Positions 1-64,000 of a stretch of 64,000 nt of DNA are shown in pieces. The notes under the pieces were generated by a model. It was given only the letters and a program-made list of their open reading frames with translations. It was not told the origin of the DNA and ran no database searches. The stretch's first letter is position 1, and every line of letters starts with the position of its first letter. The translations under genes and the position numbers were made by a program. The DNA comes from an uncultured Candidatus Saccharibacteria bacterium (GTDB lineage: Bacteria > Patescibacteriota > Minisyncoccia > Phycocordibacterales > SBAW01): contig CAZYUH010000001.1 of NCBI GenBank assembly GCA_964650645.1, positions 79,373-143,372 of the forward strand. Direction: 5' to 3'.

Positions 1-1105
1 AGCCCTGGCCGTACTCAAACGCACCCGAAAGGTCCATTACCGCAGCGTCCAAGCTCATGCCCTGCGACTTGTGCACCGTCATGGCCCATGCCAGGCGCAG
101 GGGCACCTGGGCAATCTGCGCCAGCACGCGCTTGCCGTCCTCGATGCGCCACTCCTCGGGCTCGGCCTCTATAAGCTTGCCCGCGCGCGTGCGGACCTGC
201 GGCCATCCGGCCGCGCTCCAGCCCTCGACGCGCCCCAGGGTGCCGTTGACGTAGCCGTGCTCAAAGTTGTTGCGCGTAAACATGACCGCCGCGCCCTCCT
301 TGAGCGTGAGCGTCTCGGGCGACAGGCATCCGCGCTTGAGCGCCTCGACAAGCGTCGCGGAACCCGAGGCGCGCATCTGGTACACGCGTGAGGCGTTCTC
401 GATGCGGCCCAGCGCCTCGGCGTTAAGGCGGTCGACGTCCTCGTTGTGCGGGTAAAGGCGCGTCGCGTTCGCGGGCGCCCCGCCCTCGCGGTAGCGCGTG
501 CGCAAAAGCTCGCGGTGCTCGTCTTCGAGCGCCCCTTGGCGCATCGCGGCCAGTAATTGCAGGAACAGCCCGTCGTCCTGGCGGTGCTGTTCCGAGAGGT
601 AGCAGACGAGCGGGTTGGCCGCCTCCCATGCCGGCGACGCGAAGGCGAACGCGGCCGGCTCGCCCTTCGACACCGGCGGCAGCTGGAAGAAGTCGCCCAC
701 GAACACCGCCTGCAGGCCGCCGAACGGGCTCTCATTGCCGCGCAGGTGCGAAAGCGCGCGGTCCACGAGCGATACGAGATTCGCGTCGAGCATGGATATC
801 TCGTCTATGATGAGCACCTTCGCCGCGCGCACGCGCCGCACCAGGGGCTCGCGCTCCATGAGCGCCTCAAGCTCCCACTCGCCGAGGCTCTTCTTTATGC
901 CCACCCCGCTCCAGGCGTGTATGGTCATGCCGCCCACGTGCGTCGCCGCGATGCCGGTAGAAGCGGTAATGGCGGGCTCGATGCCGCGCTCGCGCAGCCA
1001 CGCCACGTAGCGATTGATGACGTAGGTCTTGCCCGCGCCCGGCTCCCCGGTAAGGAAGACGTTCGCGCCGGTTTTTAAGATATTGAGCGCTTCTTCTTGT
1101 TTCAT
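1..1105 (-). CDS. PIF1/RecD-like SF1 helicase (AAA_30), C-terminally truncated by window edge; not in ORF track because it runs off position 1
   Basis: Manual translation from ATG at 1105: MKQEEALNILKTGANVFLTGEPGAGKTYVINRY... Walker A GEPGAGKT, motif AVFVGDFFQLPPV, DEISML Walker B-like; typical Pif1 family. Confidence 0.6.
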   Translation of the reverse strand, partial: MKQEEALNILKTGANVFLTGEPGAGKTYVINRYVAWLRERGIEPAITASTGIAATHVGGMTIHAWSGVGIKKSLGEWELEALMEREPLVRRVRAAKVLIIDEISMLDANLVSLVDRALSHLRGNESPFGGLQAVFVGDFFQLPPVSKGEPAAFAFASPAWEAANPLVCYLSEQHRQDDGLFLQLLAAMRQGALEDEHRELLRTRYREGGAPANATRLYPHNEDVDRLNAEALGRIENASRVYQMRASGSATLVEALKRGCLSPETLTLKEGAAVMFTRNNFEHGYVNGTLGRVEGWSAAGWPQVRTRAGKLIEAEPEEWRIEDGKRVLAQIAQVPLRLAWAMTVHKSQGMSLDAAVMDLSGAFEYGQG

Positions 1106-1423
1106 GTTGTTGGCGAGACTCCCCAAAAGCCAAGCTTGCCGGAGTGCGGATATTTTCTGAGGAAAATTCCTATCATCGAGCGAGTGAGAGAACAAAAGCC
1201 CTGCTTTTGATTCCGAGCGAGCGAAGATGATATGCCTACATACTACGCTACGCACCGTCGTGCTCGCGACACTCCGGACAAACTTGTTTTTGGGAGTCTC
1301 GTTGCGGCGTAAAACAAGTTCGCAAGGGGCTCCGCAGGCGTCGTCTGTCGACCCGCGGGAATGAGGATCTGTCGATTTTCACCAGGAAAGTCGTGTACCC
1401 TTGCGGACTTCGTTTTACAGAGC

Positions 1424-1810
1424 TTACTTCTCCCCCTCCCCGAACTCCATGCAGACCGAGTTTATGCAGTAGCGCGCGCCCGTCACCGTCGGCCCGTCGT
1501 CGAAGAGATGCCCCAGGTGGCTGCCGCACTGCGCGCACACCGCCTCGGTGCGCTCCATGCCACGGCTCGCGTCGGGCACCTCCTTGACCGCGCCCGGCAG
1601 GGCCTGGTCGAAGGAAGGCCAGCCCGAGCCGGAGTCGAACTTCGCATTGGACGAGAACAGCGGGTTGCCGCACGCCGCGCACTTGAACACGCCGTCGCGC
1701 TCCTCGTGCAGGAGCTTGCCCGTAAACGGCGCCTCGGTGCCCTTTTGGCGCAGGGCCTCGTACTGCTCGGGGGTCAGCTTATCCTTCCACTCCTGTTCGC
1801 TGTTAGGCAT
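1424..1810 (-). CDS. msrB: peptide methionine (R)-S-oxide reductase MsrB
   Basis: 128 aa; CxxC...CxxC zinc ribbon (CAACGNPLF, CAQCGSHLGHLF), conserved SelR domain sequence. Confidence 0.9.
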   Translation of the reverse strand: MPNSEQEWKDKLTPEQYEALRQKGTEAPFTGKLLHEERDGVFKCAACGNPLFSSNAKFDSGSGWPSFDQALPGAVKEVPDASRGMERTEAVCAQCGSHLGHLFDDGPTVTGARYCINSVCMEFGEGEK

Positions 1811-1838
1811 ACGCTTGAATTACGCTGCTAATCGCCCG

Positions 1839-2516
1839 CTACTCCCAAACATCTTCAGCAATGGCGGTGACGTCGTCCGCATCCGTATCGGCCACGGCGG
1901 CCGGTATGACGCATAATACCCTGCCCGCTATCTTGAAGTCCTCGCGCAGGACTATCGGCTTGTACTTCGGGTCCTTGTTCTCCGGGTAGAGTATCGTCAC
2001 TCCGTCGCGGCGCTCCAGGCGCTTGACGGTCACCATGTCGCCCACTATCGCCGCCACGCGGTCGCCGGACTTCACGTTGTCGGTGAACTGCACCAGTATG
2101 TAGTCGCCGCTTTGGATGCCCGCATCGAGCATCGAGTCGCCCACCGCGCGCACGGCCACTATCTCGCCGTTCTCCTCGACAATCTTCTTGTCTACCTGGA
2201 GGAACTCATCGTACTGCTCTTGGGCGAATATGGACAGGTCGTCGCAGCCCACGTTCGCCACCACCGGGACCGGGACGAGCGTCTCGGTGCGGCCCTCGGC
2301 GTCTATGGGGCGCAGTTCAATATTGCGGCGGGCATACTTGCGGCGCACCATGTAGCCCTTGCGCTCCAAGATGTCGAGGTACTGCACGACGGTGCGCAGG
2401 GACTTGAACCCGAGGTTGCGCCGGAGCTCCTCGAGCGTCGGCGGCTCGCCTTTTGCCTGGATGTAGAGCGATATGTTCTCCAAGACCCGCTTCTGCTTGC
2501 CAGTGAGTGTGTTCAT
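1839..2516 (-). CDS. lexA: LexA repressor (S24 peptidase)
   Basis: 225 aa; N-terminal winged HTH, C-terminal S24 with GDSM motif and VKRL Lys region. Confidence 0.9.
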   Translation of the reverse strand: MNTLTGKQKRVLENISLYIQAKGEPPTLEELRRNLGFKSLRTVVQYLDILERKGYMVRRKYARRNIELRPIDAEGRTETLVPVPVVANVGCDDLSIFAQEQYDEFLQVDKKIVEENGEIVAVRAVGDSMLDAGIQSGDYILVQFTDNVKSGDRVAAIVGDMVTVKRLERRDGVTILYPENKDPKYKPIVLREDFKIAGRVLCVIPAAVADTDADDVTAIAEDVWE

Positions 2517-2531
2517 ATGTGTGCCGCTACC

Positions 2532-2555
2532 TTAGTAATATACACATATTAGCAC
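2532..2555. promoter_or_regulatory. imperfect palindrome TAGTAATAT-ACAC-ATATTAGCA 16-39 nt upstream of lexA start; candidate LexA operator; followed by tandem AAATACACAA repeats (2569-2587)
   Basis: AATAT-N4-ATATT core is self-complementary; position immediately 5' of lexA on its coding strand. Confidence 0.3.
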
Positions 2556-2652
2556 AATTCAGGCTAAAAAATACACAAAATACACAAATTCTTGGGGACA
2601 AGCTATCCGGAAACGCAAAACAGGCGATGTCTAGCCCCCAGGCGGCGGCGCC

Positions 2653-2970
2653 TTACTGGGTATGGGTCTCGCGGCGGGACGGCAGGGCGAACACCTCCTT
2701 CGCCCTCATCTTTGCGACAACGAAGAGGTAGATTATTTCGAGGATGCCGAACGTGTTGACGATAAGCAAAGCGAGAAACCACCAGTACTGGCCGCGGCGC
2801 GCGGCATGCCAGAGCGCCAGCCCCTTCCATATGAGCGCCCACAGGACGAACAGCACCGCGAACGGCATGAGCGCCCCCAGCCAGAACGGCAGCATCCAAT
2901 CGTGCCCGCCCTGCACCACCACGGTGTGCGCCTGCCCCCACTCGCCCGGCCCGTACATGTACGTATTCAT
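2653..2970 (-). CDS. small Trp-rich integral membrane protein, unknown function
   Basis: 105 aa, 2-3 predicted TM helices, W-rich; start may be internal. Confidence 0.45.
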   Translation of the reverse strand: MNTYMYGPGEWGQAHTVVVQGGHDWMLPFWLGALMPFAVLFVLWALIWKGLALWHAARRGQYWWFLALLIVNTFGILEIIYLFVVAKMRAKEVFALPSRRETHTQ

Positions 2971-2989
2971 GCCTTATAGTATATACCCG

Positions 2990-3262
2990 CTAAATGACGA
3001 GGAGCGCCGCCGACGCGAAGCCGCTCAGGACGCCGGCAATGGTCACCGACGCCAGCGAGCGGTGCACGCCGTACATGGTCCACACGATGTTGTTGCCGAG
3101 GATGACCCACAGCGTGAGCGAGGAGAGCGTGTTGGGCACGCCGAGCGCGAGGATGAGGTATATCTGCGGGTAGAGCGCGAGGCCGGACACGGCGCCGTTG
3201 ACGACGGCGAGCTTGTCGATGAAATGGTGGTGGCTCAGCGCCTCGATGGGAGCGGTGCTCAT
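2990..3262 (-). CDS. SemiSWEET / PQ-loop sugar transporter-like membrane protein
   Basis: 90 aa, 3 TM, LYPQIY PQ-loop motif. Confidence 0.55.
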   Translation of the reverse strand: MSTAPIEALSHHHFIDKLAVVNGAVSGLALYPQIYLILALGVPNTLSSLTLWVILGNNIVWTMYGVHRSLASVTIAGVLSGFASAALLVI

Positions 3263-3292
3263 TCGGTAAGTATACCTTGCGCCGCGAGGGCT

Positions 3293-3967
3293 TTACGGCT
3301 TTACCACGGACCACGCGCCGCCCGCCCCCTGGCCCCGCGCATCATACGGCGAAGCGTCCTTCGAATAAAAATAGAGCGGCGCGCCGTTGTACGTGACCTG
3401 GAGCGCGCCGTCCGCGCGCGATATGGTGCCGACCTCGCCCGTGGTCGCGGAAGAAACGTGGATATCGGACTTTGATTTGACGGTGTACGGCGGCCAGGTT
3501 TCAGCGCAGACGCCCGTGCACGCGGACGCGCCGGGCGTCTGCTTGTCGGGCGCGTACGCGTACACGGTCATGCCGTTGTACGCGGACAAGTACGTGCCTA
3601 GCGCCTCGGTAGCGCTGATGCCGAGAATGAGGTTCTGCCCTACGCCGGTCCCGTCGCCCTGGCCCGGCACCGAAGCGTCGCCCAAGCCCGGATCGTCGGC
3701 CGCGGTGCCGCCGCCAGAGGCGGCGTCCTGCCCGGACGGCTCGGGAGCGCCGGTAGGCGCGCTAGGCTCGGGGCACGGCGCGAAGGCGCAGTTGGGGCCC
3801 GTGCGGCCCACCGAGGAGCCGTCGGGGCACACCATCGCTTCCATGGTGCAAGCTTGCATGCCGCCCATGCCCGGAATGGCCGGGCCCCCGTGCAGGGACC
3901 ACCAGTACCATCCGCCCAGCACGGCGAGCGCGGCAGCAAGACCCCCGATAACGAATGACGTACGCAT
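3293..3967 (-). CDS. secreted/lipoprotein with Yx(FWY)xxD repeats (COG4315 family)
   Basis: True start MRTSFVIGGLAAALAVLG (signal/TM) at 3967; repeats TVYAYAPD and LYFYSKD; long upstream ORF extension 3293..4453 overlaps ROK gene and is rejected. Confidence 0.7.
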   Translation of the reverse strand: MRTSFVIGGLAAALAVLGGWYWWSLHGGPAIPGMGGMQACTMEAMVCPDGSSVGRTGPNCAFAPCPEPSAPTGAPEPSGQDAASGGGTAADDPGLGDASVPGQGDGTGVGQNLILGISATEALGTYLSAYNGMTVYAYAPDKQTPGASACTGVCAETWPPYTVKSKSDIHVSSATTGEVGTISRADGALQVTYNGAPLYFYSKDASPYDARGQGAGGAWSVVKP

Positions 3968-3981
3968 AATGAAAGTATACC

Positions 3982-4776
3982 CTAGAGCATGAGCGCGCCC
4001 ACAAGGCCCGCCCTGCCGCCCAGCGCGCCCAGCTTGAGCGGCGGCATCTGCGGCACCGGCGCCGGCAGGGCGGCGTACCGCTTGGCGATGCGCTCGAGAA
4101 GCCCCGGGTTGCCGGTAATGACGGAACCGCCGAATACGATAATGTCGGGCGACCAGAACGCGACCGCGTTGTGCGCCATGACGGCGAGCGCGTGCGCGAC
4201 CTCGTCCTGCGCCTCCTCGCTCGCCTGCGAAATGTGCACGCCATGCTTCTTTTCGATGGCGCGGCCCGACGCTATCGACTCGACCGTGGCGCCCGACGCG
4301 TAGTCGATTATCTCGTTGCCCGGCTCGTAGCCCGCCGAACGGGGCGCTATGGCCCCGTCGACGGCGCACGCGCCTCCCACGCCCGTGCCCACTGTCAGGT
4401 ACGCGACGATGTTCGCGCCGCGCCCAGCGCCCGCGCGCGCCTCGCCCAGGCACGCGGCCGCGGCATCGTTTTCCACTACCACGCGCGCGGCGGGATACCG
4501 CTCCTTGATGGCGCCCGCGATGTCGGCGCCCTCCCAGTCGGGCAGATTGCGCGACGGAAACAAGAGCGCGCTGTCGTGCACCACGCCCGCCACGCCGCCC
4601 GTAATGGCCTCGGGCTTTTCACCCGCGGCCGCCTCTTCTAAAAGGCGCGCGAGCGCGGCGCGCGCCTCGCCCCACGCCTGCGGCGTATCCGCGACGAGCG
4701 GCTCGGCTATGCCCGCGCCGTCCGCGGATGCCGCGACGCGCATATTGGTCCCCCCTATGTCGAACACGAGCCTCAT
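3982..4776 (-). CDS. ROK family sugar kinase (glucokinase-like)
   Basis: 264 aa; N-terminal DIGGTNMR ATPase motif, ROK signature region. Confidence 0.8.
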   Translation of the reverse strand: MRLVFDIGGTNMRVAASADGAGIAEPLVADTPQAWGEARAALARLLEEAAAGEKPEAITGGVAGVVHDSALLFPSRNLPDWEGADIAGAIKERYPAARVVVENDAAAACLGEARAGAGRGANIVAYLTVGTGVGGACAVDGAIAPRSAGYEPGNEIIDYASGATVESIASGRAIEKKHGVHISQASEEAQDEVAHALAVMAHNAVAFWSPDIIVFGGSVITGNPGLLERIAKRYAALPAPVPQMPPLKLGALGGRAGLVGALML

Positions 4777-5684
4777 GCGATGCGCTTCTTGAATTCTTCT
4801 ATAATGCGCGTGTCGTCAGGGTCGGCGCCGCGCTCGAGCGCGAGCGCGCGGGCCCGCTCCTGCGCGAGAAGCGCCACGGCCACGAGCCTCTTGAGGGGCT
4901 CCGCAGGAACGGCGATGTTCTCGACGGCGACGCCGCGCTCCTGCGCGAGCGCCGCAAATACGTCCATGCGCTTTATGACGCGCGGGTCGTCGCTTTGGTC
5001 GCGCAGAAGCATGACGCGCGCGCCAGCGCCGCCTTCAAGCGTCGCTATCATCTCGTTGTGATTGAGCTCAGGGAAGGTGTTCGCGAACGCCGGTACTTTC
5101 GATGTTTCGTTGAACTGGACCTTGAAGTACTGAGCGAGCGCGGCATTCTTCTGCGAGGAGTATATGAGCGGCACGGCCCGCCCCAACGGAGCGCCCTGCG
5201 CCTGCGCTCCGGCGGACGATGCGGCCGCTGCGGCGCGCAGCGCCGCAAGCTCCCGCGCGCGGCCAAGCAGCGCCAGGAGCGCCACGGCGTGGTATCCGAC
5301 GCTCGCGCGCGGCGAGAGCGGGCTGTGCGGCAAAACAACGTGCGGGATATTCTCCGCGAGGGCGTACTCGATGAGCCTGCCGCCGAGGCTTATGGCCGCG
5401 CACGGCAGGCCGCGCTCGCGCGCGGCGCGCAAAAAGTCGAGCGTCTCCTCGGTGTTGCCCGAATGCGACACGGCGATTGCCAGGGTGCCCTCGGACACGG
5501 CCGGCAGGCCGTAGTCATGGTGCGTCGAAATGCCTAATTCGGGCGCGGCGGCGGATAGAAGGTCGGCGGCCAGATGGCTCCCGCCCATGCCGCCGACCAA
5601 AACGCGCGCGGCGGCGGGCGCCGCGCCGACGACGGCCGGCTCCCAGGAAAACTGCGAAAGGAAACTGTCGCGAAGCGTGTCCAT
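4773..5684 (-). CDS. SIS-domain bifunctional phosphoglucose/phosphomannose isomerase-like protein
   Basis: GMGGS and SHSGNTEET SIS motifs; start at MDTLRD (5684), abuts upstream gene stop at 5686. Confidence 0.75.
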   Translation of the reverse strand: MDTLRDSFLSQFSWEPAVVGAAPAAARVLVGGMGGSHLAADLLSAAAPELGISTHHDYGLPAVSEGTLAIAVSHSGNTEETLDFLRAARERGLPCAAISLGGRLIEYALAENIPHVVLPHSPLSPRASVGYHAVALLALLGRARELAALRAAAAASSAGAQAQGAPLGRAVPLIYSSQKNAALAQYFKVQFNETSKVPAFANTFPELNHNEMIATLEGGAGARVMLLRDQSDDPRVIKRMDVFAALAQERGVAVENIAVPAEPLKRLVAVALLAQERARALALERGADPDDTRIIEEFKKRIA

Positions 5685-5685
5685 A

Positions 5686-6960
5686 TTATCCCGTAGTATG
5701 CGGCTGCTCGAGCATATCGACAACCAGGCCGCCCCAGGTAAAGCCTTCCGCGCCCAGTCCCTCGCCGGTCACGGGGTTGAAGTACTCGCGGAAGCCGGAT
5801 TTTTCAAGGAGCCGTATCGAGCGCTCCAGCACGCGCGCGGCGTCCTCGACCATGCCGTAGCGGATGAGCCCGCGGTATATGAACCAGTTGGGCGCCATCC
5901 AGGAAGGCCCGCGCCAGAAGCCCTGAGGGTCGAACGATGGCTCGTCCTGAGACACGGTAGGCACGCCGTACGGCGCGTCGAACTCGGCCGCGTTGCGCAG
6001 GTGCTTTTCAACGAGCGCCTGCGCCTCTTCCTTGGTCGGAATGCCGGCGAAGAGCGGCGCGAAAATGCCCCACGTCTTCGTCTTAATCTTCTCGTAGTGC
6101 TCGCCGTGCGTCGACCAGAACACGCCGTCCTCGAGCATGAGCTCGCGCATCGCGGCCGCCACGCGCCCGGCCTCGGCGTCGAAGTAGGCCGCGTCGTAGC
6201 TCTGCTCGAGCTTCTCGGCGATGCGCGCGAGGCAGCGCAGGTTCTCCACCATAATGGCGTTGAACGGCACATCCTTGACCCAGAAGAAGTTCTTCATGCA
6301 GAAGGGCGCGTCGAACTTGCAGGTCCGGTTCTCATCCACCAGGGTCAGCCGCTGGGCGAAGTTCTCTATAAGCGTATGGACCGGCGGCAGGCCGAGCACC
6401 CCGTCGAAGCGCGGGCTGTTGTCCTCGCCCGACTCGTCGGGGTTGATGAGGCCCACCAGGTGCCGCGCGTGCGGGTCGCGCTCGTGCAAAAGATACTGGT
6501 AGAAGTGGAAGAGCTTCGGGTACAGCTCTTTTAGGAACGCCGCGTCGCGGTCGCGGTTGTATACCTGCCAGGCCGCGTAGGCGAGCATGGGCGGCTGGGT
6601 GATGCTCGACGTGCCCTCGCGGCCCCAGTCTATCTTCACGAAGTCGGCCTCCTGCCAGTAGATCATGTGCGGGATCATGCCGTTCTCGAACTGCCGGGAC
6701 ACCAGCGAGCGCAGCTCGGCCTTGGCGTCCTTTATTGATATGTGCGAGAGGATGATGGCGTGGAAGCACGAGTCCCACAGCCACTGGTACGGGTAGGTGG
6801 CCGGCGACGGCAGAGTGTACTGGAACCCGTCCGTCGTACGCCTGTTCTGAAGGAGTATGTCCGCTGCCTGCCGCTTCAGCTTTTCCGCGCGCGCCGCCGC
6901 GGCATCCTGGGGCGCGGCAATGCCGCGCGCCGCCGCCGTGTCTGGTTGCATGCCTTTCAT
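5686..6960 (-). CDS. six-hairpin glycoside hydrolase (GH63/GH37-like; putative glucosyl/mannosylglycerate hydrolase or trehalase-like)
   Basis: 424 aa; YPYQWLWDSCFHAI and WRGPSWMAPNWFIYRGL motifs typical of (alpha/alpha)6 glucosidases. Confidence 0.6.
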   Translation of the reverse strand: MKGMQPDTAAARGIAAPQDAAAARAEKLKRQAADILLQNRRTTDGFQYTLPSPATYPYQWLWDSCFHAIILSHISIKDAKAELRSLVSRQFENGMIPHMIYWQEADFVKIDWGREGTSSITQPPMLAYAAWQVYNRDRDAAFLKELYPKLFHFYQYLLHERDPHARHLVGLINPDESGEDNSPRFDGVLGLPPVHTLIENFAQRLTLVDENRTCKFDAPFCMKNFFWVKDVPFNAIMVENLRCLARIAEKLEQSYDAAYFDAEAGRVAAAMRELMLEDGVFWSTHGEHYEKIKTKTWGIFAPLFAGIPTKEEAQALVEKHLRNAAEFDAPYGVPTVSQDEPSFDPQGFWRGPSWMAPNWFIYRGLIRYGMVEDAARVLERSIRLLEKSGFREYFNPVTGEGLGAEGFTWGGLVVDMLEQPHTTG

Positions 6961-7019
6961 TCTACCCCATGCTGCCGGGAGCTTCCCGGGCGGACTCCGC
7001 TGCGGGGTATACTTGGCCC

Positions 7020-8225
7020 ATGGAGCGCGAGGCGACCAGGGTATGCATCGCGGGCGGAGGCCCGGCGGGCATCATGCTAGGCTATCTCCTGGCGCGCGCA
7101 GGCATAGACGTTACCGTGCTTGAAAAATGGCCGGACTTCTTCCGCGACTTCCGCGGCGACACGATACACCCTTCGACCATGCAGATACTCCACGAGCTCG
7201 GGCTCCTCGAGGAATTTCTCGCGCTTCCCCATAGCGTCATGCGCCAGATGGTCCTGCACGCGGACGGACGGGAGATTCCCGTGGCCGACTTCGCGCGCAT
7301 CAGGGCGCGCTGCCCCTATATCGCCTTTATCCCGCAATGGGACTTCCTGAACTTCCTCGCAAGCAAGGGCCGCGCGCTCCCCGCCTTCCATCTCCTCATG
7401 GAAACCGAGGCGACCGATCTTATCCGCGAGGACGGCGCGGTCGTAGGCCTCAGGGCGAAAAACAAGGACGGCGCGTTCGATATAAGGGCCGAGCTCGTCG
7501 TGGGCGCCGACGGGCGGCACTCGACCGTCCGCGAAAGGAGCGGACTCGCTTCGCGCGCGCTCGGCTCGCCCATAGACGTGCTGTGGTTCAGGCTCTCCGC
7601 GCGCGGGAGCGACCCGGAGCAGTCCTTCGGCTACGTAGGCCGGAGGCAGGCGCTCGTGCTTTTGGACCGCCGCGACTACTGGCAGTGCGCGCGGCTTATC
7701 CCCAAGGGCGGGTTCGAGGACATCAAGGCGCGCGGGATCGAGGCGTTCCGCCAAGACATCGCAACGCTCGTGCCCATGCTGGCGCCAAGCGTGGGCGAGC
7801 TTGCGTCATTCGACCAGGTAAAGCTGCTTTCGGTGGCCATAGACCGGCTCGGCACCTGGCACGCCCCGGGCCTCCTCATGATAGGCGACAGCGCTCACGC
7901 CATGTCGCCCATAGGCGGCGTGGGCATCAACCTCGCCATCGCCGACGCGGTCGCCGCCGCTAACGTGCTGGTGCCGACGCTCAAGCGGGGGCCCGTGCGC
8001 ACGGAAGCCCTGGCCCGGGTCCGGGCGCGGCGCATGCTCCCCACCCGCATAATCCAGCGCATGCAGGCGCTTATGCAGGACCGCGTGCTCGCTCCCATGA
8101 TAGGAAGCCCGGGCGCGGCGCGATTGCCGCTCGCGCTCAGGCTCTTCGCCCGCATCCCCGCCCTGCGCGCGCTCCCCGCCTACATGATAGGCATCGGCAT
8201 CCGCGCCGAGCACATCAGGCACTAA
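7020..8225 (+). CDS. FAD-dependent monooxygenase (UbiH/salicylate hydroxylase class)
   Basis: CIAGGGPAG Rossmann dinucleotide motif, LIGDSAHAMSPIGGVGINLAIADA FAD-binding fingerprint; start at internal ATG 7020. Confidence 0.8.
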   Translation: MEREATRVCIAGGGPAGIMLGYLLARAGIDVTVLEKWPDFFRDFRGDTIHPSTMQILHELGLLEEFLALPHSVMRQMVLHADGREIPVADFARIRARCPYIAFIPQWDFLNFLASKGRALPAFHLLMETEATDLIREDGAVVGLRAKNKDGAFDIRAELVVGADGRHSTVRERSGLASRALGSPIDVLWFRLSARGSDPEQSFGYVGRRQALVLLDRRDYWQCARLIPKGGFEDIKARGIEAFRQDIATLVPMLAPSVGELASFDQVKLLSVAIDRLGTWHAPGLLMIGDSAHAMSPIGGVGINLAIADAVAAANVLVPTLKRGPVRTEALARVRARRMLPTRIIQRMQALMQDRVLAPMIGSPGAARLPLALRLFARIPALRALPAYMIGIGIRAEHIRH

Positions 8226-8237
8226 AAGGGCCCGGGA

Positions 8238-8654
8238 TTACTCCCGGGCTTTCTCTTGGACCCTCCAGCTGCGCACGCTGGACAGGATGCGCCGGAGCGC
8301 TTCGCACATGCTTTCCTCCTCCGTATCGTTAAACGGGACGCCATGCATGAGCGCGTGGATTTCCTTGAGGTTCGCGGGCACCTGCATGCGGAACCAGTCC
8401 GAGAAATTCCCCGACCTTTTGTAGCGCAGGTACCCGCCTGTCGCTTCCACCAGGCGCGCGTACTCCCACATGGACAGCACGCCGAACTCGTCAGACGCAG
8501 CCGCCCGCCTGAACCGGGCGTATTCTTGGCGCAGTACGTCGAACGCGTCCGCGCGCCACCCGCTCCCGCAATGCAGGCGCGCATGCAGGCCTCCGGCGTA
8601 CGCGGCGGACGCCTGCTCGGGCGGCAACGGCCCCCGTTTCTCGCTTCGCGGCAT
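8238..8654 (-). CDS. hypothetical protein
   Basis: Start chosen at MPRSEKRG preceded by AGGAGGAAGAT RBS; no recognisable domain. Confidence 0.5.
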   Translation of the reverse strand: MPRSEKRGPLPPEQASAAYAGGLHARLHCGSGWRADAFDVLRQEYARFRRAAASDEFGVLSMWEYARLVEATGGYLRYKRSGNFSDWFRMQVPANLKEIHALMHGVPFNDTEEESMCEALRRILSSVRSWRVQEKARE

Positions 8655-8715
8655 ATCTTCCTCCTTGCAATGATCGCTCGCCCAAGAGTAGTCCAAAACA
8701 GGCAAAAAGAAAACG

Positions 8716-8750
8716 GCGCGGCCTTTCGGCCGCGCCGCGCTGTTTTGGAG
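8716..8750. terminator. bidirectional rho-independent terminator (GGCGCGGCC-TTTC-GGCCGCGCC + T tract)
   Basis: GC-rich perfect hairpin with T-runs on both strands, between convergent genes. Confidence 0.5.
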
Positions 8751-8778
8751 GGGCTTTCGTCCCCACCCTTACGCACGG

Positions 8779-9093
8779 CTACTCCGGCATATTACGCTTG
8801 AGCCTGTCGAGCCCCCGATAGATGTTGTCAGTTATATAGTGCGTATCCTCGGGATGGTCTATGGCCCTGCTGACGCCGCGCATGACCCTCTCCAGTCCGT
8901 GGGCGTGCTCGATTGGTCCGTTATCGGCGCTCCTCAGTTTCTTCAGCAAGAGGTTGGCAAGGCCTTTCAAGGCTTCGCGCTGCTGCCCGTTCTCCTCGAA
9001 ATTGCCGAGCAGCCTCTCGGCTAGGTTCTCGAACTTCTCCGAAGCCTCCTCATCGAACGCGCGGCCGCGCGTCCTAACGTCACCCTTAATCAT
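8779..9093 (-). CDS. hypothetical small protein
   Basis: Start at internal MIKGD; upstream TTGACA-like promoter at ~9140-9175 lies inside the longer ORF, arguing for the shorter start. Confidence 0.4.
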   Translation of the reverse strand: MIKGDVRTRGRAFDEEASEKFENLAERLLGNFEENGQQREALKGLANLLLKKLRSADNGPIEHAHGLERVMRGVSRAIDHPEDTHYITDNIYRGLDRLKRNMPE

Positions 9094-9167
9094 CAGATTC
9101 TCCCGTAGCGTGAGCGGTGGCGGAAAAACTATTCCGTTATGTATTACATACCAAGTATATATATTTG

Positions 9168-9198
9168 TCAACAATACAAAGCCGCCCTCGCGGGCGGC
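9168..9198 (-). terminator. rho-independent terminator downstream of DUF1428 gene
   Basis: GCCGCCC-GCGA-GGGCGGC hairpin followed by TTTGTATTGTT on minus strand. Confidence 0.5.
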
Positions 9199-9223
9199 CC
9201 TTTCAGCTATTAGCGGGCGTGCG

Positions 9224-9595
9224 CTACCCTACCACGACCTTGAAGCCGGCGTAGGCCATGCGCTTGGGGTCGTTGGGCATGACGAAGTCCTTCTTCTCGG
9301 CGTAGGCCTTGTCGAAGTGGGCCATCACCTTCTTGTTGACCGCGTTGCGGTGCGCCTTGTTCTTGAACGCGATGTAGGAGAACCAGACCTGCTCGCCCGG
9401 CTTGGGCTTTGCCATCTTCCCGAAAGTGGTCACGACATGCTTGGGCGCCGCGTCGTCAATAACGCACTCCTTGTAGTCGAGCGCGCCGAACTTGAGCCAC
9501 GCCTCCTTCCCCTCGGCCGCCATCTTCTTGTACGCGGCCGCCTTGGCCTTGGGAACGACCAGCACGAACCCGTCTACGTATCCTGCTTTTGTCAT
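9224..9595 (-). CDS. DUF1428 family protein
   Basis: 123 aa; YVDGFVLVVPKAKAAAYKKMA... matches conserved DUF1428 N-terminus. Confidence 0.7.
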   Translation of the reverse strand: MTKAGYVDGFVLVVPKAKAAAYKKMAAEGKEAWLKFGALDYKECVIDDAAPKHVVTTFGKMAKPKPGEQVWFSYIAFKNKAHRNAVNKKVMAHFDKAYAEKKDFVMPNDPKRMAYAGFKVVVG

Positions 9596-9746
9596 ATGTT
9601 TGCGCGTAAATTATAAAAACTCCCGGCCGGACGCGCGAGCCCGAAGCCCGCGTACCGCCAAGTGTACCAGATGCGGGCACGCGCGCTATGGCGCGCAAAA
9701 CAAAAGACCGCCTTACCGCAGATACCCGATAAGGGGTCTTCTGCAG

Positions 9747-10565
9747 TTAGGCGGTTTGGAGCTGCTCGCGCTTGATCGGATACCACTCGAGTTCTGACTT
9801 CCAGAGGGAATACCTCTTTGGCCTTTCGGACACATCGAACCCCTTTCCGTGGGCGCACTGGCCGAACAAGTGGGATCCTTGCAGATCTACCAGCACTTCG
9901 CTGCTGGTTAGGTTTTCATCGGGAATGAGGCCGAGATGCACGTCCCATGGCATGAGGCGGTAATTGCGGGCAAATGCCTCCTCAATGCTTACCAGTTTGT
10001 GCTTATTGCATTCGAAATTTTCTGCAATACGCTCGTCCCACCACTGGAGATGCTTTTCCCACGCTTCACGCTCCCTACGCATTTGCTCTTCCGTATATTC
10101 CTGGTAACACGGGCGGCAATGATCGAGCTCTTCCTCAAGCGTGAGGAATGGGCCGATGAGTTCTTCGAATCTCCTGAATACCGGCAGAGGACACTCGATC
10201 GAGCGCCAACTATCGACATACGGGGTCCCTCCAGGCTGACGCTCATCATCCTTAAGGAAGAGTGCCTTGAAACAGTAATATCCGCGAGAAGCGCCGTGGC
10301 CGCTCCCATTATGGGTCTGCATATCGCAGAAGCGCACATCATGCCAGCCAAATCCTTCTTTTCGGCGGATACGGCTAATGACTTCTCGCGCGCAAAGCAC
10401 CAAGCTTTGCCCGTACTGGGGACTCGTGCTGAACACGCAGATCGGGCCAGGAATATGCGGGCCTCCGTCGTCGAAGATCGCATACTCCAGTTCGACGTCG
10501 TGGCCTGAATGCCCATCGTGATAGGCAAGATGCTTCAGATAAGGAAGTTCTGTTATCTGGTCCAT
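9747..10565 (-). CDS. hypothetical protein (His/Cys-rich), first gene of low-GC island
   Basis: 272 aa; HDGHSGHD, CRPCYQEY motifs; GC clearly lower than flanks. Confidence 0.5.
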   Translation of the reverse strand: MDQITELPYLKHLAYHDGHSGHDVELEYAIFDDGGPHIPGPICVFSTSPQYGQSLVLCAREVISRIRRKEGFGWHDVRFCDMQTHNGSGHGASRGYYCFKALFLKDDERQPGGTPYVDSWRSIECPLPVFRRFEELIGPFLTLEEELDHCRPCYQEYTEEQMRREREAWEKHLQWWDERIAENFECNKHKLVSIEEAFARNYRLMPWDVHLGLIPDENLTSSEVLVDLQGSHLFGQCAHGKGFDVSERPKRYSLWKSELEWYPIKREQLQTA

Positions 10566-10795
10566 CGGACCCTCCTGTTAGTTTGAGTGGATTATGAAAG
10601 AATAGTTCTGTTATAAATTATATACTATTTATATCTATTTGTCAAGTATCGAAAAAACAGGACGTTAAGCACCCGAAACGACGCCCCTGAAGTGCCTCCA
10701 GATCTCGACCATCGCCAGGGTGTCGAGCTTGCAGTACTCGAGCATGCCCTTAGAAATTATCCTCTTGCATCTGCAAGCAGACATTCAAAGCAACA

Positions 10796-13700
10796 TTAAT
10801 CTGAAAGATCTACCAATTTACAAAAAACATTCAGTAACATCATTTCGCTTATAGAGCCCGCCTCTGCGCTGGCTATCCGGGGATCAGCGACCACAACAGC
10901 CAGACACTGAGCTCTAGATATGGCCACATTGACTCGGTTACGATCGAGAATAAAGGCAAGGCCGCGCGAACCGTACTCCCCAAAACTAGAACAGAGCGAG
11001 AGGATGCAAACAGGTGCTTCTTGCCCCTGGAACTTGTCCACACTGCCGACGCGGGCACCGACCGGCAACTCAGCTTGTAGCGCTCGAACCTGCGCATTAT
11101 AGGGAGCAATGAAGAGAAAGTCCTCTAGCGTCAAAGGTCTTACGGTTCCATCGGAAGCCGTGTAAAGACGCCCTACCATCTCTTCATAGACTGCCACCAC
11201 CCTCCTTACCTCTTCATGGCTCTGCTGAATATTTCCATCATGCACAACGCCGCTAAACACAATGCCATGCTCTTTGACCACCAAACTGGCACTGGCCGGT
11301 ACTATAATTCTCTGATTAAGACAGTCGATATAGGAGCCCAAGCGTCCCTCGTAAATGCTTTCCGATATAAACCGGCAGACTGACGGGTGCATACGACGGG
11401 ATTCTCCAAGAAAGAGTCCGTAATCCAAAGGCACAACGGCGTGATAGATAGGCAGGTCTGCTTGGCTGGCTTTTAAATCCTTAAGGGCATATTGCAAGGA
11501 CGAAAGACCCGCATCGCCAGGATGTGTTCCCTGTATGGGTTGCTCAAGCTGCATCTGGTCTCCAAGAAGGACCATGTTTTGTGCGGCTCGGGACATTGCG
11601 ATAGCGTTTGCGAGCGATACTTGCCCAGCCTCATCTATGAAAAGAAAATCCAAAGCGCCCTCCCATTCAGGCAAGGTGAAGAGCCATGCAGTACCGCCGA
11701 CGACTCCGGAAGTGTAAGCTCCGCGAGCATCTTTATTACTTTGGATGTGCTTGAACGCGGGGTTATCCGAAAATAACGCGCCCTCATCATCTCCCCCAAC
11801 CTTTATTCCATTAAAGACTTCTCCCTGCTCCCTGACGGCCTCGCCGCAAGCGACAAGCAGATTTACAACGGCTTTGTGGCTATTTGAAGCGACACCGACT
11901 TTCTTCCCGGCCGCAAGCAGAGCTTTTATGACACGCGCTGCCGTATAAGTCTTGCCTGTACCGGGAGGCCCCTGAACAACAAGGCAGCCACCAGCCATCG
12001 AGCCCGTTACCCTGATGCCCGCATCGACAGTGACCTCTCCGGACTGTTGCAGAACAAGTGCAGGAGATATCCGCTGCAATAAGGAAACAACGGGAAGATG
12101 CAGGCCTTCTGAAAGATGCCGTACGGCCACTTCTGTCAGCGCTTTTTGTATTGAAGTCGCAGGCACGTACTCATAAGGAATCAGCGAACCGCGCTGAGGA
12201 AAGGCGCCATCGAACTTCTCATCCAAAGCCCTGTTCCCAATCTTAAGCTGGAGGGTACCCTCAGCCATATCCAAGCCCACCAAGGTTAGCTTTCCTTCAA
12301 TATTGTGCGTAAACATTACGGAAGTCTTGCCATCTCCAGCAAGCTTGCATTCCTGAGACGGGTCGAATTTGTATGTTTGTACCAGTGATTGCTTTTCGGC
12401 AACTGGCGATCCTACGGCCTGGACCCCCTGCATGCATCCGGAATCATCGCGCAGCTCTTCAGCAGTCGCCTCGACGCGATCGAACATGCGCCACCACACA
12501 GGCTTCTCTTCCCGTCGGTGAAAATCAATCAGGTCAGCAAGCGTTACGGACAGATAATCGCTCCGCTTGCGTAAATTAACAACCGCCTCCTGTCGCGCGA
12601 TAACTTCCGGCGGCACTTCCTTTGGAGTCTCTGAAGAGGAGCCGGTTGCCATTGAGGGCCGAGACACCGCGATATTATGTTCGCTTGCAATCCTTCTTAG
12701 CCATTGCAGCAGCTCAACAGTGGACTTGCAGTCGTCTTCATTGTAGTCGCGGATGCTCTTGAGGAGCGGGCTTTCCTGCCAATTATGTGGCTGCCTACTT
12801 TCCATCCAGTTTGCATACTGCACTATGGAATCGACCGCAGTACCAACCTCAGTTGTACGATGCGGCCTGTAGAGATGCTCGACCGACTTGATAGAGTAGC
12901 TATCCTCGCCGATGCGCAATCCGTGCCGAACAATCTTGTACAGGTCCACAAAGACCCCGGCGCGGAGCAAGGCATCAACTTCGTCCTGCCTGGTGTCATG
13001 ACGGGTACTCAAGCGGCTTACCGCGCTCTCTTCGTAAGCGGCGTAGTGGTAGATATGCATGCCGGGGTTTTCCCTCCAGCGCTTATGCACCCAGTCTATA
13101 AAACCCTCAAACGCGGATTTTTCCTCTTCACGGCTGTGCGCCCACCAGTCGACAAAATTTAGTTCTCCAGACGGGTCACGGAAAGAGACCCCGAAAAGAT
13201 ACTCTAGTCCGCCAGGAACAAGCGGGTACCCTTCCATATCGAAAAAGACATCTGCCTGATGATCAGGCGGGAGCGCAGCAAGTCCCACAGGCACCCCGTT
13301 CTCTCCGACCTGAGACAGCAGCTCATATCGTGCCGGCGCACTAGCGTTGCCTAACCGATCATCGCGCGTCTGACACTGCAAGCGAGCTTGCCCCACTAGC
13401 TTTTTCATCGAGTCTTCCGCAAGCCTGGGAACGGACTTGCCCGATGCCGCAGCAAGTCCTGCCATCGTTGTAATGCCCGCCCCTTTTAGCTTTTTTATCT
13501 GACCAACTGTTATATTGGCCACCCTCGCGAGAGAGTCCGTATCATCGAAAAATTGATTTGCGTGCGACCCCCAGCAACCATGTCCGGCGCCAAGCACAGG
13601 TTCCGGCCTATCAACCATATTTCCAGTAAAGCCGTCCTGGAGAGCAAGGAAGCTTTTCTTTAGTCGCCGGTAGTAGTGGATGAAGTCCTCGACGCGAAAC

Positions 13701-14215
13701 TCCACACGGTCCTTGTTGCCAAGTATCACGCCAAACTTTTCCGGCATTGGTTCGCCAGTCGCCGCAGCAAGCATCTCTGAGTAGCAACAGAGTTGGATGA
13801 TGTAGTAAGGCTTCGGGGAACGGGCGAGCTTAGTGTCCCATATCTGGTAATGCCCCGATTCGTCGAGTATAAGAAAGTCAGCAAAACCCGCAAATTGCCC
13901 CTCATTCAAGGCGGCTTGATAGATGATGGGGGCTTTTGCTTTGATAGCCGCGATAGTAGCTTCTCGGGCAGCAGCTACGTCCTTTTTAGAAATCTCTACC
14001 AAGCCGGGCTCAGCCGCCTTAAACTCCTCAAGTATCATGCGCTCATGCTCATCCCCCGTGCGAGCAATAAGCTTTTGGTCTTCAGATTCCTCATCAGGCG
14101 ATACTGCTTTTGGGTTTTCCAAATAATAGCGATCCATCCAAGAGGCAAAGGATGATTTGACATAGCAAACCAAATCGCTTGGAGAATATACGAGTTTTCC
14201 GGATATTTTTTTCAT
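10796..14215 (-). CDS. RecB-family (TM0106/Cas4-like PD-(D/E)xK) nuclease fused to Upf1/DNA2-like SF1 helicase; Nhi-like defence nuclease-helicase
   Basis: 1139 aa from MKKISGK; N-term GFADFLILDE...IWDTKLAR...QLCCYSEML (motifs II, III, QxxxY); C-term VVQGPPGTGKT Walker A, FLFIDEAGQVS Walker B, VLLGDQMQL, VDKFQGQE. Confidence 0.8.
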   Translation of the reverse strand: MKKISGKLVYSPSDLVCYVKSSFASWMDRYYLENPKAVSPDEESEDQKLIARTGDEHERMILEEFKAAEPGLVEISKKDVAAAREATIAAIKAKAPIIYQAALNEGQFAGFADFLILDESGHYQIWDTKLARSPKPYYIIQLCCYSEMLAAATGEPMPEKFGVILGNKDRVEFRVEDFIHYYRRLKKSFLALQDGFTGNMVDRPEPVLGAGHGCWGSHANQFFDDTDSLARVANITVGQIKKLKGAGITTMAGLAAASGKSVPRLAEDSMKKLVGQARLQCQTRDDRLGNASAPARYELLSQVGENGVPVGLAALPPDHQADVFFDMEGYPLVPGGLEYLFGVSFRDPSGELNFVDWWAHSREEEKSAFEGFIDWVHKRWRENPGMHIYHYAAYEESAVSRLSTRHDTRQDEVDALLRAGVFVDLYKIVRHGLRIGEDSYSIKSVEHLYRPHRTTEVGTAVDSIVQYANWMESRQPHNWQESPLLKSIRDYNEDDCKSTVELLQWLRRIASEHNIAVSRPSMATGSSSETPKEVPPEVIARQEAVVNLRKRSDYLSVTLADLIDFHRREEKPVWWRMFDRVEATAEELRDDSGCMQGVQAVGSPVAEKQSLVQTYKFDPSQECKLAGDGKTSVMFTHNIEGKLTLVGLDMAEGTLQLKIGNRALDEKFDGAFPQRGSLIPYEYVPATSIQKALTEVAVRHLSEGLHLPVVSLLQRISPALVLQQSGEVTVDAGIRVTGSMAGGCLVVQGPPGTGKTYTAARVIKALLAAGKKVGVASNSHKAVVNLLVACGEAVREQGEVFNGIKVGGDDEGALFSDNPAFKHIQSNKDARGAYTSGVVGGTAWLFTLPEWEGALDFLFIDEAGQVSLANAIAMSRAAQNMVLLGDQMQLEQPIQGTHPGDAGLSSLQYALKDLKASQADLPIYHAVVPLDYGLFLGESRRMHPSVCRFISESIYEGRLGSYIDCLNQRIIVPASASLVVKEHGIVFSGVVHDGNIQQSHEEVRRVVAVYEEMVGRLYTASDGTVRPLTLEDFLFIAPYNAQVRALQAELPVGARVGSVDKFQGQEAPVCILSLCSSFGEYGSRGLAFILDRNRVNVAISRAQCLAVVVADPRIASAEAGSISEMMLLNVFCKLVDLSD

Positions 14216-14321
14216 ACCACCCCTGGGGCCATACGTAGTGCAAACAGTAGCGCCTAAGAGCCGCCAGGGCAATACACAAATCATGGACTACATAGTTAAT
14301 TGCGCAATTAGGCCGGCAGCC

Positions 14322-14615
14322 CTACCAACCCACGCTTGTTACCAATCCGATCGAGCCTAGTATGCCCGCAACGCGCTCGCAATCCGCTCTTATGCCGCGA
14401 TATACGACCGCGCTGCCGCTGGTGTGGACGATATTCGCCAGCTGCGCCGCAGCCGCGGCCGAACATCCCGTCGCCTTAATCAATTGGCCTATTACGTCGT
14501 CAAAGGTGTGGCACTCGCAATTAAAAAGGGTCGTCTTCCACCCGGCGACAGTTGCGCCAAAATCAAGCTCAATCTTAATGATATTTTCGACTTTAGGTTC
14601 CATTGTTACAACCAC
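14322..14615 (-). CDS. ClpS-like (N-end rule adaptor fold) protein with substituted degron-pocket residues
   Basis: Aligns with E. coli ClpS core (VILVNDDYTPMEFVIDVL...AVHYQGKAICGVF) as TTLFNCECHTFDDVIGQL...IVHTSGSAVVYRG; NDD replaced by NCE. Confidence 0.5.
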   Translation of the reverse strand: MVVTMEPKVENIIKIELDFGATVAGWKTTLFNCECHTFDDVIGQLIKATGCSAAAAAQLANIVHTSGSAVVYRGIRADCERVAGILGSIGLVTSVGW

Positions 14616-14627
14616 GTAGTTAAACAG

Positions 14628-15050
14628 CTATTTGCCCTTCAGCGCAATCGCGATCCGCTCGACGGACCTAACCGGCTTTTTCTTTACGTCGTGCTCCCAT
14701 ATCCTTACGACCTTCCAGCCGAGCTTTTTGAGCTTGGCGTTATTCCTGCGGTCGCGGCGCATATTCTCCTTGATTTTCGGGAGCCAGTATTTCTTTGGCA
14801 GCCTCTTGCCCTGGTTCTTGAACTTATACCCGTGCCAGAAGGCCCCGTCCATGAACACGGCAACCTTCTTGGACACGAACACGATATCCGGCCTCCCGGG
14901 GAGCTTGCGGTAATGGATCCTGTAGCGGTAGCCCTTCTTGTAGAGCGCGGCGCTCACCAGCTTCCGCAGGGCGATCTCGGGCTTGATATTCTTGGAGCGT
15001 ATGAGCGACATGATCTCGCTCCGCCTCTCCTTGGAAAAGATGTCGGCCAT
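14628..15050 (-). CDS. vsr: very short patch repair endonuclease Vsr
   Basis: MADIFSKERRSEIMSLIRSKN...VFMDGAFWHGY canonical Vsr motifs. Confidence 0.85.
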   Translation of the reverse strand: MADIFSKERRSEIMSLIRSKNIKPEIALRKLVSAALYKKGYRYRIHYRKLPGRPDIVFVSKKVAVFMDGAFWHGYKFKNQGKRLPKKYWLPKIKENMRRDRRNNAKLKKLGWKVVRIWEHDVKKKPVRSVERIAIALKGK

Positions 15051-15093
15051 CTCAAGCAAGCATACCCCGCCGGCCACACAAATGCCGCCAAAT

Positions 15094-15300
15094 CTATCTA
15101 AACAGGTCCCTGGTCGAAACTCCTAAAGATATTGCCAATTTCTCAATAGTTTGAAGAGTAATGTTTTTCTTACCGCACTCAATCCTGCTTACATAAGCCT
15201 TGTCTGCACCTAGAAGTTTCGCTAGGTCTTCTTGGGACAATCCCTTCTTAATTCTCAACTGCTTAATTGTGTACCCAAAACGGGAAAAAATGGTCTGCAT
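15094..15300 (-). CDS. XRE-family HTH regulator (R-M controller C-protein-like)
   Basis: 68 aa; LRIKKGLSQEDLAKLLGADKAYVSRIECGKKNITLQTIEKLAISLGV HTH_3. Confidence 0.8.
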   Translation of the reverse strand: MQTIFSRFGYTIKQLRIKKGLSQEDLAKLLGADKAYVSRIECGKKNITLQTIEKLAISLGVSTRDLFR

Positions 15301-15426
15301 CCTTATTCACACCATAAACCCTTTTTATTTGATAGCAAGTTGTATCATAATACAACTATAGCAAATTGGAGGCTTTTCGGAAGATTATTTTGCTTGATAG
15401 GCTGAGAAAGATATAATTTACACTCT

Positions 15427-16494
15427 ATGGCTTCTCTTAAAAATAAGAAACCAACAATCATAAGCCTCTTTGCAGGGGCTGGCGGACTAGATATCGGCAT
15501 GAAGCAAGCCGGATATCACGTTGCTGTTGCGCTAGATTTTGACCACGATAGCTGCGAAACCTTAAAGACCAATTTCAAGGACTCTGCAGTTATCGAAGGC
15601 GATATTACACAAGTATCGACTGAGCAAATCCTTGAAGCTGGAGGTTTAAAGGTCGGCGAAGTGGATCTTTTAATCGGAGGACCTCCATGCCAACCATTCT
15701 CAAAATCCGCATTTTGGAATGGTTCAAAGGGTTTAAAAGACCCCAGGGCCGTAACCCTTCATGAGTATGTTCGAGTCTTACGGGATACAAAGCCTAAGGC
15801 TTTTCTTTTGGAGAATGTGTTTGGTCTTCTATACAAAAACAACAGCGACGCATTTTCTTTTTTGCAGGACGAATTCGGAAAGCTGGGGTACGAAATTGTT
15901 TACAAGGTAGTTAATACTGCGGACTACGGAGTACCGCAAACCCGCCAACGCTTGATCATACTCGGATCCAGGAAAGGCAGACTAGCATTCCCTGAGCAGA
16001 CCCACCGCGACCCTTTGAAGGAAGAGGGGCTGACATTATTCGAGAAAAAATTACCGACCTACATTACAGCAAAAGAAGCATTTAAGGGATTGAGACACGA
16101 CTGGAAGGAAGTGCCGGCAGAATTAACTGTAAATGGAAAGTGGGGCCATTTATTGAAAGATATTCCACCCGGAGATAACTATCTTTTCTATACTGAGAAG
16201 AAGGGGCATCCAAATCCCCTATTCGAATGGCGCTCTCGCTATTGGACCTTCCTTCTGAAGTTAGATCCAAAAAGACCATCTTGGACCATCCAGGCTCAAC
16301 CGGGGCCTTACGTCGGGCCATTTCACTGGGACAATCGGAGAATGACTCTTGCGGAACGGAAAAGGATACAAACTTTCCCCGATAACTACATATTTGTTGG
16401 CAAGAGAGGTTCTGTGCAGAAGCAAATCGGCAATGCTGTCCCTTCAGAACTAGGGCGAGTTTTAGGCAAGGCGATTAAGGATCAATTATTTTAA
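15427..16494 (+). CDS. dcm: DNA (cytosine-5)-methyltransferase
   Basis: 355 aa; motif I FAGAGGLDIGM, motif IV GGPPCQPFS, motif VI ENVFGL. Confidence 0.9.
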   Translation: MASLKNKKPTIISLFAGAGGLDIGMKQAGYHVAVALDFDHDSCETLKTNFKDSAVIEGDITQVSTEQILEAGGLKVGEVDLLIGGPPCQPFSKSAFWNGSKGLKDPRAVTLHEYVRVLRDTKPKAFLLENVFGLLYKNNSDAFSFLQDEFGKLGYEIVYKVVNTADYGVPQTRQRLIILGSRKGRLAFPEQTHRDPLKEEGLTLFEKKLPTYITAKEAFKGLRHDWKEVPAELTVNGKWGHLLKDIPPGDNYLFYTEKKGHPNPLFEWRSRYWTFLLKLDPKRPSWTIQAQPGPYVGPFHWDNRRMTLAERKRIQTFPDNYIFVGKRGSVQKQIGNAVPSELGRVLGKAIKDQLF

Positions 16495-17157
16495 AGCTTT
16501 CTCACCTCGGCGAGGTATTCTTGCCCAGTGGTCATAAAATTCTTGCCGCGATTTGAATTCGCCACGCTCTTCGCGAATGCGGTCTATCTCCATTACCGCA
16601 CCAACGTAGTCTCGTGTAGCGCTAGAAGCCGTATGCGATGCGACTTTCCACGGCTCAACAACAAGAAGCTCAAAATTGCTTACCTTATTGGCTGCCGCAT
16701 CAACATCAAAAATGGCTATCAAATCTATATGATGCGTATAGTCGGCAAAGGGGCGAATAGTCTGTGGGAATTTCTTATCCTGATGCTTTAAGTAGGTCCC
16801 GAAGGAGTACAGGGTTATTCGAGACTGAGTACGGTTGGGATTACGACCACGTCTTGCCGCCTTAATATCGAGGGCGACCAACGCGTTCTTAAAATGCTCC
16901 CCCGTCAACTCCAAGTCCGGATAGTGGCGCATGCCACCTTCCGTTACGGACACGCTCTTCAGCTTATCCGTCTTACGCTTGAGATGAGCAATAAGGGCCC
17001 CTTCGATAATATTACCTAGTGTTCCAGGTTCAAGATCCAGGGGAATAATTTCTCCCGTACTAGTGGCAAAACCGATAATATCGAATACGAAGTCCGAGTA
17101 CATTTCACGCACCCACGCCTTCATTTCGTTCACATTGGCTTTTTTGAGACTTGCCAT
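16486..17157 (-). CDS. putative type II restriction endonuclease (PD-(D/E)xK), cognate of adjacent C5-MTase
   Basis: 223 aa; YPDLEL...ALDIK fits PD-x(n)-(D/E)xK; tail-to-tail 9-bp overlap with dcm; low GC. Confidence 0.5.
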   Translation of the reverse strand: MASLKKANVNEMKAWVREMYSDFVFDIIGFATSTGEIIPLDLEPGTLGNIIEGALIAHLKRKTDKLKSVSVTEGGMRHYPDLELTGEHFKNALVALDIKAARRGRNPNRTQSRITLYSFGTYLKHQDKKFPQTIRPFADYTHHIDLIAIFDVDAAANKVSNFELLVVEPWKVASHTASSATRDYVGAVMEIDRIREERGEFKSRQEFYDHWARIPRRGEKALK

Positions 17158-17343
17158 AATGCTATCCTACACCGGTATCTTATTTATTGACAGAGCTTAG
17201 ATTTTATACCACTATCTCAAAATTACACAGGTTATTACGTAATCGGAAATAAAAAAGCTGCCTCATAGCGCCCACAAGAGCCTCATGTTTATTAGGATTA
17301 TTGGCTGCAGATCCCTTTTGCAAAAGTAATTAAATATTAAAGC

Positions 17344-18900
17344 TTACGAAAAACTCAAACCAAACATATCCTGAAGCAGTTTCTCAACTATTGCCTTATA
17401 GTCTTCTACTTGCTGGTCGGTTACGTTTGGAGTTGCCCTGACATGATTTAAATCACATCTCAACTTGTAGTAATATTCTATTTTTTTTAATGTATTGGCA
17501 TCAATAGGTAGAGTCTTAATAACTTCTTTTTGCAAGTCGGATCTATTTTCAATTATTGCCTTAAACTTTGCCGCCCCCAATCCTTGCTCGTTTATTAAGT
17601 ACTCTTTATAAGCAATGTCGACGGTACTATCCAATACAATAAGGGCAATTCTATTCTTTTGACTAAAAGGGAACTTCGATATGAGGTCAGCGGCGATGAC
17701 ACTTTCCAGCAGCCCTGCACTCCAGGGCTTCTCGGCAACTATCAACTCATTCGCGCCGATGACTTTTTGATGCCATTTTTGCTTACTTGCCGGCGCTTTT
17801 GGTAAGTAGTTCTTTGGAATGCTAGTAATAGTGTCTAGCTTTTCTTCCAAAACCACGCCAGTTTTATAAGGAAAAACTTGAGTATCCCATTTACCCTGAA
17901 GACTCCTGGATACTTGAGCAAATTTTTTAGTCGCATCAATGACACTCTGTTGCAGAGCCTGGAAGATGGGATGCTTGGTATTAATGCCTGACTTACTACT
18001 GTCCCAAGGCATGTCGCGCGACTGCCCCTTTATTCTTACTATAGTACGCACCAGGGAAATATTGTAATGAGGATTGCCAACCATGCCCGCAGAAAAACCG
18101 ACCGAAAAGTCATTCAACCCTCGTGCAATCAACCTATTGTTACAGTATACAAATACCCCATAAGACTTATCCGGGTCGCCCGGATGGTCAATTAAACCTG
18201 CCAATATCTCAACGTCAACCTCTCTGCCCTCTATCGGTATCACTCCGGAGAACTTTGTAGGGAAAAGGCCGGGCGGATAAGACCATTGGTCATCAAAGTT
18301 TACGGCTTCTATTTTATCTCCATTGATTGTAATCATGGCGCCCCTGTCTAAAAATTTTGAATACACTTCCGATAGATGGACTTTTAAATTAGAAATCCCC
18401 TCCGGGGTCAGATGGACACGAAGCTTACTTAGTTCAATTAAGGTAGTGTACGGGCTGAGAGTGTTATGTGATTCCGCATAAGGGAGCTGCCAGCTTGGAT
18501 CATCTGTAATCCAGTGTTCGTCAAATTTCACTGTATAAGACTTTGCATTTTCATATCTAGAATGAATAGCGATATCCTGCGCTAAAGCAACAACCGCACG
18601 CTTACTGCCCACTCCAAAGTATCCAATTACACCATCACCAACATCGTTTGTTGTTTTGCCCGGACTAACAACATGGTCGAGTTTAGATTCTTCTATTCCT
18701 CCCGCATTGTCTTCTATTGATATAGTCTGCTGGTTTTCATCAATGGATATCTTTATCTCTAAATCAGCGCGCTTATTTTTTGACCAAAGATCAATAGCGT
18801 TATCGATAAGTTCGCATATTGCACGCTTCAAATCGTATTCTGAAATTATGGAAAGGAATATTCTTTTTTCAGGCGTAGCATCTAATATTTTCGGGTGCAT
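17344..18900 (-). CDS. MORC/MutL-like GHKL ATPase (HATPase_c_3) of unknown function
   Basis: 518 aa from MHPKIL; Bergerat N-box ELIDNAIDL, G1 box DNAGGI, G2 GYFGVGSK; remainder has no recognisable domain. Confidence 0.7.
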   Translation of the reverse strand: MHPKILDATPEKRIFLSIISEYDLKRAICELIDNAIDLWSKNKRADLEIKISIDENQQTISIEDNAGGIEESKLDHVVSPGKTTNDVGDGVIGYFGVGSKRAVVALAQDIAIHSRYENAKSYTVKFDEHWITDDPSWQLPYAESHNTLSPYTTLIELSKLRVHLTPEGISNLKVHLSEVYSKFLDRGAMITINGDKIEAVNFDDQWSYPPGLFPTKFSGVIPIEGREVDVEILAGLIDHPGDPDKSYGVFVYCNNRLIARGLNDFSVGFSAGMVGNPHYNISLVRTIVRIKGQSRDMPWDSSKSGINTKHPIFQALQQSVIDATKKFAQVSRSLQGKWDTQVFPYKTGVVLEEKLDTITSIPKNYLPKAPASKQKWHQKVIGANELIVAEKPWSAGLLESVIAADLISKFPFSQKNRIALIVLDSTVDIAYKEYLINEQGLGAAKFKAIIENRSDLQKEVIKTLPIDANTLKKIEYYYKLRCDLNHVRATPNVTDQQVEDYKAIVEKLLQDMFGLSFS

Positions 18901-18972
18901 ATATAAAACAAATCTTACGCACAAAGAATACGCCTTTTAAGGCTCTTTACAAGGCCTCAACAAAGCGACCCA

Positions 18973-19167
18973 TCATTTCCCCTTCCAGTCGCGGATTATG
19001 AGCTTTTTGTTCTTCAGGTCCACTTGCACGGTAAGCTTCTGCTTCTCCTTCCAGCCGAACTCCTTAATAGCCTCCATGGGGAGGCTTATCGAATAGCTCC
19101 TGCCCGCCACCTTGGTGATCTTGCGAACCGGCTTCGCGCTCAAACTCGCCTTGGGTCGTCCTGCCAT
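18973..19167 (-). CDS. AbrB/MazE/SpoVT-family DNA-binding protein
   Basis: 64 aa; SISLPMEAIKEFGW swapped-hairpin barrel signature. Confidence 0.55.
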   Translation of the reverse strand: MAGRPKASLSAKPVRKITKVAGRSYSISLPMEAIKEFGWKEKQKLTVQVDLKNKKLIIRDWKGK

Positions 19168-19277
19168 ACCGGCATTTTACACCCAGAATCGCGCAGCTAA
19201 TTGCGCAATTACCATCCCTTTCCTTCTTCTCCTCCCAGCCTCGCCCCTCTCCTCGCTTTCCCCGCCTCACCCCTCCC

Positions 19278-19307
19278 AATCTATTCTAGTGTTTTGCAAA
19301 ATTCCAG
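19278..19307. repeat. direct repeat copy 1 (GTGTTTTGCAAAATTCCAGAATAGATTT) containing inverted arms AATCTATTCT/AGAATAGATT
   Basis: Seen directly; identical 27-28 nt copy at 19580-19607. Confidence 0.8.
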
Positions 19308-19565
19308 AATAGATTTGCCGCGAGGCGTTATCTTATGCCGGACGCTGTTGCCATCGCTGCGCTTAAGGACCAACCCGGCAATGGCGAGCTTGCGGATATG
19401 GTCCGAGGCGTTGATATAGCCGATACGGAGCCGCTCGGACACCTCGGCAACCGAAAGCTCGGGACTGCGCTGCAATACGTCCAATATCTGCAGCCGGCGG
19501 TGGCTGGCCGCCCCTTTTATAACCCTCTCGATCTTCCTAAAATTCGCCTGCGCCATGGCCGGCAC
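19281..19565 (-). CDS. ArsR/MarR-like winged-HTH regulator
   Basis: 94 aa; RLQILDVLQRSPELSVAEVSERLRIGYINASDHIRKLAIAGLV. Confidence 0.65.
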   Translation of the reverse strand: MPAMAQANFRKIERVIKGAASHRRLQILDVLQRSPELSVAEVSERLRIGYINASDHIRKLAIAGLVLKRSDGNSVRHKITPRGKSILEFCKTLE

Positions 19566-19579
19566 TATACACCATGCTG

Positions 19580-19607
19580 GTGTTTTGCAAAATTCCAGAA
19601 TAGATTT
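19580..19607. repeat. direct repeat copy 2, in the promoter region of the ArsR-like gene
   Basis: Identical to 19280-19307. Confidence 0.8.
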
Positions 19608-19796
19608 TCTCCTTGGATGAATTGAGCCGCATACCTGCGTAGCTAATTGCTAATTAGCTACATACTATTGACACTTTTCGCTATACAGAGTAATTTGCTC
19701 TCCAGCAGTTCCCCTCTCCGTTGTGCGTTAGCAAACACCACCCGGCGCCCCGGTTACGGGGTATTGCTAAGCAATCCATCACAAATGGAGCGGGTT

Positions 19797-20210
19797 ATGG
19801 AAAACGTTAAAATTATCGCATCTGGCCTGCCTGACAGCACTGTTATCGGAGGCATTGAAAACAACAGCGGCAAAACCGAGGTTGAGAAAAATTACAGAGG
19901 GGTCAATGCAAGGAACCTCCCTGAGCTTTTCTCAAAAATCGGAGAGATTGAGGGTTACTTCGAAGCTCTGGCTACGCTCTGGTGCGATGGCGAGCTAACT
20001 CTTGTCATTGAGAAGGGTTCTCACTTTTTCTCGGGAGTCCTGACAACCTATGAGGATAATCTCATCGAGAGGACGGTCAAGATAATTGATCGTCTTGCAG
20101 TCGAATTGTCCCAAGCGAAATATGATGCTGATAGTTACAAAATAACCTACAAATTCTCGCGCGCGGTAGAGTTTAATGACTTGGTAAACGATATCATTCC
20201 CCGACACTAA
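19797..20210 (+). CDS. hypothetical protein
   Basis: Start at ATG 19797 preceded by GGAG 6 nt upstream; no recognisable domain; low GC. Confidence 0.4.
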   Translation: MENVKIIASGLPDSTVIGGIENNSGKTEVEKNYRGVNARNLPELFSKIGEIEGYFEALATLWCDGELTLVIEKGSHFFSGVLTTYEDNLIERTVKIIDRLAVELSQAKYDADSYKITYKFSRAVEFNDLVNDIIPRH

Positions 20211-20220
20211 ATTCTGCGCA

Positions 20221-20252
20221 AAACTCCCCGACCGGATACGGTCGGGGTTCTT
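20221..20252. terminator. bidirectional rho-independent terminator (CCCCGACCG-GATAC-GGTCGGGG + TTCTTTTTT)
   Basis: Perfect hairpin between convergent genes at right edge of low-GC island. Confidence 0.6.
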
Positions 20253-20254
20253 TT

Positions 20255-20854
20255 TTATCGAGATCCGCTGCACGCGCCTGAAGCCCAGAGGCCGCGGCCC
20301 AGCAATCGGGCCTGCGCCTCTGCGGCCCTGAACTCCGCCTGGTACTTATAGGGCGCGCTGTAGGTGTACTCGTGCGCGTAGCCCTGCTCTACCAGGTATT
20401 CGTTTACCGGCAGGCCGTCGCTGCGGTACACGTACGCGAGCAAGCGGCCGTATTTGTCGCGCTCGCCTTGCGAGGGGTCCTTTTCAAGCATTACGCGCTG
20501 GCCCGCCAGAAGCTCTTTCGTCTTGTCGGAGGCCTCCTTGCCGAAGCACTGCACCGCCTTGCGCGGGTCAACCGTCTCGGGCGTGTCGATGCCTATGAAC
20601 CGGACGGTTTCCGTTTTGCCTTCAATGCTTACGGAAACAGTATCGCCGTCCACTACCCTTATGACGGCGTACGTGCCGCTAGCGGCGGGCGGTATTGTTG
20701 ACGCTTGAGTGCTCGTCGCAACAGGCGTCTGCGGCTGCTCGTGCGGAGCCGCAGGAGCGGGAGCGTCGGGCGAAAAGAACCCCGCAAGCGCGAGCAGCAT
20801 AAAAATGCTCATCACTGCAACTGCAGTCCATCGCGCTCGTTTGCCCATGCACAC
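20255..20854 (-). CDS. secreted thermonuclease (staphylococcal nuclease homologue)
   Basis: Signal/TM then VIRVVDGDT...IGIDTPE...DKYGRLLAYVY SNase motifs. Confidence 0.85.
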   Translation of the reverse strand: MCMGKRARWTAVAVMSIFMLLALAGFFSPDAPAPAAPHEQPQTPVATSTQASTIPPAASGTYAVIRVVDGDTVSVSIEGKTETVRFIGIDTPETVDPRKAVQCFGKEASDKTKELLAGQRVMLEKDPSQGERDKYGRLLAYVYRSDGLPVNEYLVEQGYAHEYTYSAPYKYQAEFRAAEAQARLLGRGLWASGACSGSR

Positions 20855-20888
20855 AGTGTACCGCCCGTCTTTGATTTTTTTGCAGAGA

Positions 20889-20921
20889 AAAACCCCGCGC
20901 CGTAGCGCGGGGTGCTTTTTG
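20889..20921. terminator. rho-independent terminator hairpin (CCCCGCGCC-GTAG-CGCGGGGTG + T tract)
   Basis: Seen directly downstream of 20932..21693 gene. Confidence 0.45.
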
Positions 20922-20931
20922 CGGATTGCCT

Positions 20932-21693
20932 CTAGAAGTCATCCAGGGCCGATTCGGAATCGGGCTGCAAAACGGCGCCTTTCACATGCCCCTTGAAGGC
21001 CTCCATTACGTAGCCCGGGCAATTGGCGCGGACATTCCTATCAACAAAGACGCGCTTCGCATCGCTTCGCGCAAGGAGCACCTCCACGAATCGCACGCTG
21101 CCCGGATTGTCCGGCCCGGCCCGGTTACCATCCCTCTCAATCCATAAATGATAGAACCGCAGAGATCCTATCTCCCTGCCCTCGGAGAGTGCGATAGCCT
21201 CGGCGGCGCGCGGGCAATTCAGTATGAAGGAGCGGCTTGCGCCGTGCGCCAGAGTGATGACGCAGCGGTTGCCGTGGAAGATAGCATACGCCACGTAGAC
21301 ACCGGCACCATCATCCGACTCATAGCTTCTGACCTTTAATTCCGCCGGTATGTAGTCCTTTTCCCTCGGGAGGCCGCTCCGAGCGGAACGAGGCTCCTCC
21401 TTCTTGGGCCACCGTCCGTTTCCGGTAAGCTTTTGGAACCACTCCCAATGATCCGGAAGCGGTTCGCCCGTCTTCGGGTCGATGATTACCATTCTTGGCG
21501 TGCGCGCTCCTGATACAGGGAATGCATCGGCAGGCGTCCCGCTTTTCGTTTCTTCTTCAGGCTCGCCGGACATAGCCATACACCCTGCAAGAACCGCAGG
21601 CTCGCTGTCCGCGCCGATAGCCGCAGCCTCTGCCGTTCCTACCGCAGACTGCTTTTGCTTCTTTGTACGCGTTAAGAGCTTTTTAATACCCAA
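20932..21693 (-). CDS. hypothetical protein
   Basis: 253 aa ORF, coding-like codon usage, no recognised domain. Confidence 0.5.
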   Translation of the reverse strand: MGIKKLLTRTKKQKQSAVGTAEAAAIGADSEPAVLAGCMAMSGEPEEETKSGTPADAFPVSGARTPRMVIIDPKTGEPLPDHWEWFQKLTGNGRWPKKEEPRSARSGLPREKDYIPAELKVRSYESDDGAGVYVAYAIFHGNRCVITLAHGASRSFILNCPRAAEAIALSEGREIGSLRFYHLWIERDGNRAGPDNPGSVRFVEVLLARSDAKRVFVDRNVRANCPGYVMEAFKGHVKGAVLQPDSESALDDF

Positions 21694-21858
21694 TGGAGTC
21701 TCCTATGAGAAGCATCATGATGAAGCGAACTGCCCATCTGCGCGTATTAGACACAAAAATTGCTTTAAAGTCAATATTCTGCAGAACATTAACGCGCAGT
21801 GACAAGACGGCGCGGCATGGTAGGGTGAGGGCAGCCACCACCCACAGGAGAGTTCCTT

Positions 21859-22449
21859 ATGACAACGCACGTGCTCCCGCCCGAGGCCGAAAGCCTCGAC
21901 GTTATGCGCTCGCTCGCGCGCAGCGCGTTCCTCGAGGGCGAATGCTACGCCTTCGCCATCGCGGTGCACCGCGGCACCGGGCTTCCCATCTTCGGGCTTA
22001 TGGAGGGCGCAGTGCCGCGCCACGCATTCGCCTACTGGCCCGATAAGGAAGCGTTCGTGGACGTGCGGGGCGAGCACGCCATGCACAGCCCCGAGCTCGG
22101 AGCGCCTTTCGGCCACCGCGCGCCCTACCATCTTGAAGAGATATCCGCATCGAAACTCTTCCGGCAGAGGCCCGTATGCGACAACTCCATAGGCTTCGCC
22201 GCGCGCATGGCCGAATTCATCATGCCGCACCTTCCGTGGAAGAAGAGCCGCGACGAGCGGGCCCGCGAGTTCTGCGACGAGCTCGAAGCCCTATGCCGGA
22301 AGCGCGGGTTCTGGATACGCAGCCCCTACCCCGCGCAAAAGCCCATCCTGTACGAAGGAGACGCGGACGAGGCGGGCTACACGATACAACCCGCCGACAC
22401 CGGTATGGGGTACACGATAGACCGGCGGCTCAAGGGAGAGCCTGCCTGA
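21859..22449 (+). CDS. hypothetical protein
   Basis: 196 aa ORF, only plus-strand gene in this stretch, no recognised domain. Confidence 0.5.
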   Translation: MTTHVLPPEAESLDVMRSLARSAFLEGECYAFAIAVHRGTGLPIFGLMEGAVPRHAFAYWPDKEAFVDVRGEHAMHSPELGAPFGHRAPYHLEEISASKLFRQRPVCDNSIGFAARMAEFIMPHLPWKKSRDERAREFCDELEALCRKRGFWIRSPYPAQKPILYEGDADEAGYTIQPADTGMGYTIDRRLKGEPA

Positions 22450-22489
22450 TAGCAAGCGCCCGGCCATTGTATGGCCGGGCGTTAGTATT

Positions 22490-22921
22490 TTAGCGCACGA
22501 GGTGCAGGACAGTCTTCGGGTCCGAAAGAGGCTCGTCCTCGTCGCTTATCCGCACGTCTTCGAACGCAACGCGCTTGAGCGCGCATGCGCGGATCAGCGC
22601 CCTCCTGTAGGGCCCCCACTGCGGCTTGGACTTGCTATAAATCCACAGCTTGCCGATGCGGTGCTTTGCCAGCTGGGCCGCGGCCTTCTTGGCCAACCGC
22701 TCGATATCCTCCTCCCGCTCAAGGAGATACTCGTAGCCTAGGATCATATCGTTCTCATGCAGGAGCCCGTGCTTGCCCGAGAATATGAAGAACTCCCGGC
22801 CCTTCCCTTGCGCTATTTCGCGCACTTTGGATATATGCTCCCCCAGGTAGCGCTTGCGCGCCTGCATGTAGTTCTTGCCCGGGTCCTTCTCCCGGCTGCA
22901 CATAGTGCATACGGCCTCCAT
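22490..22921 (-). CDS. hypothetical protein (Cys-x2-Cys N-terminus, possible Rossmann-like FIFSGKHGLL)
   Basis: 143 aa ORF. Confidence 0.45.
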   Translation of the reverse strand: MEAVCTMCSREKDPGKNYMQARKRYLGEHISKVREIAQGKGREFFIFSGKHGLLHENDMILGYEYLLEREEDIERLAKKAAAQLAKHRIGKLWIYSKSKPQWGPYRRALIRACALKRVAFEDVRISDEDEPLSDPKTVLHLVR

Positions 22922-22988
22922 GGCCAGCTCCTTTCGAGTTGCAAGAATGGACAGTCTGCCGCAAGCCTACCACAGCGGCGCGCTTTTC

Positions 22989-23345
22989 CTAGGCGCCGTG
23001 GGCGCGCTCGGCCAGCCGCAGGAGGCGCCGCAGGTCCTTGTGGTTGGGCAGGGCTTCCGCGACTAGCGCCCAGAACGCCGGGCCGTGGTTGAACTCTCTG
23101 AGGTGGCACAACTCGTGCACCACGACGTAATCCAATACCTCCGGCGGCAGGAACAGGAGCTTGTAGTTGAAGTTGAGGTTGCCGGCGCTCGAGCAACTCC
23201 CCCACCGGCTTGTGGAGTTCTTTATGAAGATGCGCCTGACCGCGTGGTTGTAGTGGCGGTTGTAGTGCGCCACGCGCGCGTGCACGAGCGCGCGGGCCGC
23301 CTCCTTGTGGCGCAGGTAGTGGCGGTGGTCGCGGCGGCGCAGCAT
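22989..23345 (-). CDS. DUF45/YgjP-like zinc metallohydrolase (short form)
   Basis: RWGSCS...NLNFNYKL...YVVVHELCHLREFNHGPAFWALV (HExxH). Confidence 0.7.
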   Translation of the reverse strand: MLRRRDHRHYLRHKEAARALVHARVAHYNRHYNHAVRRIFIKNSTSRWGSCSSAGNLNFNYKLLFLPPEVLDYVVVHELCHLREFNHGPAFWALVAEALPNHKDLRRLLRLAERAHGA

Positions 23346-23413
23346 CCCCTTACTCTACAACCGCCCTCCGCAAAACCCCAAACCGGCGCGCCGGGAGAGG
23401 CGGCAGGAAGCGC

Positions 23414-23446
23414 AAAAAGCCCCGCTTGCCGCGGGGCTTTTTTGCG
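23414..23446. terminator. bidirectional terminator hairpin GCCCCGC-TTGCC-GCGGGGC flanked by A/T runs
   Basis: Seen directly; downstream of DoxX gene. Confidence 0.5.
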
Positions 23447-23462
23447 CGCAGGAAAAGCGCGA

Positions 23463-23852
23463 TTACTCGCGCTCCATGCTGTAGAGGCAGTAGCGGCCGG
23501 CGCCCACCAGGAACACGGCGAACGCGCCCACCGCGAGCATAAGCTCGAGCTCGTGCGTGCCGCGCGGGATGCCCACCAGCGCGAGCGCCACCAGCATCTC
23601 GATGCCGAGCACGAGGCCCGCCAACCGCGGCGCGATGCCGAGCGCGAGCATGAGGCCGCCGATGACCTCGATGGCGGCGATGAAAGCCGCCGTTCCCGGA
23701 GGCAGGCCCAATCCGGCGAAGAAGCCCTCCGTGCGGCCCAAATCCTGGAGCTTCATCCAGCCATGGCTTATAAACACCCAGCCCGTAGCGAGGCGCACCA
23801 AGAGGAGCCCCATGGCCTTGTGGTACGCGAAATGCGTGACTTTCTTTATCAT
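23463..23852 (-). CDS. DoxX family membrane protein
   Basis: 129 aa, 4 TM, LATGWVFISHGWMKL DoxX signature. Confidence 0.75.
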   Translation of the reverse strand: MIKKVTHFAYHKAMGLLLVRLATGWVFISHGWMKLQDLGRTEGFFAGLGLPPGTAAFIAAIEVIGGLMLALGIAPRLAGLVLGIEMLVALALVGIPRGTHELELMLAVGAFAVFLVGAGRYCLYSMERE

Positions 23853-23910
23853 GCTCGAAACTGTTACCTTGTAAGCGAACTAGCGTAAGTATACGGCCAA
23901 AAAAACGGGC

Positions 23911-24204
23911 CTACTTGAGCATCGCGGCCGCCTGCTGCTCTATCGCCTTCTTGATGCGGCCCTCGAACATCTTCAGCATGAGCGGGAGCTTCGCGTTAAG
24001 GTTGAAGTCATTGTCGCGGACCTCGAACGTGCCGGTGATGGACTGCCCCTGCACCGTGAATCCGAAATTGAGCGTGTCGCCCGCCCACTCCTCCTTCTCT
24101 ATGGTGGCCTGGCCGTTAAGCTTCGCGTGCGCCTCGCGCAAGGCTATCATGACGCGCTCCTTCGCCTCGGCCCTGGTGAACTTGTGCGGGATGGTTATCT
24201 GCAT
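23911..24204 (-). CDS. putative polyhydroxyalkanoic acid system family protein (TIGR02610-like), uncertain
   Basis: 97 aa; MQITIPHKFTRAEAKERV... resembles that family N-terminus. Confidence 0.35.
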   Translation of the reverse strand: MQITIPHKFTRAEAKERVMIALREAHAKLNGQATIEKEEWAGDTLNFGFTVQGQSITGTFEVRDNDFNLNAKLPLMLKMFEGRIKKAIEQQAAAMLK

Positions 24205-24205
24205 A

Positions 24206-24892
24206 TTACTTGAGTTCTACCGAGGTTATGACCATGGGCTCGACGGGCCTGTCGTTCTGGCCCGTGGGCGCGCGCTCTATGGCCGACACGGCGTCCATGC
24301 CCGCGACGACCGTGCCGAACACCGTGTGCTTGGAATCGAGGAAGGCGTTGTCGGCCGTGTTTATGAAGAACTGGCTGCCGTTGGTGTTAGGGCCCGCGTT
24401 CGCCATGGAAATAGTGCCCGCGGCGTTATGGTTGCCCGCGGCGATCTCATCGGCGAACTGGTAGCCCGGGCCGCCGGTGCCCCAGCGGGCCTGCATCGAG
24501 TCGTCCTTCGTGAGCGGGTCGCCGCCCTGTATCATGAAGCCCGCGATGACGCGGTGGAACTTGGTGCCGTTGTAAAAGCCCTCGCCCGCGAGCTTGGTGA
24601 AATTGGCGACGGTATTGGGCGTCGCGCTTGAGAACTCGATAGTTATGTCGCCCTTGTTCGTGTGAAGTATCGCCTGCATTGCTTTTTTATTAGTGCTTGT
24701 ACTCGTTGCGGGACCCTGGGACGCCGCGGCTGCGGCTGCGGCCTGCTGGCCTTGCTGGACGGGCGCCGCCTGCCCCGTGCCGTATAGGTGCGCCGACGAC
24801 GCGGGTTCTGGACCCGCGCGGCCCGCCGCGTACCAAATCCCGCCAAAGAGCACTACCGCTGCGGCGATAGCGAAAAGAGCGCCTTTATCCAT
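24206..24892 (-). CDS. membrane-anchored cyclophilin-type peptidyl-prolyl cis-trans isomerase
   Basis: FHRVIAGFMIQGGDP, NAGPNTNGSQFFI, HTVFGTVV motifs. Confidence 0.9.
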   Translation of the reverse strand: MDKGALFAIAAAVVLFGGIWYAAGRAGPEPASSAHLYGTGQAAPVQQGQQAAAAAAASQGPATSTSTNKKAMQAILHTNKGDITIEFSSATPNTVANFTKLAGEGFYNGTKFHRVIAGFMIQGGDPLTKDDSMQARWGTGGPGYQFADEIAAGNHNAAGTISMANAGPNTNGSQFFINTADNAFLDSKHTVFGTVVAGMDAVSAIERAPTGQNDRPVEPMVITSVELK

Positions 24893-24911
24893 GCGCTCCA
24901 GTATTGCACAT

Positions 24912-25838
24912 TTATTGCCCGAGCGTAAGCGTGCGGCGGATGCGGTCGAACTGCGCGAACAGCGCCGCGCGGTCGAACTCCCGCACCTCGCCCTCGGGGT
25001 AGTTCCCTATGGCGCCATAATGGACGAAGTAACGCACCGCCATGCAGCCGTTCTGGACCGGGGTTGCGAACACCACCTCATCGTAGCGGTTGCCCGCGCC
25101 CGCGCCGGTAGACGTGGCAACGGAGTAGCGGCGGCCGTCCTCGTCGACGAACCCCGCCGGATGCGCATCGCTGAGGTATATCCCGGCGCTACAGGAATTG
25201 ACGGCGCCCGCCATCGGCTCGACGCTTACGTACGAGTCGGCGGAAAGGTTGGTGCCCGAGGCTATCGCCGGATCGATGACGAACCTGGTGCCCTTGATGG
25301 TCTGCACCGGCCCCAGGCCCGTGTAGGTGTAATGCTCGTCGAGCGAGTAGCCTGCGGGGTAGCGGATGGAGAACCCCTGCGTGCCGCTGGAGTAGACCTG
25401 CGGAAGGCCGCCCGGATCATCCGCCACTTCTATGCAGCCCAAGTAGGACTTCTGCTCGTTGTTCTCCAGCACGAGCGCGGCCTGGCCTTTTGACCAGAAC
25501 ACGAAGGTCTCGGCGCCCGCCTGGCCCTGCGCTGCCTGCGGGTTTCCGTCGGAGTAGCGCGCGCCGTCGGCCGAAACGGTCTGCTTGAGGGCCAGGTTGC
25601 GCCCGTCGGAGAGCGCGAGCTTGACCGCGCCGCCCGGCTCGGGAGGCCCGCCGTTCTGCCCGGGCTTGTCCTCGCCCTTAAAGTACTGCGCCGAGATAGT
25701 CCTGCCCGCATCGCACGAGTAATTGGCCGACGCCACCGGCGCGCCCAGGCTGGTGGGCGCGGTCTGTCCCAGGCGCAAAGAAAGCCACACGCCGAGCGCG
25801 AGCGCGAGGACGATGAGTATGCCGAGAGTCGTTCTCAT
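24912..25838 (-). CDS. secreted protein with N-terminal MliC-like (lysozyme-inhibitor fold) domain plus uncharacterised C-terminal domain
   Basis: Signal peptide; YSCDAGRTISAQYF...VKLALSDGRNLALKQTVSADGARYSDGN...FVFWSKGQAALV pattern. Confidence 0.55.
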   Translation of the reverse strand: MRTTLGILIVLALALGVWLSLRLGQTAPTSLGAPVASANYSCDAGRTISAQYFKGEDKPGQNGGPPEPGGAVKLALSDGRNLALKQTVSADGARYSDGNPQAAQGQAGAETFVFWSKGQAALVLENNEQKSYLGCIEVADDPGGLPQVYSSGTQGFSIRYPAGYSLDEHYTYTGLGPVQTIKGTRFVIDPAIASGTNLSADSYVSVEPMAGAVNSCSAGIYLSDAHPAGFVDEDGRRYSVATSTGAGAGNRYDEVVFATPVQNGCMAVRYFVHYGAIGNYPEGEVREFDRAALFAQFDRIRRTLTLGQ

Positions 25839-26233
25839 GGTAAGCGCTGGGTAGAAGACGCGCCCGGGGAAGCGTTCTTACGCTTGCGCTTTACGCACTC
25901 GTCCGCCGCGAGCGCGGCCGCGGCGCACGCTATGGAGAGGTCGCGGAAGAGGATCTCAAACTGCGCCGGATTGAACGCGACGATGGCGACGAGCGCCGCC
26001 GCCGCGGCGGCGGCGGGCCATTCAATGCGCCACCCCGAAAGGATCCACAGCGCGATTGCGACCTCGATGGCGCCGAAGCCGTGCAGAAGCACCGTATCCG
26101 GAACGCCGGACGCGAGCAGGAACCGCGGAAGGTAGCCTATCCAGCCGTCGGGAGCGGTAAGCGCGCTAAGCGGCGGATACAGGAACGCGAACGCCACCCC
26201 TATCCTCAGCAGCCAGTGCGCGGGAATGCTCAT
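25835..26233 (-). CDS. DoxX-like membrane protein
   Basis: 132 aa, 4 TM. Confidence 0.5.
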   Translation of the reverse strand: MSIPAHWLLRIGVAFAFLYPPLSALTAPDGWIGYLPRFLLASGVPDTVLLHGFGAIEVAIALWILSGWRIEWPAAAAAAALVAIVAFNPAQFEILFRDLSIACAAAALAADECVKRKRKNASPGASSTQRLP

Positions 26234-26236
26234 GGA

Positions 26237-26728
26237 TTATTGCACCGTGACGACCCCCGTATGCTCGGACGCCGCATGGTTATGGAACGGGAACGTGCCC
26301 GCTTCGGTAAAGACGAACGTGTAGGAGGAACCCGACTGGCACTGGTCGAACGGCGTCGGTCCGGTGTAGGCGCCCGAGCAGTGGGTCTCGCGGTCGCTTC
26401 CGTCGAAGCCGGTATGGGTCGGATGCTCGTCGGAGGCCACCCACATGCGGCTGGACGTGTCGTTGACGAACGTAACCTTCTGCCCCGCATCTATCGTGAC
26501 CTCCTTAGGCTCGAACCCCGCCGCAGTGTAGTGGACGGTCGGGCCGGTTATCCGCTCCGTAGTCGAGGCGGGCGCGCCATCCATGGCATCCGCGCCCGCT
26601 CCTTCGGGAGCGGCCGCCATGTCGGGAGCGGCGGGCGCGGGCACAGGCGACTGCCTGAAATACCACCACCCCCCGACAAGGATGAGTATCATCGCGACAA
26701 TGGTAACAGCCCATCCGGTAGTGCTCAT
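26237..26728 (-). CDS. membrane-anchored cupredoxin-like domain protein
   Basis: N-terminal TM; EPKEVTIDAGQKVTFVNDTS...HNH beta-sandwich-like. Confidence 0.45.
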   Translation of the reverse strand: MSTTGWAVTIVAMILILVGGWWYFRQSPVPAPAAPDMAAAPEGAGADAMDGAPASTTERITGPTVHYTAAGFEPKEVTIDAGQKVTFVNDTSSRMWVASDEHPTHTGFDGSDRETHCSGAYTGPTPFDQCQSGSSYTFVFTEAGTFPFHNHAASEHTGVVTVQ

Positions 26729-26859
26729 ATGGTTCAGCTTTTGATACTGCTAAGTCGATCCGGCCTAGTACGCATATCATAGCACCACGCCGCGGCTGAA
26801 ATGCCCATGAAGCGCTCGAAAAATCCCGCGCTCTTCGCAGAGGGCGGGATTGGAGGAGC

Positions 26860-27096
26860 CTAGCGGCCGCTCGTTGTCAGGTACGCCAGGCAGTGCAGGC
26901 ATTTGGCCTGGCCGGGGCGGGTCTTGAGGTATTTATTGCCGCACTCGCAGACAAGTATCGGGGTCTTCTTTATCTTCACTATCCAATGCCCGTCCTGCTG
27001 GAAGGTCTTGGTCGGCCCGCGGCCCATGCGGGTCGGCTCCGGGCGCAGCTTGGACGCGCGCTCTGTCTTTACCGGTTTCTTCGCGTTCTTCTTCAT
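26860..27096 (-). CDS. small basic zinc-ribbon protein, hypothetical
   Basis: 78 aa; CECGNK...CLHC; immediately downstream of DEAD-box helicase. Confidence 0.4.
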   Translation of the reverse strand: MKKNAKKPVKTERASKLRPEPTRMGRGPTKTFQQDGHWIVKIKKTPILVCECGNKYLKTRPGQAKCLHCLAYLTTSGR

Positions 27097-27103
27097 GGGA
27101 GTG

Positions 27104-28405
<1,302 letters not shown>

Positions 28406-28486
28406 TATAGCACAATGAACCCATAACCGTCAATACGAATGGGAGGCGCATTACGCGCCTCCCGTTCAGGCCCCTCCGCGCGCTCC

Positions 28487-30013
28487 CTACTTGAGAATGC
28501 TCCACATGGCCGGGTCCTGCGCCCCGCCGAGCGAGAATACCGCCACGCCGCGCAGGCCATAGTGGCGCGCCTGGTCTATCTTCTCCTTTATCGCGATAGC
28601 GTCGCTCCAGGTTACGTAGTTGAAGGGCTGGTTTCCGGAGAGCTGGCTGCCGAGATTCTGCGTCGTGCCCGATTCGGGCTTCTGCTGGGTCACGGTCGTC
28701 TCGTCGCCGGTCGGCGCCTCGAGCCTGGACGGGTCGTACGTGAAGCCCATCTCGTTGGCGCTCGTGCGATGCGGCGTAATCCCGAGCTTCTGCGCTATAT
28801 CGGTCGCGTAATTGGGGTTGAACGCCCACAGCATCTGGTAGTCGAAGCCGCCGCCGCCCTTGGGAGTCACCTTGTACTCGTAGCCGTAGGTGGCGACGCC
28901 GAGCACCAGCTTCTTCTTGTCTATCGACTGGGCGGCGAGCTCGATCATGGCGCCGGTCCAGCCCGGGTCGGCCACCGGCGCGTAGGGCGCCGAGCGCGCG
29001 GAGTTGAGCAGGCGGTCGACGATGCCCTGGTCGTAGGCCATGATCTCGACGCGGTCGCAGTACTTGTTCATCTCCGAATAGTCGTTGGCGTAGTCGAGCG
29101 AGTCGGGCGGGATAGTGTCGCCCGGCAGGTAGCGGTGGCTGAGCGGCGAGCGCGACTCGATGGTGCAGTACACCCATTTTTTGCCCATGGCGGCATACAG
29201 CTCCTTGAGGAATGTCGAGAAGTAGTCGCGAGTGCGCGCCTGCTTTGCCTCGAAGTCGATGTCTATGCCGTCGAAGCCGTTCGCGTTGACGATGCTTACC
29301 AGCTCCGTGACCAACGCTTTGCGCTTTGCCGTATTGGAGAGCACCTCGTGGTTCGTCGGGCCGTCGCCGATCACCACCGAGGGCACGACGCGCACGCCCT
29401 TTGCCTTTGCGTCGGCGATGAACGTCTTCCACGGCTCGATGGTCGGGATGAAATCGCCCACCACCTGGCCCGCGAAATTGACCTTGTAGCCGAACGGCAT
29501 CACGGACGTGAGCTGGTCGAGGTGCGGCGTTACGTCCGCAACGCCCTGCTCTGCGCGCCAATCGGGCACCCAGCCGGAGAATTCAAGCGGGCCGGTCCAT
29601 TTGGGGCCTATAGACTTGCCGGTGAGCACGCCCTGCTGGCTGGGGTCGGAGCCCGGTATGACGCCGGGCGGCGCCTTGGCGGTCGAGGGACCGACCGAAG
29701 GATCGCTTGTCGCGGCGCCCGCGCCCGAGAGCGCGGCCTGGGTCTTGGGACCGGCTATGCCGTACGAAGAGCCGGAGCACACGATGCCCTGCGCGCACTG
29801 GAATTTCTTTACTGCCGCGAGAGTCGCGGGACCGAAGTGCCCGTTGGGCGTCGCTGAAAGGTAGCCCTTGGCGCTCAATTGGGTCTGGAGCGCCTTTACG
29901 TCGGCGCCCGACATGCCCGAGGTCATGGTGCGCGCGGACGCGCTTGCGGGAAGCGCGGCTGCTATGAGGATAAAAGCGGCGGCATACGCGCCGAGATATT
30001 TTGAACTATGCAT
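28487..30013 (-). CDS. secreted GH18 family hydrolase with N-terminal peptidoglycan-binding (PG_binding_1) domain
   Basis: Signal peptide; ADVKALQTQLSAKGY PGB motif; GH18 catalytic DGIDIDFE. Confidence 0.8.
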   Translation of the reverse strand: MHSSKYLGAYAAAFILIAAALPASASARTMTSGMSGADVKALQTQLSAKGYLSATPNGHFGPATLAAVKKFQCAQGIVCSGSSYGIAGPKTQAALSGAGAATSDPSVGPSTAKAPPGVIPGSDPSQQGVLTGKSIGPKWTGPLEFSGWVPDWRAEQGVADVTPHLDQLTSVMPFGYKVNFAGQVVGDFIPTIEPWKTFIADAKAKGVRVVPSVVIGDGPTNHEVLSNTAKRKALVTELVSIVNANGFDGIDIDFEAKQARTRDYFSTFLKELYAAMGKKWVYCTIESRSPLSHRYLPGDTIPPDSLDYANDYSEMNKYCDRVEIMAYDQGIVDRLLNSARSAPYAPVADPGWTGAMIELAAQSIDKKKLVLGVATYGYEYKVTPKGGGGFDYQMLWAFNPNYATDIAQKLGITPHRTSANEMGFTYDPSRLEAPTGDETTVTQQKPESGTTQNLGSQLSGNQPFNYVTWSDAIAIKEKIDQARHYGLRGVAVFSLGGAQDPAMWSILK

Positions 30014-30054
30014 ATGTACAGTATAGACGAAGCGGAACGATTTGCATTACGCCG

Positions 30055-30321
30055 CTATTCGTCGCCGTATGCGCCCGCCTCCCGGCGCGGCACGAACTCG
30101 TACACGGAGCTGTCGTCCTCCTCTATGTGCGCGAACGCGAGCCCCTGTTCCTCGAAGATATCGAAGAACTCGCTCCAGCTCAGGCGCACCATATCGGCAT
30201 CACCCTCGCCCCAATCGAAGCGCAGGCCCGATTCTGTGCCCTCGAGGATGGCCGGCATCCCGCCGCGCCCCGCCGCCCAGGCGCGTATCTCCTCATGATC
30301 GATGGTGAATGTCTGCTGCAT
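30055..30321 (-). CDS. hypothetical acidic small protein
   Basis: 88 aa ORF. Confidence 0.4.
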   Translation of the reverse strand: MQQTFTIDHEEIRAWAAGRGGMPAILEGTESGLRFDWGEGDADMVRLSWSEFFDIFEEQGLAFAHIEEDDSSVYEFVPRREAGAYGDE

Positions 30322-30391
30322 TCCCCGTTTGTACCCCGCGGCGGGTGTTGCGGGGATGAATTCCTTCCAATCGCGTGAGGTTCCGGTTAAG

Positions 30392-30946
30392 CTACCACCC
30401 GAGCCCTCGCGCGGCGAGGCCTACCAACAGGATGCCGAGGAAGTTCATGGAGTAGGAAATGGCGAAGAAGTAGCGGCGGTCTATGCGCGCGAACCCCAGG
30501 AGCGCGAGCCCCAGCTCGTCGGGCAGGGGCGACGCGATGATGAACGCGCCGATAAAGGGCAGCACCCGGCGGAAGTGCGGGCGCTTGAATACGAGGAACA
30601 TGCGGCGGAAGCGCGGCCCGCGCAGGAGGTACGCGGCGTCCCGCGACACGCGGTCGCGCACGAAGGCGAAGATGAGATAGTCCCCGAGCACGGCGCCCAG
30701 CGCTCCCACCAGCGCCACGACGAACAGGTTGCCGGTGAGCGACAGCTCTCCGAGGACCGCCATCGCGGGCGCCGCAGTGACGAGCGAGGTGAAGAAAACG
30801 CCCGCGACCAGGCTCACCCACACGACGCCGTCGCCCGCCTGCGCGAGCACGTACTGCACCAGGTTGAAATGCACGATTATCCACGCCGCCCACACGCTGG
30901 CGACGATGGCGAATATGTCCTGCAAGATATGCGCGCGACGCATCAC
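30392..30946 (-). CDS. integral membrane protein, unknown function
   Basis: 184 aa, ~5 TM. Confidence 0.5.
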   Translation of the reverse strand: MMRRAHILQDIFAIVASVWAAWIIVHFNLVQYVLAQAGDGVVWVSLVAGVFFTSLVTAAPAMAVLGELSLTGNLFVVALVGALGAVLGDYLIFAFVRDRVSRDAAYLLRGPRFRRMFLVFKRPHFRRVLPFIGAFIIASPLPDELGLALLGFARIDRRYFFAISYSMNFLGILLVGLAARGLGW

Positions 30947-30967
30947 CCCAGTATGGCACGTTCCGCG

Positions 30968-31372
30968 CTACTCCGTCGTCGAGCCGTCCCAGTGGTCATT
31001 CGGCTCGTCGGCCTCCGCATCGGCTTTCGTCTTGTGCACGCATCCGTCCTTGTGGTTAGGCGGCGAGTACACGGTGTAGAGCTTGAGCGGCATCTCGGGC
31101 GACGTATTTATGACATTGTGCCTGGCGCCCGCCGGCACGGTAATAGAGAACCCGTCGGAGAGCGTGTGCTCGATACCGTCCAGGACCGCCGTGCCCGTAC
31201 CCATCTCGACGCGCAGGAACTGGTCCACGTCGTGCACCTCCTCGCCGATTTCCTGCCCCGGCTCTATGTGCATGACGACGAGCTGGCTCTGCTTCGTGGT
31301 GTACAAGACCCTCCTGAAATCCTCGTTGGCGAACGTGTCTTTCTCTATGTCGGTTACGTATCCTTTTTGCAT
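30968..31372 (-). CDS. cupin domain protein
   Basis: VMHIEPGQEIGEEVH...GARHNVINT cupin motifs; start at internal MQKGY. Confidence 0.6.
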   Translation of the reverse strand: MQKGYVTDIEKDTFANEDFRRVLYTTKQSQLVVMHIEPGQEIGEEVHDVDQFLRVEMGTGTAVLDGIEHTLSDGFSITVPAGARHNVINTSPEMPLKLYTVYSPPNHKDGCVHKTKADAEADEPNDHWDGSTTE

Positions 31373-31446
31373 GCATAAAGTATAGCAAAACCGTTTTTTA
31401 AGAGAAAAAAATCCCGCCAAGAGGGCGGGATTCCTTCATGCAAAAT

Positions 31447-33210
31447 TTAGCGGGTGCGGCCGCCGGGCTGCTTGCGCAGGCGCACGCTCTTGGGCGTCAC
31501 CTCCAGGTACTCGTCGCCGCGCATGACCTCGAGCCCGCGCTCGATGGACAGCTCGTAGGGCGGGATGAGCTGGATGGCCTCGTCGGAGCCCGAGGCGCGC
31601 ATGTTGGTGAGCTGCTTGCCCTTGGTGGGGTTGGCGAACATCTCGTCGCCCTTGGCCGTATTGCCTATCACCATACCCTCGTACACCTCGGTGCCCGCAC
31701 CAATGTAGAGCATGCCGCGGTCCTGCAGGTTGTACAGCGAGAAGCCCAGCGCCTTGCCCGCGGCCATGGACACCATGGAGCCCACGGCGCGCTTCTCTAT
31801 TTCGCCGGCGTACGGGCGGAACTCGATGAAGCGCGACGAGAAGATGCCCTCGCCCTTGGTGTCGAGCACGAACTGCGAGCGGTAGCCCAGAAGGCCGCGC
31901 GTCGGGCCCTCGAACACCATGCGCACCACGCCGGAGCCCGGCTTCATGTCCTTGAGAATCGCCTTGCGCTTGCCGAGCTTCTCTATAATGGCGCCCTGGT
32001 ACTCCTCGGGCGTGTCGATGGTCACCTCCTCGAACGGCTCCTGCTTGACGCCGTTCTCCTCATGGAAGATTACCTGCGGCTCGGATACCTGGAGCTCGTA
32101 GCCCTCGCGGCGCATATTTTCCAAAAGGATGGCGATGTGGAGCTCGCCGCGGCCGTACACGCGGAACGCGTCCGACTGGCTGAAATCTATCTTGAGGCCG
32201 ACGTTTATCTCGAGCTCCTTCTCGAGCCTGTCGCGGATCTGGCGGGTCGTCACGAACTTGCCCTCGCGGCCCGCGAACGGCGAGTTGTTGACGAGGAAGT
32301 TGAGGCCGATGGTCGGCTCGTCCACCGCGATGGTCGGCAGGAGCTCGGCGTCGGCCGACTCGCCCACCGTGTCGCCGATGTAGACGTCGCCCAAGCCCGC
32401 GACGAGCACGATGTCGCCGGCCTGCGCCTCGGGAATCTCGATGCGCTCGAGGCCCTTGAACGAGAAAATCTTGATGACCTTCGCGGCGTGCGACGCTCCG
32501 TCGGGCTTCTTCACGAAGACGTTCTGGCCGGACTTGAGCACGCCCTCGTAGACGCGCGCCACCGCCAGGCGGCCGAGGAAGTTGTCGTAGCCGAGATTGA
32601 ACGGCTGCATGCGAAGCGGCTTTGCGGCGAGCGACTGGTCTACCGAAGGCACATGCTCGAGTATCGCATCCAGAAGCGGCGTGAGGTCCTTCGAGTCGTC
32701 ATCGAGCTTCTTCTTGGCTAGCCCCGCGCGGCCTATCGCGTAGATGACCGGGAAGTTCGACTGCTCGTCGTTTGCGCCGAGTTCCAGGAAGAGCTCCAGT
32801 ACCTGCTCCTCGGCCTGGGCCGGGTTCGCGGCGGGCTTGTCTATCTTGTTGATGATGACCATGGGGCGCAGGCCCAGCTCCAGCGACTTCTTGAGCACGA
32901 AGCGCGTCTGGGGCATCGGGCCTTCCTGCGCGTCCACCACGAGCAAGACCGAGTCGATGGAGCGCAATACGCGCTCGACCTCGGAGCCGAAGTCGGCGTG
33001 GCCCGGCGTGTCGACGATGTTTATCTTGGTGCCCTTGTACTCGACGGCGGCGTTCTTGGCGTAAATGGTGATGCCGCGCTCGCGCTCGAGGTCGTTGGAG
33101 TCCATGGACGTGCCCTCGGGCGAGGAGTTAGTCTGGCGCAGGATGGCGTCAGTGAGCGTGGTCTTGCCGTGGTCCACGTGGGCGATGATGGCAATGTTGC
33201 GTATCTCCAT
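31447..33210 (-). CDS. typA: translational GTPase TypA/BipA
   Basis: 587 aa; [24 protein letters not shown]-like domains. Confidence 0.9.
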
Positions 33211-33321
33211 ATGATCAAATTCTTTCTTATAGTCTCCCCTGGGCCCTGGCGCCTCCCAAATGAAAAGGCGGGCCGGTCCCGCTTTTCATAAGAATACCGC
33301 ACATTTTTGCGTGCCGCAAGG

Positions 33322-34032
33322 CTAGTAGCCCGTAAATTCCTCGGTGCGGATGTCGTCATTCGAGACGCCGATGCCATTGAGGAGCTCCCGCATGGCTTTG
33401 ACCATTCCCGCCGGGCCGGCGAGGTAATAGACCGGTTGCGTTCCCTCCTCTATATACTGCTTCACGAGCTCGGCATTGATGAGTCCGCGGGCACCCTTCC
33501 ATTCGGCCGATGCCTCCGGATCGGTCATGGTCGGCACGAAGGTGAGGTTCGGGTTCTCTTGCGCGAGCGCCGAAAGCTCCTCCAGGAACGGGGCGTCTTT
33601 CGGGGCGCGGTTCGAGTAGATGAGCGTGATGCGGTGCGGGAGCTTGCGGTGCGCCGCGTCGGCGATCATCGAGCGGAACGGCGTTATCCCGATGCCGCCC
33701 GCGAGTATGACCGCCGGGCGCGCGGCATTCTCGTGCAGGACGAGGTCGCCGAACGGGCCCTCGAGCGTGAGCGGCGCCCCTGCGGGCAGGGACTTCAGCA
33801 CGCGCTTGAAGGCCGTGTCGCGCATGCGCGTCGCAATCGCCAGATGCTCCTCGTGCGGCGCCGCGACTATCGAGAACGCGCGCTTGTTGCCCTCCGCGTC
33901 GGTTTCGGGCGGATTCACGAGGAACAGGTCTATGCTCTGCCCCGCCCTGAATTCGAATCCCGAAGGCTTCTCGAACAGGAACATCTCGGTTCCTTCGGCC
34001 ACCGTCTTCGCGCCAATCAGTTTAGTATCCAT
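33322..34032 (-). CDS. ferredoxin-NADP reductase-like FAD/NAD(P)-binding oxidoreductase
   Basis: RAFSIV FAD motif, LAGGIGITPF NAD(P) motif. Confidence 0.8.
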   Translation of the reverse strand: MDTKLIGAKTVAEGTEMFLFEKPSGFEFRAGQSIDLFLVNPPETDAEGNKRAFSIVAAPHEEHLAIATRMRDTAFKRVLKSLPAGAPLTLEGPFGDLVLHENAARPAVILAGGIGITPFRSMIADAAHRKLPHRITLIYSNRAPKDAPFLEELSALAQENPNLTFVPTMTDPEASAEWKGARGLINAELVKQYIEEGTQPVYYLAGPAGMVKAMRELLNGIGVSNDDIRTEEFTGY

Positions 34033-34036
34033 GCGT

Positions 34037-34348
34037 TTATTGGACTGCCTTGATAATAGTGCGCACCAGCTCGTCGTCGAGCCTCGGGCGGTAGTAGACC
34101 ACGCGCCCCTCCTTCTCGCGCGACAGGAGCCCCGTTATCTCGAGGATCTTCAAGTGCTGCGACGCCAGGGACATCGATATGCGCAGCGCATGCGCGATGT
34201 CCGAGACGCACAGCCGCTCGCGTTCGAGGAAGCTGCGGAATATCCTGCACCGGGTCGGATCGCTGAGCGCGCTGAAGACGATAGGCAGGCGGTCGTCCTC
34301 GCGCGTAAGCAACGAGCGGAGCTTCCCTATTTCGCGCGCGTTGAGCAT
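34037..34348 (-). CDS. ArsR/SmtB family transcriptional regulator
   Basis: DPTRCRIFRSFLERERLCVSDIAHALRISMSLASQHLKILEITGLL. Confidence 0.8.
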   Translation of the reverse strand: MLNAREIGKLRSLLTREDDRLPIVFSALSDPTRCRIFRSFLERERLCVSDIAHALRISMSLASQHLKILEITGLLSREKEGRVVYYRPRLDDELVRTIIKAVQ

Positions 34349-34364
34349 ACGGACAGTATACGGC

Positions 34365-34805
34365 TTAGGACGCCTGCTTCACCAGCTCCATCTCCTCGAC
34401 CGCGACGGTGAGCTCCGTAATGGCGACCGTAAGCTCCGCGAGCGCGAGCGCGCCGAGCGCCAGGAGCACGTCGCGCACGGCGATATCGACGTATCCGAGC
34501 ATGAGCAGGTTGACGGAGATGAGCGCGAGCCACGCGACCGAGAGGTAGCCGCCCAGGCGCGGCCAGCGGGTCATGAGCATGATCGCCACCGCTATCTCGA
34601 TAACGCCCACGGCGCCGAGGAATACCCCCTGCGGCACCGGCAGGAGCCCTGCAACGAACGGGCTTATGTACTTGGGCCAATACACTATCAGGTTGGTGCC
34701 GATGAGCTTGTCGAGGCCGGCCAGGAGCACCACTGTCCCGTAGCCGAACCTGAGCAGGTTCCATGAAAACACCACCCTCTTGCTTCCTTTCATACAATTA
34801 AACAA
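34365..34805 (-). CDS. DoxX family membrane protein
   Basis: 146 aa, 4 TM; operonic with ArsR and FNR-like genes. Confidence 0.55.
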   Translation of the reverse strand: MFNCMKGSKRVVFSWNLLRFGYGTVVLLAGLDKLIGTNLIVYWPKYISPFVAGLLPVPQGVFLGAVGVIEIAVAIMLMTRWPRLGGYLSVAWLALISVNLLMLGYVDIAVRDVLLALGALALAELTVAITELTVAVEEMELVKQAS

Positions 34806-34892
34806 TTAATTAATTTAATAACTATTAAACTATACAGGGAAAGGGCATTTTCCGTCAAGCGGCAAGGGAGCGGGGTTGCCGGCCCCGAGCGG

Positions 34893-36344
34893 CTATTTGG
34901 ACAAATCGAGCACCTCGTCTATGCGGACCTTCTCCACGAAGTCGGGCACGTGGGAGACCAGGATCATGGGGCCCTCGAACTGCGAGAGCGCCTCGGCAAT
35001 AACCGGCAGGTGGCGGAAGTTGATGTGGTTGGTGGGCTCGTCGAGTATCAGGAGGCCGGGCTTCAAAAGCACCAGGCGCGCAAAGGCGACGAGGCCCTTC
35101 TGTCCCTCGCTGAGCGTGCCGATTTTCGAGTGGAACAGCTCGCCGGAGATGAGGAACCCGGAAGCGACGCGGCGCACCTCCTCTTCCACGGGGCGGCTGA
35201 GCACGGCCGAGAGCTCCTGGTAGACGGTCTTTTCAAAGTCGAGGTTGGAGAAATCCTGGCGGTAGTAGCCGATGCGCGTCCCCTTCTGCAATACGGCGCC
35301 CTTCGCCGTGCCGTCGGCCAGGGACTGGAGGAGCGTGGACTTCCCTATGCCGTTGGGGCCGGCGAGCAGGAGGTGGAAGTTCTTGCGCAATGACGCCTTC
35401 TTGGTGCGCTCGACCGGCTTGTGCTTCTGTATCACGGTCATGGACGATATGGCGAGTATCTCCCCTATCAGGCCCTCCTGGAACGGGATGCGGAAGGGGC
35501 GTATCGCCTTGTCCTCGCGGCGGACGTCCACCTTCTCTTCCTCGAGCTCCTCAGCCTTCTCGCGCATGCGCTTGGCGACCATGCGCATCTGGCCGCCCTT
35601 GTTGGCGAAGAAGTTCGCCTTGTCCTTGTTGGCCTGTATCTCTTTCGCCAACAGCGCGTTCGCGCGGTTCTCTTTTTCGATGCGAGCGGCGATATCCTTT
35701 AACACGTCGTCGTAGGTGCCCACGTACTGCTCCACCTTGCGCGTGCGGGCGTCGAGGTAGAGCACGCCCTGCGTGAACGCGTTGAGGAACTCCGCGTCGT
35801 GGGAGATGACGACCACGGTCTTCTTGTAGTCCTGGAGGAACTTGGTCAGGTGCGCGATGCCCTCATGGTCGAGGTTGTTGGTCGGCTCGTCGAGCAGGAG
35901 GAGGTCCGGGTCCTGGATGAGCGCCGACGCCAGGAGGAGGCGCGCCTGCTGGCCGCCCGAGAACGCGCGCACGACCTTGTCGTGCGGGGCGTGCAGGTTG
36001 ACCACCTCGAGAATCTTGTCGATGCGCGGGTCTATGTCGTAGACCTTCTTAGGGAATACGCTCTGGAAGAATTCGCGCACAGTGAGGTCGAGCTGGTCGC
36101 GCGGGATGACCTGGCGGCCGAGCGCTATGGTAAGCCCGTGCTGTATCTCTATCTTCCCGTCGACCGGCTCCGAGGCGCCGGTAATGAGGCTGAATATGGT
36201 ACTCTTGCCCGCGCCGTTCTGGCCCATGAGCGTTATCTTTGAGCCGCGGCGTATTAAAAAATCGACCCCATCGAGGATGGGTTTCTTGATTCCGAAGTCG
36301 TAATGCACTCCCTCGAACCGGACAATGACCTCGCCCTTCGCCAT
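34893..36344 (-). CDS. ABC-F family ATPase (tandem ABC cassettes, no TMD)
   Basis: Two Walker A (GQNGAGKST, GPNGIGKST), two LSGGQ signatures, charged linker. Confidence 0.9.
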   Translation of the reverse strand: MAKGEVIVRFEGVHYDFGIKKPILDGVDFLIRRGSKITLMGQNGAGKSTIFSLITGASEPVDGKIEIQHGLTIALGRQVIPRDQLDLTVREFFQSVFPKKVYDIDPRIDKILEVVNLHAPHDKVVRAFSGGQQARLLLASALIQDPDLLLLDEPTNNLDHEGIAHLTKFLQDYKKTVVVISHDAEFLNAFTQGVLYLDARTRKVEQYVGTYDDVLKDIAARIEKENRANALLAKEIQANKDKANFFANKGGQMRMVAKRMREKAEELEEEKVDVRREDKAIRPFRIPFQEGLIGEILAISSMTVIQKHKPVERTKKASLRKNFHLLLAGPNGIGKSTLLQSLADGTAKGAVLQKGTRIGYYRQDFSNLDFEKTVYQELSAVLSRPVEEEVRRVASGFLISGELFHSKIGTLSEGQKGLVAFARLVLLKPGLLILDEPTNHINFRHLPVIAEALSQFEGPMILVSHVPDFVEKVRIDEVLDLSK

Positions 36345-36432
36345 GCGCTATAAAATAACATTTTTTAGCGAAAAATCAATGCGCCGCATTCGCGGCGCAT
36401 TGATTCCTTTCGCTCTTGTTCCTTTTTAGCCT

Positions 36433-37659
36433 TTAGAGCTCGTCTTCCGCGTCCTGTGCGTAGCCTTCGGCGCGGCTGGCGAGCGATTTTGCATCGTCGT
36501 AATTCTCGTCGTCGTACTCGTCCTGCGCGTCATCGAGCGCGTTCTTGGCCTTTTTAAGCAGGTCTTCCGCGTCATCGACGTCGTCGCCGTTGTCGTCCGC
36601 CTCGTCTATCGCGTCCTGCGCGTCGTCTATGGCATCCTGCGCGTCGTCTATAGCGTCCTCGGCGCTCTTCTTGTCGCCGCCAATGGCGTCGAGCGCGTCG
36701 TCTATCTGGTCGTCGGCCTCCTTCGCGAGCTCCTCGGCCTCTTCGGGGTCGTTGTCGTCGAGCGCGTCATTCGCCTCGTCGAGGGTAGCCTCGGCCTTGT
36801 CGAGCAGCTTGACGGCGTCGCGCACGTCGTAGCCCTTGTCGTCGGCGCGCTCTATCTTGTCCTCGGCGGCATCCAGCCTGTCCTCCACTTCCCTGACGAA
36901 CGCCTCCGTCTTATCCTCCTCCGTCTCGCCGCCCGCCGCCTGGAACGCGTCCGTCGCGTTGTCGTAGGCGTCGTCGGCGGAGTCTATGGCGTCGTCGAAG
37001 TTGTTGCGGAAGTACGAGGACACCGCCTTGAAGAAATCGTCCTTGGCGTCCTCAAGGTCGCCCTTCGCCTTCGACAGATTGGCCTCGCCCTCGGGGTCGT
37101 CAATCTGCTCGCTCGCGTCGTCTATCATCTCGAGCGCGGAGCGTATCTGCTCGCCGGCCTCTTTCTGCTCGGCGGAACCGGCGGACGAGGACGATTTAAG
37201 CGCGTTGAGCTGGGAGGTGAGGGAGGACACCTGGGACGTGAGGGAAACGATAAGCGACGCGTCGCTCCCGGAGGAAGGCGCGGGAGGCGCCGGAACTTCC
37301 GCCGCATCGCCGGCGCCGCCCGCGAGCGCCGCGTACTTGGCGCGCGACTGCGGGCCGAAGTAGCCTATGGCCGGCGAGAGGCCGTTGTCCTTCTGCCACT
37401 TCGCCACCGCCTCCCGGGTAAGCGTCTTGAACTGCGTCGTCTCGCGGCCGGGCGATCCTGCGCCCGTGGCCGCTATGGCGTACCCCGTGCTATTGAGGAA
37501 CCTCTGCAGGCACTGCACGTCGGACCCCTCGTCATCGAGCTCGAGGTTGCGGGTAAAGTCGCATGTCGCGGCCGCCCGGGCGCCCAGCGGAACGGCGAAG
37601 ACGAGCGTGCACGCGAACGCGGCGGCTGGCAACAATAAGGCGTATTTCGTACTGGTCAT
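36433..37659 (-). CDS. secreted protein with PG_binding_1 domain and long Asp/Glu/Ala-rich coiled-coil repeat region
   Basis: Signal peptide MTSTKYALLLPAAAFA; CLQRFLNSTGY...AVAKWQKDNGLSP; repeats DDAQDAIDDAQDAIDEADD. Confidence 0.7.
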   Translation of the reverse strand: MTSTKYALLLPAAAFACTLVFAVPLGARAAATCDFTRNLELDDEGSDVQCLQRFLNSTGYAIAATGAGSPGRETTQFKTLTREAVAKWQKDNGLSPAIGYFGPQSRAKYAALAGGAGDAAEVPAPPAPSSGSDASLIVSLTSQVSSLTSQLNALKSSSSAGSAEQKEAGEQIRSALEMIDDASEQIDDPEGEANLSKAKGDLEDAKDDFFKAVSSYFRNNFDDAIDSADDAYDNATDAFQAAGGETEEDKTEAFVREVEDRLDAAEDKIERADDKGYDVRDAVKLLDKAEATLDEANDALDDNDPEEAEELAKEADDQIDDALDAIGGDKKSAEDAIDDAQDAIDDAQDAIDEADDNGDDVDDAEDLLKKAKNALDDAQDEYDDENYDDAKSLASRAEGYAQDAEDEL

Positions 37660-37765
37660 GCTTGTAAGTATACGGCAGCAGGGGGCGCGCAAGCGGCCTT
37701 GTCCACGCGGCAAAGCGCCGCCGTGCGCCCCGGAAAATGAAAAGGCCGCCCTCGCGGGCGGCCTG

Positions 37766-38302
37766 TCAGTAGGCGCGCGGGTACCGCGTTCTGAATACCC
37801 CGTCTTCTATCGCTTCGATGCGCGCATAGTACGCCCGCCTGGTCCTTGCCGGCTGGATACGCCACGGCAGGCCCTTGGACACGCGCAGCATGTTCCACAC
37901 CAGGCGCGCCGTGCGGCCGTTGCCGTCCACCCACGGATGGATGCACAGCAGCCAGTCGTGGAGAAAGAGCGCCGCTTCGGCGTGCCGGCCGTCCAAGAGC
38001 GCGTACTCGCCGGCAAGCTTCTCCCAATCCGACATGAGCGCGGGCACTTCCTGCCAGCGCGGCATGCGGCGCGAGCCGACGCGCATGCCGCAGGTCCGCA
38101 TCCGCCCGCCGAAAGCGCCCAGTCCGGGCACCCGCCGGGCAAGCACGGCGTGCAGGTGGTGCGGGCTCGCGACACCCGCGGCGGCCATGCGGGCCGCCGC
38201 GAGATGCCCGTCGTATTCCGCTTCGCCCGGCCGCGCGCGTATCCCTTCTATCAGGTTGCTCTCAATCACGTGCCTCCGCAAGAGGCCGTCATGCGTGCTC
38301 AT
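37766..38302 (-). CDS. Fic/Doc family protein
   Basis: Fic motif HPWVDGNGRTARL. Confidence 0.85.
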   Translation of the reverse strand: MSTHDGLLRRHVIESNLIEGIRARPGEAEYDGHLAAARMAAAGVASPHHLHAVLARRVPGLGAFGGRMRTCGMRVGSRRMPRWQEVPALMSDWEKLAGEYALLDGRHAEAALFLHDWLLCIHPWVDGNGRTARLVWNMLRVSKGLPWRIQPARTRRAYYARIEAIEDGVFRTRYPRAY

Positions 38303-38527
38303 GTACTCTCCCGTGCTTTTCTATAGGAAATGTAGTGCGCCGCGCGGAAAAAGTCGAGCCGACCGCCGGAGCCGCGCACCCGTCCCGCGTGTTCAAGCTG
38401 ATAATTTTTAGGGACTGATCATGCCACCATTCGAGCCTTGCAAGGCAAAAGCCCCGCACTGTTTCCAGCGCGGGGCCAAGGGACAAGGCTCCAAGAGATA
38501 AATTGGCCGGGATTCAAAGCACCAAGT

Positions 38528-39121
38528 TCAACTTGCCAACACAGCCGCGGGGTAGTCGCCGCACCAGTCCCAGGAGAGCAAGTTGAAGCCCCAGTCCCAC
38601 ATGATGCCGTTCCAGTGCAGGTAGCGGACGCACAGGCTGCCATAGCGGAGGGGGTTGTAGACCGTCCCCCAGAAGAAGATGCTGTAGCGAGTATTCCCCG
38701 CCTTGTCCGCCTTCCAATCGTCAGGGATGAGGTTGGGGTTGGCCAGCAGATAGTCGAGGACGTTCGCGTTCAGCACAGGCTCGTCGGCCAGCCGCTGACG
38801 GAGCTTATCGCCCACAATGTAGCTGCCGCGCTTCTGGCTGTCGTCGAGATAGAGCTCGATTTGCGACGGGTCGAAGGTGAACTGGCCGTCCCGCTTGTGC
38901 TCTTCGACCGTCCAGCCTGCAATCACGAAGGGATCGGCGTCGCAGTCGATGACGATGGCGCCTGCGTCCTGCCCCTTGATGAGCTTGGCGACCCCTGCCT
39001 TCACGCGGCCCGACGACTTGCGGAACCGCTTGAGATGGTCCCGCCCCACGCCCAAACAGTCGAGGACTTCGAGAGTGGCCGTAATTTCGGAATACGGCGT
39101 TTCAGTAATCAGGCTCCCCAT
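38528..39121 (-). CDS. hypothetical protein (Trp-rich C-terminus)
   Basis: 197 aa ORF. Confidence 0.45.
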   Translation of the reverse strand: MGSLITETPYSEITATLEVLDCLGVGRDHLKRFRKSSGRVKAGVAKLIKGQDAGAIVIDCDADPFVIAGWTVEEHKRDGQFTFDPSQIELYLDDSQKRGSYIVGDKLRQRLADEPVLNANVLDYLLANPNLIPDDWKADKAGNTRYSIFFWGTVYNPLRYGSLCVRYLHWNGIMWDWGFNLLSWDWCGDYPAAVLAS

Positions 39122-39406
39122 TTCGGGTCTCCTTGTTTCTATACGCCAGCAGGCTCACCAAAGAATTCGGTTCGCCATAGCGGGAAACGGCCTTATGCAA
39201 GCCTCTTTCCGCTATGGCGAACGCAGGTGGCACATTAAAGAACTCCCCGCTACTATGCTACGCAATAGGGATATTTGTCAAACCATACCGCTGCCAATCG
39301 GAACTGAGCCCGAAAGCCCCAGACAGCGCGCTTCGCGCAGCAAATATCTTACCTTGAAGGATTTTCGGTTCCTTCAGTCGGAGGCTTTTCCATTTCCCCT
39401 GCCTGC

Positions 39407-40270
39407 TTATTCGATGGAATCCTCTCTGTAGCTTCCCAATACCTTGACCTCTTTTGCGATTCTCCTCAGGTCGTCTATCGCATGCTGCACGTCAGGGTCT
39501 TCGATTGAGCCTTCGAAGTCGAGATAGAAAAGGTAATGCCAGGGCGATTTCGGCACGGGGCGCGATTCGATTTTCGTAAGGTTTATGTTCCTGGAAGCAA
39601 AGCAGCCGAGCGCGGAGTATAAAAATCCGGTCACATCGCCGCCGGAAAATACCACGGAAGTCTTATGCGCACGCTCGCCGGACTGCTCAAAAGCAGGAGC
39701 CTTTTTGGCGATAATCAAAAAGCGCGTGTAATTTTGCAAATCATCCTGCATATCAGGCCGCAATACTTCTAGCCCGTGGATATTCGCCGCCTTTGCGCTT
39801 GCAATGGCCGCCTTTGACGGGTCATCCTGCTTCTTGATGAATCCGCAGGAAGCCGCCGTGTCGAAATACTCGACAAGCTTCGCCTGCGGCAGTTTCTGGT
39901 GAAGCGTATGCTGGCACTGGGCAAGCGCCTGCCAATGCGAATACACTTCGCGGATATCCGCGATATTCGCCCCTGGCAGGCCGATCAACTGGTGGCTCAC
40001 GTGAAGGTACGCCTCGCCTATGACCGCGAGATCATGCTGCGCGAGCAGGTCGAAATTGCGGTACACCGAGCCTGCCAGGGAGTTCTCGATCGGGACGATG
40101 CCGTATGCGAACTCGCCGCTGTCGGTCTTCTCGAACACCGTGTCGAAATCCTCGCAGCCCCGCAATACGGCCCGCTCGAGAGGCAGGCCGTTCTGGGCGA
40201 GGAATTTCTCAGCCGCCATTTCGCTGTATGATCCGGGAACGCCCTGGTAGCCGATTGTAAATTGTTCCAT
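39407..40270 (-). CDS. pheA: prephenate dehydratase (PDT + ACT domains)
   Basis: IGYQGVPGSYSE, TRF, ESRP motifs; start at MEQFT. Confidence 0.85.
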   Translation of the reverse strand: MEQFTIGYQGVPGSYSEMAAEKFLAQNGLPLERAVLRGCEDFDTVFEKTDSGEFAYGIVPIENSLAGSVYRNFDLLAQHDLAVIGEAYLHVSHQLIGLPGANIADIREVYSHWQALAQCQHTLHQKLPQAKLVEYFDTAASCGFIKKQDDPSKAAIASAKAANIHGLEVLRPDMQDDLQNYTRFLIIAKKAPAFEQSGERAHKTSVVFSGGDVTGFLYSALGCFASRNINLTKIESRPVPKSPWHYLFYLDFEGSIEDPDVQHAIDDLRRIAKEVKVLGSYREDSIE

Positions 40271-40317
40271 ATCCTGGCTATTGTACCGTTTTGAGTGCCA
40301 CCGGCTAAGCAGCATTA

Positions 40318-40430
40318 CGCTGCGCTACATGCTGGCCGTCTCGTGTTAGAACCGTGGTCGGTCAAGCCCCGCTTAGTCCGATTGGCTTCCTTTTAGCTTA
40401 TCAAAACGACGCGTCTCGTGCGCCTAGTTA
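40318..40430. repeat. att-like repeat A: tRNA-3'-end-like segment (GCTGGCCGTCTCGTGTTAGAACC) + TCAAGCCCCGCTTAGTCCG + CGACGCGTCTCGTGCGC
   Basis: Shares blocks with repeats at 43251-43375 and 43985-44060 and with the 3' end of tRNA-Gln. Confidence 0.6.
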
Positions 40431-40777
40431 TGGTCAGGACAACCACTCTTCGTGTAGCTTTCGTATGTCGCCCATGTAATCGGGGCAACTCCGCTAATTG
40501 ATTTCTTGATGAAATCTAAGTCCTCAGGGGTTAGCTCTTCCTCCTTTTCATAAGGCCCCCATTCAGCCATTTTCTCAATTAAATGTGAGACAAAGTAGGA
40601 CGTTTTTGAACCGTAAGTGCTAGATAGCTTTAAATTGCAGGAGAAATTATTTGAATGGGTCAGCACCACTGCGAGAGGTGCTTCCTCGGGGCCAGAGATA
40701 AAAACAATCGGGTGATAGGCCTCGGCGAAGCTTCTCTTTTTGCCGATTAATATGTCTCCTTCTTGAAAATTATTCAT
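40424..40777 (-). CDS. hypothetical protein (low GC)
   Basis: 117 aa ORF. Confidence 0.45.
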   Translation of the reverse strand: MNNFQEGDILIGKKRSFAEAYHPIVFISGPEEAPLAVVLTHSNNFSCNLKLSSTYGSKTSYFVSHLIEKMAEWGPYEKEEELTPEDLDFIKKSISGVAPITWATYESYTKSGCPDHN

Positions 40778-40815
40778 ATTTAAAAAGTGACAAAAGTGAC
40801 ACTTTTTACCAAAAA

Positions 40816-41847
40816 CTAGAACTGAACAAAAATCTGCTTATGATCCGAATCAATCCTTATTTGATTACCATAAGGCATTGGTATTTGCGGTTCGGTGTGC
40901 CCAAAGTCCATATTCTGCACAATAGGTATTTCCTTGTTATACGCTCGTACTGTTTTAACTATTACTTCTTGCTGTTCTTTCCGATAGGCATCTCGCTCTT
41001 CTGGATTTCGAAGCTTATCAAATTCACGAGCCTTAGCTCGTCCAACAACTACTCCTTTGATTCGTTCAAGGATGCCTCGTTCTCCAAACGCCCTAAAGAC
41101 TCGATTTACATAGTCAGCCGAAGGTATTTCTTCAGAAGTTTCCATCATGAGTACAATATTCTCAAATTGTTCTAGCGACGGAATCTGTACTCCGTGTCGT
41201 AACATTTCGTCAACTGACTCTACACAACCACCCCAGAGCAAGCCCTCACCATTTTTATTACCATCCCAAGACCAACCTGCATTTGGCTCATATTCACGTT
41301 CTTTGTCTAATTGAGTTTTGTCACCCCAATCCAGTCCAAGATCATTGAAGGACTCGCTGGGTAGTAGCTCAAATTCACCATCATCAAACAGAGCATGCTT
41401 TATGTACTTAACCGTGTACGGATTCATTTCTTTTTGATGTGCAAATTGTGTAAATAACGCCGCTCCGTAAAAGGATGGAGTTCCATTTAAAAAAAGAAAA
41501 TTAGCAAAGTGAGAATTGTCGCTAAAGCCAAAGAAAGGTTTTGGATTATTTGCAAATGGTTCACTTGGTAGGTTTTTAACATAGGTCACCTGAATATCCC
41601 CACCAAGCGTTGAAATGACAGCTTTTATATTTGGGTCAGAGAAAGCAGCGATTAGATCGTTAGCTTTCTCTTCCAGAGTAGCGTCTAACTTTGCTGTGGC
41701 AGGGTATTCTATCGGCTCAAGCTCAAAGATCTCTCGAAGACGTTTTAAACCAAGTTCGTGTACATGCGGCCAAACAGCAGAAGCAGCGAAGCTTGGTGAA
41801 ATGATTGCTACCTTGTCTCCTTTTTTTAGTTTCGATAACTCTTTCAT
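40816..41847 (-). CDS. S66 family LD-carboxypeptidase (LdcA/MccF-like)
   Basis: LKKGDKVAIISPS N-terminal nucleophile region and overall S66 pattern. Confidence 0.8.
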   Translation of the reverse strand: MKELSKLKKGDKVAIISPSFAASAVWPHVHELGLKRLREIFELEPIEYPATAKLDATLEEKANDLIAAFSDPNIKAVISTLGGDIQVTYVKNLPSEPFANNPKPFFGFSDNSHFANFLFLNGTPSFYGAALFTQFAHQKEMNPYTVKYIKHALFDDGEFELLPSESFNDLGLDWGDKTQLDKEREYEPNAGWSWDGNKNGEGLLWGGCVESVDEMLRHGVQIPSLEQFENIVLMMETSEEIPSADYVNRVFRAFGERGILERIKGVVVGRAKAREFDKLRNPEERDAYRKEQQEVIVKTVRAYNKEIPIVQNMDFGHTEPQIPMPYGNQIRIDSDHKQIFVQF

Positions 41848-41851
41848 AGAT

Positions 41852-42424
41852 TTAAAAATTTACTCTGCTCTTGATTAAATCAAACATCTTTTGATACCCC
41901 TGAGCATTTGGATGAAGTCCGTCAGCAAGGTCTGAGGTAGTATCCAAAACATCAAACATATCAATGAATTGGAAGCCGTGCTTGTCAGCTGTATCTTTCA
42001 TGACTGTATTGTATTTCTGAATTTCATCATTGAGAAAACGACTGCCCTTTGCCGAACGCCACTCGTCATTAACCTTGGTTGCACCGATGACGGTGATTTT
42101 GTTGGTAAAAGCTTTTGCTTGTGTGATGAGTTCTTCAAGGTTCTTCTGATAGTTAGTCAAAGGGACCTTATTAACATCAGACTCGTTCGGGTACTTTGAG
42201 TCATTGATACCGATAGCAAAAATTATATCTGACGGCTCTATCACTCCCGCTTCGATACTGAATCTTTTCAAAAGGTCTTCGCTAGTCTCGCCACATACAC
42301 CAAAGTTGTATAGATGACCGTAATCATCTGAAGATAGTGTTTTTCGTAGTCTTCCAGCCCAGCCCAAAGCTTCGCTATCGCAAGAGCCAAAAGTGATACT
42401 GTCTCCCCATACGCCGATTGTCAT
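41852..42424 (-). CDS. SGNH/GDSL hydrolase
   Basis: GDSIT block I, GIND block, DGLHPN block V. Confidence 0.85.
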   Translation of the reverse strand: MTIGVWGDSITFGSCDSEALGWAGRLRKTLSSDDYGHLYNFGVCGETSEDLLKRFSIEAGVIEPSDIIFAIGINDSKYPNESDVNKVPLTNYQKNLEELITQAKAFTNKITVIGATKVNDEWRSAKGSRFLNDEIQKYNTVMKDTADKHGFQFIDMFDVLDTTSDLADGLHPNAQGYQKMFDLIKSRVNF

Positions 42425-42876
42425 AATTAGATTATATCAAAATTACTTCAATCTCGTTGTCTCTTATAAAAATGATACTTTTTGACGATTTTCCTGATCG
42501 ACAATGTGTGAAATATAGAACTATATGGCGATAAATAAGTCGACTTTCCGACAATTTCATTTCGCAGTGCGATATCCACTCTCCAACGAGAACGACGGAT
42601 GTATAATGCAAGTACAAAAGGATCTACACAGCGGGTGACCTCTTAAATGACGGCCTGCGTATCTCTCGAAAGGATACGTGGGCCTTTTGCTTATTACCTA
42701 AGCAAAAACACAATGGAACAACTACAGTGGCATAACGAAGAACGAAAGGTCGATGACCTCCTTCCTCACGGGAAGAGCCCACGCAAAATCTCCAAGGAGC
42801 AGATGGCGAACCTCAAGAAGAGCCTTAGAATCTCCGAGGATATATTTACCTAAAGTTGTTTGATAAAGCACCTTTT

Positions 42877-43197
42877 TCATATGACTTCAATTGGATACAC
42901 ATCGGTTGCTGGCTCTTCGTATGGATGTGCGTCTCGAATCGCTTTTAGAACATCCTGAAGCTTGTCTTGTGAGCAAACTGTCTCAATACGCTCTTCAAGA
43001 ACCTCTTCGATTTTACCCACAGACCCGATTGTAGGATTCGCACCCTCCTCCGGTTTAAAACGACCTACACCTTTGAGAGTGAACGTGCAGTGGGAGTAGT
43101 TACCAATCTTTCCAGCACCAGCGTTACCCATAGCTTCACGCAATTTATCCGCATGGGATTCTGGGACATATACGACTATTTTGTAACGCTTTTCCAT
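42877..43197 (-). CDS. small PII/CutA-like protein resembling the Nif3 (YqfO) insert domain
   Basis: GNYSHCTFTLKGVGRFKPEEGANPTIG...HPYEEPATDVY. Confidence 0.4.
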   Translation of the reverse strand: MEKRYKIVVYVPESHADKLREAMGNAGAGKIGNYSHCTFTLKGVGRFKPEEGANPTIGSVGKIEEVLEERIETVCSQDKLQDVLKAIRDAHPYEEPATDVYPIEVI

Positions 43198-43250
43198 GGC
43201 TTTAATTGTATCGCGTTTGGAACAAAACCGCCTCAGCGGCGGTTTTGTTC

Positions 43251-43375
43251 ATCGACGCGTCTCGTGCGCGATAACCTCGCACGACTTGGCTGGCCGTCTC
43301 GGGTTCGAACTTTTCTGCATCAAGCCCTGCTTAGTCCGTTTAGCGGGTTTTCAAGTTGGAAACCGACGCGTCTTG
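43251..43375. repeat. att-like repeat B: hairpin CGTGCGCG...CGCACGA + tRNA-3'-end-like GGCTGGCCGTCTCGGGTTCGAAC + TCAAGCCCTGCTTAGTCCG
   Basis: Seen directly; homologous to repeats A and C. Confidence 0.6.
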
Positions 43376-43380
43376 TGATA

Positions 43381-43421
43381 TTGACAAAACTATATAAACC
43401 TGTATAATACTACAAGTAGTA
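43381..43421 (+). promoter_or_regulatory. sigma70-type promoter TTGACA-16nt-TATAAT followed by perfect palindrome TACTAC-AA-GTAGTA at the predicted TSS
   Basis: Consensus hexamers seen directly; 48 nt upstream of RBS AGGAGG and the 43469 start. Confidence 0.55.
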
Positions 43422-43468
43422 TTTCTGTTCCCACCATTTCCAGCCAGCCCTAAGGAGGGGCATATACC

Positions 43469-43846
43469 ATGACCAAGACTTCCCGTGATGTCCTCAGCCA
43501 GCTTGGCATTCTTTCCGCCGCCGTGGCCCTAATGTTCTGCGTCGCGGCACTCAACGCCAAGTCGTTGCCGCAGGCGGTCGTCACCGAATCCGGCATCGAG
43601 AACGCAATGATCGCCGAACCGGGCGCCATCCGCGACGGCCTGCCCGTCGGCGTCTCGCTCGCTCGATACAGCGTCACGACCGGCAAGGTGGTTACCATCT
43701 ATGGCAAGCCGATCACGACCTTCTGCAAGAGCGCCGGCTTCCCGAGCCACCAGATCCGTTGTCGAGATACCGCGTCGCCGTTCGACCTAAACGTCGCCGG
43801 TACGCAGCAGGCTGTCCGTCTCGGTCCCTGGTATACAGCCTCCTGA
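43469..43846 (+). CDS. small secreted/membrane-anchored protein, unknown function
   Basis: 125 aa; AGGAGG RBS; N-terminal hydrophobic segment. Confidence 0.55.
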   Translation: MTKTSRDVLSQLGILSAAVALMFCVAALNAKSLPQAVVTESGIENAMIAEPGAIRDGLPVGVSLARYSVTTGKVVTIYGKPITTFCKSAGFPSHQIRCRDTASPFDLNVAGTQQAVRLGPWYTAS

Positions 43847-43984
43847 CCGAGGACTCAAACGAACCCCGCCCGGACGTGATTTATTTCACGGCCGGGCGGT
43901 TCTTCTTTATTGCTTATGTTTCAGGTCTATATTTACATTCTATCGCTTTCAGCAATTTTGCTAAGCGATGCGTTTCGGGCGCTC

Positions 43985-44060
43985 AAGACCCGTAGGTGTC
44001 TCGTGCGCCAGAACCTCGCACGAATTGGCTGCCAGACTAGGATTCGGTCAAGAACATTTT
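43985..44060. repeat. att-like repeat C: hairpin + GGCTGCCAGACTAGGATTCG (exact duplicate of tRNA-Gln 3' end)
   Basis: 19-nt identity with 44204-44222. Confidence 0.65.
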
Positions 44061-44204
44061 TCTGCGCCGTCGCTTGAAAAATTTCTCGACCCTGCCGCCG
44101 CGACCCGGCCCGCTGGCCGGGTGCCCGCGGCCGCTTTCGAATCCCAGCGCGGCAGAAAAACAACATGCCCGCGGAGGCATGCTCCGCGAGCATTTGTTTT
44201 TTTG

Positions 44205-44275
44205 CTGCCAGACTAGGATTCGAACCTAGATAAACGGATTCAGAGTCCGTTGTCCTACCATTAGACGATCTGGCA
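44205..44275 (-). tRNA. tRNA-Gln (anticodon CUG), CCA not encoded
   Basis: Manual fold: acceptor UGCCAGA/UCUGGCA (U1-A72, G73), D stem GUCU, anticodon stem ACGGA/UCCGU loop CUCUGAA, T arm CUAGG-UUCGAAU-CCUAG. Confidence 0.8.
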
Positions 44276-44311
44276 ATACCCAGCCACGATAGCAAAAAAC
44301 GGCCGTTTTCG

Positions 44312-45952
44312 CTAGGCGACCTGGCGCTCGTTCGCCGCTTTTACAAAAGCCATAAAAAGCGGGTGCGGGGACAGCGGGCGCGAGAGGAATTCGGGGTGGA
44401 ACTGCGTCGCTAGCATGAACGGGTGGTCGGCTTTCGGGAGCTCGGCGATCTCGCACAGATTATGCTCGGGATTCATGCCGCTGAACACAAGCCCCGCCGC
44501 CGCGAGCCGCTCGACGTACTCGGGGTTCACTTCGTAGCGGTGGCGGTGGCGCTCCTTTATTTCCGCCTTGCCGTACGCCTCGCGGGCGATGGTGCCGTCC
44601 TTGAGCGCGCAGGCGTAGGAGCCCAGGCGCATCGTGCCGCCGTAATCGCCCTTGGCCAGCATGTCCTTCTGCCCCGGCATGATGTCGATGAGCACGTGCG
44701 GCGCGTCCTTGTCTATCTCGGCGGTGTTGGCGCCCTCGAGCCCCGCCTTGTGGCGCGCGTACTCGACCACCATGAGCTGCATGCCGTAGCACAGGCCGAA
44801 GTACGGGATGCGGTTCTCGCGGGCGTACCGCGCCGCCGCGATGATGCCCTCGACGCCGCGCGTGCCGAATCCGCCCGGCACGAGTATCCCGTTGTAGCCC
44901 GAAAGCTCCTTGAGCTTTTCGGGATCCTTCTCGTATTCCTCCGAGTCGAGGTACGAAAGCTCTATCTTCGCGCCGTTGTGGTAGCCGGCGGCCTTGACGG
45001 CCTCCAGCACGGAAATATAGGAATCGGCCAGCACGTAGTCGCCCGTCTCGAAGTACTTGCCCACTACGGCCACTTTGAGCGTTTTTGACGCGCCCTGCGC
45101 CAAGGCGCAGAACGCCTCCCACTCGCTCAAGTCGGTGGGACGCTTGTCGAGCCCCAGCACGTCGCACAGTATGTCGCCCATGCCGTCTTTCTCGTAATTG
45201 AGCGGCACGTCGTAAATGCTCTTTACGTCGGGGGCCGAGATGACGCGCTCGGGGCTCACGTTGCAGAAGGTGGCTATCTTCTCCTTGCGCTTGTCATCCA
45301 AAGGCACCGCCGCGCGCGCCAATATGACGTCGGCCTGCACGCCGGTGGAGTTGAGCTCGCGGCTGGCGTGCTGGGTGGGCTTCGTCTTCATCTCGCCGAT
45401 ATTGCCCGGGATGGGCACGTAGGACAGCAGTACCACGGCGACGTCAGCAGGGTGCATCTGGCGCAGCATGCGCGCCGATTCTATGAACAGGATGTTCTCG
45501 TACTCGCCCACCGTGCCGCCCACCTCGATAATGGAGACGTCCGCGCCCGCGGTAGCCTGCGCCTCCTTGATGCGGCGTATGACCTCCAAAGGGACGTCGG
45601 GCACCACCTGCACGTTGCGGCCCTTGTACTCCAAGTTGCGCTCGCGGCGTATCACCTCCTGGTACACGCGGCCGGTCGTCATGTAGTTGACGCTCGGCAG
45701 GGTTTCGTCCAGGAAGCGCTCGTAGTTGCCCATATCCTGGTCGGTCTCGTAGCCGTCCTCCATGACAAACACCTCGCCGTGCTCGGTCGGGTTCATCGTG
45801 CCGGCGTCGACGTTTATGTACGGGTCAATTTTAAGCGCGGTGACCCTGTAGCCCTTTGACTTGAGTATCCGCCCTATTGAAGAGGTAGCGATCCCTTTCC
45901 CTATCCCCGACATCACGCCCCCGACCACGAAGATATACTTGGGATTCGCCAT
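44312..45952 (-). CDS. pyrG: CTP synthase
   Basis: 546 aa from MANPKYIFVVGGVMSGIGKGI; GATase C-terminus GLCYGMQ; long upstream ORF extension rejected. Confidence 0.9.
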   Translation of the reverse strand: MANPKYIFVVGGVMSGIGKGIATSSIGRILKSKGYRVTALKIDPYINVDAGTMNPTEHGEVFVMEDGYETDQDMGNYERFLDETLPSVNYMTTGRVYQEVIRRERNLEYKGRNVQVVPDVPLEVIRRIKEAQATAGADVSIIEVGGTVGEYENILFIESARMLRQMHPADVAVVLLSYVPIPGNIGEMKTKPTQHASRELNSTGVQADVILARAAVPLDDKRKEKIATFCNVSPERVISAPDVKSIYDVPLNYEKDGMGDILCDVLGLDKRPTDLSEWEAFCALAQGASKTLKVAVVGKYFETGDYVLADSYISVLEAVKAAGYHNGAKIELSYLDSEEYEKDPEKLKELSGYNGILVPGGFGTRGVEGIIAAARYARENRIPYFGLCYGMQLMVVEYARHKAGLEGANTAEIDKDAPHVLIDIMPGQKDMLAKGDYGGTMRLGSYACALKDGTIAREAYGKAEIKERHRHRYEVNPEYVERLAAAGLVFSGMNPEHNLCEIAELPKADHPFMLATQFHPEFLSRPLSPHPLFMAFVKAANERQVA

Positions 45953-45960
45953 TCCGCCTA

Positions 45961-46890
45961 CTATATCTTGAGGTAGCGGCGCACGGCAAGGAACGAGGCT
46001 ATCGCGCCCAGGACGACGCCGGTGCCGACGATGACGCCGAAGAACATGAGGAAGTGCGACAGGTAGTACTGGAAGACGTTGACGCCGCCGAAGAAGCTGG
46101 CCGTCGCCGCGCCGAGCCACCAGGTGAGCGGGTAGAACAGGAGGAGCGTTATGATGCCCGCCACCAGGCCGTAGAGCATGCCCTCTATCATGAAGGGCGC
46201 GCGGATGAAGAAGCTACCCGCGCCCACGAGCCGCATGACGTGGATTTCGTCGCGCGAGCTGTATATGGCAAGCCGCAGGGTGTTGAACGAGATAGCGATG
46301 GTCGTGATGATGAGGATGGCGATGACGATGAGCCCCAGGCGCTGGGCCGAGTCGGTCACGCTCTGGAGGCGGTCGAGCGCGACGCGGTACTTGGCGTCAT
46401 AGAAGCTTATCTTGTCTATGGAAGTGGCGGCACCCTCGGTGGTGTCCTGGTCCTGGGCGAACTGCGCTATCGCCTCGTACTGGGAGATGTCGCGCGCGCG
46501 CACCTGGAGCGACGCCTCGAGCGGGTTCTGCCCCAGCTCTTCTAATGCCTGGAGCGCCAGCTGGTCGTCCTTGTAACGCTCGCGGAACTGCGCCAGCGCC
46601 TCGTCGCGCGACACGTAGCCGACCGAGACGACCTCGGGGCGCGCCTCAAGCGCGGACTTCAGCGAGAGGATGCGGTCCTCGGGCGTGTCCGTCAGGAAGT
46701 AGACGCTCACGTCGACCTTGTTCCTCAGCTCGCTGATGGTGGAGTTGAGCATCACGCCCGCGAATATGGTGATGCCCACGGCGAAGAGCGTCACGGTCAT
46801 GACGAGGATGGAGGCGAAGGAGACGAACGCGTTGCGCCAGAAGTCGAGGAAGCCTGCGCGGAATATCCTTTTTATGGTCACCCATTTCAT
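45961..46890 (-). CDS. ftsX: cell division permease FtsX
   Basis: 309 aa, 4 TM with large periplasmic loop, downstream of ftsE. Confidence 0.85.
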   Translation of the reverse strand: MKWVTIKRIFRAGFLDFWRNAFVSFASILVMTVTLFAVGITIFAGVMLNSTISELRNKVDVSVYFLTDTPEDRILSLKSALEARPEVVSVGYVSRDEALAQFRERYKDDQLALQALEELGQNPLEASLQVRARDISQYEAIAQFAQDQDTTEGAATSIDKISFYDAKYRVALDRLQSVTDSAQRLGLIVIAILIITTIAISFNTLRLAIYSSRDEIHVMRLVGAGSFFIRAPFMIEGMLYGLVAGIITLLLFYPLTWWLGAATASFFGGVNVFQYYLSHFLMFFGVIVGTGVVLGAIASFLAVRRYLKI

Positions 46891-46905
46891 AATTGTAGAG
46901 GTAGG

Positions 46906-47586
<681 letters not shown>

Positions 47587-47601
47587 ACCAACCCGTGTAT
47601 T

Positions 47602-48474
47602 TTACCCTACTTTTTCCTTTTCCAAAAAGGGCTCTATATCCCCTTCCAGCACTCCCTCGGCGTCATGCACCTCTGTGCCCGTGCGGTGGTCCTTGACAAG
47701 CTTGTACGGATGGAGGACATACGAGCGGATTTGCGAGCCCCACTCGATCTTCTTGCCGTCGGTCGCGAGGTCGGCGATGGCGTCCTTGCGCTCCTCTTCG
47801 AGCTGGCGCAGGAGCTTCGCTTTTACTATTGAAAGGGCCTTCTCGCGGTTGGCGCCCTGGGTGCGCTCGCCGTCGACGTGCGCCGAGATGCCGGTGGGAA
47901 GGTGCACGATGCGCACGGCGGTCTCGCGCTTGTTGACGTTCTGCCCGCCCGGGCCCGAGGAGCGCGCGACGGTAATCTCCAGGTCTTTCTCGTTAAGCTC
48001 GATGCCGGCGATTTTCTCGACTACGGGAAGGACTTCCACCAGGACGAACGAGGTCTGGCGCTTCTGGTTGGCGTTGAAGGGCGACTGCCGCACCAGGCGG
48101 TGCACGCCGTACTCGCCCTTAATGGCGCCGTACGCGCCCTTGCCGCTTATTTCGAAGCTCGCGTTGCGGTAGCCGCCGTGGTCGTTCACGTTCGAATGGA
48201 GTTCGCGCATGCCCCAGCCGCGCTTCTCAAAGAATTTGCGGTACATCTCGACGAGCATGCGGGCAAAGTCCTCGGCGTCGGCGCCGCCCGCGCCCGACAC
48301 GAACGAGAGTATCGCGCCGCCGCGGTCGTAGGCGCTGCCGCCCTCGGCTTGCGCCTTCAGCTCCTGCAGCTCCTTTATGAACGCCTGCGCCTCGGCCGGG
48401 TTCTGCCAGAAGTCCGGCGCGGCCATCGCGCCTTCGAGTTCCCTGATGCGGTTTTCCAACTCGGCCTTATCCAC
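47602..48474 (-). CDS. prfB: peptide chain release factor 2, no programmed frameshift, shortened domain 1
   Basis: SPF motif (RQSPFNANQ), GGQ (SGPGGQNVN); annotated start is GTG at 48474, 1 nt from tRNA-Thr; alternative ATG at 48426. Confidence 0.8.
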
Positions 48475-48475
48475 T

Positions 48476-48551
48476 TGGAGCCAGAGGCCGGGATTGAACC
48501 GGCGACCTGCGGTTTACGATACCGCCGCTCTACCAACTGAGCTACTCTGGC
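48476..48551 (-). tRNA. tRNA-Thr (anticodon CGU), CCA encoded
   Basis: Manual fold: GCCAGAG acceptor, anticodon stem GCGGU/ACCGC loop AUCGUAA, T arm GCCGG-UUCAAUC-CCGGC. Confidence 0.8.
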
Positions 48552-48588
48552 ACTCGCTAGCCTACCCAACGCAGCCCACGCTAACGTG

Positions 48589-48661
48589 AGCCGAAGGCCG
48601 GAATCGAACCGGCGACCTACTCCTTACCATGGAGTTGCTCTACCGACTGAGCTACTTCGGC
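48589..48661 (-). tRNA. tRNA-Thr (anticodon GGU)
   Basis: Manual fold: GCCGAAG acceptor, anticodon stem ACUCC/GGAGU loop AUGGUAA, T arm GCCGG-UUCGAUU-CCGGC. Confidence 0.8.
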
Positions 48662-48944
48662 GCGAACCCTGCTACAGTAGCCCATTTCAAGCCGTTTTTC
48701 AACGGCTGGCGCCCCGCCCCTACACCGAGCCCACCAGGCTGCGGGCGAACTCAAGCACGAGGTTGAGTATCGATATGAAGAACGTGATGACCAGCGTCAG
48801 GAACTGGAGCAGGAAATCCAATATGATGTGGAAAAAATTGCTTATGGCGTCCATGGGGGTAGTATACCAACCTTTTGCAAGCACTGAAAATAATAAAGCC
48901 CCGCACGCAAGCGTGCGGGGCTGCCTCTGGTGCTTCCGAAAAAT

Positions 48945-49163
48945 TTACAGCTTAGAGCGGTTGAAAGATATCATTTCCGCGAGGAGCTGGTTCTTGACAA
49001 CCTCGACCGCGCGTTCGTAATTCGCGCTGCCGCGGGGAAGATGCGCGTTTGTCTGCTCAACGAACCTTTCAGCGTGCCAATATACGTCGCAGACGATATT
49101 GGGCACCGCGCTGTGATAGCGGATATCATGAAAGTAGCTGTACCCGCACTCTGCCGTTCTCAT
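48945..49163 (-). CDS. hypothetical small protein (low GC)
   Basis: 72 aa ORF with consensus promoter upstream. Confidence 0.4.
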   Translation of the reverse strand: MRTAECGYSYFHDIRYHSAVPNIVCDVYWHAERFVEQTNAHLPRGSANYERAVEVVKNQLLAEMISFNRSKL

Positions 49164-49197
49164 TCTAAATCCCCTTCTGTTGATACTTCTGATTTTT

Positions 49198-49225
49198 ATT
49201 ATATCATATACTCAATATTTGTCAA
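49198..49225 (-). promoter_or_regulatory. sigma70-type promoter TTGACA-16nt-TATAAT on minus strand
   Basis: Revcomp of 49198-49225 reads TTGACAAATATTGAGTATATGATATAAT. Confidence 0.5.
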
Positions 49226-49249
49226 TTACATGTAAGTGCGCCTTGTTAA

Positions 49250-49590
49250 TAAGGATAGGACTTGGCCAAGCGCTCGCTCGTCGCCGTCGCAAGGAAAAGA
49301 AAAGACGGGACTTGGTCACAAGTCGGCTTTGGCCGTCGCCAAAGTCGCTCGCGACCCCGGAGTTCTGGTTTTTTGACGGGACTTGGTCAGGCGTTCCGAA
49401 TGCGCCGTAGAGGGAAAATACATACGGGCTTGGTCACCTCGAAATTTTGCCGTCGCAAAATTTCTCCTCGACCCCGGAATTCTGGTTTTTGCCGCTGCAA
49501 AAACATCAGAATTCCCTTCAAGTCCCGCCGCCGCATGCGGCTACAGTCATACGAACAAGACCGGCACGGAGCCGGTCTTGTTCGATGATG
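49250..49590. repeat. degenerate tandem repeats derived from tRNA-Asp 3' end (ACGGGACTTGGTCA x3-4; GCCGTCGCAAA x3; CCCCGGARTTCTGGTTTTT x2)
   Basis: Seen directly; compare tRNA 3' end GAGACGGGACTTGAACC at 49597-49613. Confidence 0.65.
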
Positions 49591-49664
49591 CGCGAGAGAC
49601 GGGACTTGAACCCGCAACCTCCGCCGTGACAGGGCGGCGCTCTAACCAGTTGAGCTACTCCCGC
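49591..49664 (-). tRNA. tRNA-Asp (anticodon GUC)
   Basis: Manual fold: GCGGGAG acceptor (one G-U), anticodon stem CCGCC/GGCGG loop CUGUCAC, discriminator G. Confidence 0.8.
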
Positions 49665-49710
49665 AAACAGAACGATTCTACACCAAAACCCCCGTCCGGG
49701 AAACCCTCGC

Positions 49711-50121
49711 CTACCGGCGCGCCTTGCGCCGGACGCGCTCGTGCTCGATGGCGCTCCCGCGCTTCTCGTGCCTCTGCCTGAGCGCCCTGAACTCCTCCGC
49801 CAGCTTCTCAAGCTCGGCGTCGCTCATGTTCTCCACGTCTATGAGCGCGTCGCGCGCCGGGTCGTGCGCGCGGATGAGCTCGTCGAGCTTCAGGTGCACG
49901 GCGTGCGAGTCGCGGTTCTGGGTGTTCTGGATGAGGAACACCATGAGGAAGGTCAGTATCGTCGTGCCGGTGTTTATAACGAGCTGCCAAGTGTCCGAGT
50001 ACGCGAACACGGGGCCCGCGACCGCCCACGCCACTATGAGCAGGAACGCCATGACGAACGCCCACGACGTGCCCACGAGCTCGCTCGTCCTGTGCGCTAT
50101 GCGGCGGAAGAAATCCTGCAT
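49711..50121 (-). CDS. low-affinity iron permease-like small membrane protein
   Basis: 136 aa, 2 TM, SHAVHLKLDELIRA motif. Confidence 0.5.
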   Translation of the reverse strand: MQDFFRRIAHRTSELVGTSWAFVMAFLLIVAWAVAGPVFAYSDTWQLVINTGTTILTFLMVFLIQNTQNRDSHAVHLKLDELIRAHDPARDALIDVENMSDAELEKLAEEFRALRQRHEKRGSAIEHERVRRKARR

Positions 50122-50145
50122 GGCTTCCAGTATACGCCAGTTTTG

Positions 50146-50219
50146 TGTCGGGGGGCAGGATCGAACTGCCGACCTCAGCGTTATGAATGCTGTGCTCTAA
50201 CCGACTGAGCTACCCCGAC
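50146..50219 (-). tRNA. tRNA-Met or Ile2 (anticodon CAU), elongator type
   Basis: Manual fold: GUCGGGG/CCCCGAC acceptor, loop UUCAUAA, T arm GGCAG-UUCGAUC-CUGCC. Confidence 0.75.
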
Positions 50220-50272
50220 ATACTCTGCCCGCGGCAAAGTGTCCTCAAAATAGCATTTTTCCCGCCGCGCGG

Positions 50273-50998
50273 CTAGGCGCGCTCCTTGAGCCAGAGATAC
50301 ACGTGCGCGAACGCCAGGAACGACACGGGAATGGTGACGAGGAGGCCGACCAGGAGCGCCAGGAGGCCCAGGATGTTGAGGCCGAGGATGGCGAGCATGA
50401 ATAGCGCGATGCGCCACTTTACGCCGCTCGTAAGCGCGGTGCTTTTCGAAAGGCTCTCGAGCGCGCCTGCGCCGTCGATGACCGCGAGGCGGGCCATGGA
50501 GTAGCGGATGGCGAAGTAGAACGCGGCGCAGGCGGCCATGGCCATTATGACGATAGCGCCGGCTATCGCCCCGCCGTGGCCCGGCACCGCCGTCCCTTCG
50601 GAGAGGTTGATCGCTCCCGCCGACAAGAGGAGCGCGAGCGCCGCGAGCGCGCCGGCCGCCAGGGGCAGGAAGGAAATGATGCCGGTGAGGAGGCTCGCGC
50701 AGAAATACTTCCACACCAGGCCCACCGGAGGGATGATGTCGCGGTAGCGCGCGGGCTCCCCCTTCGCGAGCCTGAGGAATATGAGGGTCATGCCCGCGCC
50801 AAGGAAGATGCCGAGCACCGCCAGGACGACGGAGGCGACTGCGCCCATGAGCGTGTCCTGATACCCCCTCTGCACCGCGGAGGAGGCCACTTGAAGCGCG
50901 AACATGGTGAGCGTCACGCCGAACACCAGCCCCGAGTGGGCCCGTACCTTGCGCCACCCGAACAGGACCGCCTCCTTTATTGGGAATGATTGCGCCAT
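50273..50998 (-). CDS. polytopic membrane protein (DUF975-like), unknown function
   Basis: ~6 TM; start at MAQSFPIK. Confidence 0.5.
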   Translation of the reverse strand: MAQSFPIKEAVLFGWRKVRAHSGLVFGVTLTMFALQVASSAVQRGYQDTLMGAVASVVLAVLGIFLGAGMTLIFLRLAKGEPARYRDIIPPVGLVWKYFCASLLTGIISFLPLAAGALAALALLLSAGAINLSEGTAVPGHGGAIAGAIVIMAMAACAAFYFAIRYSMARLAVIDGAGALESLSKSTALTSGVKWRIALFMLAILGLNILGLLALLVGLLVTIPVSFLAFAHVYLWLKERA

Positions 50999-51027
50999 AC
51001 GCTGATAGTACACAATGCGGATGAAAA

Positions 51028-52749
51028 CTACCACCACACGCCCGGGACGCCGGCCGCTTTCATTTGCGCCCGCGTGACAGGGCCGAAGTAGCCCGCCGAC
51101 GGGGCGACGCCGCGCGCCGCCTGGTACTTAGCGAGCGCGGCTTTTGTGCGCGCGCCGAAGAAGCTGGTCTCATGCCCCGGCGCGCCCGCGCCGCTTGGCG
51201 CGAGGACGAAGCCGCCCGCATTGAGGAGCTTCTGGAGCGCCAGCACGTCATCGCCCGTCATGCCGAACATAAGGTCGCGAATCATTATATTGTCTGAAGA
51301 CTTAGTAATGACACTTGTGGAAGTCCCGAGGTTCCCAAAAAGATGCGGCCACTGTGACTTAAGGGCATTCGCTGCCGCTGTATTTCCCATATCCATCAGG
51401 TTCTTGACCCGAGACTGGATCGAGGAGCCGGAACGTGAACGAGAGTTCGAGCTGGAATCCGTCGGATCAGAAATGACAGAGCAATCGCTCGTTGTAAACG
51501 ACGCGTCGGGTTGCGTGCTGGTGCCGGCTATATTTACGGCATACGCCGCGTAATGGTAGGTCGTGTTGCACGAGAGGCCCGAGATCGATGCCGTGAACGC
51601 TCCGGCACTGAAGCTACCCGTCTCGGTGGTGGTTGCGGTATAGGAAGTGGTGGTGCCGTAGGCAAAGCCTCGGACCGTCACCGTGGCACTCCCGACATCA
51701 GTGATGGTACCGTTCCCGGTCACGCTCGTGGAAGCGATCGCGCTTGCCGCACCGGTCGTGACGACTGGCGGCGTGCTGAGTACGCCAGTCCAGACATCAG
51801 CAGATCTGACGACTCCGGCGACCTTCGCGCCGTCAGAGGATGACGTGATGGAGTACCATCCGCGGGGACCCGCACTCGTCTGAGCTGCCCACGTCGCGCC
51901 TGAGTCAAAAGAGGCGTAGTTATAGTCTGCGGTCGCAACGGCCGCAAGCCTCGTACCGTCGTCTGAGGAGGCTATAGATATCCAGCTCTTGATGCTCGAA
52001 TTCGTCTGCTCGGTCCAGGTAGCGCCAGAGTCGGTGGAGGTGTAAATGAGCCCGTTATACACCACAGCGGCGAGCTTTGTGCCATCAGAGGATGAGGTTA
52101 TAGCGTACCAGTTGCGGGTACCGGCATTCGTCTGCTCGGTCCAGGTGGCGCCGGAGTCGGTGGAGGTGTAGATGTCCCCGCCTTGGATGACTGCAGCGAG
52201 CTTCGTACCGTCATCTGAGGAGGCTATAGATATCCACGTACCACTACCAGACGCGGTCTGCTCGGTCCAGGTGGCGCCGGAGTCGGTGGAGGTGTAGATA
52301 TAGCCTCCGTTATCCACGGCGGCGAGCTTCGTACCGTCGCCAGAGGAAGCAATGTCATACCACCCCCGGATACCAGACGCGGTCTGCTCGGTCCAGGTAG
52401 CACCGGAATCGGTGGAGGTGTAGATATAGCCTCCATTATCGACGGCGGCAAGCTTCGTGCCGTCGTCTGAAGATGTTATGGAGGTCCAGTTCCGGCTACC
52501 GGCGGCCGTTCGATCGGTCCAGGTGGCACCGGAATCGGTGGAGGTATAGATATCGCCTCCGTATACGACAGCGGCGAGCTTCGTGCCGTCAGCGGAAGAG
52601 GTTATTGCGAACCATTCTCGACTACCGGCCGCAGTTTGATCGGTCCAGGTAATCGTTGCAGCAAACGCTGATACGGGAAGAATAAGACTAACAAGCAGGA
52701 GCAGTGCAGCTGAAGAGGCTCTAAGTCTGACTGCGCGATTTCGCATCAT
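51028..52749 (-). CDS. secreted BNR/Asp-box repeat beta-propeller protein with C-terminal PG_binding_1 domain
   Basis: Signal peptide; ~8 repeats of IYTSTDSGATWTEQT...DGTKLAAV; C-terminal LALQKLLNAGGF...KAALAKYQAARGV. Confidence 0.75.
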   Translation of the reverse strand: MMRNRAVRLRASSAALLLLVSLILPVSAFAATITWTDQTAAGSREWFAITSSADGTKLAAVVYGGDIYTSTDSGATWTDRTAAGSRNWTSITSSDDGTKLAAVDNGGYIYTSTDSGATWTEQTASGIRGWYDIASSGDGTKLAAVDNGGYIYTSTDSGATWTEQTASGSGTWISIASSDDGTKLAAVIQGGDIYTSTDSGATWTEQTNAGTRNWYAITSSSDGTKLAAVVYNGLIYTSTDSGATWTEQTNSSIKSWISIASSDDGTRLAAVATADYNYASFDSGATWAAQTSAGPRGWYSITSSSDGAKVAGVVRSADVWTGVLSTPPVVTTGAASAIASTSVTGNGTITDVGSATVTVRGFAYGTTTSYTATTTETGSFSAGAFTASISGLSCNTTYHYAAYAVNIAGTSTQPDASFTTSDCSVISDPTDSSSNSRSRSGSSIQSRVKNLMDMGNTAAANALKSQWPHLFGNLGTSTSVITKSSDNIMIRDLMFGMTGDDVLALQKLLNAGGFVLAPSGAGAPGHETSFFGARTKAALAKYQAARGVAPSAGYFGPVTRAQMKAAGVPGVWW

Positions 52750-53000
52750 GTACATAACATTAGCATAAATCATGCTCGGTAGTCCGAAGATAAATGGACT
52801 TAATATCCATGAGCCTTTTACCCCCACTTCTTGAGTCGCATCGGAATAGCGAACAGGCTTTTATATGCAATGTCATTGCAGTTCGATTCCCGTCCCCTGT
52901 CTCAAAATCGGCCTTCCTGCTCTGTGACAACGACACAAAACTCCTCCGAATACAAGAATCGGAATCGAACTGGATATACGTTGAAAACGCTACACAACAG

Positions 53001-53040
53001 AAAGAGCCAGCAACATATTTGCTGGCTCTTTCTGTTGAAC
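53001..53040. terminator. hairpin terminator (AAAGAGCCAGC-AACATATTT-GCTGGCTCTTT + T-rich) downstream of initiator tRNA
   Basis: Seen directly. Confidence 0.5.
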
Positions 53041-53104
53041 ATGGGGACCGGTACCGTACTGGCTTTGATGCCTGTCGGTACTGGTTCCTGGCGTCACAAC
53101 CGTG

Positions 53105-53176
53105 TTGCGGGGGCAGGAATTGCACCTGCGACCTTCAGGTTATGAGCCTGACGAGCTACTACTGCTCCACCCCGCT
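53105..53176 (-). tRNA. initiator-type tRNA-Met (anticodon CAU), A1·A72 mismatch, CCA not encoded
   Basis: Near-identical architecture to E. coli tRNA-fMet (GCGGGG-UGGAGCAG...CUCAUAA...CCCCCGCAA); overlapping ORFs 52760..53125 and 52794..53192 rejected. Confidence 0.75.
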
Positions 53177-53261
53177 ATGCGGCATAGTATAGCAAATCGC
53201 GGCGGATTGCTCAACCGCTGCGCGCCCCAACTTGGAGGCGCCGCCTCCTGGCGCCGGATTC

Positions 53262-53912
53262 TTAAATCGCGCCGAATTCCTCAAACACGCGGCGGTACTG
53301 GTCTATGGCGGCCCTCGTGTCGCGCTCGGTAAGGGCGTAGGACTCGCCGCCGTGCGCTATCTCGTTGCGCACCTTGTGCGCCTTCCACGCGATATCGAGC
53401 GTCGTCATCTGGAACGGGTTCGCCATCTTGAGCTGCTCGCCCACCGACGCGCCCTCGTAGCCCGCCTGCGCGAGCACTGCCGCGAGCATGATGTCGGCCT
53501 CGAGTATCGCGCGCCGCCAATCGCTCGGGTTGCCCGATGACGCAAGCTCCATGACGCGCCTCCACCGCTCCTGCTGGGGCGGCAATGAAGCGGAGGCGTC
53601 CGCCGCCTTGACCGCGCGGCGCAGTTCCTTGGCATGGAACCCCTCGTGCTCGACGGTGACGAGCCGTATCTGCGTGTACACGACGAGTATGAGAAGGAGG
53701 AGCGTCAGCACCATGCCCCAGACGGCTATCTGCGTAGCCAGGAACGAGGCCCACGACGGCAGGGTATGCCAGATCCCGCCCGCGTCGAAGCCCCCGAAGA
53801 AATCGTAGACCCGGGTGAGGAGGTACTCGATGTTGAAAAAATGTACCGTACCGCTTTCCACCAAGCTATTGTAGCTCCTTTCCAAGCGCGAGGATCCCCT
53901 CTTCATCCCCAT
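53262..53912 (-). CDS. membrane protein with C-terminal HEPN-like Rx4H motif
   Basis: TM helix MVLTLLLLILVVY; C-terminal KAHKVRNEIAHG. Confidence 0.45.
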   Translation of the reverse strand: MGMKRGSSRLERSYNSLVESGTVHFFNIEYLLTRVYDFFGGFDAGGIWHTLPSWASFLATQIAVWGMVLTLLLLILVVYTQIRLVTVEHEGFHAKELRRAVKAADASASLPPQQERWRRVMELASSGNPSDWRRAILEADIMLAAVLAQAGYEGASVGEQLKMANPFQMTTLDIAWKAHKVRNEIAHGGESYALTERDTRAAIDQYRRVFEEFGAI

Positions 53913-55272
53913 GCGCGCCCGTAAGCTGGAAGCCTACCGGCAGCCGCGCGCCGTCGCGCTCCACCGTCCCCATGGGCACGGAGAGCGCCGGGTTGCCCGT
54001 GATGTTCGCCGTTACGGTGAATATATCCAAAAGGTACATCGACAAGGGGTCGTGCTTCTCGCCTATCTTTATGGCCGGCGAGGGCGCGGTCGGCGTCGCT
54101 ATGGCGTCGACGCCCGCAAGCGCCTCGGCGTACGCGCGCGCGAGCATGTTGCGGGCGGCAAGCGCGCGGCCGTAGTACGCGTCGTAGTAGCCCGACGAGA
54201 GCACGTAGGTGCCCAGCATGATGCGCCGGCGCGCCTCGGGGCCGAACCCTTCCGCGCGGCTCGCCGCATAATCGTCCGCCAGACTGCCGCCCTTGCGCGA
54301 GAGCCCGTAGCGCACGCCGTCGAAGCGCGCCAGGTTGGACGACACTTCGGCGGGCATGATGACGTAGTACGCGGCGAGCGCGAGCGACGGCGACGGCAGC
54401 TCGATGTCCACAAGCTCATAGCCCTTCGCCTTGAGCGCTTCAAGCGACGCCTCGAACCGCGCGAGCACGTCGGCGTCCACACCTTCTTTTAACAGCGCGC
54501 GCGGCACGCCTATCTTCTTTACCGCCGCGCGCGGCGCGTACAACCCGTCCCCGAAGGTCGTGCTGTCCAGCGGGTCGCGGCCCCGTATCGCGTCGTATAT
54601 GAGCCGCGCGTCCTCGGCGGTCTTCGCCAAGGGCCCCGCCTGATCGAGACTCGACCCCATGGCGATGAGCCCGAAGCGCGACACGCGGCCGTAGGTGGGC
54701 TTGAGCCCGGCGAGCCCGCAGAAGCTCGCCGGCTCGCGTATCGAGCCGCCGGTATCAGTGCCCAAAGCGCCCAGGCACATGCCGGCCGCGACCGCGGCGG
54801 CCGAGCCGCCCGAAGAGCCGCCCGGCACGCGCGACGGGTCTACCGGATTGCGGGTCGGGCCGAACGCGGAATTCTCGGTCGAGGAGCCCATGGCGAATTC
54901 GTCCATGTTGGCGCGGCCTACGAACACCGCGCCCGCCTCCTTGAGCTTGCGTATTATCGTCGCGTCGTAGGTCGCGACGTAGCCCTCGAGCATCTTCGAG
55001 GCTGCCGACGCGACGCGGCCTTCTATAAGTATGTTGTCCTTTATGGCAAGGGGGATGCCGAGCAAGGGGTGGCGCTCGCCCGCCGCACGGCGCGCGTCGG
55101 CGGCCTCGGCCTGCGCGATGACGTCGTCGTACACCTCGAGGAATATATTGAGCTCCTTGTTTTTGGCTTCGATTTCCGCGAGGCACGCGCGCGCAAGGTC
55201 AACGGCGGTCAGCTCTCCCGCAGCCATCTTCTTCCCCGCCTCGGCAATTGTAAGATCCGCCAAGCTATTCAT
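53866..55272 (-). CDS. gatA: Glu-tRNA(Gln) amidotransferase subunit A
   Basis: Amidase signature GGSSGGSAAAVAAG. Confidence 0.9.
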   Translation of the reverse strand: MNSLADLTIAEAGKKMAAGELTAVDLARACLAEIEAKNKELNIFLEVYDDVIAQAEAADARRAAGERHPLLGIPLAIKDNILIEGRVASAASKMLEGYVATYDATIIRKLKEAGAVFVGRANMDEFAMGSSTENSAFGPTRNPVDPSRVPGGSSGGSAAAVAAGMCLGALGTDTGGSIREPASFCGLAGLKPTYGRVSRFGLIAMGSSLDQAGPLAKTAEDARLIYDAIRGRDPLDSTTFGDGLYAPRAAVKKIGVPRALLKEGVDADVLARFEASLEALKAKGYELVDIELPSPSLALAAYYVIMPAEVSSNLARFDGVRYGLSRKGGSLADDYAASRAEGFGPEARRRIMLGTYVLSSGYYDAYYGRALAARNMLARAYAEALAGVDAIATPTAPSPAIKIGEKHDPLSMYLLDIFTVTANITGNPALSVPMGTVERDGARLPVGFQLTGAHGDEEGILALGKELQ

Positions 55273-55567
55273 TTTTCTGTATTATCTTGCGCACGACGTT
55301 GAAATCCCCTTCGCGTGACGGGAACGCGGCGCGCAGGGCCTCTTCCTTTCCGGCGAGCGGGTCTTCTTCGCCGCGCGGCGCGTCCTCGCGCATCACGTTG
55401 CGCCACGCGCCCGGGTCCTCCTTCTTCTCCGGCATGGGCACTTCGGAGACCTGCCCGACGTAGTCGAGTATGCTCGATATGTCCTTCTGCAGGACCTCCT
55501 CCTCCTGCGGCGAAAGCCTCAGGCGCGCGAGCCCCGCCAGGGTGCGTACGTCGTCCAGGGAAATCAT
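55265..55567 (-). CDS. gatC: Glu-tRNA(Gln) amidotransferase subunit C
   Basis: 100 aa; LARLRLSPQEEE...ILDYV GatC pattern; overlaps gatA start. Confidence 0.85.
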   Translation of the reverse strand: MISLDDVRTLAGLARLRLSPQEEEVLQKDISSILDYVGQVSEVPMPEKKEDPGAWRNVMREDAPRGEEDPLAGKEEALRAAFPSREGDFNVVRKIIQKNE

Positions 55568-55581
55568 GAGGCCACTATACC

Positions 55582-58137
<2,556 letters not shown>

Positions 58138-58701
58138 TCATTGCCAGTCGAGGAGGTTCTCCCGCACGAATATGTTGCGCGTTACGCCCGACTGCGCGCG
58201 CCACGAGACGGTCACCGTGAGCACCTCCTCGTCCGTGGCCCCGTCGGGCGGCGGTTCGAGCTTCACCGTGCGCCTGAACAGCTGGGGCGTCTGGTTGCCG
58301 TCGGTATAGCTGTAGTATACGTGGCCCGCGCCGTCATCGTACCTCTTTATGTAGGCGCACGCGCCGCTGCAGGCGTCGATGGTGCCCGACGACGGGTCCA
58401 CCGTGCAGCCATCCGCGCCCGTGCACGCGTCGAGGCTGGTGAGCCACGGGTTGCCGGAGAGCTTATTGGTATCGCGCACGAAGCGCACGTACTCGACGGC
58501 GTCCTGCGCCAGGTAGAACGCCATCATCTGGTCGCGGGCTATGAGCGACGCGGAGAGGCCCTTGGAGGCTATGGTGAGCGGCGCCGCTATGGCGGTAGAG
58601 AGCAAGAGCACGGCGACGAGCGTTTCGATGAGCGTGAAGCCCGCTGCCCTCCCGGCGGCGTTCTTGATGTGAGCGAGCGTGCGGCGGAGGTTATTGGTCA
58701 T
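58138..58701 (-). CDS. minor type IV pilin / pseudopilin (prepilin N-terminal methylation domain)
   Basis: AAGRAAG|FTLIETLVAVLLLS. Confidence 0.75.
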   Translation of the reverse strand: MTNNLRRTLAHIKNAAGRAAGFTLIETLVAVLLLSTAIAAPLTIASKGLSASLIARDQMMAFYLAQDAVEYVRFVRDTNKLSGNPWLTSLDACTGADGCTVDPSSGTIDACSGACAYIKRYDDGAGHVYYSYTDGNQTPQLFRRTVKLEPPPDGATDEEVLTVTVSWRAQSGVTRNIFVRENLLDWQ

Positions 58702-59272
58702 ACAATCGCTGGGTTACGCTGGTCTGGAGGTCGAAGGTAGAGGTCTGCGACACGCTCACGTCCACTTCGCCCGACAGGAGGATGACTATATGCGGCTGGA
58801 CCTGCGCGTCGGTCGCGCCGGTCACGTAGAACTGGAGGTTCGTGATGGTCACTTCGGTCGACGTGAGCGGCGCGTAGGAAGACCCGTTCTTCGACACCAG
58901 CACGGCCGTCCCCGAGGAGCTGCAGGCGTCCCCGTTGCCGCGGCAGTACCGCACGGTCTGCCCTTCCGCCGACAGGAACGCGATGGACGACGCGCCCGAG
59001 CTCGACTGGTTGCAGTCGCGCGGGTCCGTAACGGGCAGCACCGAGACGTCGCAGTGGTAGTTCACGCCGGTGCGCATGGCGCGCGACATCGCGTCGAGGG
59101 AGAAGTTCAGGTTATTGATGACCGACTTGAGCGCCTGCGCCTTGCGGTCGCTCTCGGCCATCGCCAGGAGCGCGCCGAGCGCTATCGTCATGACGGTCGT
59201 GAATATCGCCACCGAGACGAGCACCTCGATGAGCGTGAACCCCTTCTTGGACTGTAGCGTGCGGTATCTCAT
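58691..59272 (-). CDS. minor type IV pilin / pseudopilin
   Basis: KKG|FTLIEVLVSVAIF; start at MRYRTLQSKKG. Confidence 0.75.
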   Translation of the reverse strand: MRYRTLQSKKGFTLIEVLVSVAIFTTVMTIALGALLAMAESDRKAQALKSVINNLNFSLDAMSRAMRTGVNYHCDVSVLPVTDPRDCNQSSSGASSIAFLSAEGQTVRYCRGNGDACSSSGTAVLVSKNGSSYAPLTSTEVTITNLQFYVTGATDAQVQPHIVILLSGEVDVSVSQTSTFDLQTSVTQRLYDQ

Positions 59273-59273
59273 A

Positions 59274-59990
59274 TCAGCAGGCGGCGACTCCGGCGGAGTC
59301 AAGGTTAGGCTTGCACACCACAATCTGCCCGGTGCCGGTTATCTTTATGGTGCGGTAATTGCTCCCTCCGGCCGCCTTCACCTGCACGTAGGCGTAGTCG
59401 TACACCGGCGCGGCGCCCTCGGCGCACGCCGCCGCGCTCTGGTCTGTGGAAAAGCACGCGTCGGGGTTGGGCCGGCGGAAATAGGCATTGAGGTAGGTTA
59501 TGGTTGGGCTGGTACCGACACCGCACTGGTCGCCCGAGCTGGCATGGACGCAGAAATTGCTTATGAGGTAATCGGTCCCCTTGCCGTTGCCTATGGTAAA
59601 GCGCGGCAGCTCCTCGCCAGCATCATACTGGCCGCCGCCGTCCGCGTCGGCGTACATGAGGTAGTGGCTGTTGTCCACGAGCCCGTTGTTGCCGAAGTAT
59701 ACGCCGTACCCGCTCGCGAACACGCCCGAGCCCGCGGCGCTCTCGCGCACCGAGTTGCCGTACACCTGCGCCTGCCGCATCGTGAGCGCGATGCTGTAGG
59801 AGAGGCTGCGCAGAAGGGTCGAGCTGTTGAACCCCTGCTGGCGGAACAGGATGAAGCCGGTAATGAGCACTATGATGGCAGACACCACCAAAAGCTCGAT
59901 GAGCGTGAAGCCCGCCGCGGCGCGCGGCAGGTTGCGGCGCGCGCGGAGTCGCTTAGAAAAGAAGCTCGATATGCGGGAAAAGATCGGCAT
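59274..59990 (-). CDS. minor type IV pilin / pseudopilin with long leader
   Basis: AAAG|[13 protein letters not shown]. Confidence 0.7.
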   Translation of the reverse strand: MPIFSRISSFFSKRLRARRNLPRAAAGFTLIELLVVSAIIVLITGFILFRQQGFNSSTLLRSLSYSIALTMRQAQVYGNSVRESAAGSGVFASGYGVYFGNNGLVDNSHYLMYADADGGGQYDAGEELPRFTIGNGKGTDYLISNFCVHASSGDQCGVGTSPTITYLNAYFRRPNPDACFSTDQSAAACAEGAAPVYDYAYVQVKAAGGSNYRTIKITGTGQIVVCKPNLDSAGVAAC

Positions 59991-60723
59991 GGAAGAAATA
60001 AGCGATGGCGCACCCGAGTACGAGGAACGGCGCGAAGGGCACCTCGCTTCCCATTGTATATCTCTTTTTCGCCATCGCGATGAGGAGCACTCCCGCTATG
60101 GCGCCCGTCCAGAACGCCGCGAGGAGCGCCGTAAGCCCGAGCGTTATCCCCAGGAACCAGCCCAATGAGAGCTCGAGGACGCCGTCGCCCCACCCCATCC
60201 ACCGGCCGCCCGAGACGAGCGATATAAGGAGGAGCGGCGCGGCGAGCGCCGGGCCCGCCCACCACTGCCCCATGGCCCCGCCCGGGTATCCTGCGGCGCC
60301 GAGCGCCACCCCCGCGAGCGCGAGCGCCATGAGCGCCAGCGACGCCGACCACGGGATAATGAAATGCCGCAGGTCGTACACGACCACGAACAGGAGCGTG
60401 AGCCACACGGCGAGCCAGTACGCGAACCACGGCGTCGGGCCCGTCTGCAGAAGCACCCCGACGGCGAGCAGGCCCGCGATCGCCTCGACCGCCGGATACT
60501 GCCATGAAATTTTTGCGCGGCAGTAGCGGCAGCGGCCGCGAAGGAACGCGAAGGAAAGCAGGGGAACGAGGTCGGCCGCTTTCAGCTCATGAGCGCAGCG
60601 CATGCAGGCCGAGCGCCCGCGCAGGACCGACGAGCCGGTGTTAAAGCGGAAGAGGAGCGCGTTGAGGAAGCTTCCGAGTATGGCGCCGAGCCCGCCGGCG
60701 TAGATAAGCGCGGCAAGCGTCAT
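59953..60723 (-). CDS. pilD: prepilin peptidase (A24 family)
   Basis: CxxC...CxxC zinc motif (CMRCAHEL, CRYCRAKI), polytopic, catalytic Asp regions; start at MTLAAL. Confidence 0.85.
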   Translation of the reverse strand: MTLAALIYAGGLGAILGSFLNALLFRFNTGSSVLRGRSACMRCAHELKAADLVPLLSFAFLRGRCRYCRAKISWQYPAVEAIAGLLAVGVLLQTGPTPWFAYWLAVWLTLLFVVVYDLRHFIIPWSASLALMALALAGVALGAAGYPGGAMGQWWAGPALAAPLLLISLVSGGRWMGWGDGVLELSLGWFLGITLGLTALLAAFWTGAIAGVLLIAMAKKRYTMGSEVPFAPFLVLGCAIAYFFHADLFPHIELLF

Positions 60724-61334
60724 TAGGGGGCGACGTCGTAGCAGGTCTCGGTGCCGCCCGGCTGGGCCGTCCCCCCGGTGGCGTTGCAGCCGGCAGTCGC
60801 GGCGCTCAGGCCGTTGAAGGTGGATGCGCTCGCCGTGCACCGCGCAAGGTTCGTATACAGGTATGTTCCCCCGCTGTCGGCATCGACATCCCTGGTAAGC
60901 CCGCCGTCGGTTATATCCTCGAGCGTGGCCCCCAGGTGGTAGGACAGGGGCGGGCGCGACGAGTCATTGCACACGAGGCTGCCGCCCGTGGTGCCCGGCG
61001 TATAGGCGACGTACTTGTAGCATCCGGTTGGCGTACTGCTGGTGCACGCCGAGCTGTTAGTGGGGTCGGTGGGCACGACGGGCAGATAGGCCGGGGCAAG
61101 GCCGCTGGCGGGAGCGGACCCGGACGTGGAGTAGATGTTCACCGGATACATGCCGTTGTCGGTGTAGTAGAGCGAGAGCGCCAGCTGTATGGACTTTATG
61201 TCCGCCTGGCGCCGCGCGTCGCGCGATTTCGCCTTCGCGCCCGAGAGCGAGACCATGACGATGCTCGCCAGGATGCCGATAATCGCGATGACGACCAGGA
61301 GCTCGATGAGCGTGAAGCCTTTGGTGGTGCGCAT
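60723..61334 (-). CDS. type IV major pilin-like protein
   Basis: TKG|[20 protein letters not shown]. Confidence 0.8.
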   Translation of the reverse strand: MRTTKGFTLIELLVVIAIIGILASIVMVSLSGAKAKSRDARRQADIKSIQLALSLYYTDNGMYPVNIYSTSGSAPASGLAPAYLPVVPTDPTNSSACTSSTPTGCYKYVAYTPGTTGGSLVCNDSSRPPLSYHLGATLEDITDGGLTRDVDADSGGTYLYTNLARCTASASTFNGLSAATAGCNATGGTAQPGGTETCYDVAP

Positions 61335-61361
61335 GGGTTCAGTATACCCCCTTGTTTCGGG

Positions 61362-62771
61362 CTAGCGCAGGCCGGTAATGACCCAATAAGGCTCCTGAAG
61401 AGACTCCGAGCCGTAGGCGGGAGTGTCCCACTCCCGGTCGTCTACGGTCATGACGTAGTATTCGTCCGGATTGAACGCGCGGCCGAGCGCCGAGAAGTCG
61501 GCGACCCAGTGCTCGCCGTCGCCGGAAGGGTTCAGGTGGATGGTATCGCTCAGGTCTTCCCAATCAGGGCAGCTGGCGGCGTGCGAAGCGTCGGCGAAGC
61601 AGCTGATGGTTATAAGCCAAGGGTGGAACAGATTCCACTCGCCGTAATTCCAGTCCTTGGAGAGCGTGACGGTCTGGATGACGCCGCCGCCCATGCCCGA
61701 GCCCGGACCCAGGTCAATAGTGGCCACGGACGACTCGGGTGTATCCGTAAAGCCGGAGGCTCCTTCCAGATCGCACTGGCGCCAAGTGCCGGTGCTTTCC
61801 CCGCACAAGTAGCTCTCGTCGGGCTGGGAGGCCATGACGTACAGCTCCGGCTCGGCCGCTACCTGCTCGACAATCACGGAGAACGTGCTCGTGGCGCCGT
61901 TGCCGGCGGCGTCCTGCGCCGCGCAGGAGACCGTAGTGGTGCCTACAGCGAACGCGGAGCCGGATGCGGGCGCGCACGACACCTCTACGGACGCGTCGAC
62001 GTTGTCGGTAGCGGCCGGAAGCGCGTATGCCACTTCGACGGCATCTTCGGTAGTGGTCGCGAAAACGTCCTCGTGCGCCGCAATGACCGGCGCTTCGGTA
62101 TCGGCCGGAGGCAGAACGCTTACGGTAAACGACGACGGTATGGCCGCATTGCCCCAGCTGTCGGCCGCCGTGCAGGAAACAAGCGTATTCCCCACCGGGA
62201 AGAAGTATCCCGAGGCGGGCGCGCAATCCACCGCTACCAAGTTTCCGTAATGATCGGTCGCCGGAGGATTGACGTACTCCACCACCGAACCCGAGGCGGG
62301 GTCCGCGAGCTGCACCGAGATATCGGAGTGGGCCGCGATGACGGGCGGAACGGTATTAGTGCCGACGCGCACCGCCCCGGAAAGAGCGAAGACGCCTCCG
62401 GCCTGCTTGCCGCAGTTATTAGCCGCGTCGGCGATGAAATTCGCGTTATAGAGTCCCGGCTGTCCGGGAGCCTTGATAGTGAACGTCTCGGTGAACACTC
62501 CCTCGTCATTGTTGCGGGTCCCCTCCTTGGCGTTCTTGGTGTTGACGCACGTGCCCGTCACGGATCCCGTACTGACGCCCCAATTGACGCCCTTCCACTT
62601 GCTGGAATCGGTAAGCTCGGCCGTGACGGAGACCGTGATGTTCCCTCCGGGATCCACCTGCACCGAGGAGCCGTTATTGAGGGTGGCGGAAGTAATCGTG
62701 ACCGATGCCGAAGCGAGCGCGGGAACCAGGAACCCGAGGCTTATAAGGAGACCGGCGAGTGCTTTTGTCAT
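61362..62771 (-). CDS. secreted protein with two HYR (hyalin-repeat) domains
   Basis: Signal peptide; two copies of PVIAAH(S/E)D...CAPASG..F.VG.T.VSC.A.D..GN. Confidence 0.6.
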   Translation of the reverse strand: MTKALAGLLISLGFLVPALASASVTITSATLNNGSSVQVDPGGNITVSVTAELTDSSKWKGVNWGVSTGSVTGTCVNTKNAKEGTRNNDEGVFTETFTIKAPGQPGLYNANFIADAANNCGKQAGGVFALSGAVRVGTNTVPPVIAAHSDISVQLADPASGSVVEYVNPPATDHYGNLVAVDCAPASGYFFPVGNTLVSCTAADSWGNAAIPSSFTVSVLPPADTEAPVIAAHEDVFATTTEDAVEVAYALPAATDNVDASVEVSCAPASGSAFAVGTTTVSCAAQDAAGNGATSTFSVIVEQVAAEPELYVMASQPDESYLCGESTGTWRQCDLEGASGFTDTPESSVATIDLGPGSGMGGGVIQTVTLSKDWNYGEWNLFHPWLITISCFADASHAASCPDWEDLSDTIHLNPSGDGEHWVADFSALGRAFNPDEYYVMTVDDREWDTPAYGSESLQEPYWVITGLR

Positions 62772-62820
62772 ATGCCTTTACGGTAGCACGCCCCGCACGG
62801 GGCGCAAACGGAAGGCCGCG

Positions 62821-62855
62821 CAAAAAACACCCCCGGCCGCATGCGGCCGGGGGTG
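62821..62855 (-). terminator. rho-independent terminator after pilin gene (CCCCCGGCCGCATGCGGCCGGGGG + T6)
   Basis: Seen directly. Confidence 0.65.
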
Positions 62856-62868
62856 TTTTCCAGCGGAT

Positions 62869-63342
62869 TTACTTGCAGTTCGCGGTGCCGGTCATGATGC
62901 TCGACGTGGCGTTGCTCATGCAGGCTATGACGCCGGTCGTAACGCTTCCAAAGCCGGTTTCGAGGTACGTCTTTATCTGCCAGTCGTTGAACAGGGGCGC
63001 GCCGGTCCCGGCCCTGTTTGATACAGCATAATCGCACGCGGCCGACGCGCCCGACGTGCAGGCGGTAGTGGCGCCCGACGGATCACTGAAGGCCGTTAGG
63101 TTGGGCGACGTGCAGGCAGAAGCGCGGTTGTTGCCGGCAACCGTGCATCCGGAAAACGCGGTCGAATTGTCAGTGCCCACGAGCGCGATAACGCGGGTTG
63201 CCTGCTGGAGCTCGGCGACGCGCTTGGCGTCGCGGCCCTTGGCGCGGGCGCTGTTAAGGGAGACGAGCACGATGCTTGCCAGAATGCCGATAATCGCTAT
63301 AACCACCAACAGCTCGATGAGCGTAAAGCCGCGCTTGTTCAT
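62869..63342 (-). CDS. type IV major pilin paralogue
   Basis: KRG|[34 protein letters not shown]; start at MNKRG. Confidence 0.8.
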
Positions 63343-63387
63343 ATAACACAAGGGTAGCATTCAAATCCCCGACCCCGCCGACTTGTC

Positions 63388-63424
63388 CACACAAAGCAAA
63401 CCCCCGGCCGATGGCCGGGGGTTT
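63388..63424 (-). terminator. rho-independent terminator after pilin gene (CCCCCGGCC-ATCG-GCCGGGGG + T-rich)
   Basis: Seen directly. Confidence 0.6.
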
Positions 63425-63444
63425 GCTTGCCACAACGACTTAGA

Positions 63445-63942
63445 CTAGCTGGCGCACTGATACGGCGTAGAGGTTGCGCTGCTGATGCACACGCCTCCCG
63501 AGATCAAGCTACCAGCACCGTTCTCAAGGTAGGTGCGGATGCGCCAGTTCTGGGTTGATACGTTGTTGGGGGCTGCGGCATCTGCCGCGCCGCTCGCTTG
63601 AGATATCGCGTACTGGCACGTCGCAGACAAAGGACCAGTAAGGCCGCAGGCCGTTCCCGAAGTAGACGGATCGAGGAACTGCGAGAGGCTAGGGGTCGTG
63701 CAGGTGCTTACGTTAGGGAACGTGCCGCAAACAACATCCGTAGCCGGATCGCCGTCAGCGAGCGCCATAGCGCGCGCAATCTGCTGGAGGGAAGCTACGC
63801 GGTTTGCGTCGCGGCCCTTGGCGCGGGCGCTGTTAAGGGATACGAGCACGATGGATGCGAGGATGCCGATGATGGCGATAACCACCAAGAGCTCGATGAG
63901 GGTGAAGCCCTGCGCGAACTTCTTCGAGAACTTTGTATGCAT
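63445..63942 (-). CDS. type IV major pilin paralogue
   Basis: AQG|[34 protein letters not shown]; first ~110 nt ~90% identical in DNA to 62869..63342. Confidence 0.8.
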
Positions 63943-64000
63943 AACGATAAGCTAAGTAATAAATCTGCGTTTTAAGAGGTAGCCGCAGGTACCCTTAGTA

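Follow-up and report, generated by a model that had tools for sequence, protein, structure and literature searches.

Between a DUF1428 gene and a thermonuclease gene, the window (the whole 64 kb stretch of DNA that we analysed) carries a low-GC block in which restriction-modification (R-M) genes lie beside a GHKL ATPase, a ClpS-like protein and a nuclease-helicase. Does this block encode one combined defence system, or do independent genes lie together in it? We consider that the island is very probably the current cargo of a variable chromosomal slot, a mosaic in which at least five modules, each acquired separately, lie side by side and do not form one machine. It consists mostly of already-described defence genes that are independently mobile and is, in this respect, an ordinary mosaic defence island.

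Boundaries and composition of the island

The island, its flanks and its edge features are as follows.

9670..20265, unstranded: island with no counterpart in close relatives except a 62-bp relic; GC 0.488 (blastn of L087, GC statistics)
9224..9595, - strand: DUF1428 gene, left flank, conserved core gene (Pfam PF07237, 5.8e-26)
20255..20812, - strand: SNase, secreted staphylococcal-type nuclease, right flank (PF00565, 2e-26)
20226..20247, + strand: strong terminator hairpin at the right edge (9-bp stem, 8 G-C pairs, T-run)
10690..10751, unstranded: relic of 62 bp, the 3' end of a DUF2779 nuclease gene, 98% identical to L087 9836-9897

The 10.6 kb low-GC block is a horizontally acquired, foreign insert without counterpart in close relatives. 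Blastn against the close relative L087 aligned L087 1-7567 with window 27828-20266 at 98% identity and L087 9928-19606 with window 9669-1 at 97.3% identity, and the breakpoints are 9669/9670 on the left and 20265/20266 on the right. The initial annotation had placed the island at 9600-20260, which lies within about 70 bp of the left breakpoint and 5 bp of the right one. The synteny comparison that it proposed showed the block to be missing in close relatives, with defined junctions, and not to be core synteny.

The GC content is 48.8% in window 9670-20265 versus 61.8% for the rest of the window. In 500-bp windows, the mean GC was 0.487 inside 9670-20265 (n=20) versus 0.618 outside (n=106; Mann-Whitney p=6e-10), which confirms the sharp drop claimed between the DUF1428 and thermonuclease genes, and the lowest-GC 10.6 kb stretch within the full 64 kb starts at 9701. 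The dip is tiered and not uniform, with GC of 0.50-0.55 at 9750-15000, 0.37-0.47 at 15000-19000, about 0.55 at 19000-19500 and 0.47 at 19500-20250. Gene by gene, GC3 in the island is 0.62, 0.54, 0.62, 0.86, 0.45, 0.45, 0.49, 0.40, 0.77, 0.70 and 0.52, a range of 0.40-0.86 versus 0.82-0.90 in the flanking host genes. This tiered composition implies that the island genes have different origins.

Domain searches found no integrase or transposase domain among the island genes, and the closest tRNA lies at position 44204 of the window, so the edges are free of integrase, transposase and tRNA genes, as previously stated. The terminator had been described as bidirectional. The hairpin with its + strand T-run was found, and bidirectionality holds only in part because the - strand tail has just 4 T.

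States of the slot in related genomes

The slot is hypervariable and core-flanked, with different genes in each relative. The DUF1428 gene adjoins it in L087-L094 and L082. In close relatives such as L087, where the flanks are 97-98% identical, the cargo amounts to two genes, one of 67 aa and one for a DUF2779 nuclease, and the counterpart of the relic (L087 9836-9897) lies inside the L087 DUF2779 ORF at 8267-9919. A third state, in L082, holds genes for a PF1765-like protein, DUF2726, a MazG-like protein, an SLFN-type helicase with S24 peptidase and a ClpS-like protein as well as a 64-aa gene, and a fourth, in L180, holds a GDSL lipase gene, a homologue of the 272-aa gene described below and a 77-aa gene.

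The right junction lies inside the SNase gene. Homology to the L087 SNase gene stops at window 20266, the protein has 185 aa here versus 277 aa in relatives including L087, and the truncated gene takes its new stop codon from the terminator T-run. Entry would have taken place without an integrase, likely by recombination via the conserved flanks together with illegitimate joins. The same events would have deleted the resident DUF2779 nuclease gene, of which 62 bp are left, and shortened the thermonuclease gene at its 3' end.

The restriction-modification genes

The domain calls of the initial annotation were all confirmed by Pfam, NCBIfam and PADLOC searches. Those of the R-M region are listed here.

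14628..15050, - strand: Vsr very-short-patch repair endonuclease (TIGR00632, 131.6 bits, cut-off 97.85; Pfam Vsr 7e-24)
15094..15300, - strand: XRE-type HTH control (C) protein, 68 aa (HTH_3 5e-16; PADLOC Control_protein 4.5e-18)
15338..15357, unstranded: inverted repeat AGTTGTAT-N4-ATACAACT between the C gene and dcm, candidate C-box operator (repeat search)
15427..16494, + strand: Dcm-type C5-cytosine DNA methyltransferase (PF00145 5e-65; PADLOC MTase_II)
16486..17157, - strand: EcoRV-family type II restriction endonuclease (PF09233 2e-14)

In the sequence comparisons, the convergent pair of dcm and the nuclease gene, which overlap by 9 nt, is the only conserved unit of the island. The Dcm translation contains the FAGAGG, PPCQPFS, ENV and QTRQR motifs, and the nuclease, with a P-D...D-I-K motif, matches EcoRV in the PDB (1.6e-8 across residues 23-217). 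The closest copy of the pair, in L183, has 80% nucleotide identity, confined to window 15427-17171, and its Dcm is 92% identical at the amino acid level. In L183, a GmrSD gene occupies the position of the GHKL gene, and a C gene of 50% identity lies at the place equivalent to that of the C gene here, which is divergent from dcm. In L185, the pair has HTH+ImmA and Fic partners and adjoins a serine recombinase and a primase. Vsr is absent from both copies of the pair.

The methylase would mark host DNA, and the nuclease would cut unmarked incoming DNA. The C protein probably regulates the pair by binding the inverted repeat that lies in the region of the divergent promoters. Vsr would nick T:G mismatches arising from 5-methylcytosine deamination and would therefore limit the mutational cost of the methylase. 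On the one hand, the arrangement resembles C-controlled type II R-M systems that come with a Vsr gene, for which Dcm/Vsr of E. coli is the paradigm, in its m5C methylase, PD-(D/E)xK nuclease, small HTH C protein and promoter-region inverted repeat and in the location of the Vsr gene near dcm. On the other hand, the C gene here precedes vsr and not the nuclease gene, and Vsr is missing in the other copies of the pair and differs in codon composition. The GC3 of vsr (0.86) corresponds to host-like codon usage, versus 0.45 for its neighbours, including the low-GC C gene.

The GHKL-HEPN gene

17344..18900, - strand: MORC-like GHKL ATPase with C-terminal HEPN RNase-type domain (HATPase_c_3; fold similarity; motifs)

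We regard this solo gene as the most interesting part of the island. In fold, the GHKL and S5 module came closest to MORC2, MORC3 and SMCHD1. The HEPN domain, which had been missed in the initial annotation, can be matched to the RiboL-PSP type (PF18735) by way of a homologue, and the ATP-binding and Rx4H motifs are invariant in the family. The protein is most likely an ATP-gated RNase, and its activation on infection may lead to growth arrest of the abortive-infection type.

The combination of a Dcm/Vsr R-M unit with a GHKL ATPase and with a pair of ClpS-like and nuclease-helicase genes had been thought undescribed. However, Iyer, Abhiman and Aravind reported in 2008 that MORC/paraMORC GHKL ATPases occur together with cytosine methylases (Dcm) and Vsr (PMC2292703), and Anantharaman et al. 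reported paraMORC-HEPN fusions in R-M neighbourhoods in 2013 (PMC3710099). The gene here shares with these systems the MORC-like GHKL and S5 module, a C-terminal HEPN domain with Rx4H and a location close to the genes for Dcm, Vsr and the type II nuclease. It differs in HEPN type, which is RiboL-PSP here and Ymh in the 2013 paper, and, unlike the systems of 2008, its family is not embedded in R-M operons. Dcm or Vsr was found within 10 kb of the gene at 0 of 79 loci in other genomes of bacteria and archaea, and any DNA methylase within two genes at about 10% of loci at most. A minority of the family does lie beside R-M genes (BglII in 3, N6_Mtase in 2, N6_N4_Mtase in 3), and the known defence genes among the neighbours include Septu PtuA/PtuB in 4 and ATPase-Toprim in 5. 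No neighbour is conserved: of 123 adjacent genes, at most 5 share any one Pfam family. As ORF calling in the neighbourhood censuses was crude and Pfam is poor at recognising restriction nucleases, the R-M association of the family may be underestimated. At 53 of 57 loci, the GC of the gene is lower than that of its flanks.

Two other kinds of system offer comparisons. VcSduA, a variant of Shedu, has its GHKL ATPase at the N-terminus and has been validated as an anti-phage gene that acts on its own (PMC12137116), and like the protein here it joins a GHKL ATPase, a clamp-like middle domain and a nuclease-type effector in a single polypeptide. Its effector is a DUF4263 PD-(D/E)xK DNase, whereas that of the protein here is the RNase-type HEPN domain, and the protein here had no sequence match to the Shedu models in PADLOC. 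The anticodon nucleases PrrC and RloC likewise fuse an NTPase to a C-terminal HEPN RNase beside an R-M system, but their ATPases are of the ABC type, and the PrrC gene lies within a type I hsd operon.

The nuclease-helicase

10796..14215, - strand: TM0106-family protein, 1139 aa, with PD-(D/E)xK nuclease, RNase H-like exonuclease and SF1 (Upf1/Dna2-type) helicase (TIGR03491, 193 bits, cut-off 97.45)

By its family match, this protein is a full-length member of the already named, functionally unpublished TM0106 family; a literature search for 'TM0106' returned no relevant paper. Further domain matches are RNase_H_2, AAA_11, AAA_12 and AAA_30, and the translation shows D-T-K, QxxxY, GPPGTGKT and DEAGQ motifs. 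Full-length homologues with 38-41% identity and the same PGAP name occur in 108 plasmid records, in variable and partly defence-rich contexts, for example beside BREX brxL. As a single-gene module, the nuclease-helicase probably unwinds and degrades foreign nucleic acid and may thus serve in defence. It is similar to Mokosh MkoA/MkoC, in which a COG1112-type helicase and a nuclease are likewise found in one large protein in variable defence-rich regions, but the PADLOC Mokosh matches are limited to the C-terminal helicase part and the PLD nuclease is lacking here.

The small genes

9747..10565, - strand: 272-aa protein of a rare lineage-restricted family (no family match)
10617..10645, - strand: sigma-70 promoter upstream of the 272-aa gene, TTGACA-17-TATAAT (12/12, consensus match only)
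14322..14603, - strand: divergent ClpS-like protein, 93 aa (Pfam ClpS 1.4e-10; alignment; PDB profile matches)
18973..19167, - strand: SpoVT/AbrB (MazE-like) protein, 64 aa (PF04014 2.9e-7)
19281..19556, - strand: winged-helix regulator of ArsR/MarR type, 91 aa (HTH_27 4e-8, HTH_5 3e-5)
19785..20210, + strand: 141-aa protein (gene call taken from the JGI contig)

These five genes are lineage-specific and not shown to be defensive. It had been claimed that every gene of the island is defence- or regulator-like, which was not confirmed for the ClpS-like, 272-aa and 141-aa genes, as these carry no evidence of defence. The ClpS-like protein has an N-C-[ED]-C-H-T-F motif in place of the N-degron-binding N-D-D, and a copy with 65% identity lies in the same slot of L082. 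Its supposed pairing with the nuclease-helicase was not supported, since a TM0106-type helicase was found at 0 of 80 loci of the ClpS-like family, where the neighbours are metabolic (aldo/keto reductases, O-methyltransferases and similar). The 272-aa gene lies on a separate segment of about 1 kb (9670-10689) that is missing in L087. The 141-aa protein had zero matches in Pfam, NCBIfam and PADLOC. AbrB-like genes occur near the GHKL gene, never adjacent to it, at only 1 of 79 GHKL loci.

Assembly of the island

The modules of the mosaic would be five: the R-M pair, Vsr, the solo GHKL-HEPN gene, the solo TM0106 nuclease-helicase and the lineage-specific small genes. We give hardly any credence to a new composite defence that unites the Dcm/Vsr/nuclease genes, the GHKL ATPase, the ClpS-like protein and the nuclease-helicase, although the genes adjoin one another in a 10.6 kb stretch and most of them share a strand. 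Whether the GHKL gene (79 loci), the ClpS-like gene (80 loci) or the R-M pair (2 contexts) is taken as the starting point, pairwise linkage is not conserved, the compositional tiers point to different origins, and the plasmid TM0106 homologues have unrelated neighbours. In one further genome (L057, Reyranella), a GHKL-HEPN gene and a TM0106 homologue are arranged back to back, and this adjacency could be more than coincidence. All of the parts named in the initial annotation are present, but their reading as a single undescribed combined system is not supported, and an integrated multi-gene system is largely refuted by the neighbourhood data. A coupling limited to this locus is also unlikely, namely that the GHKL-HEPN protein is tied to the adjacent R-M pair as PrrC is to EcoprrI, staying latent while the restriction enzyme is intact and cleaving tRNA or mRNA when a phage disables restriction. 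Such a guard would suit a gene that is followed on its own strand, after 186 nt, by the nuclease gene, the few family members beside R-M genes, the reported company of MORC/paraMORC ATPases with Dcm and Vsr, and the same role proposed for paraMORC-HEPN fusions (PMC3710099). However, Dcm and Vsr are lacking within 10 kb of all 79 members, no methylase is recognisable at a distance of up to two genes in about 90% of them, the closest copy of the R-M pair adjoins GmrSD and not GHKL, and GC3 is 0.40 for the GHKL gene versus 0.45-0.49 for the pair.

It seems highly improbable that the island is what remains of an integrative element or prophage after loss of the integrase and the ends. Low GC, sharp junctions, a truncated flanking gene and the recombinase and primase beside the L185 relative of the R-M pair agree with such an origin. 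However, the searches found no recombinase, transposase, phage structural gene, tRNA or terminal repeat, and in four relatives this slot is filled with unrelated cargo and contains no integrase. Moreover, the GHKL family was found on only 2 of 2.9 million viral contigs and the nuclease on none.

A mosaic cargo of a variable slot has parallels in the core-flanked defence hotspots and islands of P. aeruginosa (PMC10250203) and E. coli (PMC10121019), which also occupy a fixed chromosomal slot between core genes and hold mostly defence-type cargo that varies by strain, with lower GC and often no integrase of their own. Here, by contrast, the host belongs to an uncultured lineage known from metagenomes only, no more than four slot alleles were seen, and the ClpS-like and 272-aa cargo looks lineage-specific and not defensive.

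Genomic setting of the island

The low-GC cargo between the DUF1428 gene and the thermonuclease (SNase) gene, at window 9670-20265, is a defence island of mosaic composition that sits in a hotspot between core genes, and it is built from already catalogued families. Its most interesting component is a solo gene encoding a MORC-like GHKL-HEPN protein. As the initial annotation had observed, the GC content falls sharply at this block: the sliding profile dropped from 0.62-0.72 in the flanks to 0.37-0.56 at about 9.7-20.3 kb, and the lowest-GC 10.6 kb stretch of the full 64 kb starts at 9701. In 500-bp windows, the mean GC was 0.487 inside the island (n=20) versus 0.618 elsewhere in the 64 kb (n=106; Mann-Whitney p=6e-10), and the GC of the whole island was 0.488. 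When followed gene by gene, the dip is tiered, not flat, and GC3 is 0.40-0.62 in most island genes versus 0.82-0.90 in the host genes, which is the composition of an acquired island. The domain calls of the initial annotation were all confirmed by Pfam, NCBIfam, and PADLOC, while the 272-aa and 141-aa proteins had no match in these three collections. Look-ups of window proteins by exact sequence brought up the same organism only.

Genes of the island, with window position, strand, assignment, evidence, and GC3

9747-10565, 272-aa protein; GC3 0.62
10796-14215, minus strand, TM0106 family RecB-like nuclease (nuclease-helicase); TIGR03491 193.2 bits (cut-off 97.45, residues 36-529), RNase_H_2, AAA_11/AAA_12/AAA_30; GC3 0.54
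14322-14603, minus strand, ClpS-like protein; PF02617 41.2 bits (gathering score 23); GC3 0.62
14628-15050, minus strand, Vsr; TIGR00632 131.6 bits (cut-off 97.85); GC3 0.86
15094-15300, minus strand, HTH control (C) protein; PADLOC Control_protein 4.5e-18; GC3 0.45
15427-16494, plus strand, C5 methylase (Dcm); PF00145 5e-65, PPCQ, ENV, and QxRxR motifs; GC3 0.45
16486-17157, minus strand, EcoRV-family restriction nuclease; PF09233 2e-14, P-D...D-I-K in the translation; GC3 0.49
17344-18900, minus strand, HATPase_c_3 GHKL ATPase; Pfam; GC3 0.40
18973-19167, minus strand, MazE/AbrB-like protein; Pfam; GC3 0.77
19281-19556, minus strand, ArsR/MarR-type winged-helix regulator; Pfam; GC3 0.70
141-aa gene; GC3 0.52
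Neighbouring host genes; GC3 0.82-0.90

The comparison with related genomes that the initial annotation had recommended defined the junctions at the base-pair level. The contigs of the close relatives L087-L094, which were reached via the 90% cluster of the DUF1428 protein, have flanks 97-98% identical to those of the window and lack the block, carrying different cargo in its place. By blastn, L087 1-7567 corresponds to window 27828-20266 (98% identity) and L087 9928-19606 to window 9669-1 (97.3% identity), and between these sharp junctions L087 holds just two genes, one for a 67-aa protein and one for a DUF2779 nuclease of 550 aa. A 62-bp remnant of the 3' end of the DUF2779 gene (L087 9836-9897) is retained at window 10690-10751, directly downstream of the nuclease-helicase stop codon, indicating that replacement turned an L087-like state into that of the window. 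The right junction cuts into the thermonuclease gene, which encodes 277 aa in L087 versus 185 aa in the window, and the new stop codon of the truncated gene falls within the T-run of a hairpin at 20226-20247 (9-bp stem, 8 G-C pairs), the top terminator-like site of the region. The 272-aa gene occupies its own segment of about 1 kb (9670-10689), in place of 30 bp of L087.

Two further relatives fill the same slot differently. In L082, a more distant one (66-89% amino acid identity in core genes), the same core genes surround PF1765-like, DUF2726, and MazG-like genes, a Schlafen-type helicase with S24 peptidase, a ClpS-like gene with 65% identity to its window counterpart, and a 64-aa gene. The syntenic region of L180 contains a GDSL lipase, a homologue of the 272-aa protein (37% identical), and a 77-aa gene. 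The window, the L087 type, L082, and L180 represent four distinct states of one slot, with a recombinase inside none of them, and this fits the published picture of core-flanked defence hotspots (e.g., PMC10250203). The initial annotation was also correct that the edges bear no integrase, transposase, or tRNA: no Pfam domain of an integrase, recombinase, or transposase was found in the island, the nearest tRNA is at 44204 (ARAGORN), and no flanking direct repeats were visible in the junction sequences on inspection by eye, so that the features of an integrase- or tRNA-targeted genomic island are missing. The Rfam matches were tRNAs only. We consider that the island was probably built by successive hotspot recombination events, one of which would have removed the DUF2779 gene along with the 3' end of the SNase gene. 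The locus is a defence hotspot cleanly delimited at base-pair resolution in an uncultured lineage, with four slot alleles.

The close relative L087 shares the high-GC stretch at window 3250-9200 (FAD-binding oxidoreductase, glycosidase, PGI, ROK, and others), which the syntenic region of L082 lacks, indicating that in this lineage the variable region reaches past the low-GC island. GC is low again (0.41-0.54) in a second patch at window 39500-43500, which adjoins tRNA-Gln (44204-44275) and may be another acquired segment; its content (prephenate dehydratase, LD-carboxypeptidase, GDSL lipase, and small unknown genes) is not defence-like. At L082 4340-8350, the slot contains, besides the DUF2726 and MazG-like genes, a gene for a 668-aa protein in which a Schlafen-type helicase is joined to an S24 (LexA-like) peptidase, and the ClpS-like gene overlaps the end of the helicase gene by 11 nt; the gene for this fusion may be an uncharacterised defence gene in its own right.

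Restriction-modification pair, C protein, and Vsr

The C5 methylase, with its catalytic motifs, adjoins the PD-(D/E)xK nuclease, and the two form a type II R-M pair. Over almost its entire length, the nuclease aligns with EcoRV structures (1.6e-8); its homologues come mostly from Patescibacteria-type MAGs, and neither the plasmid nor the viral collections contain a relative. The convergent pair is kept as a unit in two other genomes, L183 (92-93% amino acid identity) and L185 (67%). In L183, the nuclease is 93% and the methylase 92% identical, the DNA is 80% identical to window 15427-17171 with no identity beyond, the C protein is 50% identical, Vsr is absent, and a GmrSD type IV enzyme takes the position of the GHKL gene. 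In L185, HTH and ImmA genes and Fic flank the pair. From these contexts, the conserved unit is just the convergent methylase/nuclease pair. The methylase would protect host DNA, and the nuclease would cut unmethylated DNA.

In the E. coli Dcm/Vsr paradigm, Vsr repairs T:G mismatches resulting from 5mC deamination, and the Vsr of the window may act likewise. Its TIGR00632 score is above the cut-off and its gene lies 377 nt from dcm, as expected of a Vsr. It is not an integral part of the R-M pair: considering its host-like GC3 (0.86 versus 0.45) and its absence from the other two copies of the pair, Vsr has an origin separate from that of the pair. The C gene (GC3 0.45) is 43 nt upstream of the Vsr gene, in the same apparent operon. 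The C/dcm intergenic region contains an 8-N4-8 inverted repeat (15338-15357), a candidate operator, but it is vsr and not the nuclease gene that follows the C gene; the divergent promoter is the probable site of action of the C protein.

In 53 kb of sequence, palindrome counts pointed to no clear candidate recognition site for the R-M pair. Outside the island (1-9669 and 20266-64000), GATC was strongly under-represented (79 observed versus 158 expected, z -6.3), as was CTAG (33 versus 76), and GCWGC was mildly low, in a sample too small to tie these deficits to the pair. The near-identical pair of L183 with its GmrSD type IV restriction gene lies at 1553-5379 (GCA_964368005.1), and the position upstream of the nuclease gene seems to take in varying defence genes. 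Two 64-aa genes, one lying upstream of GmrSD in L183 and the other adjoining the ClpS-like gene in L082, were compared with the AbrB-like gene of the window, and neither corresponds to it.

Nuclease-helicase, ClpS-like protein, and small genes

Full-length homologues of the TM0106 nuclease-helicase (38-41% identity) were found on 108 plasmid records, all bearing the PGAP name 'TM0106 family RecB-like putative nuclease'. Their plasmid neighbours are unrelated to one another, comprising BREX brxL, SMEK, and TrlF in Vibrio, a DEAD-box helicase and Fic in Piscirickettsia, and IS elements in Legionella. PADLOC matches to Mokosh were confined to the helicase C-terminal region (residues 860-1146). 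Mokosh consists of the MkoA helicase plus the MkoB PLD nuclease, or of the fused MkoC, whereas the TM0106 protein contains no PLD domain and is not a Mokosh protein. A literature search for TM0106 found no relevant paper. The protein may act as a helicase-driven nuclease on foreign nucleic acid. The DUF2779 nuclease of L087 was tried as a homologue of its N-terminus and was rejected (just E=0.15).

The ClpS-like protein belongs with ClpS by its family match and by profile matches to structures of ClpS and UBR. Its profile places it nearer to Plasmodium ClpS and to the N-domains of eukaryotic UBR1/UBR2 than to bacterial (E. coli) ClpS, and its scores against the NCBIfam ClpS equivalogs are far under the cut-offs. 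At the position of the N-degron-binding N-D-D of ClpS, its subfamily has an invariant N-C-[ED]-C-H-T-F (N-C-[ED]-C-H in 29/29 members). Neither the N-D-D pocket nor the clpA linkage of a ClpS N-degron adaptor was found. The subfamily also conserves C47, H60, and C75, and to judge from the alignment the conserved Cys/His residues could be a metal site.

The initial annotation had paired the ClpS-like protein with the nuclease-helicase, and this pairing is not conserved. Of 80 ClpS-like loci from a metagenome scan, none had a helicase homologue. A neighbour census anchored on tblastn positions showed aldo/keto reductases (12), O-methyltransferases (11), metallo-beta-lactamase-fold proteins (10), response regulators (9), and CoA transferases (8). 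The families listed for 141 neighbours included no Clp ATPase. Based on the four slot states, in which L082 holds a ClpS-like gene and L180 a homologue of the 272-aa gene, these two genes look like lineage-restricted residents of the variable region. Both have a GC of about 0.54 in the window, like the lower-GC relatives L082 and L180, and this composition suggests that they were exchanged within the clade.

A model of the 272-aa protein had no convincing fold relative in the PDB. Its N-terminal part showed a weak similarity to a conserved 253-aa protein outside the island (20932-21693; BLASTP E=0.026, 21% over 131 residues), and the two may share a domain.

GHKL-HEPN protein

The 518-aa protein encoded at 17344-18900 is a MORC-like GHKL-S5-HEPN fusion, of which the initial annotation had seen the ATPase and not the HEPN part. 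It has the GHKL ATP-binding motifs and S5-type second domain of MORC/paraMORC proteins, followed by the all-alpha fold and conserved Rx4-6H motif of the HEPN superfamily. In an alignment of 12 diverse members, the GHKL motifs were invariant, as was R481-x4-H486 near the C-terminus. The assignment follows from these motifs together with the C-terminus of a homologue, which exceeds the gathering score of PF18735 (HEPN_RiboL-PSP). The family has at least 939 homologues at E <= 1e-5 in bacteria and archaea, and the best 120 of these are mostly of about 518 aa.

In 2008, MORC and paraMORC1-5 ATPases were assigned to R-M operons that 'frequently contained' cytosine methylases and Vsr endonucleases (PMC2292703). 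A 2013 study described paraMORC ATPases of R-M neighbourhoods that carry a HEPN domain fused to the C-terminus, and proposed these HEPN domains to be functional analogues of PrrC/RloC (PMC3710099). Accordingly, the combination of GHKL with Dcm/Vsr, part of what the initial annotation took to be new, is an already described association. We surveyed the neighbourhoods of 79 loci, from a scan of one genome per species, and neither phmmer nor tblastn detected Dcm or Vsr within 10 kb of any of them. Clustering of the neighbours gave no conserved partner. In the Pfam census of 123 adjacent genes, no family occurred in more than 5 (SMC_N/AAA_23 in 5, BglII in 3, N6_Mtase, SIR2_2, and integrase in 2 each); the next genes out added N6_N4_Mtase (3) and ResIII (3), and a methylase lay within two genes at no more than about 8 of the 79 loci. 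The setting expected of MORC/paraMORC ATPases, an R-M operon with methylases, nucleases, or SF2 helicases, applies to the gene in the window only, not across the family. Known defence neighbours in the PADLOC census were Septu PtuA/PtuB in 4 and ATPase-Toprim in 5. The GC of the gene was lower than that of its flanks in 53/57 loci, by a mean of 8.7 points, and only two viral contigs carried the family. These contexts are those of a solo gene that moves horizontally and lands in defence-rich spots, not of a fixed R-M subunit. Since the family is mostly not R-M linked, it qualifies the published view of paraMORC-HEPN ATPases as R-M components.

These surveys also bear on the proposal of the initial annotation that the genes of the island form a single new system. 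It is not supported, considering that Dcm/Vsr are missing from the GHKL loci, Vsr from L183 and L185, and the helicase from the ClpS-like loci. That genes are adjacent within an island of this kind does not argue for a composite system.

On the one hand, the GHKL-HEPN protein resembles VcSduA, a validated single-gene system of GHKL plus nuclease (PMC12137116), but Shedu of the VcSduA type has a DUF4263 PD-(D/E)xK nuclease domain, which the window protein lacks (no PADLOC or Pfam match), its C-terminal domain being HEPN. On the other hand, the PrrC/RloC anticodon nucleases fuse HEPN to an ABC-type NTPase and are kept latent in complex with an R-M enzyme, whereas the ATPase here is GHKL. In the PADLOC run suggested earlier, the R-M parts were matched (Control_protein) but PADLOC v2 had no match for GHKL-HEPN, and a literature search for GHKL, HEPN, and anti-phage found no relevant paper. 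An ATP-driven dimeric clamp may gate the HEPN RNase and lead to an abortive-infection type response. We tentatively propose, at somewhat less than even chances, that the family is a self-contained single-gene ATP-gated RNase defence system, in which the MORC-type clamp senses an infection cue and frees the HEPN RNase, and which current catalogues miss, to judge from PADLOC v2. If so, GHKL-HEPN would be the RNA-targeting counterpart of the GHKL-Shedu protein VcSduA, sharing its GHKL-plus-HEPN logic with eukaryotic sacsin. Judged by their intact catalytic motifs and wide horizontal spread, the GHKL-HEPN and TM0106 proteins are two large single-gene candidates that are uncharacterised experimentally.

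In a Reyranella sp. MAG (L057, 6405-11569), homologues of the GHKL-HEPN protein (38% identity) and of the TM0106 nuclease-helicase (33% identity) are encoded back to back, with a DUF4238 gene adjoining. Among the 79 GHKL loci, a TM0106 homologue occurs at this one alone, and the window shows the same combination.

Follow-up and report, generated by a model that had tools for sequence, protein, structure and literature searches.

A small gene encoding a ClpS-like protein lies on the minus strand of the window, as we call the whole 64-kb stretch of DNA that was analyzed, between the gene of a Vsr very-short-patch mismatch endonuclease (14628..15077) and that of a large nuclease-helicase (10796 to 14215 or 14284, depending on the start codon), with all three genes on the same strand, just as the original prediction had placed them. 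This position raises the question of whether the protein is part of a defense operon and serves as a co-opted adaptor, modulator, or sensor of the adjoining nuclease-helicase, as had been proposed, or whether the two genes came to lie side by side by accident. As an explanation of the whole, we favor with moderate confidence that the protein is an N-terminus-binding Clp adaptor of a ClpS subfamily with a Cys-x-Cys (C-x-C) motif, which is a long-standing resident of a variable island and has no coupling to the nuclease-helicase.

The longest open reading frame of the gene (14322..14615, minus strand) begins with a GTG and encodes 97 residues. This GTG at 14615 is in frame with and upstream of an ATG at 14603, which is the start in the NCBI and JGI gene calls and agrees with the start of a 94%-identical homolog (P0001). 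The real start is the ATG at 14603, resulting in a coding sequence of 14322..14603 on the minus strand and a product of 93 residues, supported by the open reading frame, the Pfam ClpS match, the fold, and the pN/pS ratio. For comparison with the original prediction, residue numbers are given in the 97-aa (GTG-start) numbering. Exactly this 93-aa product is recorded in NCBI, JGI, and Logan as a "hypothetical protein". The doubt as to whether the reading frame might be non-coding could be dispelled by a comparison with the corresponding gene of a related locus (L005), which differed at 20 synonymous and 6 non-synonymous positions. As the resulting pN/pS was 0.09, the gene is a real coding gene under purifying selection.

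The protein aligns along the ClpS core, as had been noticed before, and it matched the Pfam ClpS family (PF02617) with 41.2 bits (E=1.4e-10), the gathering score being 23. The NCBIfam ClpS equivalog models all remained far below their cut-offs, with a best value of 21.3 bits versus a cut-off of 117. An AlphaFold2 model, for which 15 homologs were used, had a mean pLDDT of 77 and the order beta-alpha-alpha-beta-alpha-beta, and its top 38 Foldseek matches in the PDB were all ClpS structures, with TM scores of up to 0.90 on the target and rmsd values of 1.0-1.5 Å; C-terminal domains of ribosomal L7/L12 ranked next. The gene product is a ClpS-fold protein. Residues 1-22 of the model were disordered, with a pLDDT below 50, and this flexible N-terminal extension (14538..14603, minus strand, residues 5-26 in the 97-aa numbering) was poorly conserved in the alignment. 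Fold, size, and disordered N-terminal extension are shared with bacterial ClpS, the N-degron adaptor of ClpAP and ClpCP with structures from E. coli, Caulobacter, and M. smegmatis.

When the family profile was compared with the PDB, the best sequence match was the ClpS-like N-domain of human UBR2 (E=3e-11), and this domain and that of UBR1 (7e-8) both ranked ahead of bacterial ClpS. UBR2 has the motif LFNDEVHTY and both conserved Cys residues, like the family of the window protein, but its N-domain is part of a 1,750-aa E3 ligase, carries Asp instead of Cys at position 33, and has no equivalent of H64. Among bacterial proteins, this ClpS family with its H-T-F motif and two conserved Cys may be the one most closely related to the N-recognin domain of eukaryotes.

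The original prediction had emphasized the N-degron pocket, in which the NDD of E. coli ClpS appeared to be replaced by NCE. The strings TTLFNCECHTFDDV and IVHTSG are indeed both present in the protein, and in the alignment, N32-C33-E34-C35-H36-T37-F38 correspond to N34-D35-D36-Y37-T38-P39-M40 of E. coli ClpS. N32 to H36 are encoded by the codons AAT TGC GAG TGC CAC (14508..14522, minus strand, by direct reading) and belong to the beta1-alpha1 loop at the rim of the ClpS pocket. H64, whose codon is at 14424..14426 on the minus strand, aligns on H66 of E. coli ClpS, and the pocket His of AVHYQG is therefore kept in IVHTSG, as had been predicted. With regard to the claimed exchange of NDD for NCE, the part that stood is the D35-to-Cys replacement, which alters the pocket, whereas the D36-to-Glu exchange is not unusual, as Glu occupies this position in 43 of 109 canonical relatives, and the Y37-to-Cys exchange had to be added. 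Judging from the alignment, the distinctive changes are D35 to Cys and Y37 to Cys and not D36 to Glu.

In E. coli ClpS, the substrate site consists of D35, D36, and H66, and a triple alanine mutant binds substrate far less (PMC9810338). In the window protein, the first of these residues is Cys, the second is conservatively exchanged, and the third is retained, so that it does not have the complete E. coli-type substrate site. The role of D35 was considered here without Asp33 of M. smegmatis ClpS, whose equivalent in E. coli numbering is ambiguous. The exchange of D35, one of the three named substrate-site residues, for Cys is a point against taking canonical N-degron binding for granted. The pocket of the window protein has in common with bacterial ClpS the Asn, the His (H66), and an acidic residue at position 36, and it differs by Cys at positions 35 and 37 (E. 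coli numbering).

The Cys residues are not a local oddity. When 1.84 billion proteins were searched with a profile built from the first 15 homologs, 2,056 cluster representatives were detected at E<=1e-3. We aligned the query and E. coli ClpS with the 164 nearest relatives, giving 166 sequences in all. Fifty-four of the 166 aligned sequences had N-C-x-C-H, with D, E, N, Y, or H as the middle residue, and 109 had the canonical form, in which an invariant Asp is followed by D/E and then W/V/I. Both Cys residues are invariant in the subfamily (54/54), as is the Asp in its canonical relatives (109/109), and in this alignment, the D35-to-Cys replacement therefore appears as a conserved feature and not as decay. 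H36, F38, C51, H64, and C79 are common to both groups. Canonical proteins with N-D-[DE]-[WVI]-H-T-F from Rhodothermales, Ignavibacteria, Bacteroidota, and some Elusimicrobia are 40-58% identical overall to the window protein but, instead of the Cys pair, have Asp and a hydrophobic residue at positions 33 and 35, respectively. The N-C-x-C-H motif is the mark of a large, widespread, and uncharacterized ClpS subfamily. We consider the value of this locus to lie mainly in this conserved and apparently unstudied group, with Cys-x-Cys in place of the invariant rim Asp (E. coli D35).

The C-x-C type made up 122 of 171 loci that were fetched from GTDB species genomes and JGI metagenome contigs. In genome records, C-x-C loci were found in Elusimicrobia, Armatimonadota, and Methylomirabilota/NC10, and canonical relatives in Rhodothermales/Salinibacter, Ignavibacteria, Kapabacteria, and Bacteroidota. 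The nearest relatives of the window protein among the best 80 of 546 genome matches were from Elusimicrobia (54-60% identity). JGI metagenome contigs contained no closer relative above 62% identity, and a collection of viral contigs contained no relative. No assembly was represented twice among the best 80 of 546 genome matches, which fits one copy per genome, albeit as weak evidence. The recurrent neighbors of C-x-C ClpS genes outside the clade of the window comprised a response regulator-MBL hydrolase, an aldo-keto reductase, an O-methyltransferase, TPR proteins, an MFS transporter, a DegT aminotransferase, and a GT2 glycosyltransferase, and no defense genes were among them.

The two motif forms can apparently replace each other. 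NCEC/NDDW, NCDC/DDDW, and NCDC/NDDV exchanges were found between proteins with 67-79% identity in the remainder of the sequence, and for this reason we conclude that the two-residue switch between the C-x-C and the canonical form happened repeatedly, several times independently, in otherwise orthologous proteins. The swap pairs L059/P0041, P0112/P0106, L013/L072, and L033/P0085 display a concerted two-residue change of D-x-[W/V/E] versus C-x-C.

The host could be placed by its CTP synthase, whose homologs with 73-76% identity came from Kaiserbacteria, Nomurabacteria, Adlerbacteria, Staskawiczbacteria, and Paceibacterota; all named ones belong to Parcubacteria/Patescibacteria, which points to Parcubacteria (CPR) as the host phylum. 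The host contig is 754 kb long. The window has a GC content of 59.6% and a core GC3 of 0.82-0.93, which is unusually high for Parcubacteria.

Listed along the minus strand in order of decreasing coordinates, the gene table, which was compiled from ORF calls, Pfam, NCBIfam, and PADLOC, contains DoxX (23463-23852), a YgjP-like gene (22989-23345), two small conserved genes (21715-22921), and genes for a 253-aa protein (20932-21693) and an SNase-like nuclease (20255-20854), all on the minus strand, followed by a gene for a 187-aa protein on the plus strand (19647-20210) and ArsR-like (19281-19565) and AbrB/MazE-like (18973-19167) genes on the minus strand. The subsequent cassette (15070..18981, both strands) consists of the genes for a GHKL ATPase (17344-18924, minus), an EcoRV-like endonuclease (16486-17157, minus), a Dcm methylase (15427-16494, plus), and a controller (C) protein (15094-15300, minus). 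Then come, all on the minus strand, vsr (Pfam Vsr E=7e-24; TIGR00632 131.6 bits vs 97.85), the ClpS-like gene, the gene of the nuclease-helicase, which combines a TM0106-family RecB-like nuclease, an RNase-H-like part, and an SF1 helicase (10796-14215; Pfam; TIGR03491 193 bits vs 97), a gene for a 272-aa protein without family match (9747-10565), and DUF1428 (9224-9595).

The composition of these blocks differs. The GC3 of the C-protein, Dcm, EcoRV-like, and GHKL genes is 0.40-0.49 versus 0.82-0.93 in core genes, that of vsr is core-like (0.85), and values of 0.54, 0.62, and 0.62 were found for the nuclease-helicase gene, the 272-aa gene, and the ClpS-like gene, respectively; that of the ClpS-like gene is also below core values in relatives. 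The possibility that a core housekeeping gene flanks an insertion hot spot was weakened by this GC3 of 0.62 and by the rarity of the gene in CPR genomes. As only one other CPR genome was represented among the best 80 of 546 genome matches, the ClpS-like gene seems to have entered the CPR lineage by horizontal transfer long ago and not to belong to its core genes.

Comparison with related loci demonstrated how variable the surroundings are. In L001, from a related organism with core genes 75-86% identical to those of the window, the flanks are the same (DoxX, YgjP, DUF1428, LexA, MsrB, PIF1), but the contents of the island between them differ: it contains PF1765-like, DUF2726, MazG-like, a SLFN-type helicase-S24 peptidase fusion, the ClpS-like gene, and a 64-aa gene, and no nuclease-helicase. 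The ClpS-like gene of L001 is 66% identical to that of the window and overlaps the helicase-S24 gene by 11 nt. In L005, L006, L007, and L183, the ClpS-like protein is 94% identical, and the order is MazG, SLFN-helicase-S24, Vsr, ClpS-like, and an unrelated gene. By blastn, a 768-bp block of Vsr and the ClpS-like gene (14302..15069, minus strand) is 87.5% identical at the nucleotide level to L005, L006, and L183, and homology stops at both of its borders, on one side where vsr starts and on the other 20 nt past the ClpS stop codon. This block is the only DNA that the window shares with L005 and L006, and L183 also matches 18982-20470 with 97% identity. In L183 (1498-7514), the place of the 3.9-kb R-M/GHKL cassette between these two matching regions (15070-18981) is taken by a cassette of 6 kb that contains DUF2726, a reverse transcriptase, a MazG-like gene, and SLFN-helicase-S24. 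As the left flank is 97% and the right flank with Vsr and ClpS 87.5% identical to L183, the blocks of the island differ in age.

According to these alignments, the ClpS-like gene has thus kept its place, whereas the cassettes to its left and right were exchanged, and the locus is a clean example of defense-island cassette replacement in a small CPR genome. Because the gene is a persistent passenger in an island of exchanged cassettes, neither the R-M system nor the nuclease-helicase should be credited with it as a component. The claimed membership in a defense operon has to be abandoned, as the neighbors differ among relatives, homology ends shortly after the stop codon, and the subfamily is found among housekeeping genes elsewhere. 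In agreement with the earlier statement that no ClpS fold has been described as part of an R-M or Nhi system, and with the lack of any sign of such a system at this locus, our literature searches for such systems found nothing, those for ClpS together with defense islands or anti-phage defense returned nothing relevant, and one review mentions phage-encoded ClpS in jumbo phages.

It was in principle conceivable that the protein is a generic accessory of defense islands in the CPR lineage that supplies a protease with phage proteins, or with processed or activated defense proteins, and belongs to no particular system. In each of the six distinct contexts of the window's own clade, a defense gene of the same orientation immediately precedes the ClpS-like gene, the upstream genes being Vsr and R-M in the window, SLFN-helicase-S24 in L001, Vsr, SLFN-helicase-S24, and a reverse transcriptase in L005/L183, type III Mod and Res in L010, and type I HsdR in L015 (a MAG labelled Ca. 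Taylorbacteria with a 51%-identical ClpS-like protein), and both the island-like rather than core-like GC3 and the patchy CPR distribution would fit. However, insertions at a hot spot beside a persistent gene would produce the same arrangement, and a hot spot accounts for the upstream defense genes, albeit without proof. The partners differ each time without any conserved system, the subfamily resides among housekeeping genes in Elusimicrobia, Armatimonadota, and Methylomirabilota, PADLOC-DB contains no family matching the protein at E<=0.01, and neither viral contigs nor the literature provided a tie between ClpS and defense. We therefore regard a generic accessory role as unlikely, although we keep it as an alternative.

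A second alternative concerns the protein itself, which could be an orphan ClpS fold that has lost the adaptor role and binds a ligand other than an N-terminus, such as a metal held by Cys33, Cys35, His36, and His64, without a Clp unfoldase. The loss of D35 and the invariant Cys pair beside two conserved His residues would be compatible with this, as would crystals of M. smegmatis ClpS, in which a divalent metal on the equivalent His bridges the N-terminus of the peptide (bioRxiv 10.1101/2024.06.12.598358). Moreover, no Clp partner came to light: the 64-kb window contains no ClpA, ClpC, or ClpP gene and no second ClpS, and in 66 of the first 92 loci, which were picked by motif, no reading frame with two Walker A motifs, as expected for two AAA+ modules, was seen within 6 kb of the ClpS-like gene, with the reservation that this is a motif heuristic only. 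In the same loci and by the same heuristic, no clpS-clpA/clpC linkage was found. Such linkage is not universal for ClpS. In the alignment, the residue equivalent to E79, which contacts ClpA in E. coli, is not conserved in the C-x-C subfamily, so that the window protein differs from bacterial ClpS in this contact residue as well as in the adjoining genes. On the other hand, proteins that hardly differ otherwise have changed between C-x-C and D-x-[W/V] several times, which speaks for a common function of both forms, and N32, E34, H36, F38, H64, and the N-terminal extension are all kept, which makes an orphan ligand binder rather unlikely.

In the explanation that we favor, a C-x-C ClpS that still acts as a Clp adaptor, the free N-terminal residue of proteins would be bound in the pocket that lies at the beta1-alpha1 loop and helix 2, and the bound protein would be handed via the disordered N-terminal extension to a Clp unfoldase-protease. 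We infer this family-type activity, both N-terminus binding and delivery to a Clp unfoldase, from the conservation of the five residues just named, the retained N-terminal extension, and the recurrent exchange between C-x-C and canonical sequences. The Cys33/Cys35 pair, which takes the place of the canonical Asp and the hydrophobic loop residue, may serve in packing, in a metal site, or as a redox-sensitive disulfide. As two conserved His residues adjoin the Cys pair at the pocket rim and a metal was found in the M. smegmatis crystals, a metal- or redox-dependent pocket is a reasonable hypothesis. Defense cassettes came and went to the left and right of the persistent ClpS-like gene, and its adjacency to the nuclease-helicase would be an accident of this island turnover.

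If the Cys pair alters N-terminal specificity or makes binding metal- or redox-dependent, the bacterial N-degron rules would be extended, and C-x-C ClpS could also interest groups that engineer ClpS as an N-terminal amino-acid binder. A literature search for surveys of ClpS homologs as N-terminal binders yielded nothing useful. A bolder combination of these ideas would be that C-x-C ClpS constitutes a distinct class of N-recognins, in which a Cys-x-Cys(-His)...His site at the rim replaces the Asp and ligand binding is metal-bridged or redox-gated, and that it is kept in the CPR defense island to route phage proteins, or cleaved or activated defense proteins, to proteolysis; taken in full, we consider this improbable.

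As the block of Vsr and the ClpS-like gene is common to the window and to L005, L006, and L183 with different genes on both sides, the two genes could also be suspected to form a functional unit. This is very improbable, since L001, L010, and L015 lack Vsr although they contain the ClpS-like gene, no Vsr was found beside C-x-C ClpS in other phyla, and the GC3 of Vsr is core-like, whereas that of the ClpS-like gene is not.

The partnership with the nuclease-helicase was examined from both sides. The longest reading frame of the nuclease-helicase (10796-14284, minus strand, 1162 aa) overcalls the start, as its homologs have 1135-1146 residues and the JGI call has 1139. The true start is probably M24 at 14215, as judged from these lengths, giving 1139 aa and therefore a gap of 106 nt to the ClpS-like gene. 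Homologs with 68-76% identity number in the thousands and include sequences from Acidimicrobiia, Verrucomicrobia, Acidobacteria, Nitrospira, and Kaiserbacteria, and because this identity is found across at least five phyla, the comparison indicates a recent horizontal spread. Five distinct contexts of homologs with 73-76% identity had type I R-M, E2/JAB/ThiF (Bub-type), GmrSD, and SNF2 or SF1 helicases nearby, and in none of the five was a ClpS present. Conversely, among 177 ClpS-like loci, the helicase occurred only in contigs of the same strain, and the arrangement of the window was found elsewhere only in such contigs with 100% identity; the predicted co-occurrence of the two genes was thus not borne out. 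The nuclease-helicase is not co-inherited with the ClpS-like gene, and in the sequence comparison their junction presents itself as a recombination breakpoint.

A co-opted adaptor, sensor, or modulator of the TM0106-nuclease/helicase, for which the common strand, a gap of only 37-106 nt without a terminator-like site, and the similar GC3 (0.62 vs 0.54) could be adduced, is therefore rejected as extremely improbable on the comparative evidence of same-strain adjacency, a different downstream gene in 94%-identical relatives with the breakpoint 20 nt past the ClpS stop, and reciprocal contexts in which ClpS is missing in 5/5 and a WYL regulator is upstream in 3/5.

Rather than being part of a ClpS unit, the nuclease-helicase is a candidate for a separately acquired single-gene defense system. 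Like Nhi- and Mokosh-type nuclease-helicases, it joins a PD-(D/E)xK nuclease to an SF1 helicase, and its homologs were in defense islands in 5/5 contexts, but PADLOC gave only partial matches to the helicase domains of MkoA/MkoC and no Nhi match. None of the Nhi- or Mokosh-type systems has a ClpS component. The nuclease-helicase is followed downstream, with a 39-aa ORF in between, by the gene of the 272-aa protein (9747-10565, minus), which has no Pfam or PADLOC match, is absent from relatives without the helicase, and has a similar GC3 of 0.62; it probably arrived together with the nuclease-helicase. Homologs of the nuclease-helicase elsewhere have other small unknown genes downstream.

Several further observations were made in the island and its surroundings. 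The 526-aa GHKL/HATPase_c_3 ATPase (17344-18924, minus) adjoins the EcoRV-like endonuclease and Dcm, shares their low GC3, and had no PADLOC match and only a weak NCBIfam match to an MzaB-like family. It may be an uncharacterized accessory of the 5mC R-M module. The SLFN-group-3-type helicase-S24 fusion of the relatives (668-672 aa; L001 5799-7805, L005 1121-3139, L183 5475-7493) has a weak GIY-YIG match and a LexA-like S24 part and is preceded by a MazG-like gene, and the fusion and the MazG-like protein together are a candidate defense module. Farther along the window, six tRNA genes are located between 44.2 and 53.2 kb, and 62869-63942 contains two prepilin-like ORFs in tandem. A second block of low GC3 (0.33-0.48 vs about 0.85 in the core) extends from 40424 to 43197 and includes a 343-aa ORF (40816-41847) that resembles LD-carboxypeptidases and a 190-aa ORF (41852-42424) that resembles SGNH hydrolases, both as recognized by eye. 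A 106-aa ORF of this block (42877-43197), which had no Pfam match, is 60% identical to the product of the gene that directly follows the ClpS-like gene in L015.

Follow-up and report, generated by a model that had tools for sequence, protein, structure and literature searches.

Tycheposons are elements of the streamlined Prochlorococcus genome that have tRNA genes as integration sites; newer integrations at one site push older elements deeper into the island, partial tRNA copies lie between neighbours, and degenerate, integrase-less remnants persist (Hackl et al.; bioRxiv 10.1101/2020.12.28.424599). Tyrosine recombinases dominate among them, with a minority using large serine recombinases, LSRs (bioRxiv 10.1101/2020.12.28.424599). 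The island described here lies downstream of a tRNA-Gln gene in a 64-kb stretch of DNA (the window) of a tiny, Parcubacteria/Adlerbacteria-like genome and resembles tycheposons in its stacking at a tRNA site, its use of a partial tRNA copy as a separator and its integrase-less remnants. It differs in having neither a recombinase nor a replication module and in belonging to a CPR bacterium. Moreover, the recombinases linked to its relatives are of the large serine type, and only one of its three separators copies the resident tRNA, the other two being a conserved tRNA-end mimic of approximately 95 nt (X) with a hairpin module (S).

Accretion of ICEs and CIMEs (cis-mobilisable elements) in streptococci proceeds by tandem site-specific integration. 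Like CIMEs, the elements in the window lack recombination genes, have att-like bounds, are stacked at their site of integration and are potentially mobilisable in trans; unlike the ICE/CIME system, they carry no conjugation genes, their att-like ends belong to a different, tRNA-mimicking family and no autonomous partner was seen in the window. A further parallel is found in LSR prophages next to or inside conserved genes, since relatives of the island encode integrases with Resolvase, Recombinase and Zn-ribbon domains together with TerL, an S24 repressor and a ParB-methylase, of which the window keeps a ParB-methylase stump. The copy in the window is, however, only 2.8 kb long, without integrase or structural genes, and its direct repeats of 17-19 bp are no requirement of serine integrases. 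For an LSR an overlap of 2 bp is normally enough, which leaves the 17- and 19-bp repeats unexplained. Arrays of X also recall integron arrays and CALINs: repeat units (about 100-135 nt) alternate with co-oriented ORFs, the cassette borders carry short direct repeats, and an integrase is lacking in the vicinity. In contrast, X is conserved by sequence and not by structure, the attC core motifs and folded hairpin are absent, and tRNA 3' ends anchor the arrays.

Layout of the tRNA-Gln island

Read in the orientation of the tRNA, the locus comprises the tRNA gene, insert E (157 nt), a 19-nt tRNA copy with CCA and hairpin S (module A), cargo 2 with its 125-aa gene, X(B)-CCA-S (module B), the low-GC cargo 1, X(C) (module C) and pheA (Table 1).

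Table 1. Coordinates of the features of the island and the adjoining strain-variable segment, numbered within the window.
Feature	Position	Strand	Remarks
tRNA-Gln(CTG), intact	44204/5-44275	-	anchor and target; ARAGORN; Rfam tRNA 67.3 bits
Insert E, 157 nt	44047-44203	-	terminator-like hairpin 44165-44193; inverted tRNA-3'-end-like arm 44136-44155 (+ strand)
Module A core	44026-44046	-	exact 19-nt copy of tRNA-Gln 3' end 44028-44046, then CCA 44026-44028
Hairpin S of module A and S_R-like copies	43966-44023	-	S about 44000-44023; S_R-like at 43992-44008 and 43966-43982
Conserved CTTAGCAA...GAAGCGAT hairpin	43942-43969	-	near hairpin S of module A
Cargo 2	43381-43899	+	promoter, 125-aa ORF, terminator-like hairpin
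Cargo 2 promoter	43381-43408	+	TTGACA-N17-TATAAT
125-aa ORF, cargo 2	43469-43846	+	N-terminal hydrophobic segment; GC 63%
Terminator-like hairpin, cargo 2	43866-43899		
X(B), diverged X copy	43287-43380	-	ends ...GAGACGGCCAGC + CCA (43287-43289)
Hairpin S of module B	43253-43286	-	S about 43261-43284; includes proximal 17-bp repeat copy 43253-43269; cargo 1 left junction
Cargo 1, 2829 bp, 41.7% GC	40424-43252	-	low-GC block between module sequences
Terminator hairpin, cargo 1	43220-43250		
106-aa ORF, cargo 1	42877-43197		
ParB-N/methylase 5' fragment, cargo 1	42713-42829	+	39 codons; HMM E = 4e-12
SGNH hydrolase (SGNH/GDSL), cargo 1	41852-42424		Pfam
S66 (MccF/LdcA-like) peptidase, cargo 1	40816-41847		Pfam
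GTGTCACTTTTGTCAC motif (TGTCAC), cargo 1	40785-40802		
117-aa ORF, cargo 1	40424-40777		
X(C), near-consensus X terminus	40331-40423	-	5' end is distal 17-bp repeat copy 40407-40423
Rest of strain-variable segment	38367-40315	-	GC 56.7%; holds 197-aa ORF and pheA
197-aa ORF	38528-39121	-	inside strain-variable segment beyond X(C)
pheA (prephenate dehydratase)	39407-40315	-	likely start 40270; Pfam PDT and ACT

A preliminary description had reported an exact duplicate of the 3'-terminal 19 nt of the tRNA at 44024-44042; the copy exists, but lies at 44028-44046, and the sequence matches twice in the window (0 expected from 100 shuffles). The copy continues as CCA, which is not encoded by the live gene ending at 44204. 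The repeats at ~43298 and ~40333, formerly taken for diverged tRNA copies or scars, proved to be the two X units, conserved tRNA-end mimics borne by the elements; all three att-like repeats are real, and only one copies the resident tRNA end. The sequence GCTGGCCGTCTCG.GTT.GAAC occurs at 40331-40352 and 43289-43310 (0 expected), TCAAGCCCYGCTTAGTCCG at 40362 and 43320, and the hairpin CTCGTGCGC-N-GCGCACGA (S) in two copies, 43261-43284 and 44000-44023. Within the 64 kb all of these, as well as the tRNA-end copy, are confined to the island; the repeats are non-random and local, far beyond chance. The hairpin and a TCAAGCCC block, said to accompany every repeat, are both present in B, whereas A has the hairpin without the block, and C has the block but lacks the 5' half of the hairpin.

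The low-GC cargo is bracketed by an exact 17-bp direct repeat, CGACGCGTCTCGTGCGC (40407-40423 and 43253-43269). Each of the two cargoes has a complete S hairpin on one side, while on the other the 3' half of the hairpin (S_R) is repeated; for cargo 1 this duplication of S_R is the 17-bp repeat. The preliminary description had overlooked this repeat, the cleanest one, together with the inverted arm of E, which pairs with the 19-nt direct copy. Folded as RNA, E yielded -106.4 kcal/mol (z = -9.5). Its architecture is also found 3' of tRNA-Gln in loci L011, L085 and L141, and it is missing from the strains L089 and L091.

The GC content of 40424-43252, against 60-63% in the flanks, agrees with the low-GC cargo described previously, and Pfam confirmed its S66 and SGNH/GDSL domains. 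The "Nif3-insert-like" small protein was unsupported, the 106-aa protein having sub-threshold CutA1/P-II matches only. More than 100 homologues of the S66 peptidase were found at 68-100% amino acid identity, most above 80%, in unrelated contexts. The ParB-methylase fragment matched the ParB-methylases of LSR elements (phmmer E = 1.6e-14) and has the same orientation relative to X as in those elements. The TGTCAC motif exhibited 93-100% identity over 22-33 nt to about 17 loci and adjoins X in those inspected. No Pfam, NCBIfam or PHROG match was obtained for the 125-aa ORF, which also occurs on short contigs of other strains with different neighbours. As stated earlier, no recombinase was found in the island, nor in the 64-kb window (of a genome of ~754 kb).

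Distribution of X and S and strain polymorphism

X is a conserved unit whose 3' end resembles that of tRNA-Gln/Ser (...GCTTGACCGACCACGGTTCTAnCnCGAGACGGCCAGC, often followed by CCA). R1, a sequence-only model of X whose training set includes both window copies, scored X(B) at 54.9 bits (43285-43390) and X(C) at 85.8 bits (40327-40431). X(B) is 80% identical over 129 nt to the X and S of L149, and X(C), the 3' end of which (...GAGACGGCCAGC) directly abuts the upstream region of pheA, is 87-92% identical to X in L136, L149, L154 and L174. X was found in 89 metagenome stretches (contig GC 35-56%), and several Parcubacteria genomes are among its carriers (L011, L075, L079, L103 and L111 also contain it); it was not found among 2.9 million IMG/VR viral contigs. 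A tRNA gene lies within 3 kb upstream on the same strand at 18 X loci (17 distinct), comprising 11 Gln, 5 Ser (4 distinct), 1 Trp and 1 Phe/Arg, and downstream at 2; the majority of X loci have neither tRNA nor recombinase in the DNA available.

The conserved module S was found solely after tRNA-Gln/Ser and after X. It trails 8 of 79 tRNA-Gln/Ser genes, compared with 0/72 for Thr, 0/30 for Met and 0/19 for Asp. The S region of module B is 92% identical to the native tRNA-Gln trailer of L078, blocks of 70-110 nt homologous to the hairpin region of module A occur in L136, L147, L149, L159 and L188, and the tRNA end, CCA and hairpin context of module A also follows the live tRNA-Gln of the Adlerbacteria MAG L010.

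There are pairs of loci that share their upstream DNA at 99-100% and X at 95-100% identity, yet continue into unrelated DNA right after the X 3' end, which identifies X as the right-hand end of a family of mobile elements. The repeat modules of the island recur as termini at element/host junctions in other Parcubacteria. X-(CCA-S)-ORF-X arrays, their ORFs co-oriented with X, were found in L115, L121, L132 and L139, and the layout of L011 (tRNA, E, copy with CCA and S, 4.3 kb of cargo, X) matches that of the window. Recurrent upstream of X are genes for an LSR (Resolvase + Recombinase + Zn_ribbon), TerL, an S24 repressor and a ParB-methylase. In L167 the left end of an LSR element directly adjoins the 3' end of tRNA-Ser, and in L145/L170 the same left end is joined to the 3' end of X; in the syntenic pyrG locus L082 an LSR gene abuts the tRNA-Gln 3' end. 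In related loci it is the stop-codon end of the LSR gene that abuts the 3' end of the tRNA or X.

Strains L089 and L091 encode an identical PyrG protein and are 99.2 and 99.0% identical to the window in DNA down to 44204. Similarity ends exactly at the tRNA 3' end, every island gene, module and X being absent. Comparison with related genomes, proposed as a way to find an empty tRNA-Gln site, yielded these island-free strains, but their site holds a different insert, a pheA allele and a GNAT gene, plus a deletion; consequently the strain-variable segment runs beyond X(C) to 38367 and includes the divergent pheA allele (81% nucleotide identity to that of the window, against 98.4-99.2% in both flanks). 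No truly empty site was seen in the strain comparison, nor was an excised or circular form of an element. Strain contig L097 departs from the window right after the 17-bp repeat, that is, after S(B); further junctions lie within S_L (L096), within E (L098) and, in Logan contigs L005 and L008, at 40332-40361 within X(C).

Origin of the island

Taking together the modules observed, where they occur, the junctions and the differences between strains, 40331-44203 is probably a composite islet, in which non-autonomous integrative elements of one family, or their remnants, have accumulated through successive site-specific insertions at the tRNA-Gln(CTG) 3' end. The serial integration suggested by the preliminary description, with the recombinase lost or supplied in trans, is upheld as regards stacked insertions by the strain break at the tRNA 3' end, the recurring termini and the LSR relatives; its reading of two repeats as diverged tRNA copies is not.

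It is considered unlikely that X and S are conserved host-encoded sequences (for example, X a gene for a small tRNA-like RNA and S a trailer or terminator of the tRNA) which, together with the tRNA, served related genomes as shared anchors for ordinary homologous or homology-facilitated recombination, producing the island without a dedicated site-specific recombinase. Many X units have a promoter-like motif before them and intrinsic terminators behind, which could mean that X is also transcribed; its identity between genomes is 80-92% and its length adequate for a homology anchor, the pheA allele in the variable segment resembles an allelic replacement, and the window lacks a recombinase. Against this, X exhibited no conserved secondary structure (RNAalifold, 4 pairs), no unusual folding stability (z = +0.8 and +1.0) and no Rfam match, identity between loci stops exactly at its 3' end where the flanks are unrelated, in hosts whose GC ranges from 35 to 56% it is accompanied by LSRs and phage-like genes, and S was found at 0 of 121 Thr, Met and Asp tRNAs. 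An integron-like platform, with X and S as an attC-like site between single-gene cassettes captured downstream of tRNA-Gln/Ser by some integrase and the window as an integrase-less cluster (cf. CALIN), would fit the ORF-X-ORF-X arrays of co-oriented ORFs with stop codons abutting X, the 15-17-bp S_R direct repeats on both sides of the cargo, the palindromic GACGCGTC of both S_R copies, which can close the unit into a stem, and the lack of a nearby integrase. It is nevertheless very unlikely: the RYYYAAC/GTTRRRY core is not conserved (variants GGTTCTAAC, GGTTCTAGC and GGTTCTTGC), single-stranded X DNA folds no better than shuffled sequence and X with S reaches only z = -2, and attC sites are conserved in structure rather than sequence, whereas X is conserved in sequence. 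Furthermore, the recombinases near X are serine recombinases, a scan of the window and 80 pyrG loci revealed no IntI-type tyrosine recombinase, cargo 1 is multi-gene and cargo 2 is inverted.

That the repeats are a dispersed miniature (MITE-like) family, near the tRNA by coincidence and unrelated to the arrival of the low-GC genes, is highly improbable, even though most X loci are tRNA-free in the fetched DNA and E has inverted arms and is present twice in L141. Dispersal of the repeats as a MITE family had been named beforehand as evidence against integration at the tRNA; X is indeed dispersed; unlike a random MITE, however, it forms an oriented terminus with linkage to tRNA-Gln/Ser (18 loci with a same-strand tRNA upstream, 16 of these Gln or Ser, against 2 with one downstream). 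In addition, X has no terminal inverted repeats, its only two copies in the 64 kb both lie in the island, and the module sequences bracket the low-GC block exactly.

If the island was built by stacked site-specific insertions, cargo 1 would be a decayed relative of temperate-phage-like elements encoding an LSR, retaining operator-like TGTCAC repeats beside its X end and the 39-codon ParB-methylase stump, and now bearing the S66 peptidase and SGNH hydrolase. Cargo-free S-X units (e.g. L157) may represent deletion products between two S_R copies. Recombination would have been performed by an LSR, acting in trans or since lost. The element family would be widespread in Parcubacteria and target the 3' ends of tRNA-Gln and tRNA-Ser, the element end distal to the tRNA imitating the tRNA 3' end either as an X terminus or as a literal copy of its last 19 nt. 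Each insertion would regenerate the landing site, so that elements stack in tandem.

The tRNA-Gln locus and its occupants

The island adjoins an intact tRNA-Gln(CTG) gene lying directly after pyrG and is bounded on its far side by pheA. Read in the orientation of the tRNA, the gene is followed by insert E (157 nt), module A (a partial copy of the tRNA end, CCA and the hairpin module S), cargo 2, module B with S, cargo 1 and module C. The source is a CPR bacterium whose CTP synthase shares at most 77% identity with those of Candidatus Adlerbacteria and Paceibacteria genomes. Loci and contigs compared with the window carry L numbers.

Two JGI contigs, L089 and L091, encode a PyrG protein identical to that of the window, and their DNA is 99.2% and 99.0% identical to it from 49.8 and 51.8 kb, respectively, down to 44204, where identity ends on the final base of the tRNA. 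Neither contains any of the island genes or the conserved terminus X described below, and the island is thus polymorphic in presence between close strains. As in a tRNA island, insertion has taken place at the 3’ end of a tRNA gene that is left intact. In place of window positions 38367-44203, these contigs carry an insert of their own at the same tRNA end (L089 5636-7200; L091 7642-9205). It contains a pheA allele of 81% nucleotide identity beginning 7 nt past the tRNA, a GNAT gene of 124 aa, 56 nt duplicated from the Fic gene and a 100-nt relic of a pheA promoter and 5’ end, a composition that implies replacement and deletion of an older pheA. L089 meets the window again at 38366 with 98.4% identity, and L091 at the same point with a patchy identity of only 88-92%. 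The loss of identity at the tRNA and the different occupant beyond it make the locus a strain-level hotspot with a fixed edge at the tRNA 3’ end. The comparison with relatives proposed in the preliminary description therefore yielded strains that lack the island, in which the site has an alternative occupant rather than being pristine and empty. Same-strain Logan contigs all contain the island, with assemblies that break within modules C and B, and no empty site was found among them. Short contigs from other samples revealed additional junctions: that of L097 falls directly after the S of module B, that of L096 in the 5’ arm of S and that of L098 inside E.

Across the pyrG loci of 80 Parcubacteria species (L009-L088), tRNA-Gln(CTG) is mostly kept downstream of pyrG, at distances from 47 bp to 8.9 kb and in varying orientation, being inverted in about a dozen genomes. 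This variation suggests recurrent insertion and inversion at tRNA-Gln across the class. The live tRNA-Gln gene of the window does not encode CCA, which is encoded in the partial copy (44026-44046), in the X of module B and in tRNA-Gln and tRNA-Ser genes of other genomes that have an S trailer. The CCA may consequently come from the element end rather than from the host gene.

Features of the tRNA-Gln island and of other regions of the window
Feature	Position	Strand	Remarks
S24 peptidase (LexA/CI-like)	1902-2270	minus	33% identical to X-element repressor
1162-aa nuclease-helicase	10796-14284		defence island; PD-(D/E)XK, RNase_H_2, AAA_11/12 domains
C5 cytosine methylase	15427-16494		defence island
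EcoRV-like endonuclease	16486-17157		defence island; paired with C5 methylase
GHKL/HATPase_c_3 protein	17344-18924		defence island
SNase-like nuclease	20255-20854		defence island
pheA (prephenate dehydratase)	39407-40315	minus	ORF; likely start 40270
GCTGGCCGTCTCG.GTT.GAAC	40331; 43289
TCAAGCCCYGCTTAGTCCG	40362; 43320
17-bp direct repeat CGACGCGTCTCGTGCGC	40407-40423; 43253-43269
TGTCAC motif	40785-40802		cargo 1; region 93-100% identical over 22-33 nt to ~17 loci
ParB-methylase, first 39 codons	42713-42829	opposite to X	as in intact elements; HMM E = 4e-12, phmmer E = 1.6e-14
S hairpin motif	43261-84; 44000-23
Exact copy of tRNA-Gln 3’ 19 nt	44028-44046		module A
Inverted tRNA-3’-end-like arm	44136-44155		insert E
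tRNA-Gln(CTG)	44204-44275	minus	67.3 bits; intact
pyrG	44312-45952

The repeat modules X, S and E

The tRNA-Gln gene and its associated repeats, as previously reported, are both real. The last 19 nt of the gene have two exact matches in the window where none is expected; the second, already noted in the preliminary description, is placed there 4 nt from its true site. This copy runs on into CCA and a hairpin with a 7-bp stem, and the live gene into AAAAAAAC. The GCTGGCCGTCTCG.GTT.GAAC, TCAAGCCCYGCTTAGTCCG and S hairpin motifs each have exactly two occurrences in the 64 kb (0-0.03 expected). An exact 17-bp direct repeat, CGACGCGTCTCGTGCGC, enclosing the 41.7%-GC block of cargo 1, and an inverted arm resembling the tRNA 3’ end had been overlooked. 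The two further repeats had been taken for diverged copies of the tRNA, a likeness that holds for their last ~24 nt and not for the remainder.

Modules B and C are two copies of one unit, X, a conserved terminus of ~95 nt with the consensus GCGCaCGAGACGCGTCG, ~45 nt, GCTTGACCGACCACGGTTCTAnCnCGAGACGGCCAGC, often followed by CA. The last ~24 nt are similar to a T-loop followed by an acceptor 3’ strand and have the A72 and G73 of tRNA-Gln; units of a second class end like tRNA-Ser, in CCGC. Upstream of this segment X is not tRNA-like. The far ends of the two cargo units are formed by X, which has only GTTC.A and ...CAGC in common with the resident tRNA; at the distal boundary of insert E the 3’ segment of the tRNA is directly repeated, exactly over 19 nt. 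A degenerate X-core pattern matched 89 stretches in metagenome contigs of 35-56% GC and had no match in IMG/VR. A sequence-only model detected just two copies in the window, at 85.8 and 54.9 bits (both in its training set), as well as new copies downstream of tRNA-Gln in L079 and L021. A limited search of the open-access literature found no description of the X and S modules.

Pairs of loci, such as L148/L173 and L131/L148, are 99-100% identical upstream of X and 95-100% identical within it, and the DNA right after the X end, ...CGAGACCGCCCGC, is unrelated within such pairs. X is, on these comparisons, the end of a mobile element. A tRNA gene on the same strand lies upstream of X, within 3 kb, at 18 loci (17 distinct), comprising 11 Gln, 5 Ser, 1 Trp and 1 Phe/Arg, and downstream of X at only 2. 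Between 74 nt and 2.8 kb separate the tRNA from the X core; L157 has tRNA, S and X directly joined, and cargo is lacking.

Other identities for these units were considered and rejected. Modules B and C are not decayed tRNA genes, since both the T-stem and the acceptor lack their 5’ strands and the upstream part is conserved across genomes rather than decaying. Nor is X a structured RNA: RNAalifold returned just a 4-bp hairpin (4 pairs) and no conserved structure, and folding was no better than that of shuffled sequences (z = +0.8, +1.0). Only the tRNA reached threshold in Rfam 15, all other matches in 40250-44300 having E >= 0.96 and scores far below gathering. As an attP of known viruses in IMG/VR, the X, TCAAGCCC block and B-core patterns had no real match, and two matches to CGGACTAAGC.GGGCTTGA were an ordinary intergenic terminator hairpin.

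The hairpin S reads (CCA)AGTCGTGC-TAGGTTATC-GCGCACGAGAC-GCGTCG and trails tRNA-Gln or tRNA-Ser genes in 8 of 79 cases, and was absent after all 121 of the Thr, Met and Asp tRNAs. Because among tRNAs S follows those for Gln and Ser only, it is not a trailer or terminator common to tRNAs in general. It also trails X units, giving chains of the form tRNA-S-X-S-X, and L115, L121, L132 and L139 have X-(S)-ORF-X arrays whose ORFs share one orientation. The 5’ end of X is itself the 3’ half of S (S_R), so that cargo has a complete S on one side and another S_R on the other, an arrangement that accounts for the 17-bp repeat of the window. Cargo 2 is bordered by weaker S_R copies, 76-82% identical. Insert E comprises a terminator-like hairpin and a long stem in which the inverted tRNA-like arm pairs with the 19-nt direct copy (z = -9.5). 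The same layout occurs 3’ of tRNA-Gln in L011, L085 and L141; L141 has an identical E after both the tRNA and an X unit, and L011 reproduces the whole architecture of the window, with tRNA, E, tRNA-end copy, CCA and S, 4.3 kb of cargo and X.

Cargo genes and recombinases

The composition of cargo 1 is atypical, at 41.7% GC against 60-63% in the flanks. By sequence comparison cargo 1 belongs to the family of X-terminated elements that encode a large serine recombinase (LSR), and the window shares hallmark genes and end sequences with intact members of that family. Searches with Pfam confirmed the S66 and SGNH domains assigned earlier; the 106-aa protein described as Nif3-insert-like gave just sub-threshold CutA1/P-II matches, and the 117-, 125- and 197-aa proteins had no match in domain and profile searches. 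The S66 gene has more than 100 homologues of 68-100% amino acid identity (most above 80%) in unrelated contexts, lying ~300 bp downstream of tRNA-Ser behind a partial copy of the tRNA 3’ end in L103/L105 and L111, and ~200 bp downstream of tRNA-Gln in L044. Partial direct copies of the tRNA-Ser 3’ end precede S66 in L103 (7400-8000; 19 nt exact) and L111 (7160-7920), accompanied by partial 5’ tRNA copies and palindromic T-loop-like sequences. These structures look like further tRNA-linked landing events for the S66 (MccF-like) cargo gene.

A motif next to X, TGTCACTTTT, present twice at 40785-40810, recurs ahead of an LSR gene (L130 760-850), accompanied by its inverse, AAAAGTGACA, an arrangement as expected of candidate operator half-sites for an element-encoded repressor. 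In module B the complement of the X-adjoining motif coincides in part with the -35 box of the 125-aa gene, a consensus TTGACA. Just 7-10 nt separate a -10-like box, TACAAT, from the ATG that follows it in the 106-aa gene and pheA (window 43205-43219 and 40271-40290) and in a cassette gene of L139 (1700-1735; GCGATACAATTA.A...ATG), a spacing that suggests leaderless mRNAs or very short leaders.

The reported lack of an integrase was borne out, no recombinase being found in the island or the 64-kb window. The island has no tyrosine- or serine-recombinase motif, no LSR homologue by tblastn and no such Pfam domain in its ORFs; a tyrosine recombinase motif search found nothing in the window and one Xer-like match among the 80 pyrG loci. 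The second low-GC region, at 9000-20000 (39-53% GC), was considered as a source and is a restriction-modification and defence island with no integrase, from which the X and S motifs are also absent. The S24 peptidase near the start of the window is probably the host LexA.

An LSR adjoining the attachment site, absent from the window, is present at related X loci and at the tRNA-Gln of L082. Clustering of ORFs at X loci recovered recurrent families upstream of X, namely an LSR (Resolvase, Recombinase and Zn_ribbon_recom domains), an S24 LexA/CI-like repressor, a terminase large subunit and a ParB-N/N6-N4 methylase; two more families lie just ahead of the GTGTCACTTTTGTCACTTTTT motif, which adjoins X. 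L167 contains a 12.8-kb element in which the LSR gene directly adjoins the 3’ end of tRNA-Ser and X forms the opposite end. Its left-end sequence also stands against the 3’ end of an X unit in L145/L170, and tRNA ends and X ends consequently seem to be interchangeable targets. In L082, where the pyrG-tRNA-Gln locus is syntenic, the tRNA 3’ end is immediately followed by an LSR gene, and no direct repeat of that end was found within 9 kb beyond the gene. The LSR family is very large in Patescibacteria, with more than 6000 relatives at E <= 1e-20 among 8000 candidates scored. LSR ORFs as called continue across the neighbouring tRNA gene in antisense (L167 513-2351, L082 12288-13832 and many database LSRs of 500-630 aa), and the resulting spurious C-terminal extension is a marker for an LSR gene abutting a tRNA 3’ end.

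Origin of the island and its relation to known elements

The island probably consists of three stacked insertions, each a member or remnant, devoid of a recombinase, of an element family targeting tRNA-Gln and tRNA-Ser. The distal ends of such elements would imitate the tRNA 3’ end and so regenerate the target. The leading candidate enzyme, tentatively, is an LSR acting in trans, which we infer, as we do the crossover site and the order of events. The weaknesses of this reading are that the window has no recombinase, that neither an excised form nor a clean empty site was seen, and that repeats of 17-19 bp, which serine integrases do not need, are unlike the requirements of such enzymes.

Homologous recombination with the conserved modules as anchors is an unlikely origin for the island. 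Arrays of co-oriented ORFs might instead be attributed to an integron-like cassette system, which is still harder to credit, since the R’’ and R’ cores of attC are not conserved in an alignment of 70 X units, and X forms no stable single-strand hairpin (z = +0.8, +1.0; 4 pairs by RNAalifold) of the kind expected in an integron or CALIN. The preliminary description had raised a dispersed MITE family as an objection. X is indeed dispersed, in the 89 metagenome stretches, but it has no terminal inverted repeats, its placement is oriented and tied to tRNA-Gln and tRNA-Ser, and both copies in the 64 kb lie within the island; insert E does have inverted arms and is present only once in the window. 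An unrelated MITE family is a very improbable source. Returning to stacked insertion, it is conceivable, if doubtful, that X-terminated elements constitute an undescribed gene-capture and integration system of CPR/Parcubacteria, of which the island would be one array. Units from ~125 nt (S-X alone) to ~14 kb (LSR phage-like) would insert at the 3’ ends of tRNA-Gln and tRNA-Ser, each bringing its own tRNA-end mimic, so that every insertion would prepare a site for the one after it.

Among described systems the tycheposons of Prochlorococcus come closest; in them successive tRNA integrations push older elements inward, leaving partial tRNAs and degenerate remnants (Hackl et al.; bioRxiv 10.1101/2020.12.28.424599). 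Tycheposons are defined by a tyrosine or large serine recombinase with a replication module, and the locus does not belong among them because 40316-44275 contains no recombinase, primase or helicase. A further difference is its use of a conserved mimic of a tRNA end together with a hairpin module.

The copy in the window is an ordinary decayed island; of greater interest is the X/S module family that emerged as a by-product. The genomes of CPR bacteria are very small, and their exchange of accessory genes is poorly understood; to our knowledge, few mobile elements have been described in them. The locus displays strain-level gene turnover at a tRNA gene, and X and S mark turnover of the same kind across many Parcubacteria, in units that range between solo ones of 125 nt and LSR elements of ~13 kb. 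Should the gene-capture reading be true, cassette-like arrays would move accessory genes, that of the MccF-like S66 peptidase for instance, between genomes of very different GC content. If the model of stacked insertion holds, X and S would provide a sequence handle for elements, cargo and boundaries in fragmentary CPR metagenome bins, and would supply the very abundant serine integrase family of Patescibacteria with a defined candidate att site.
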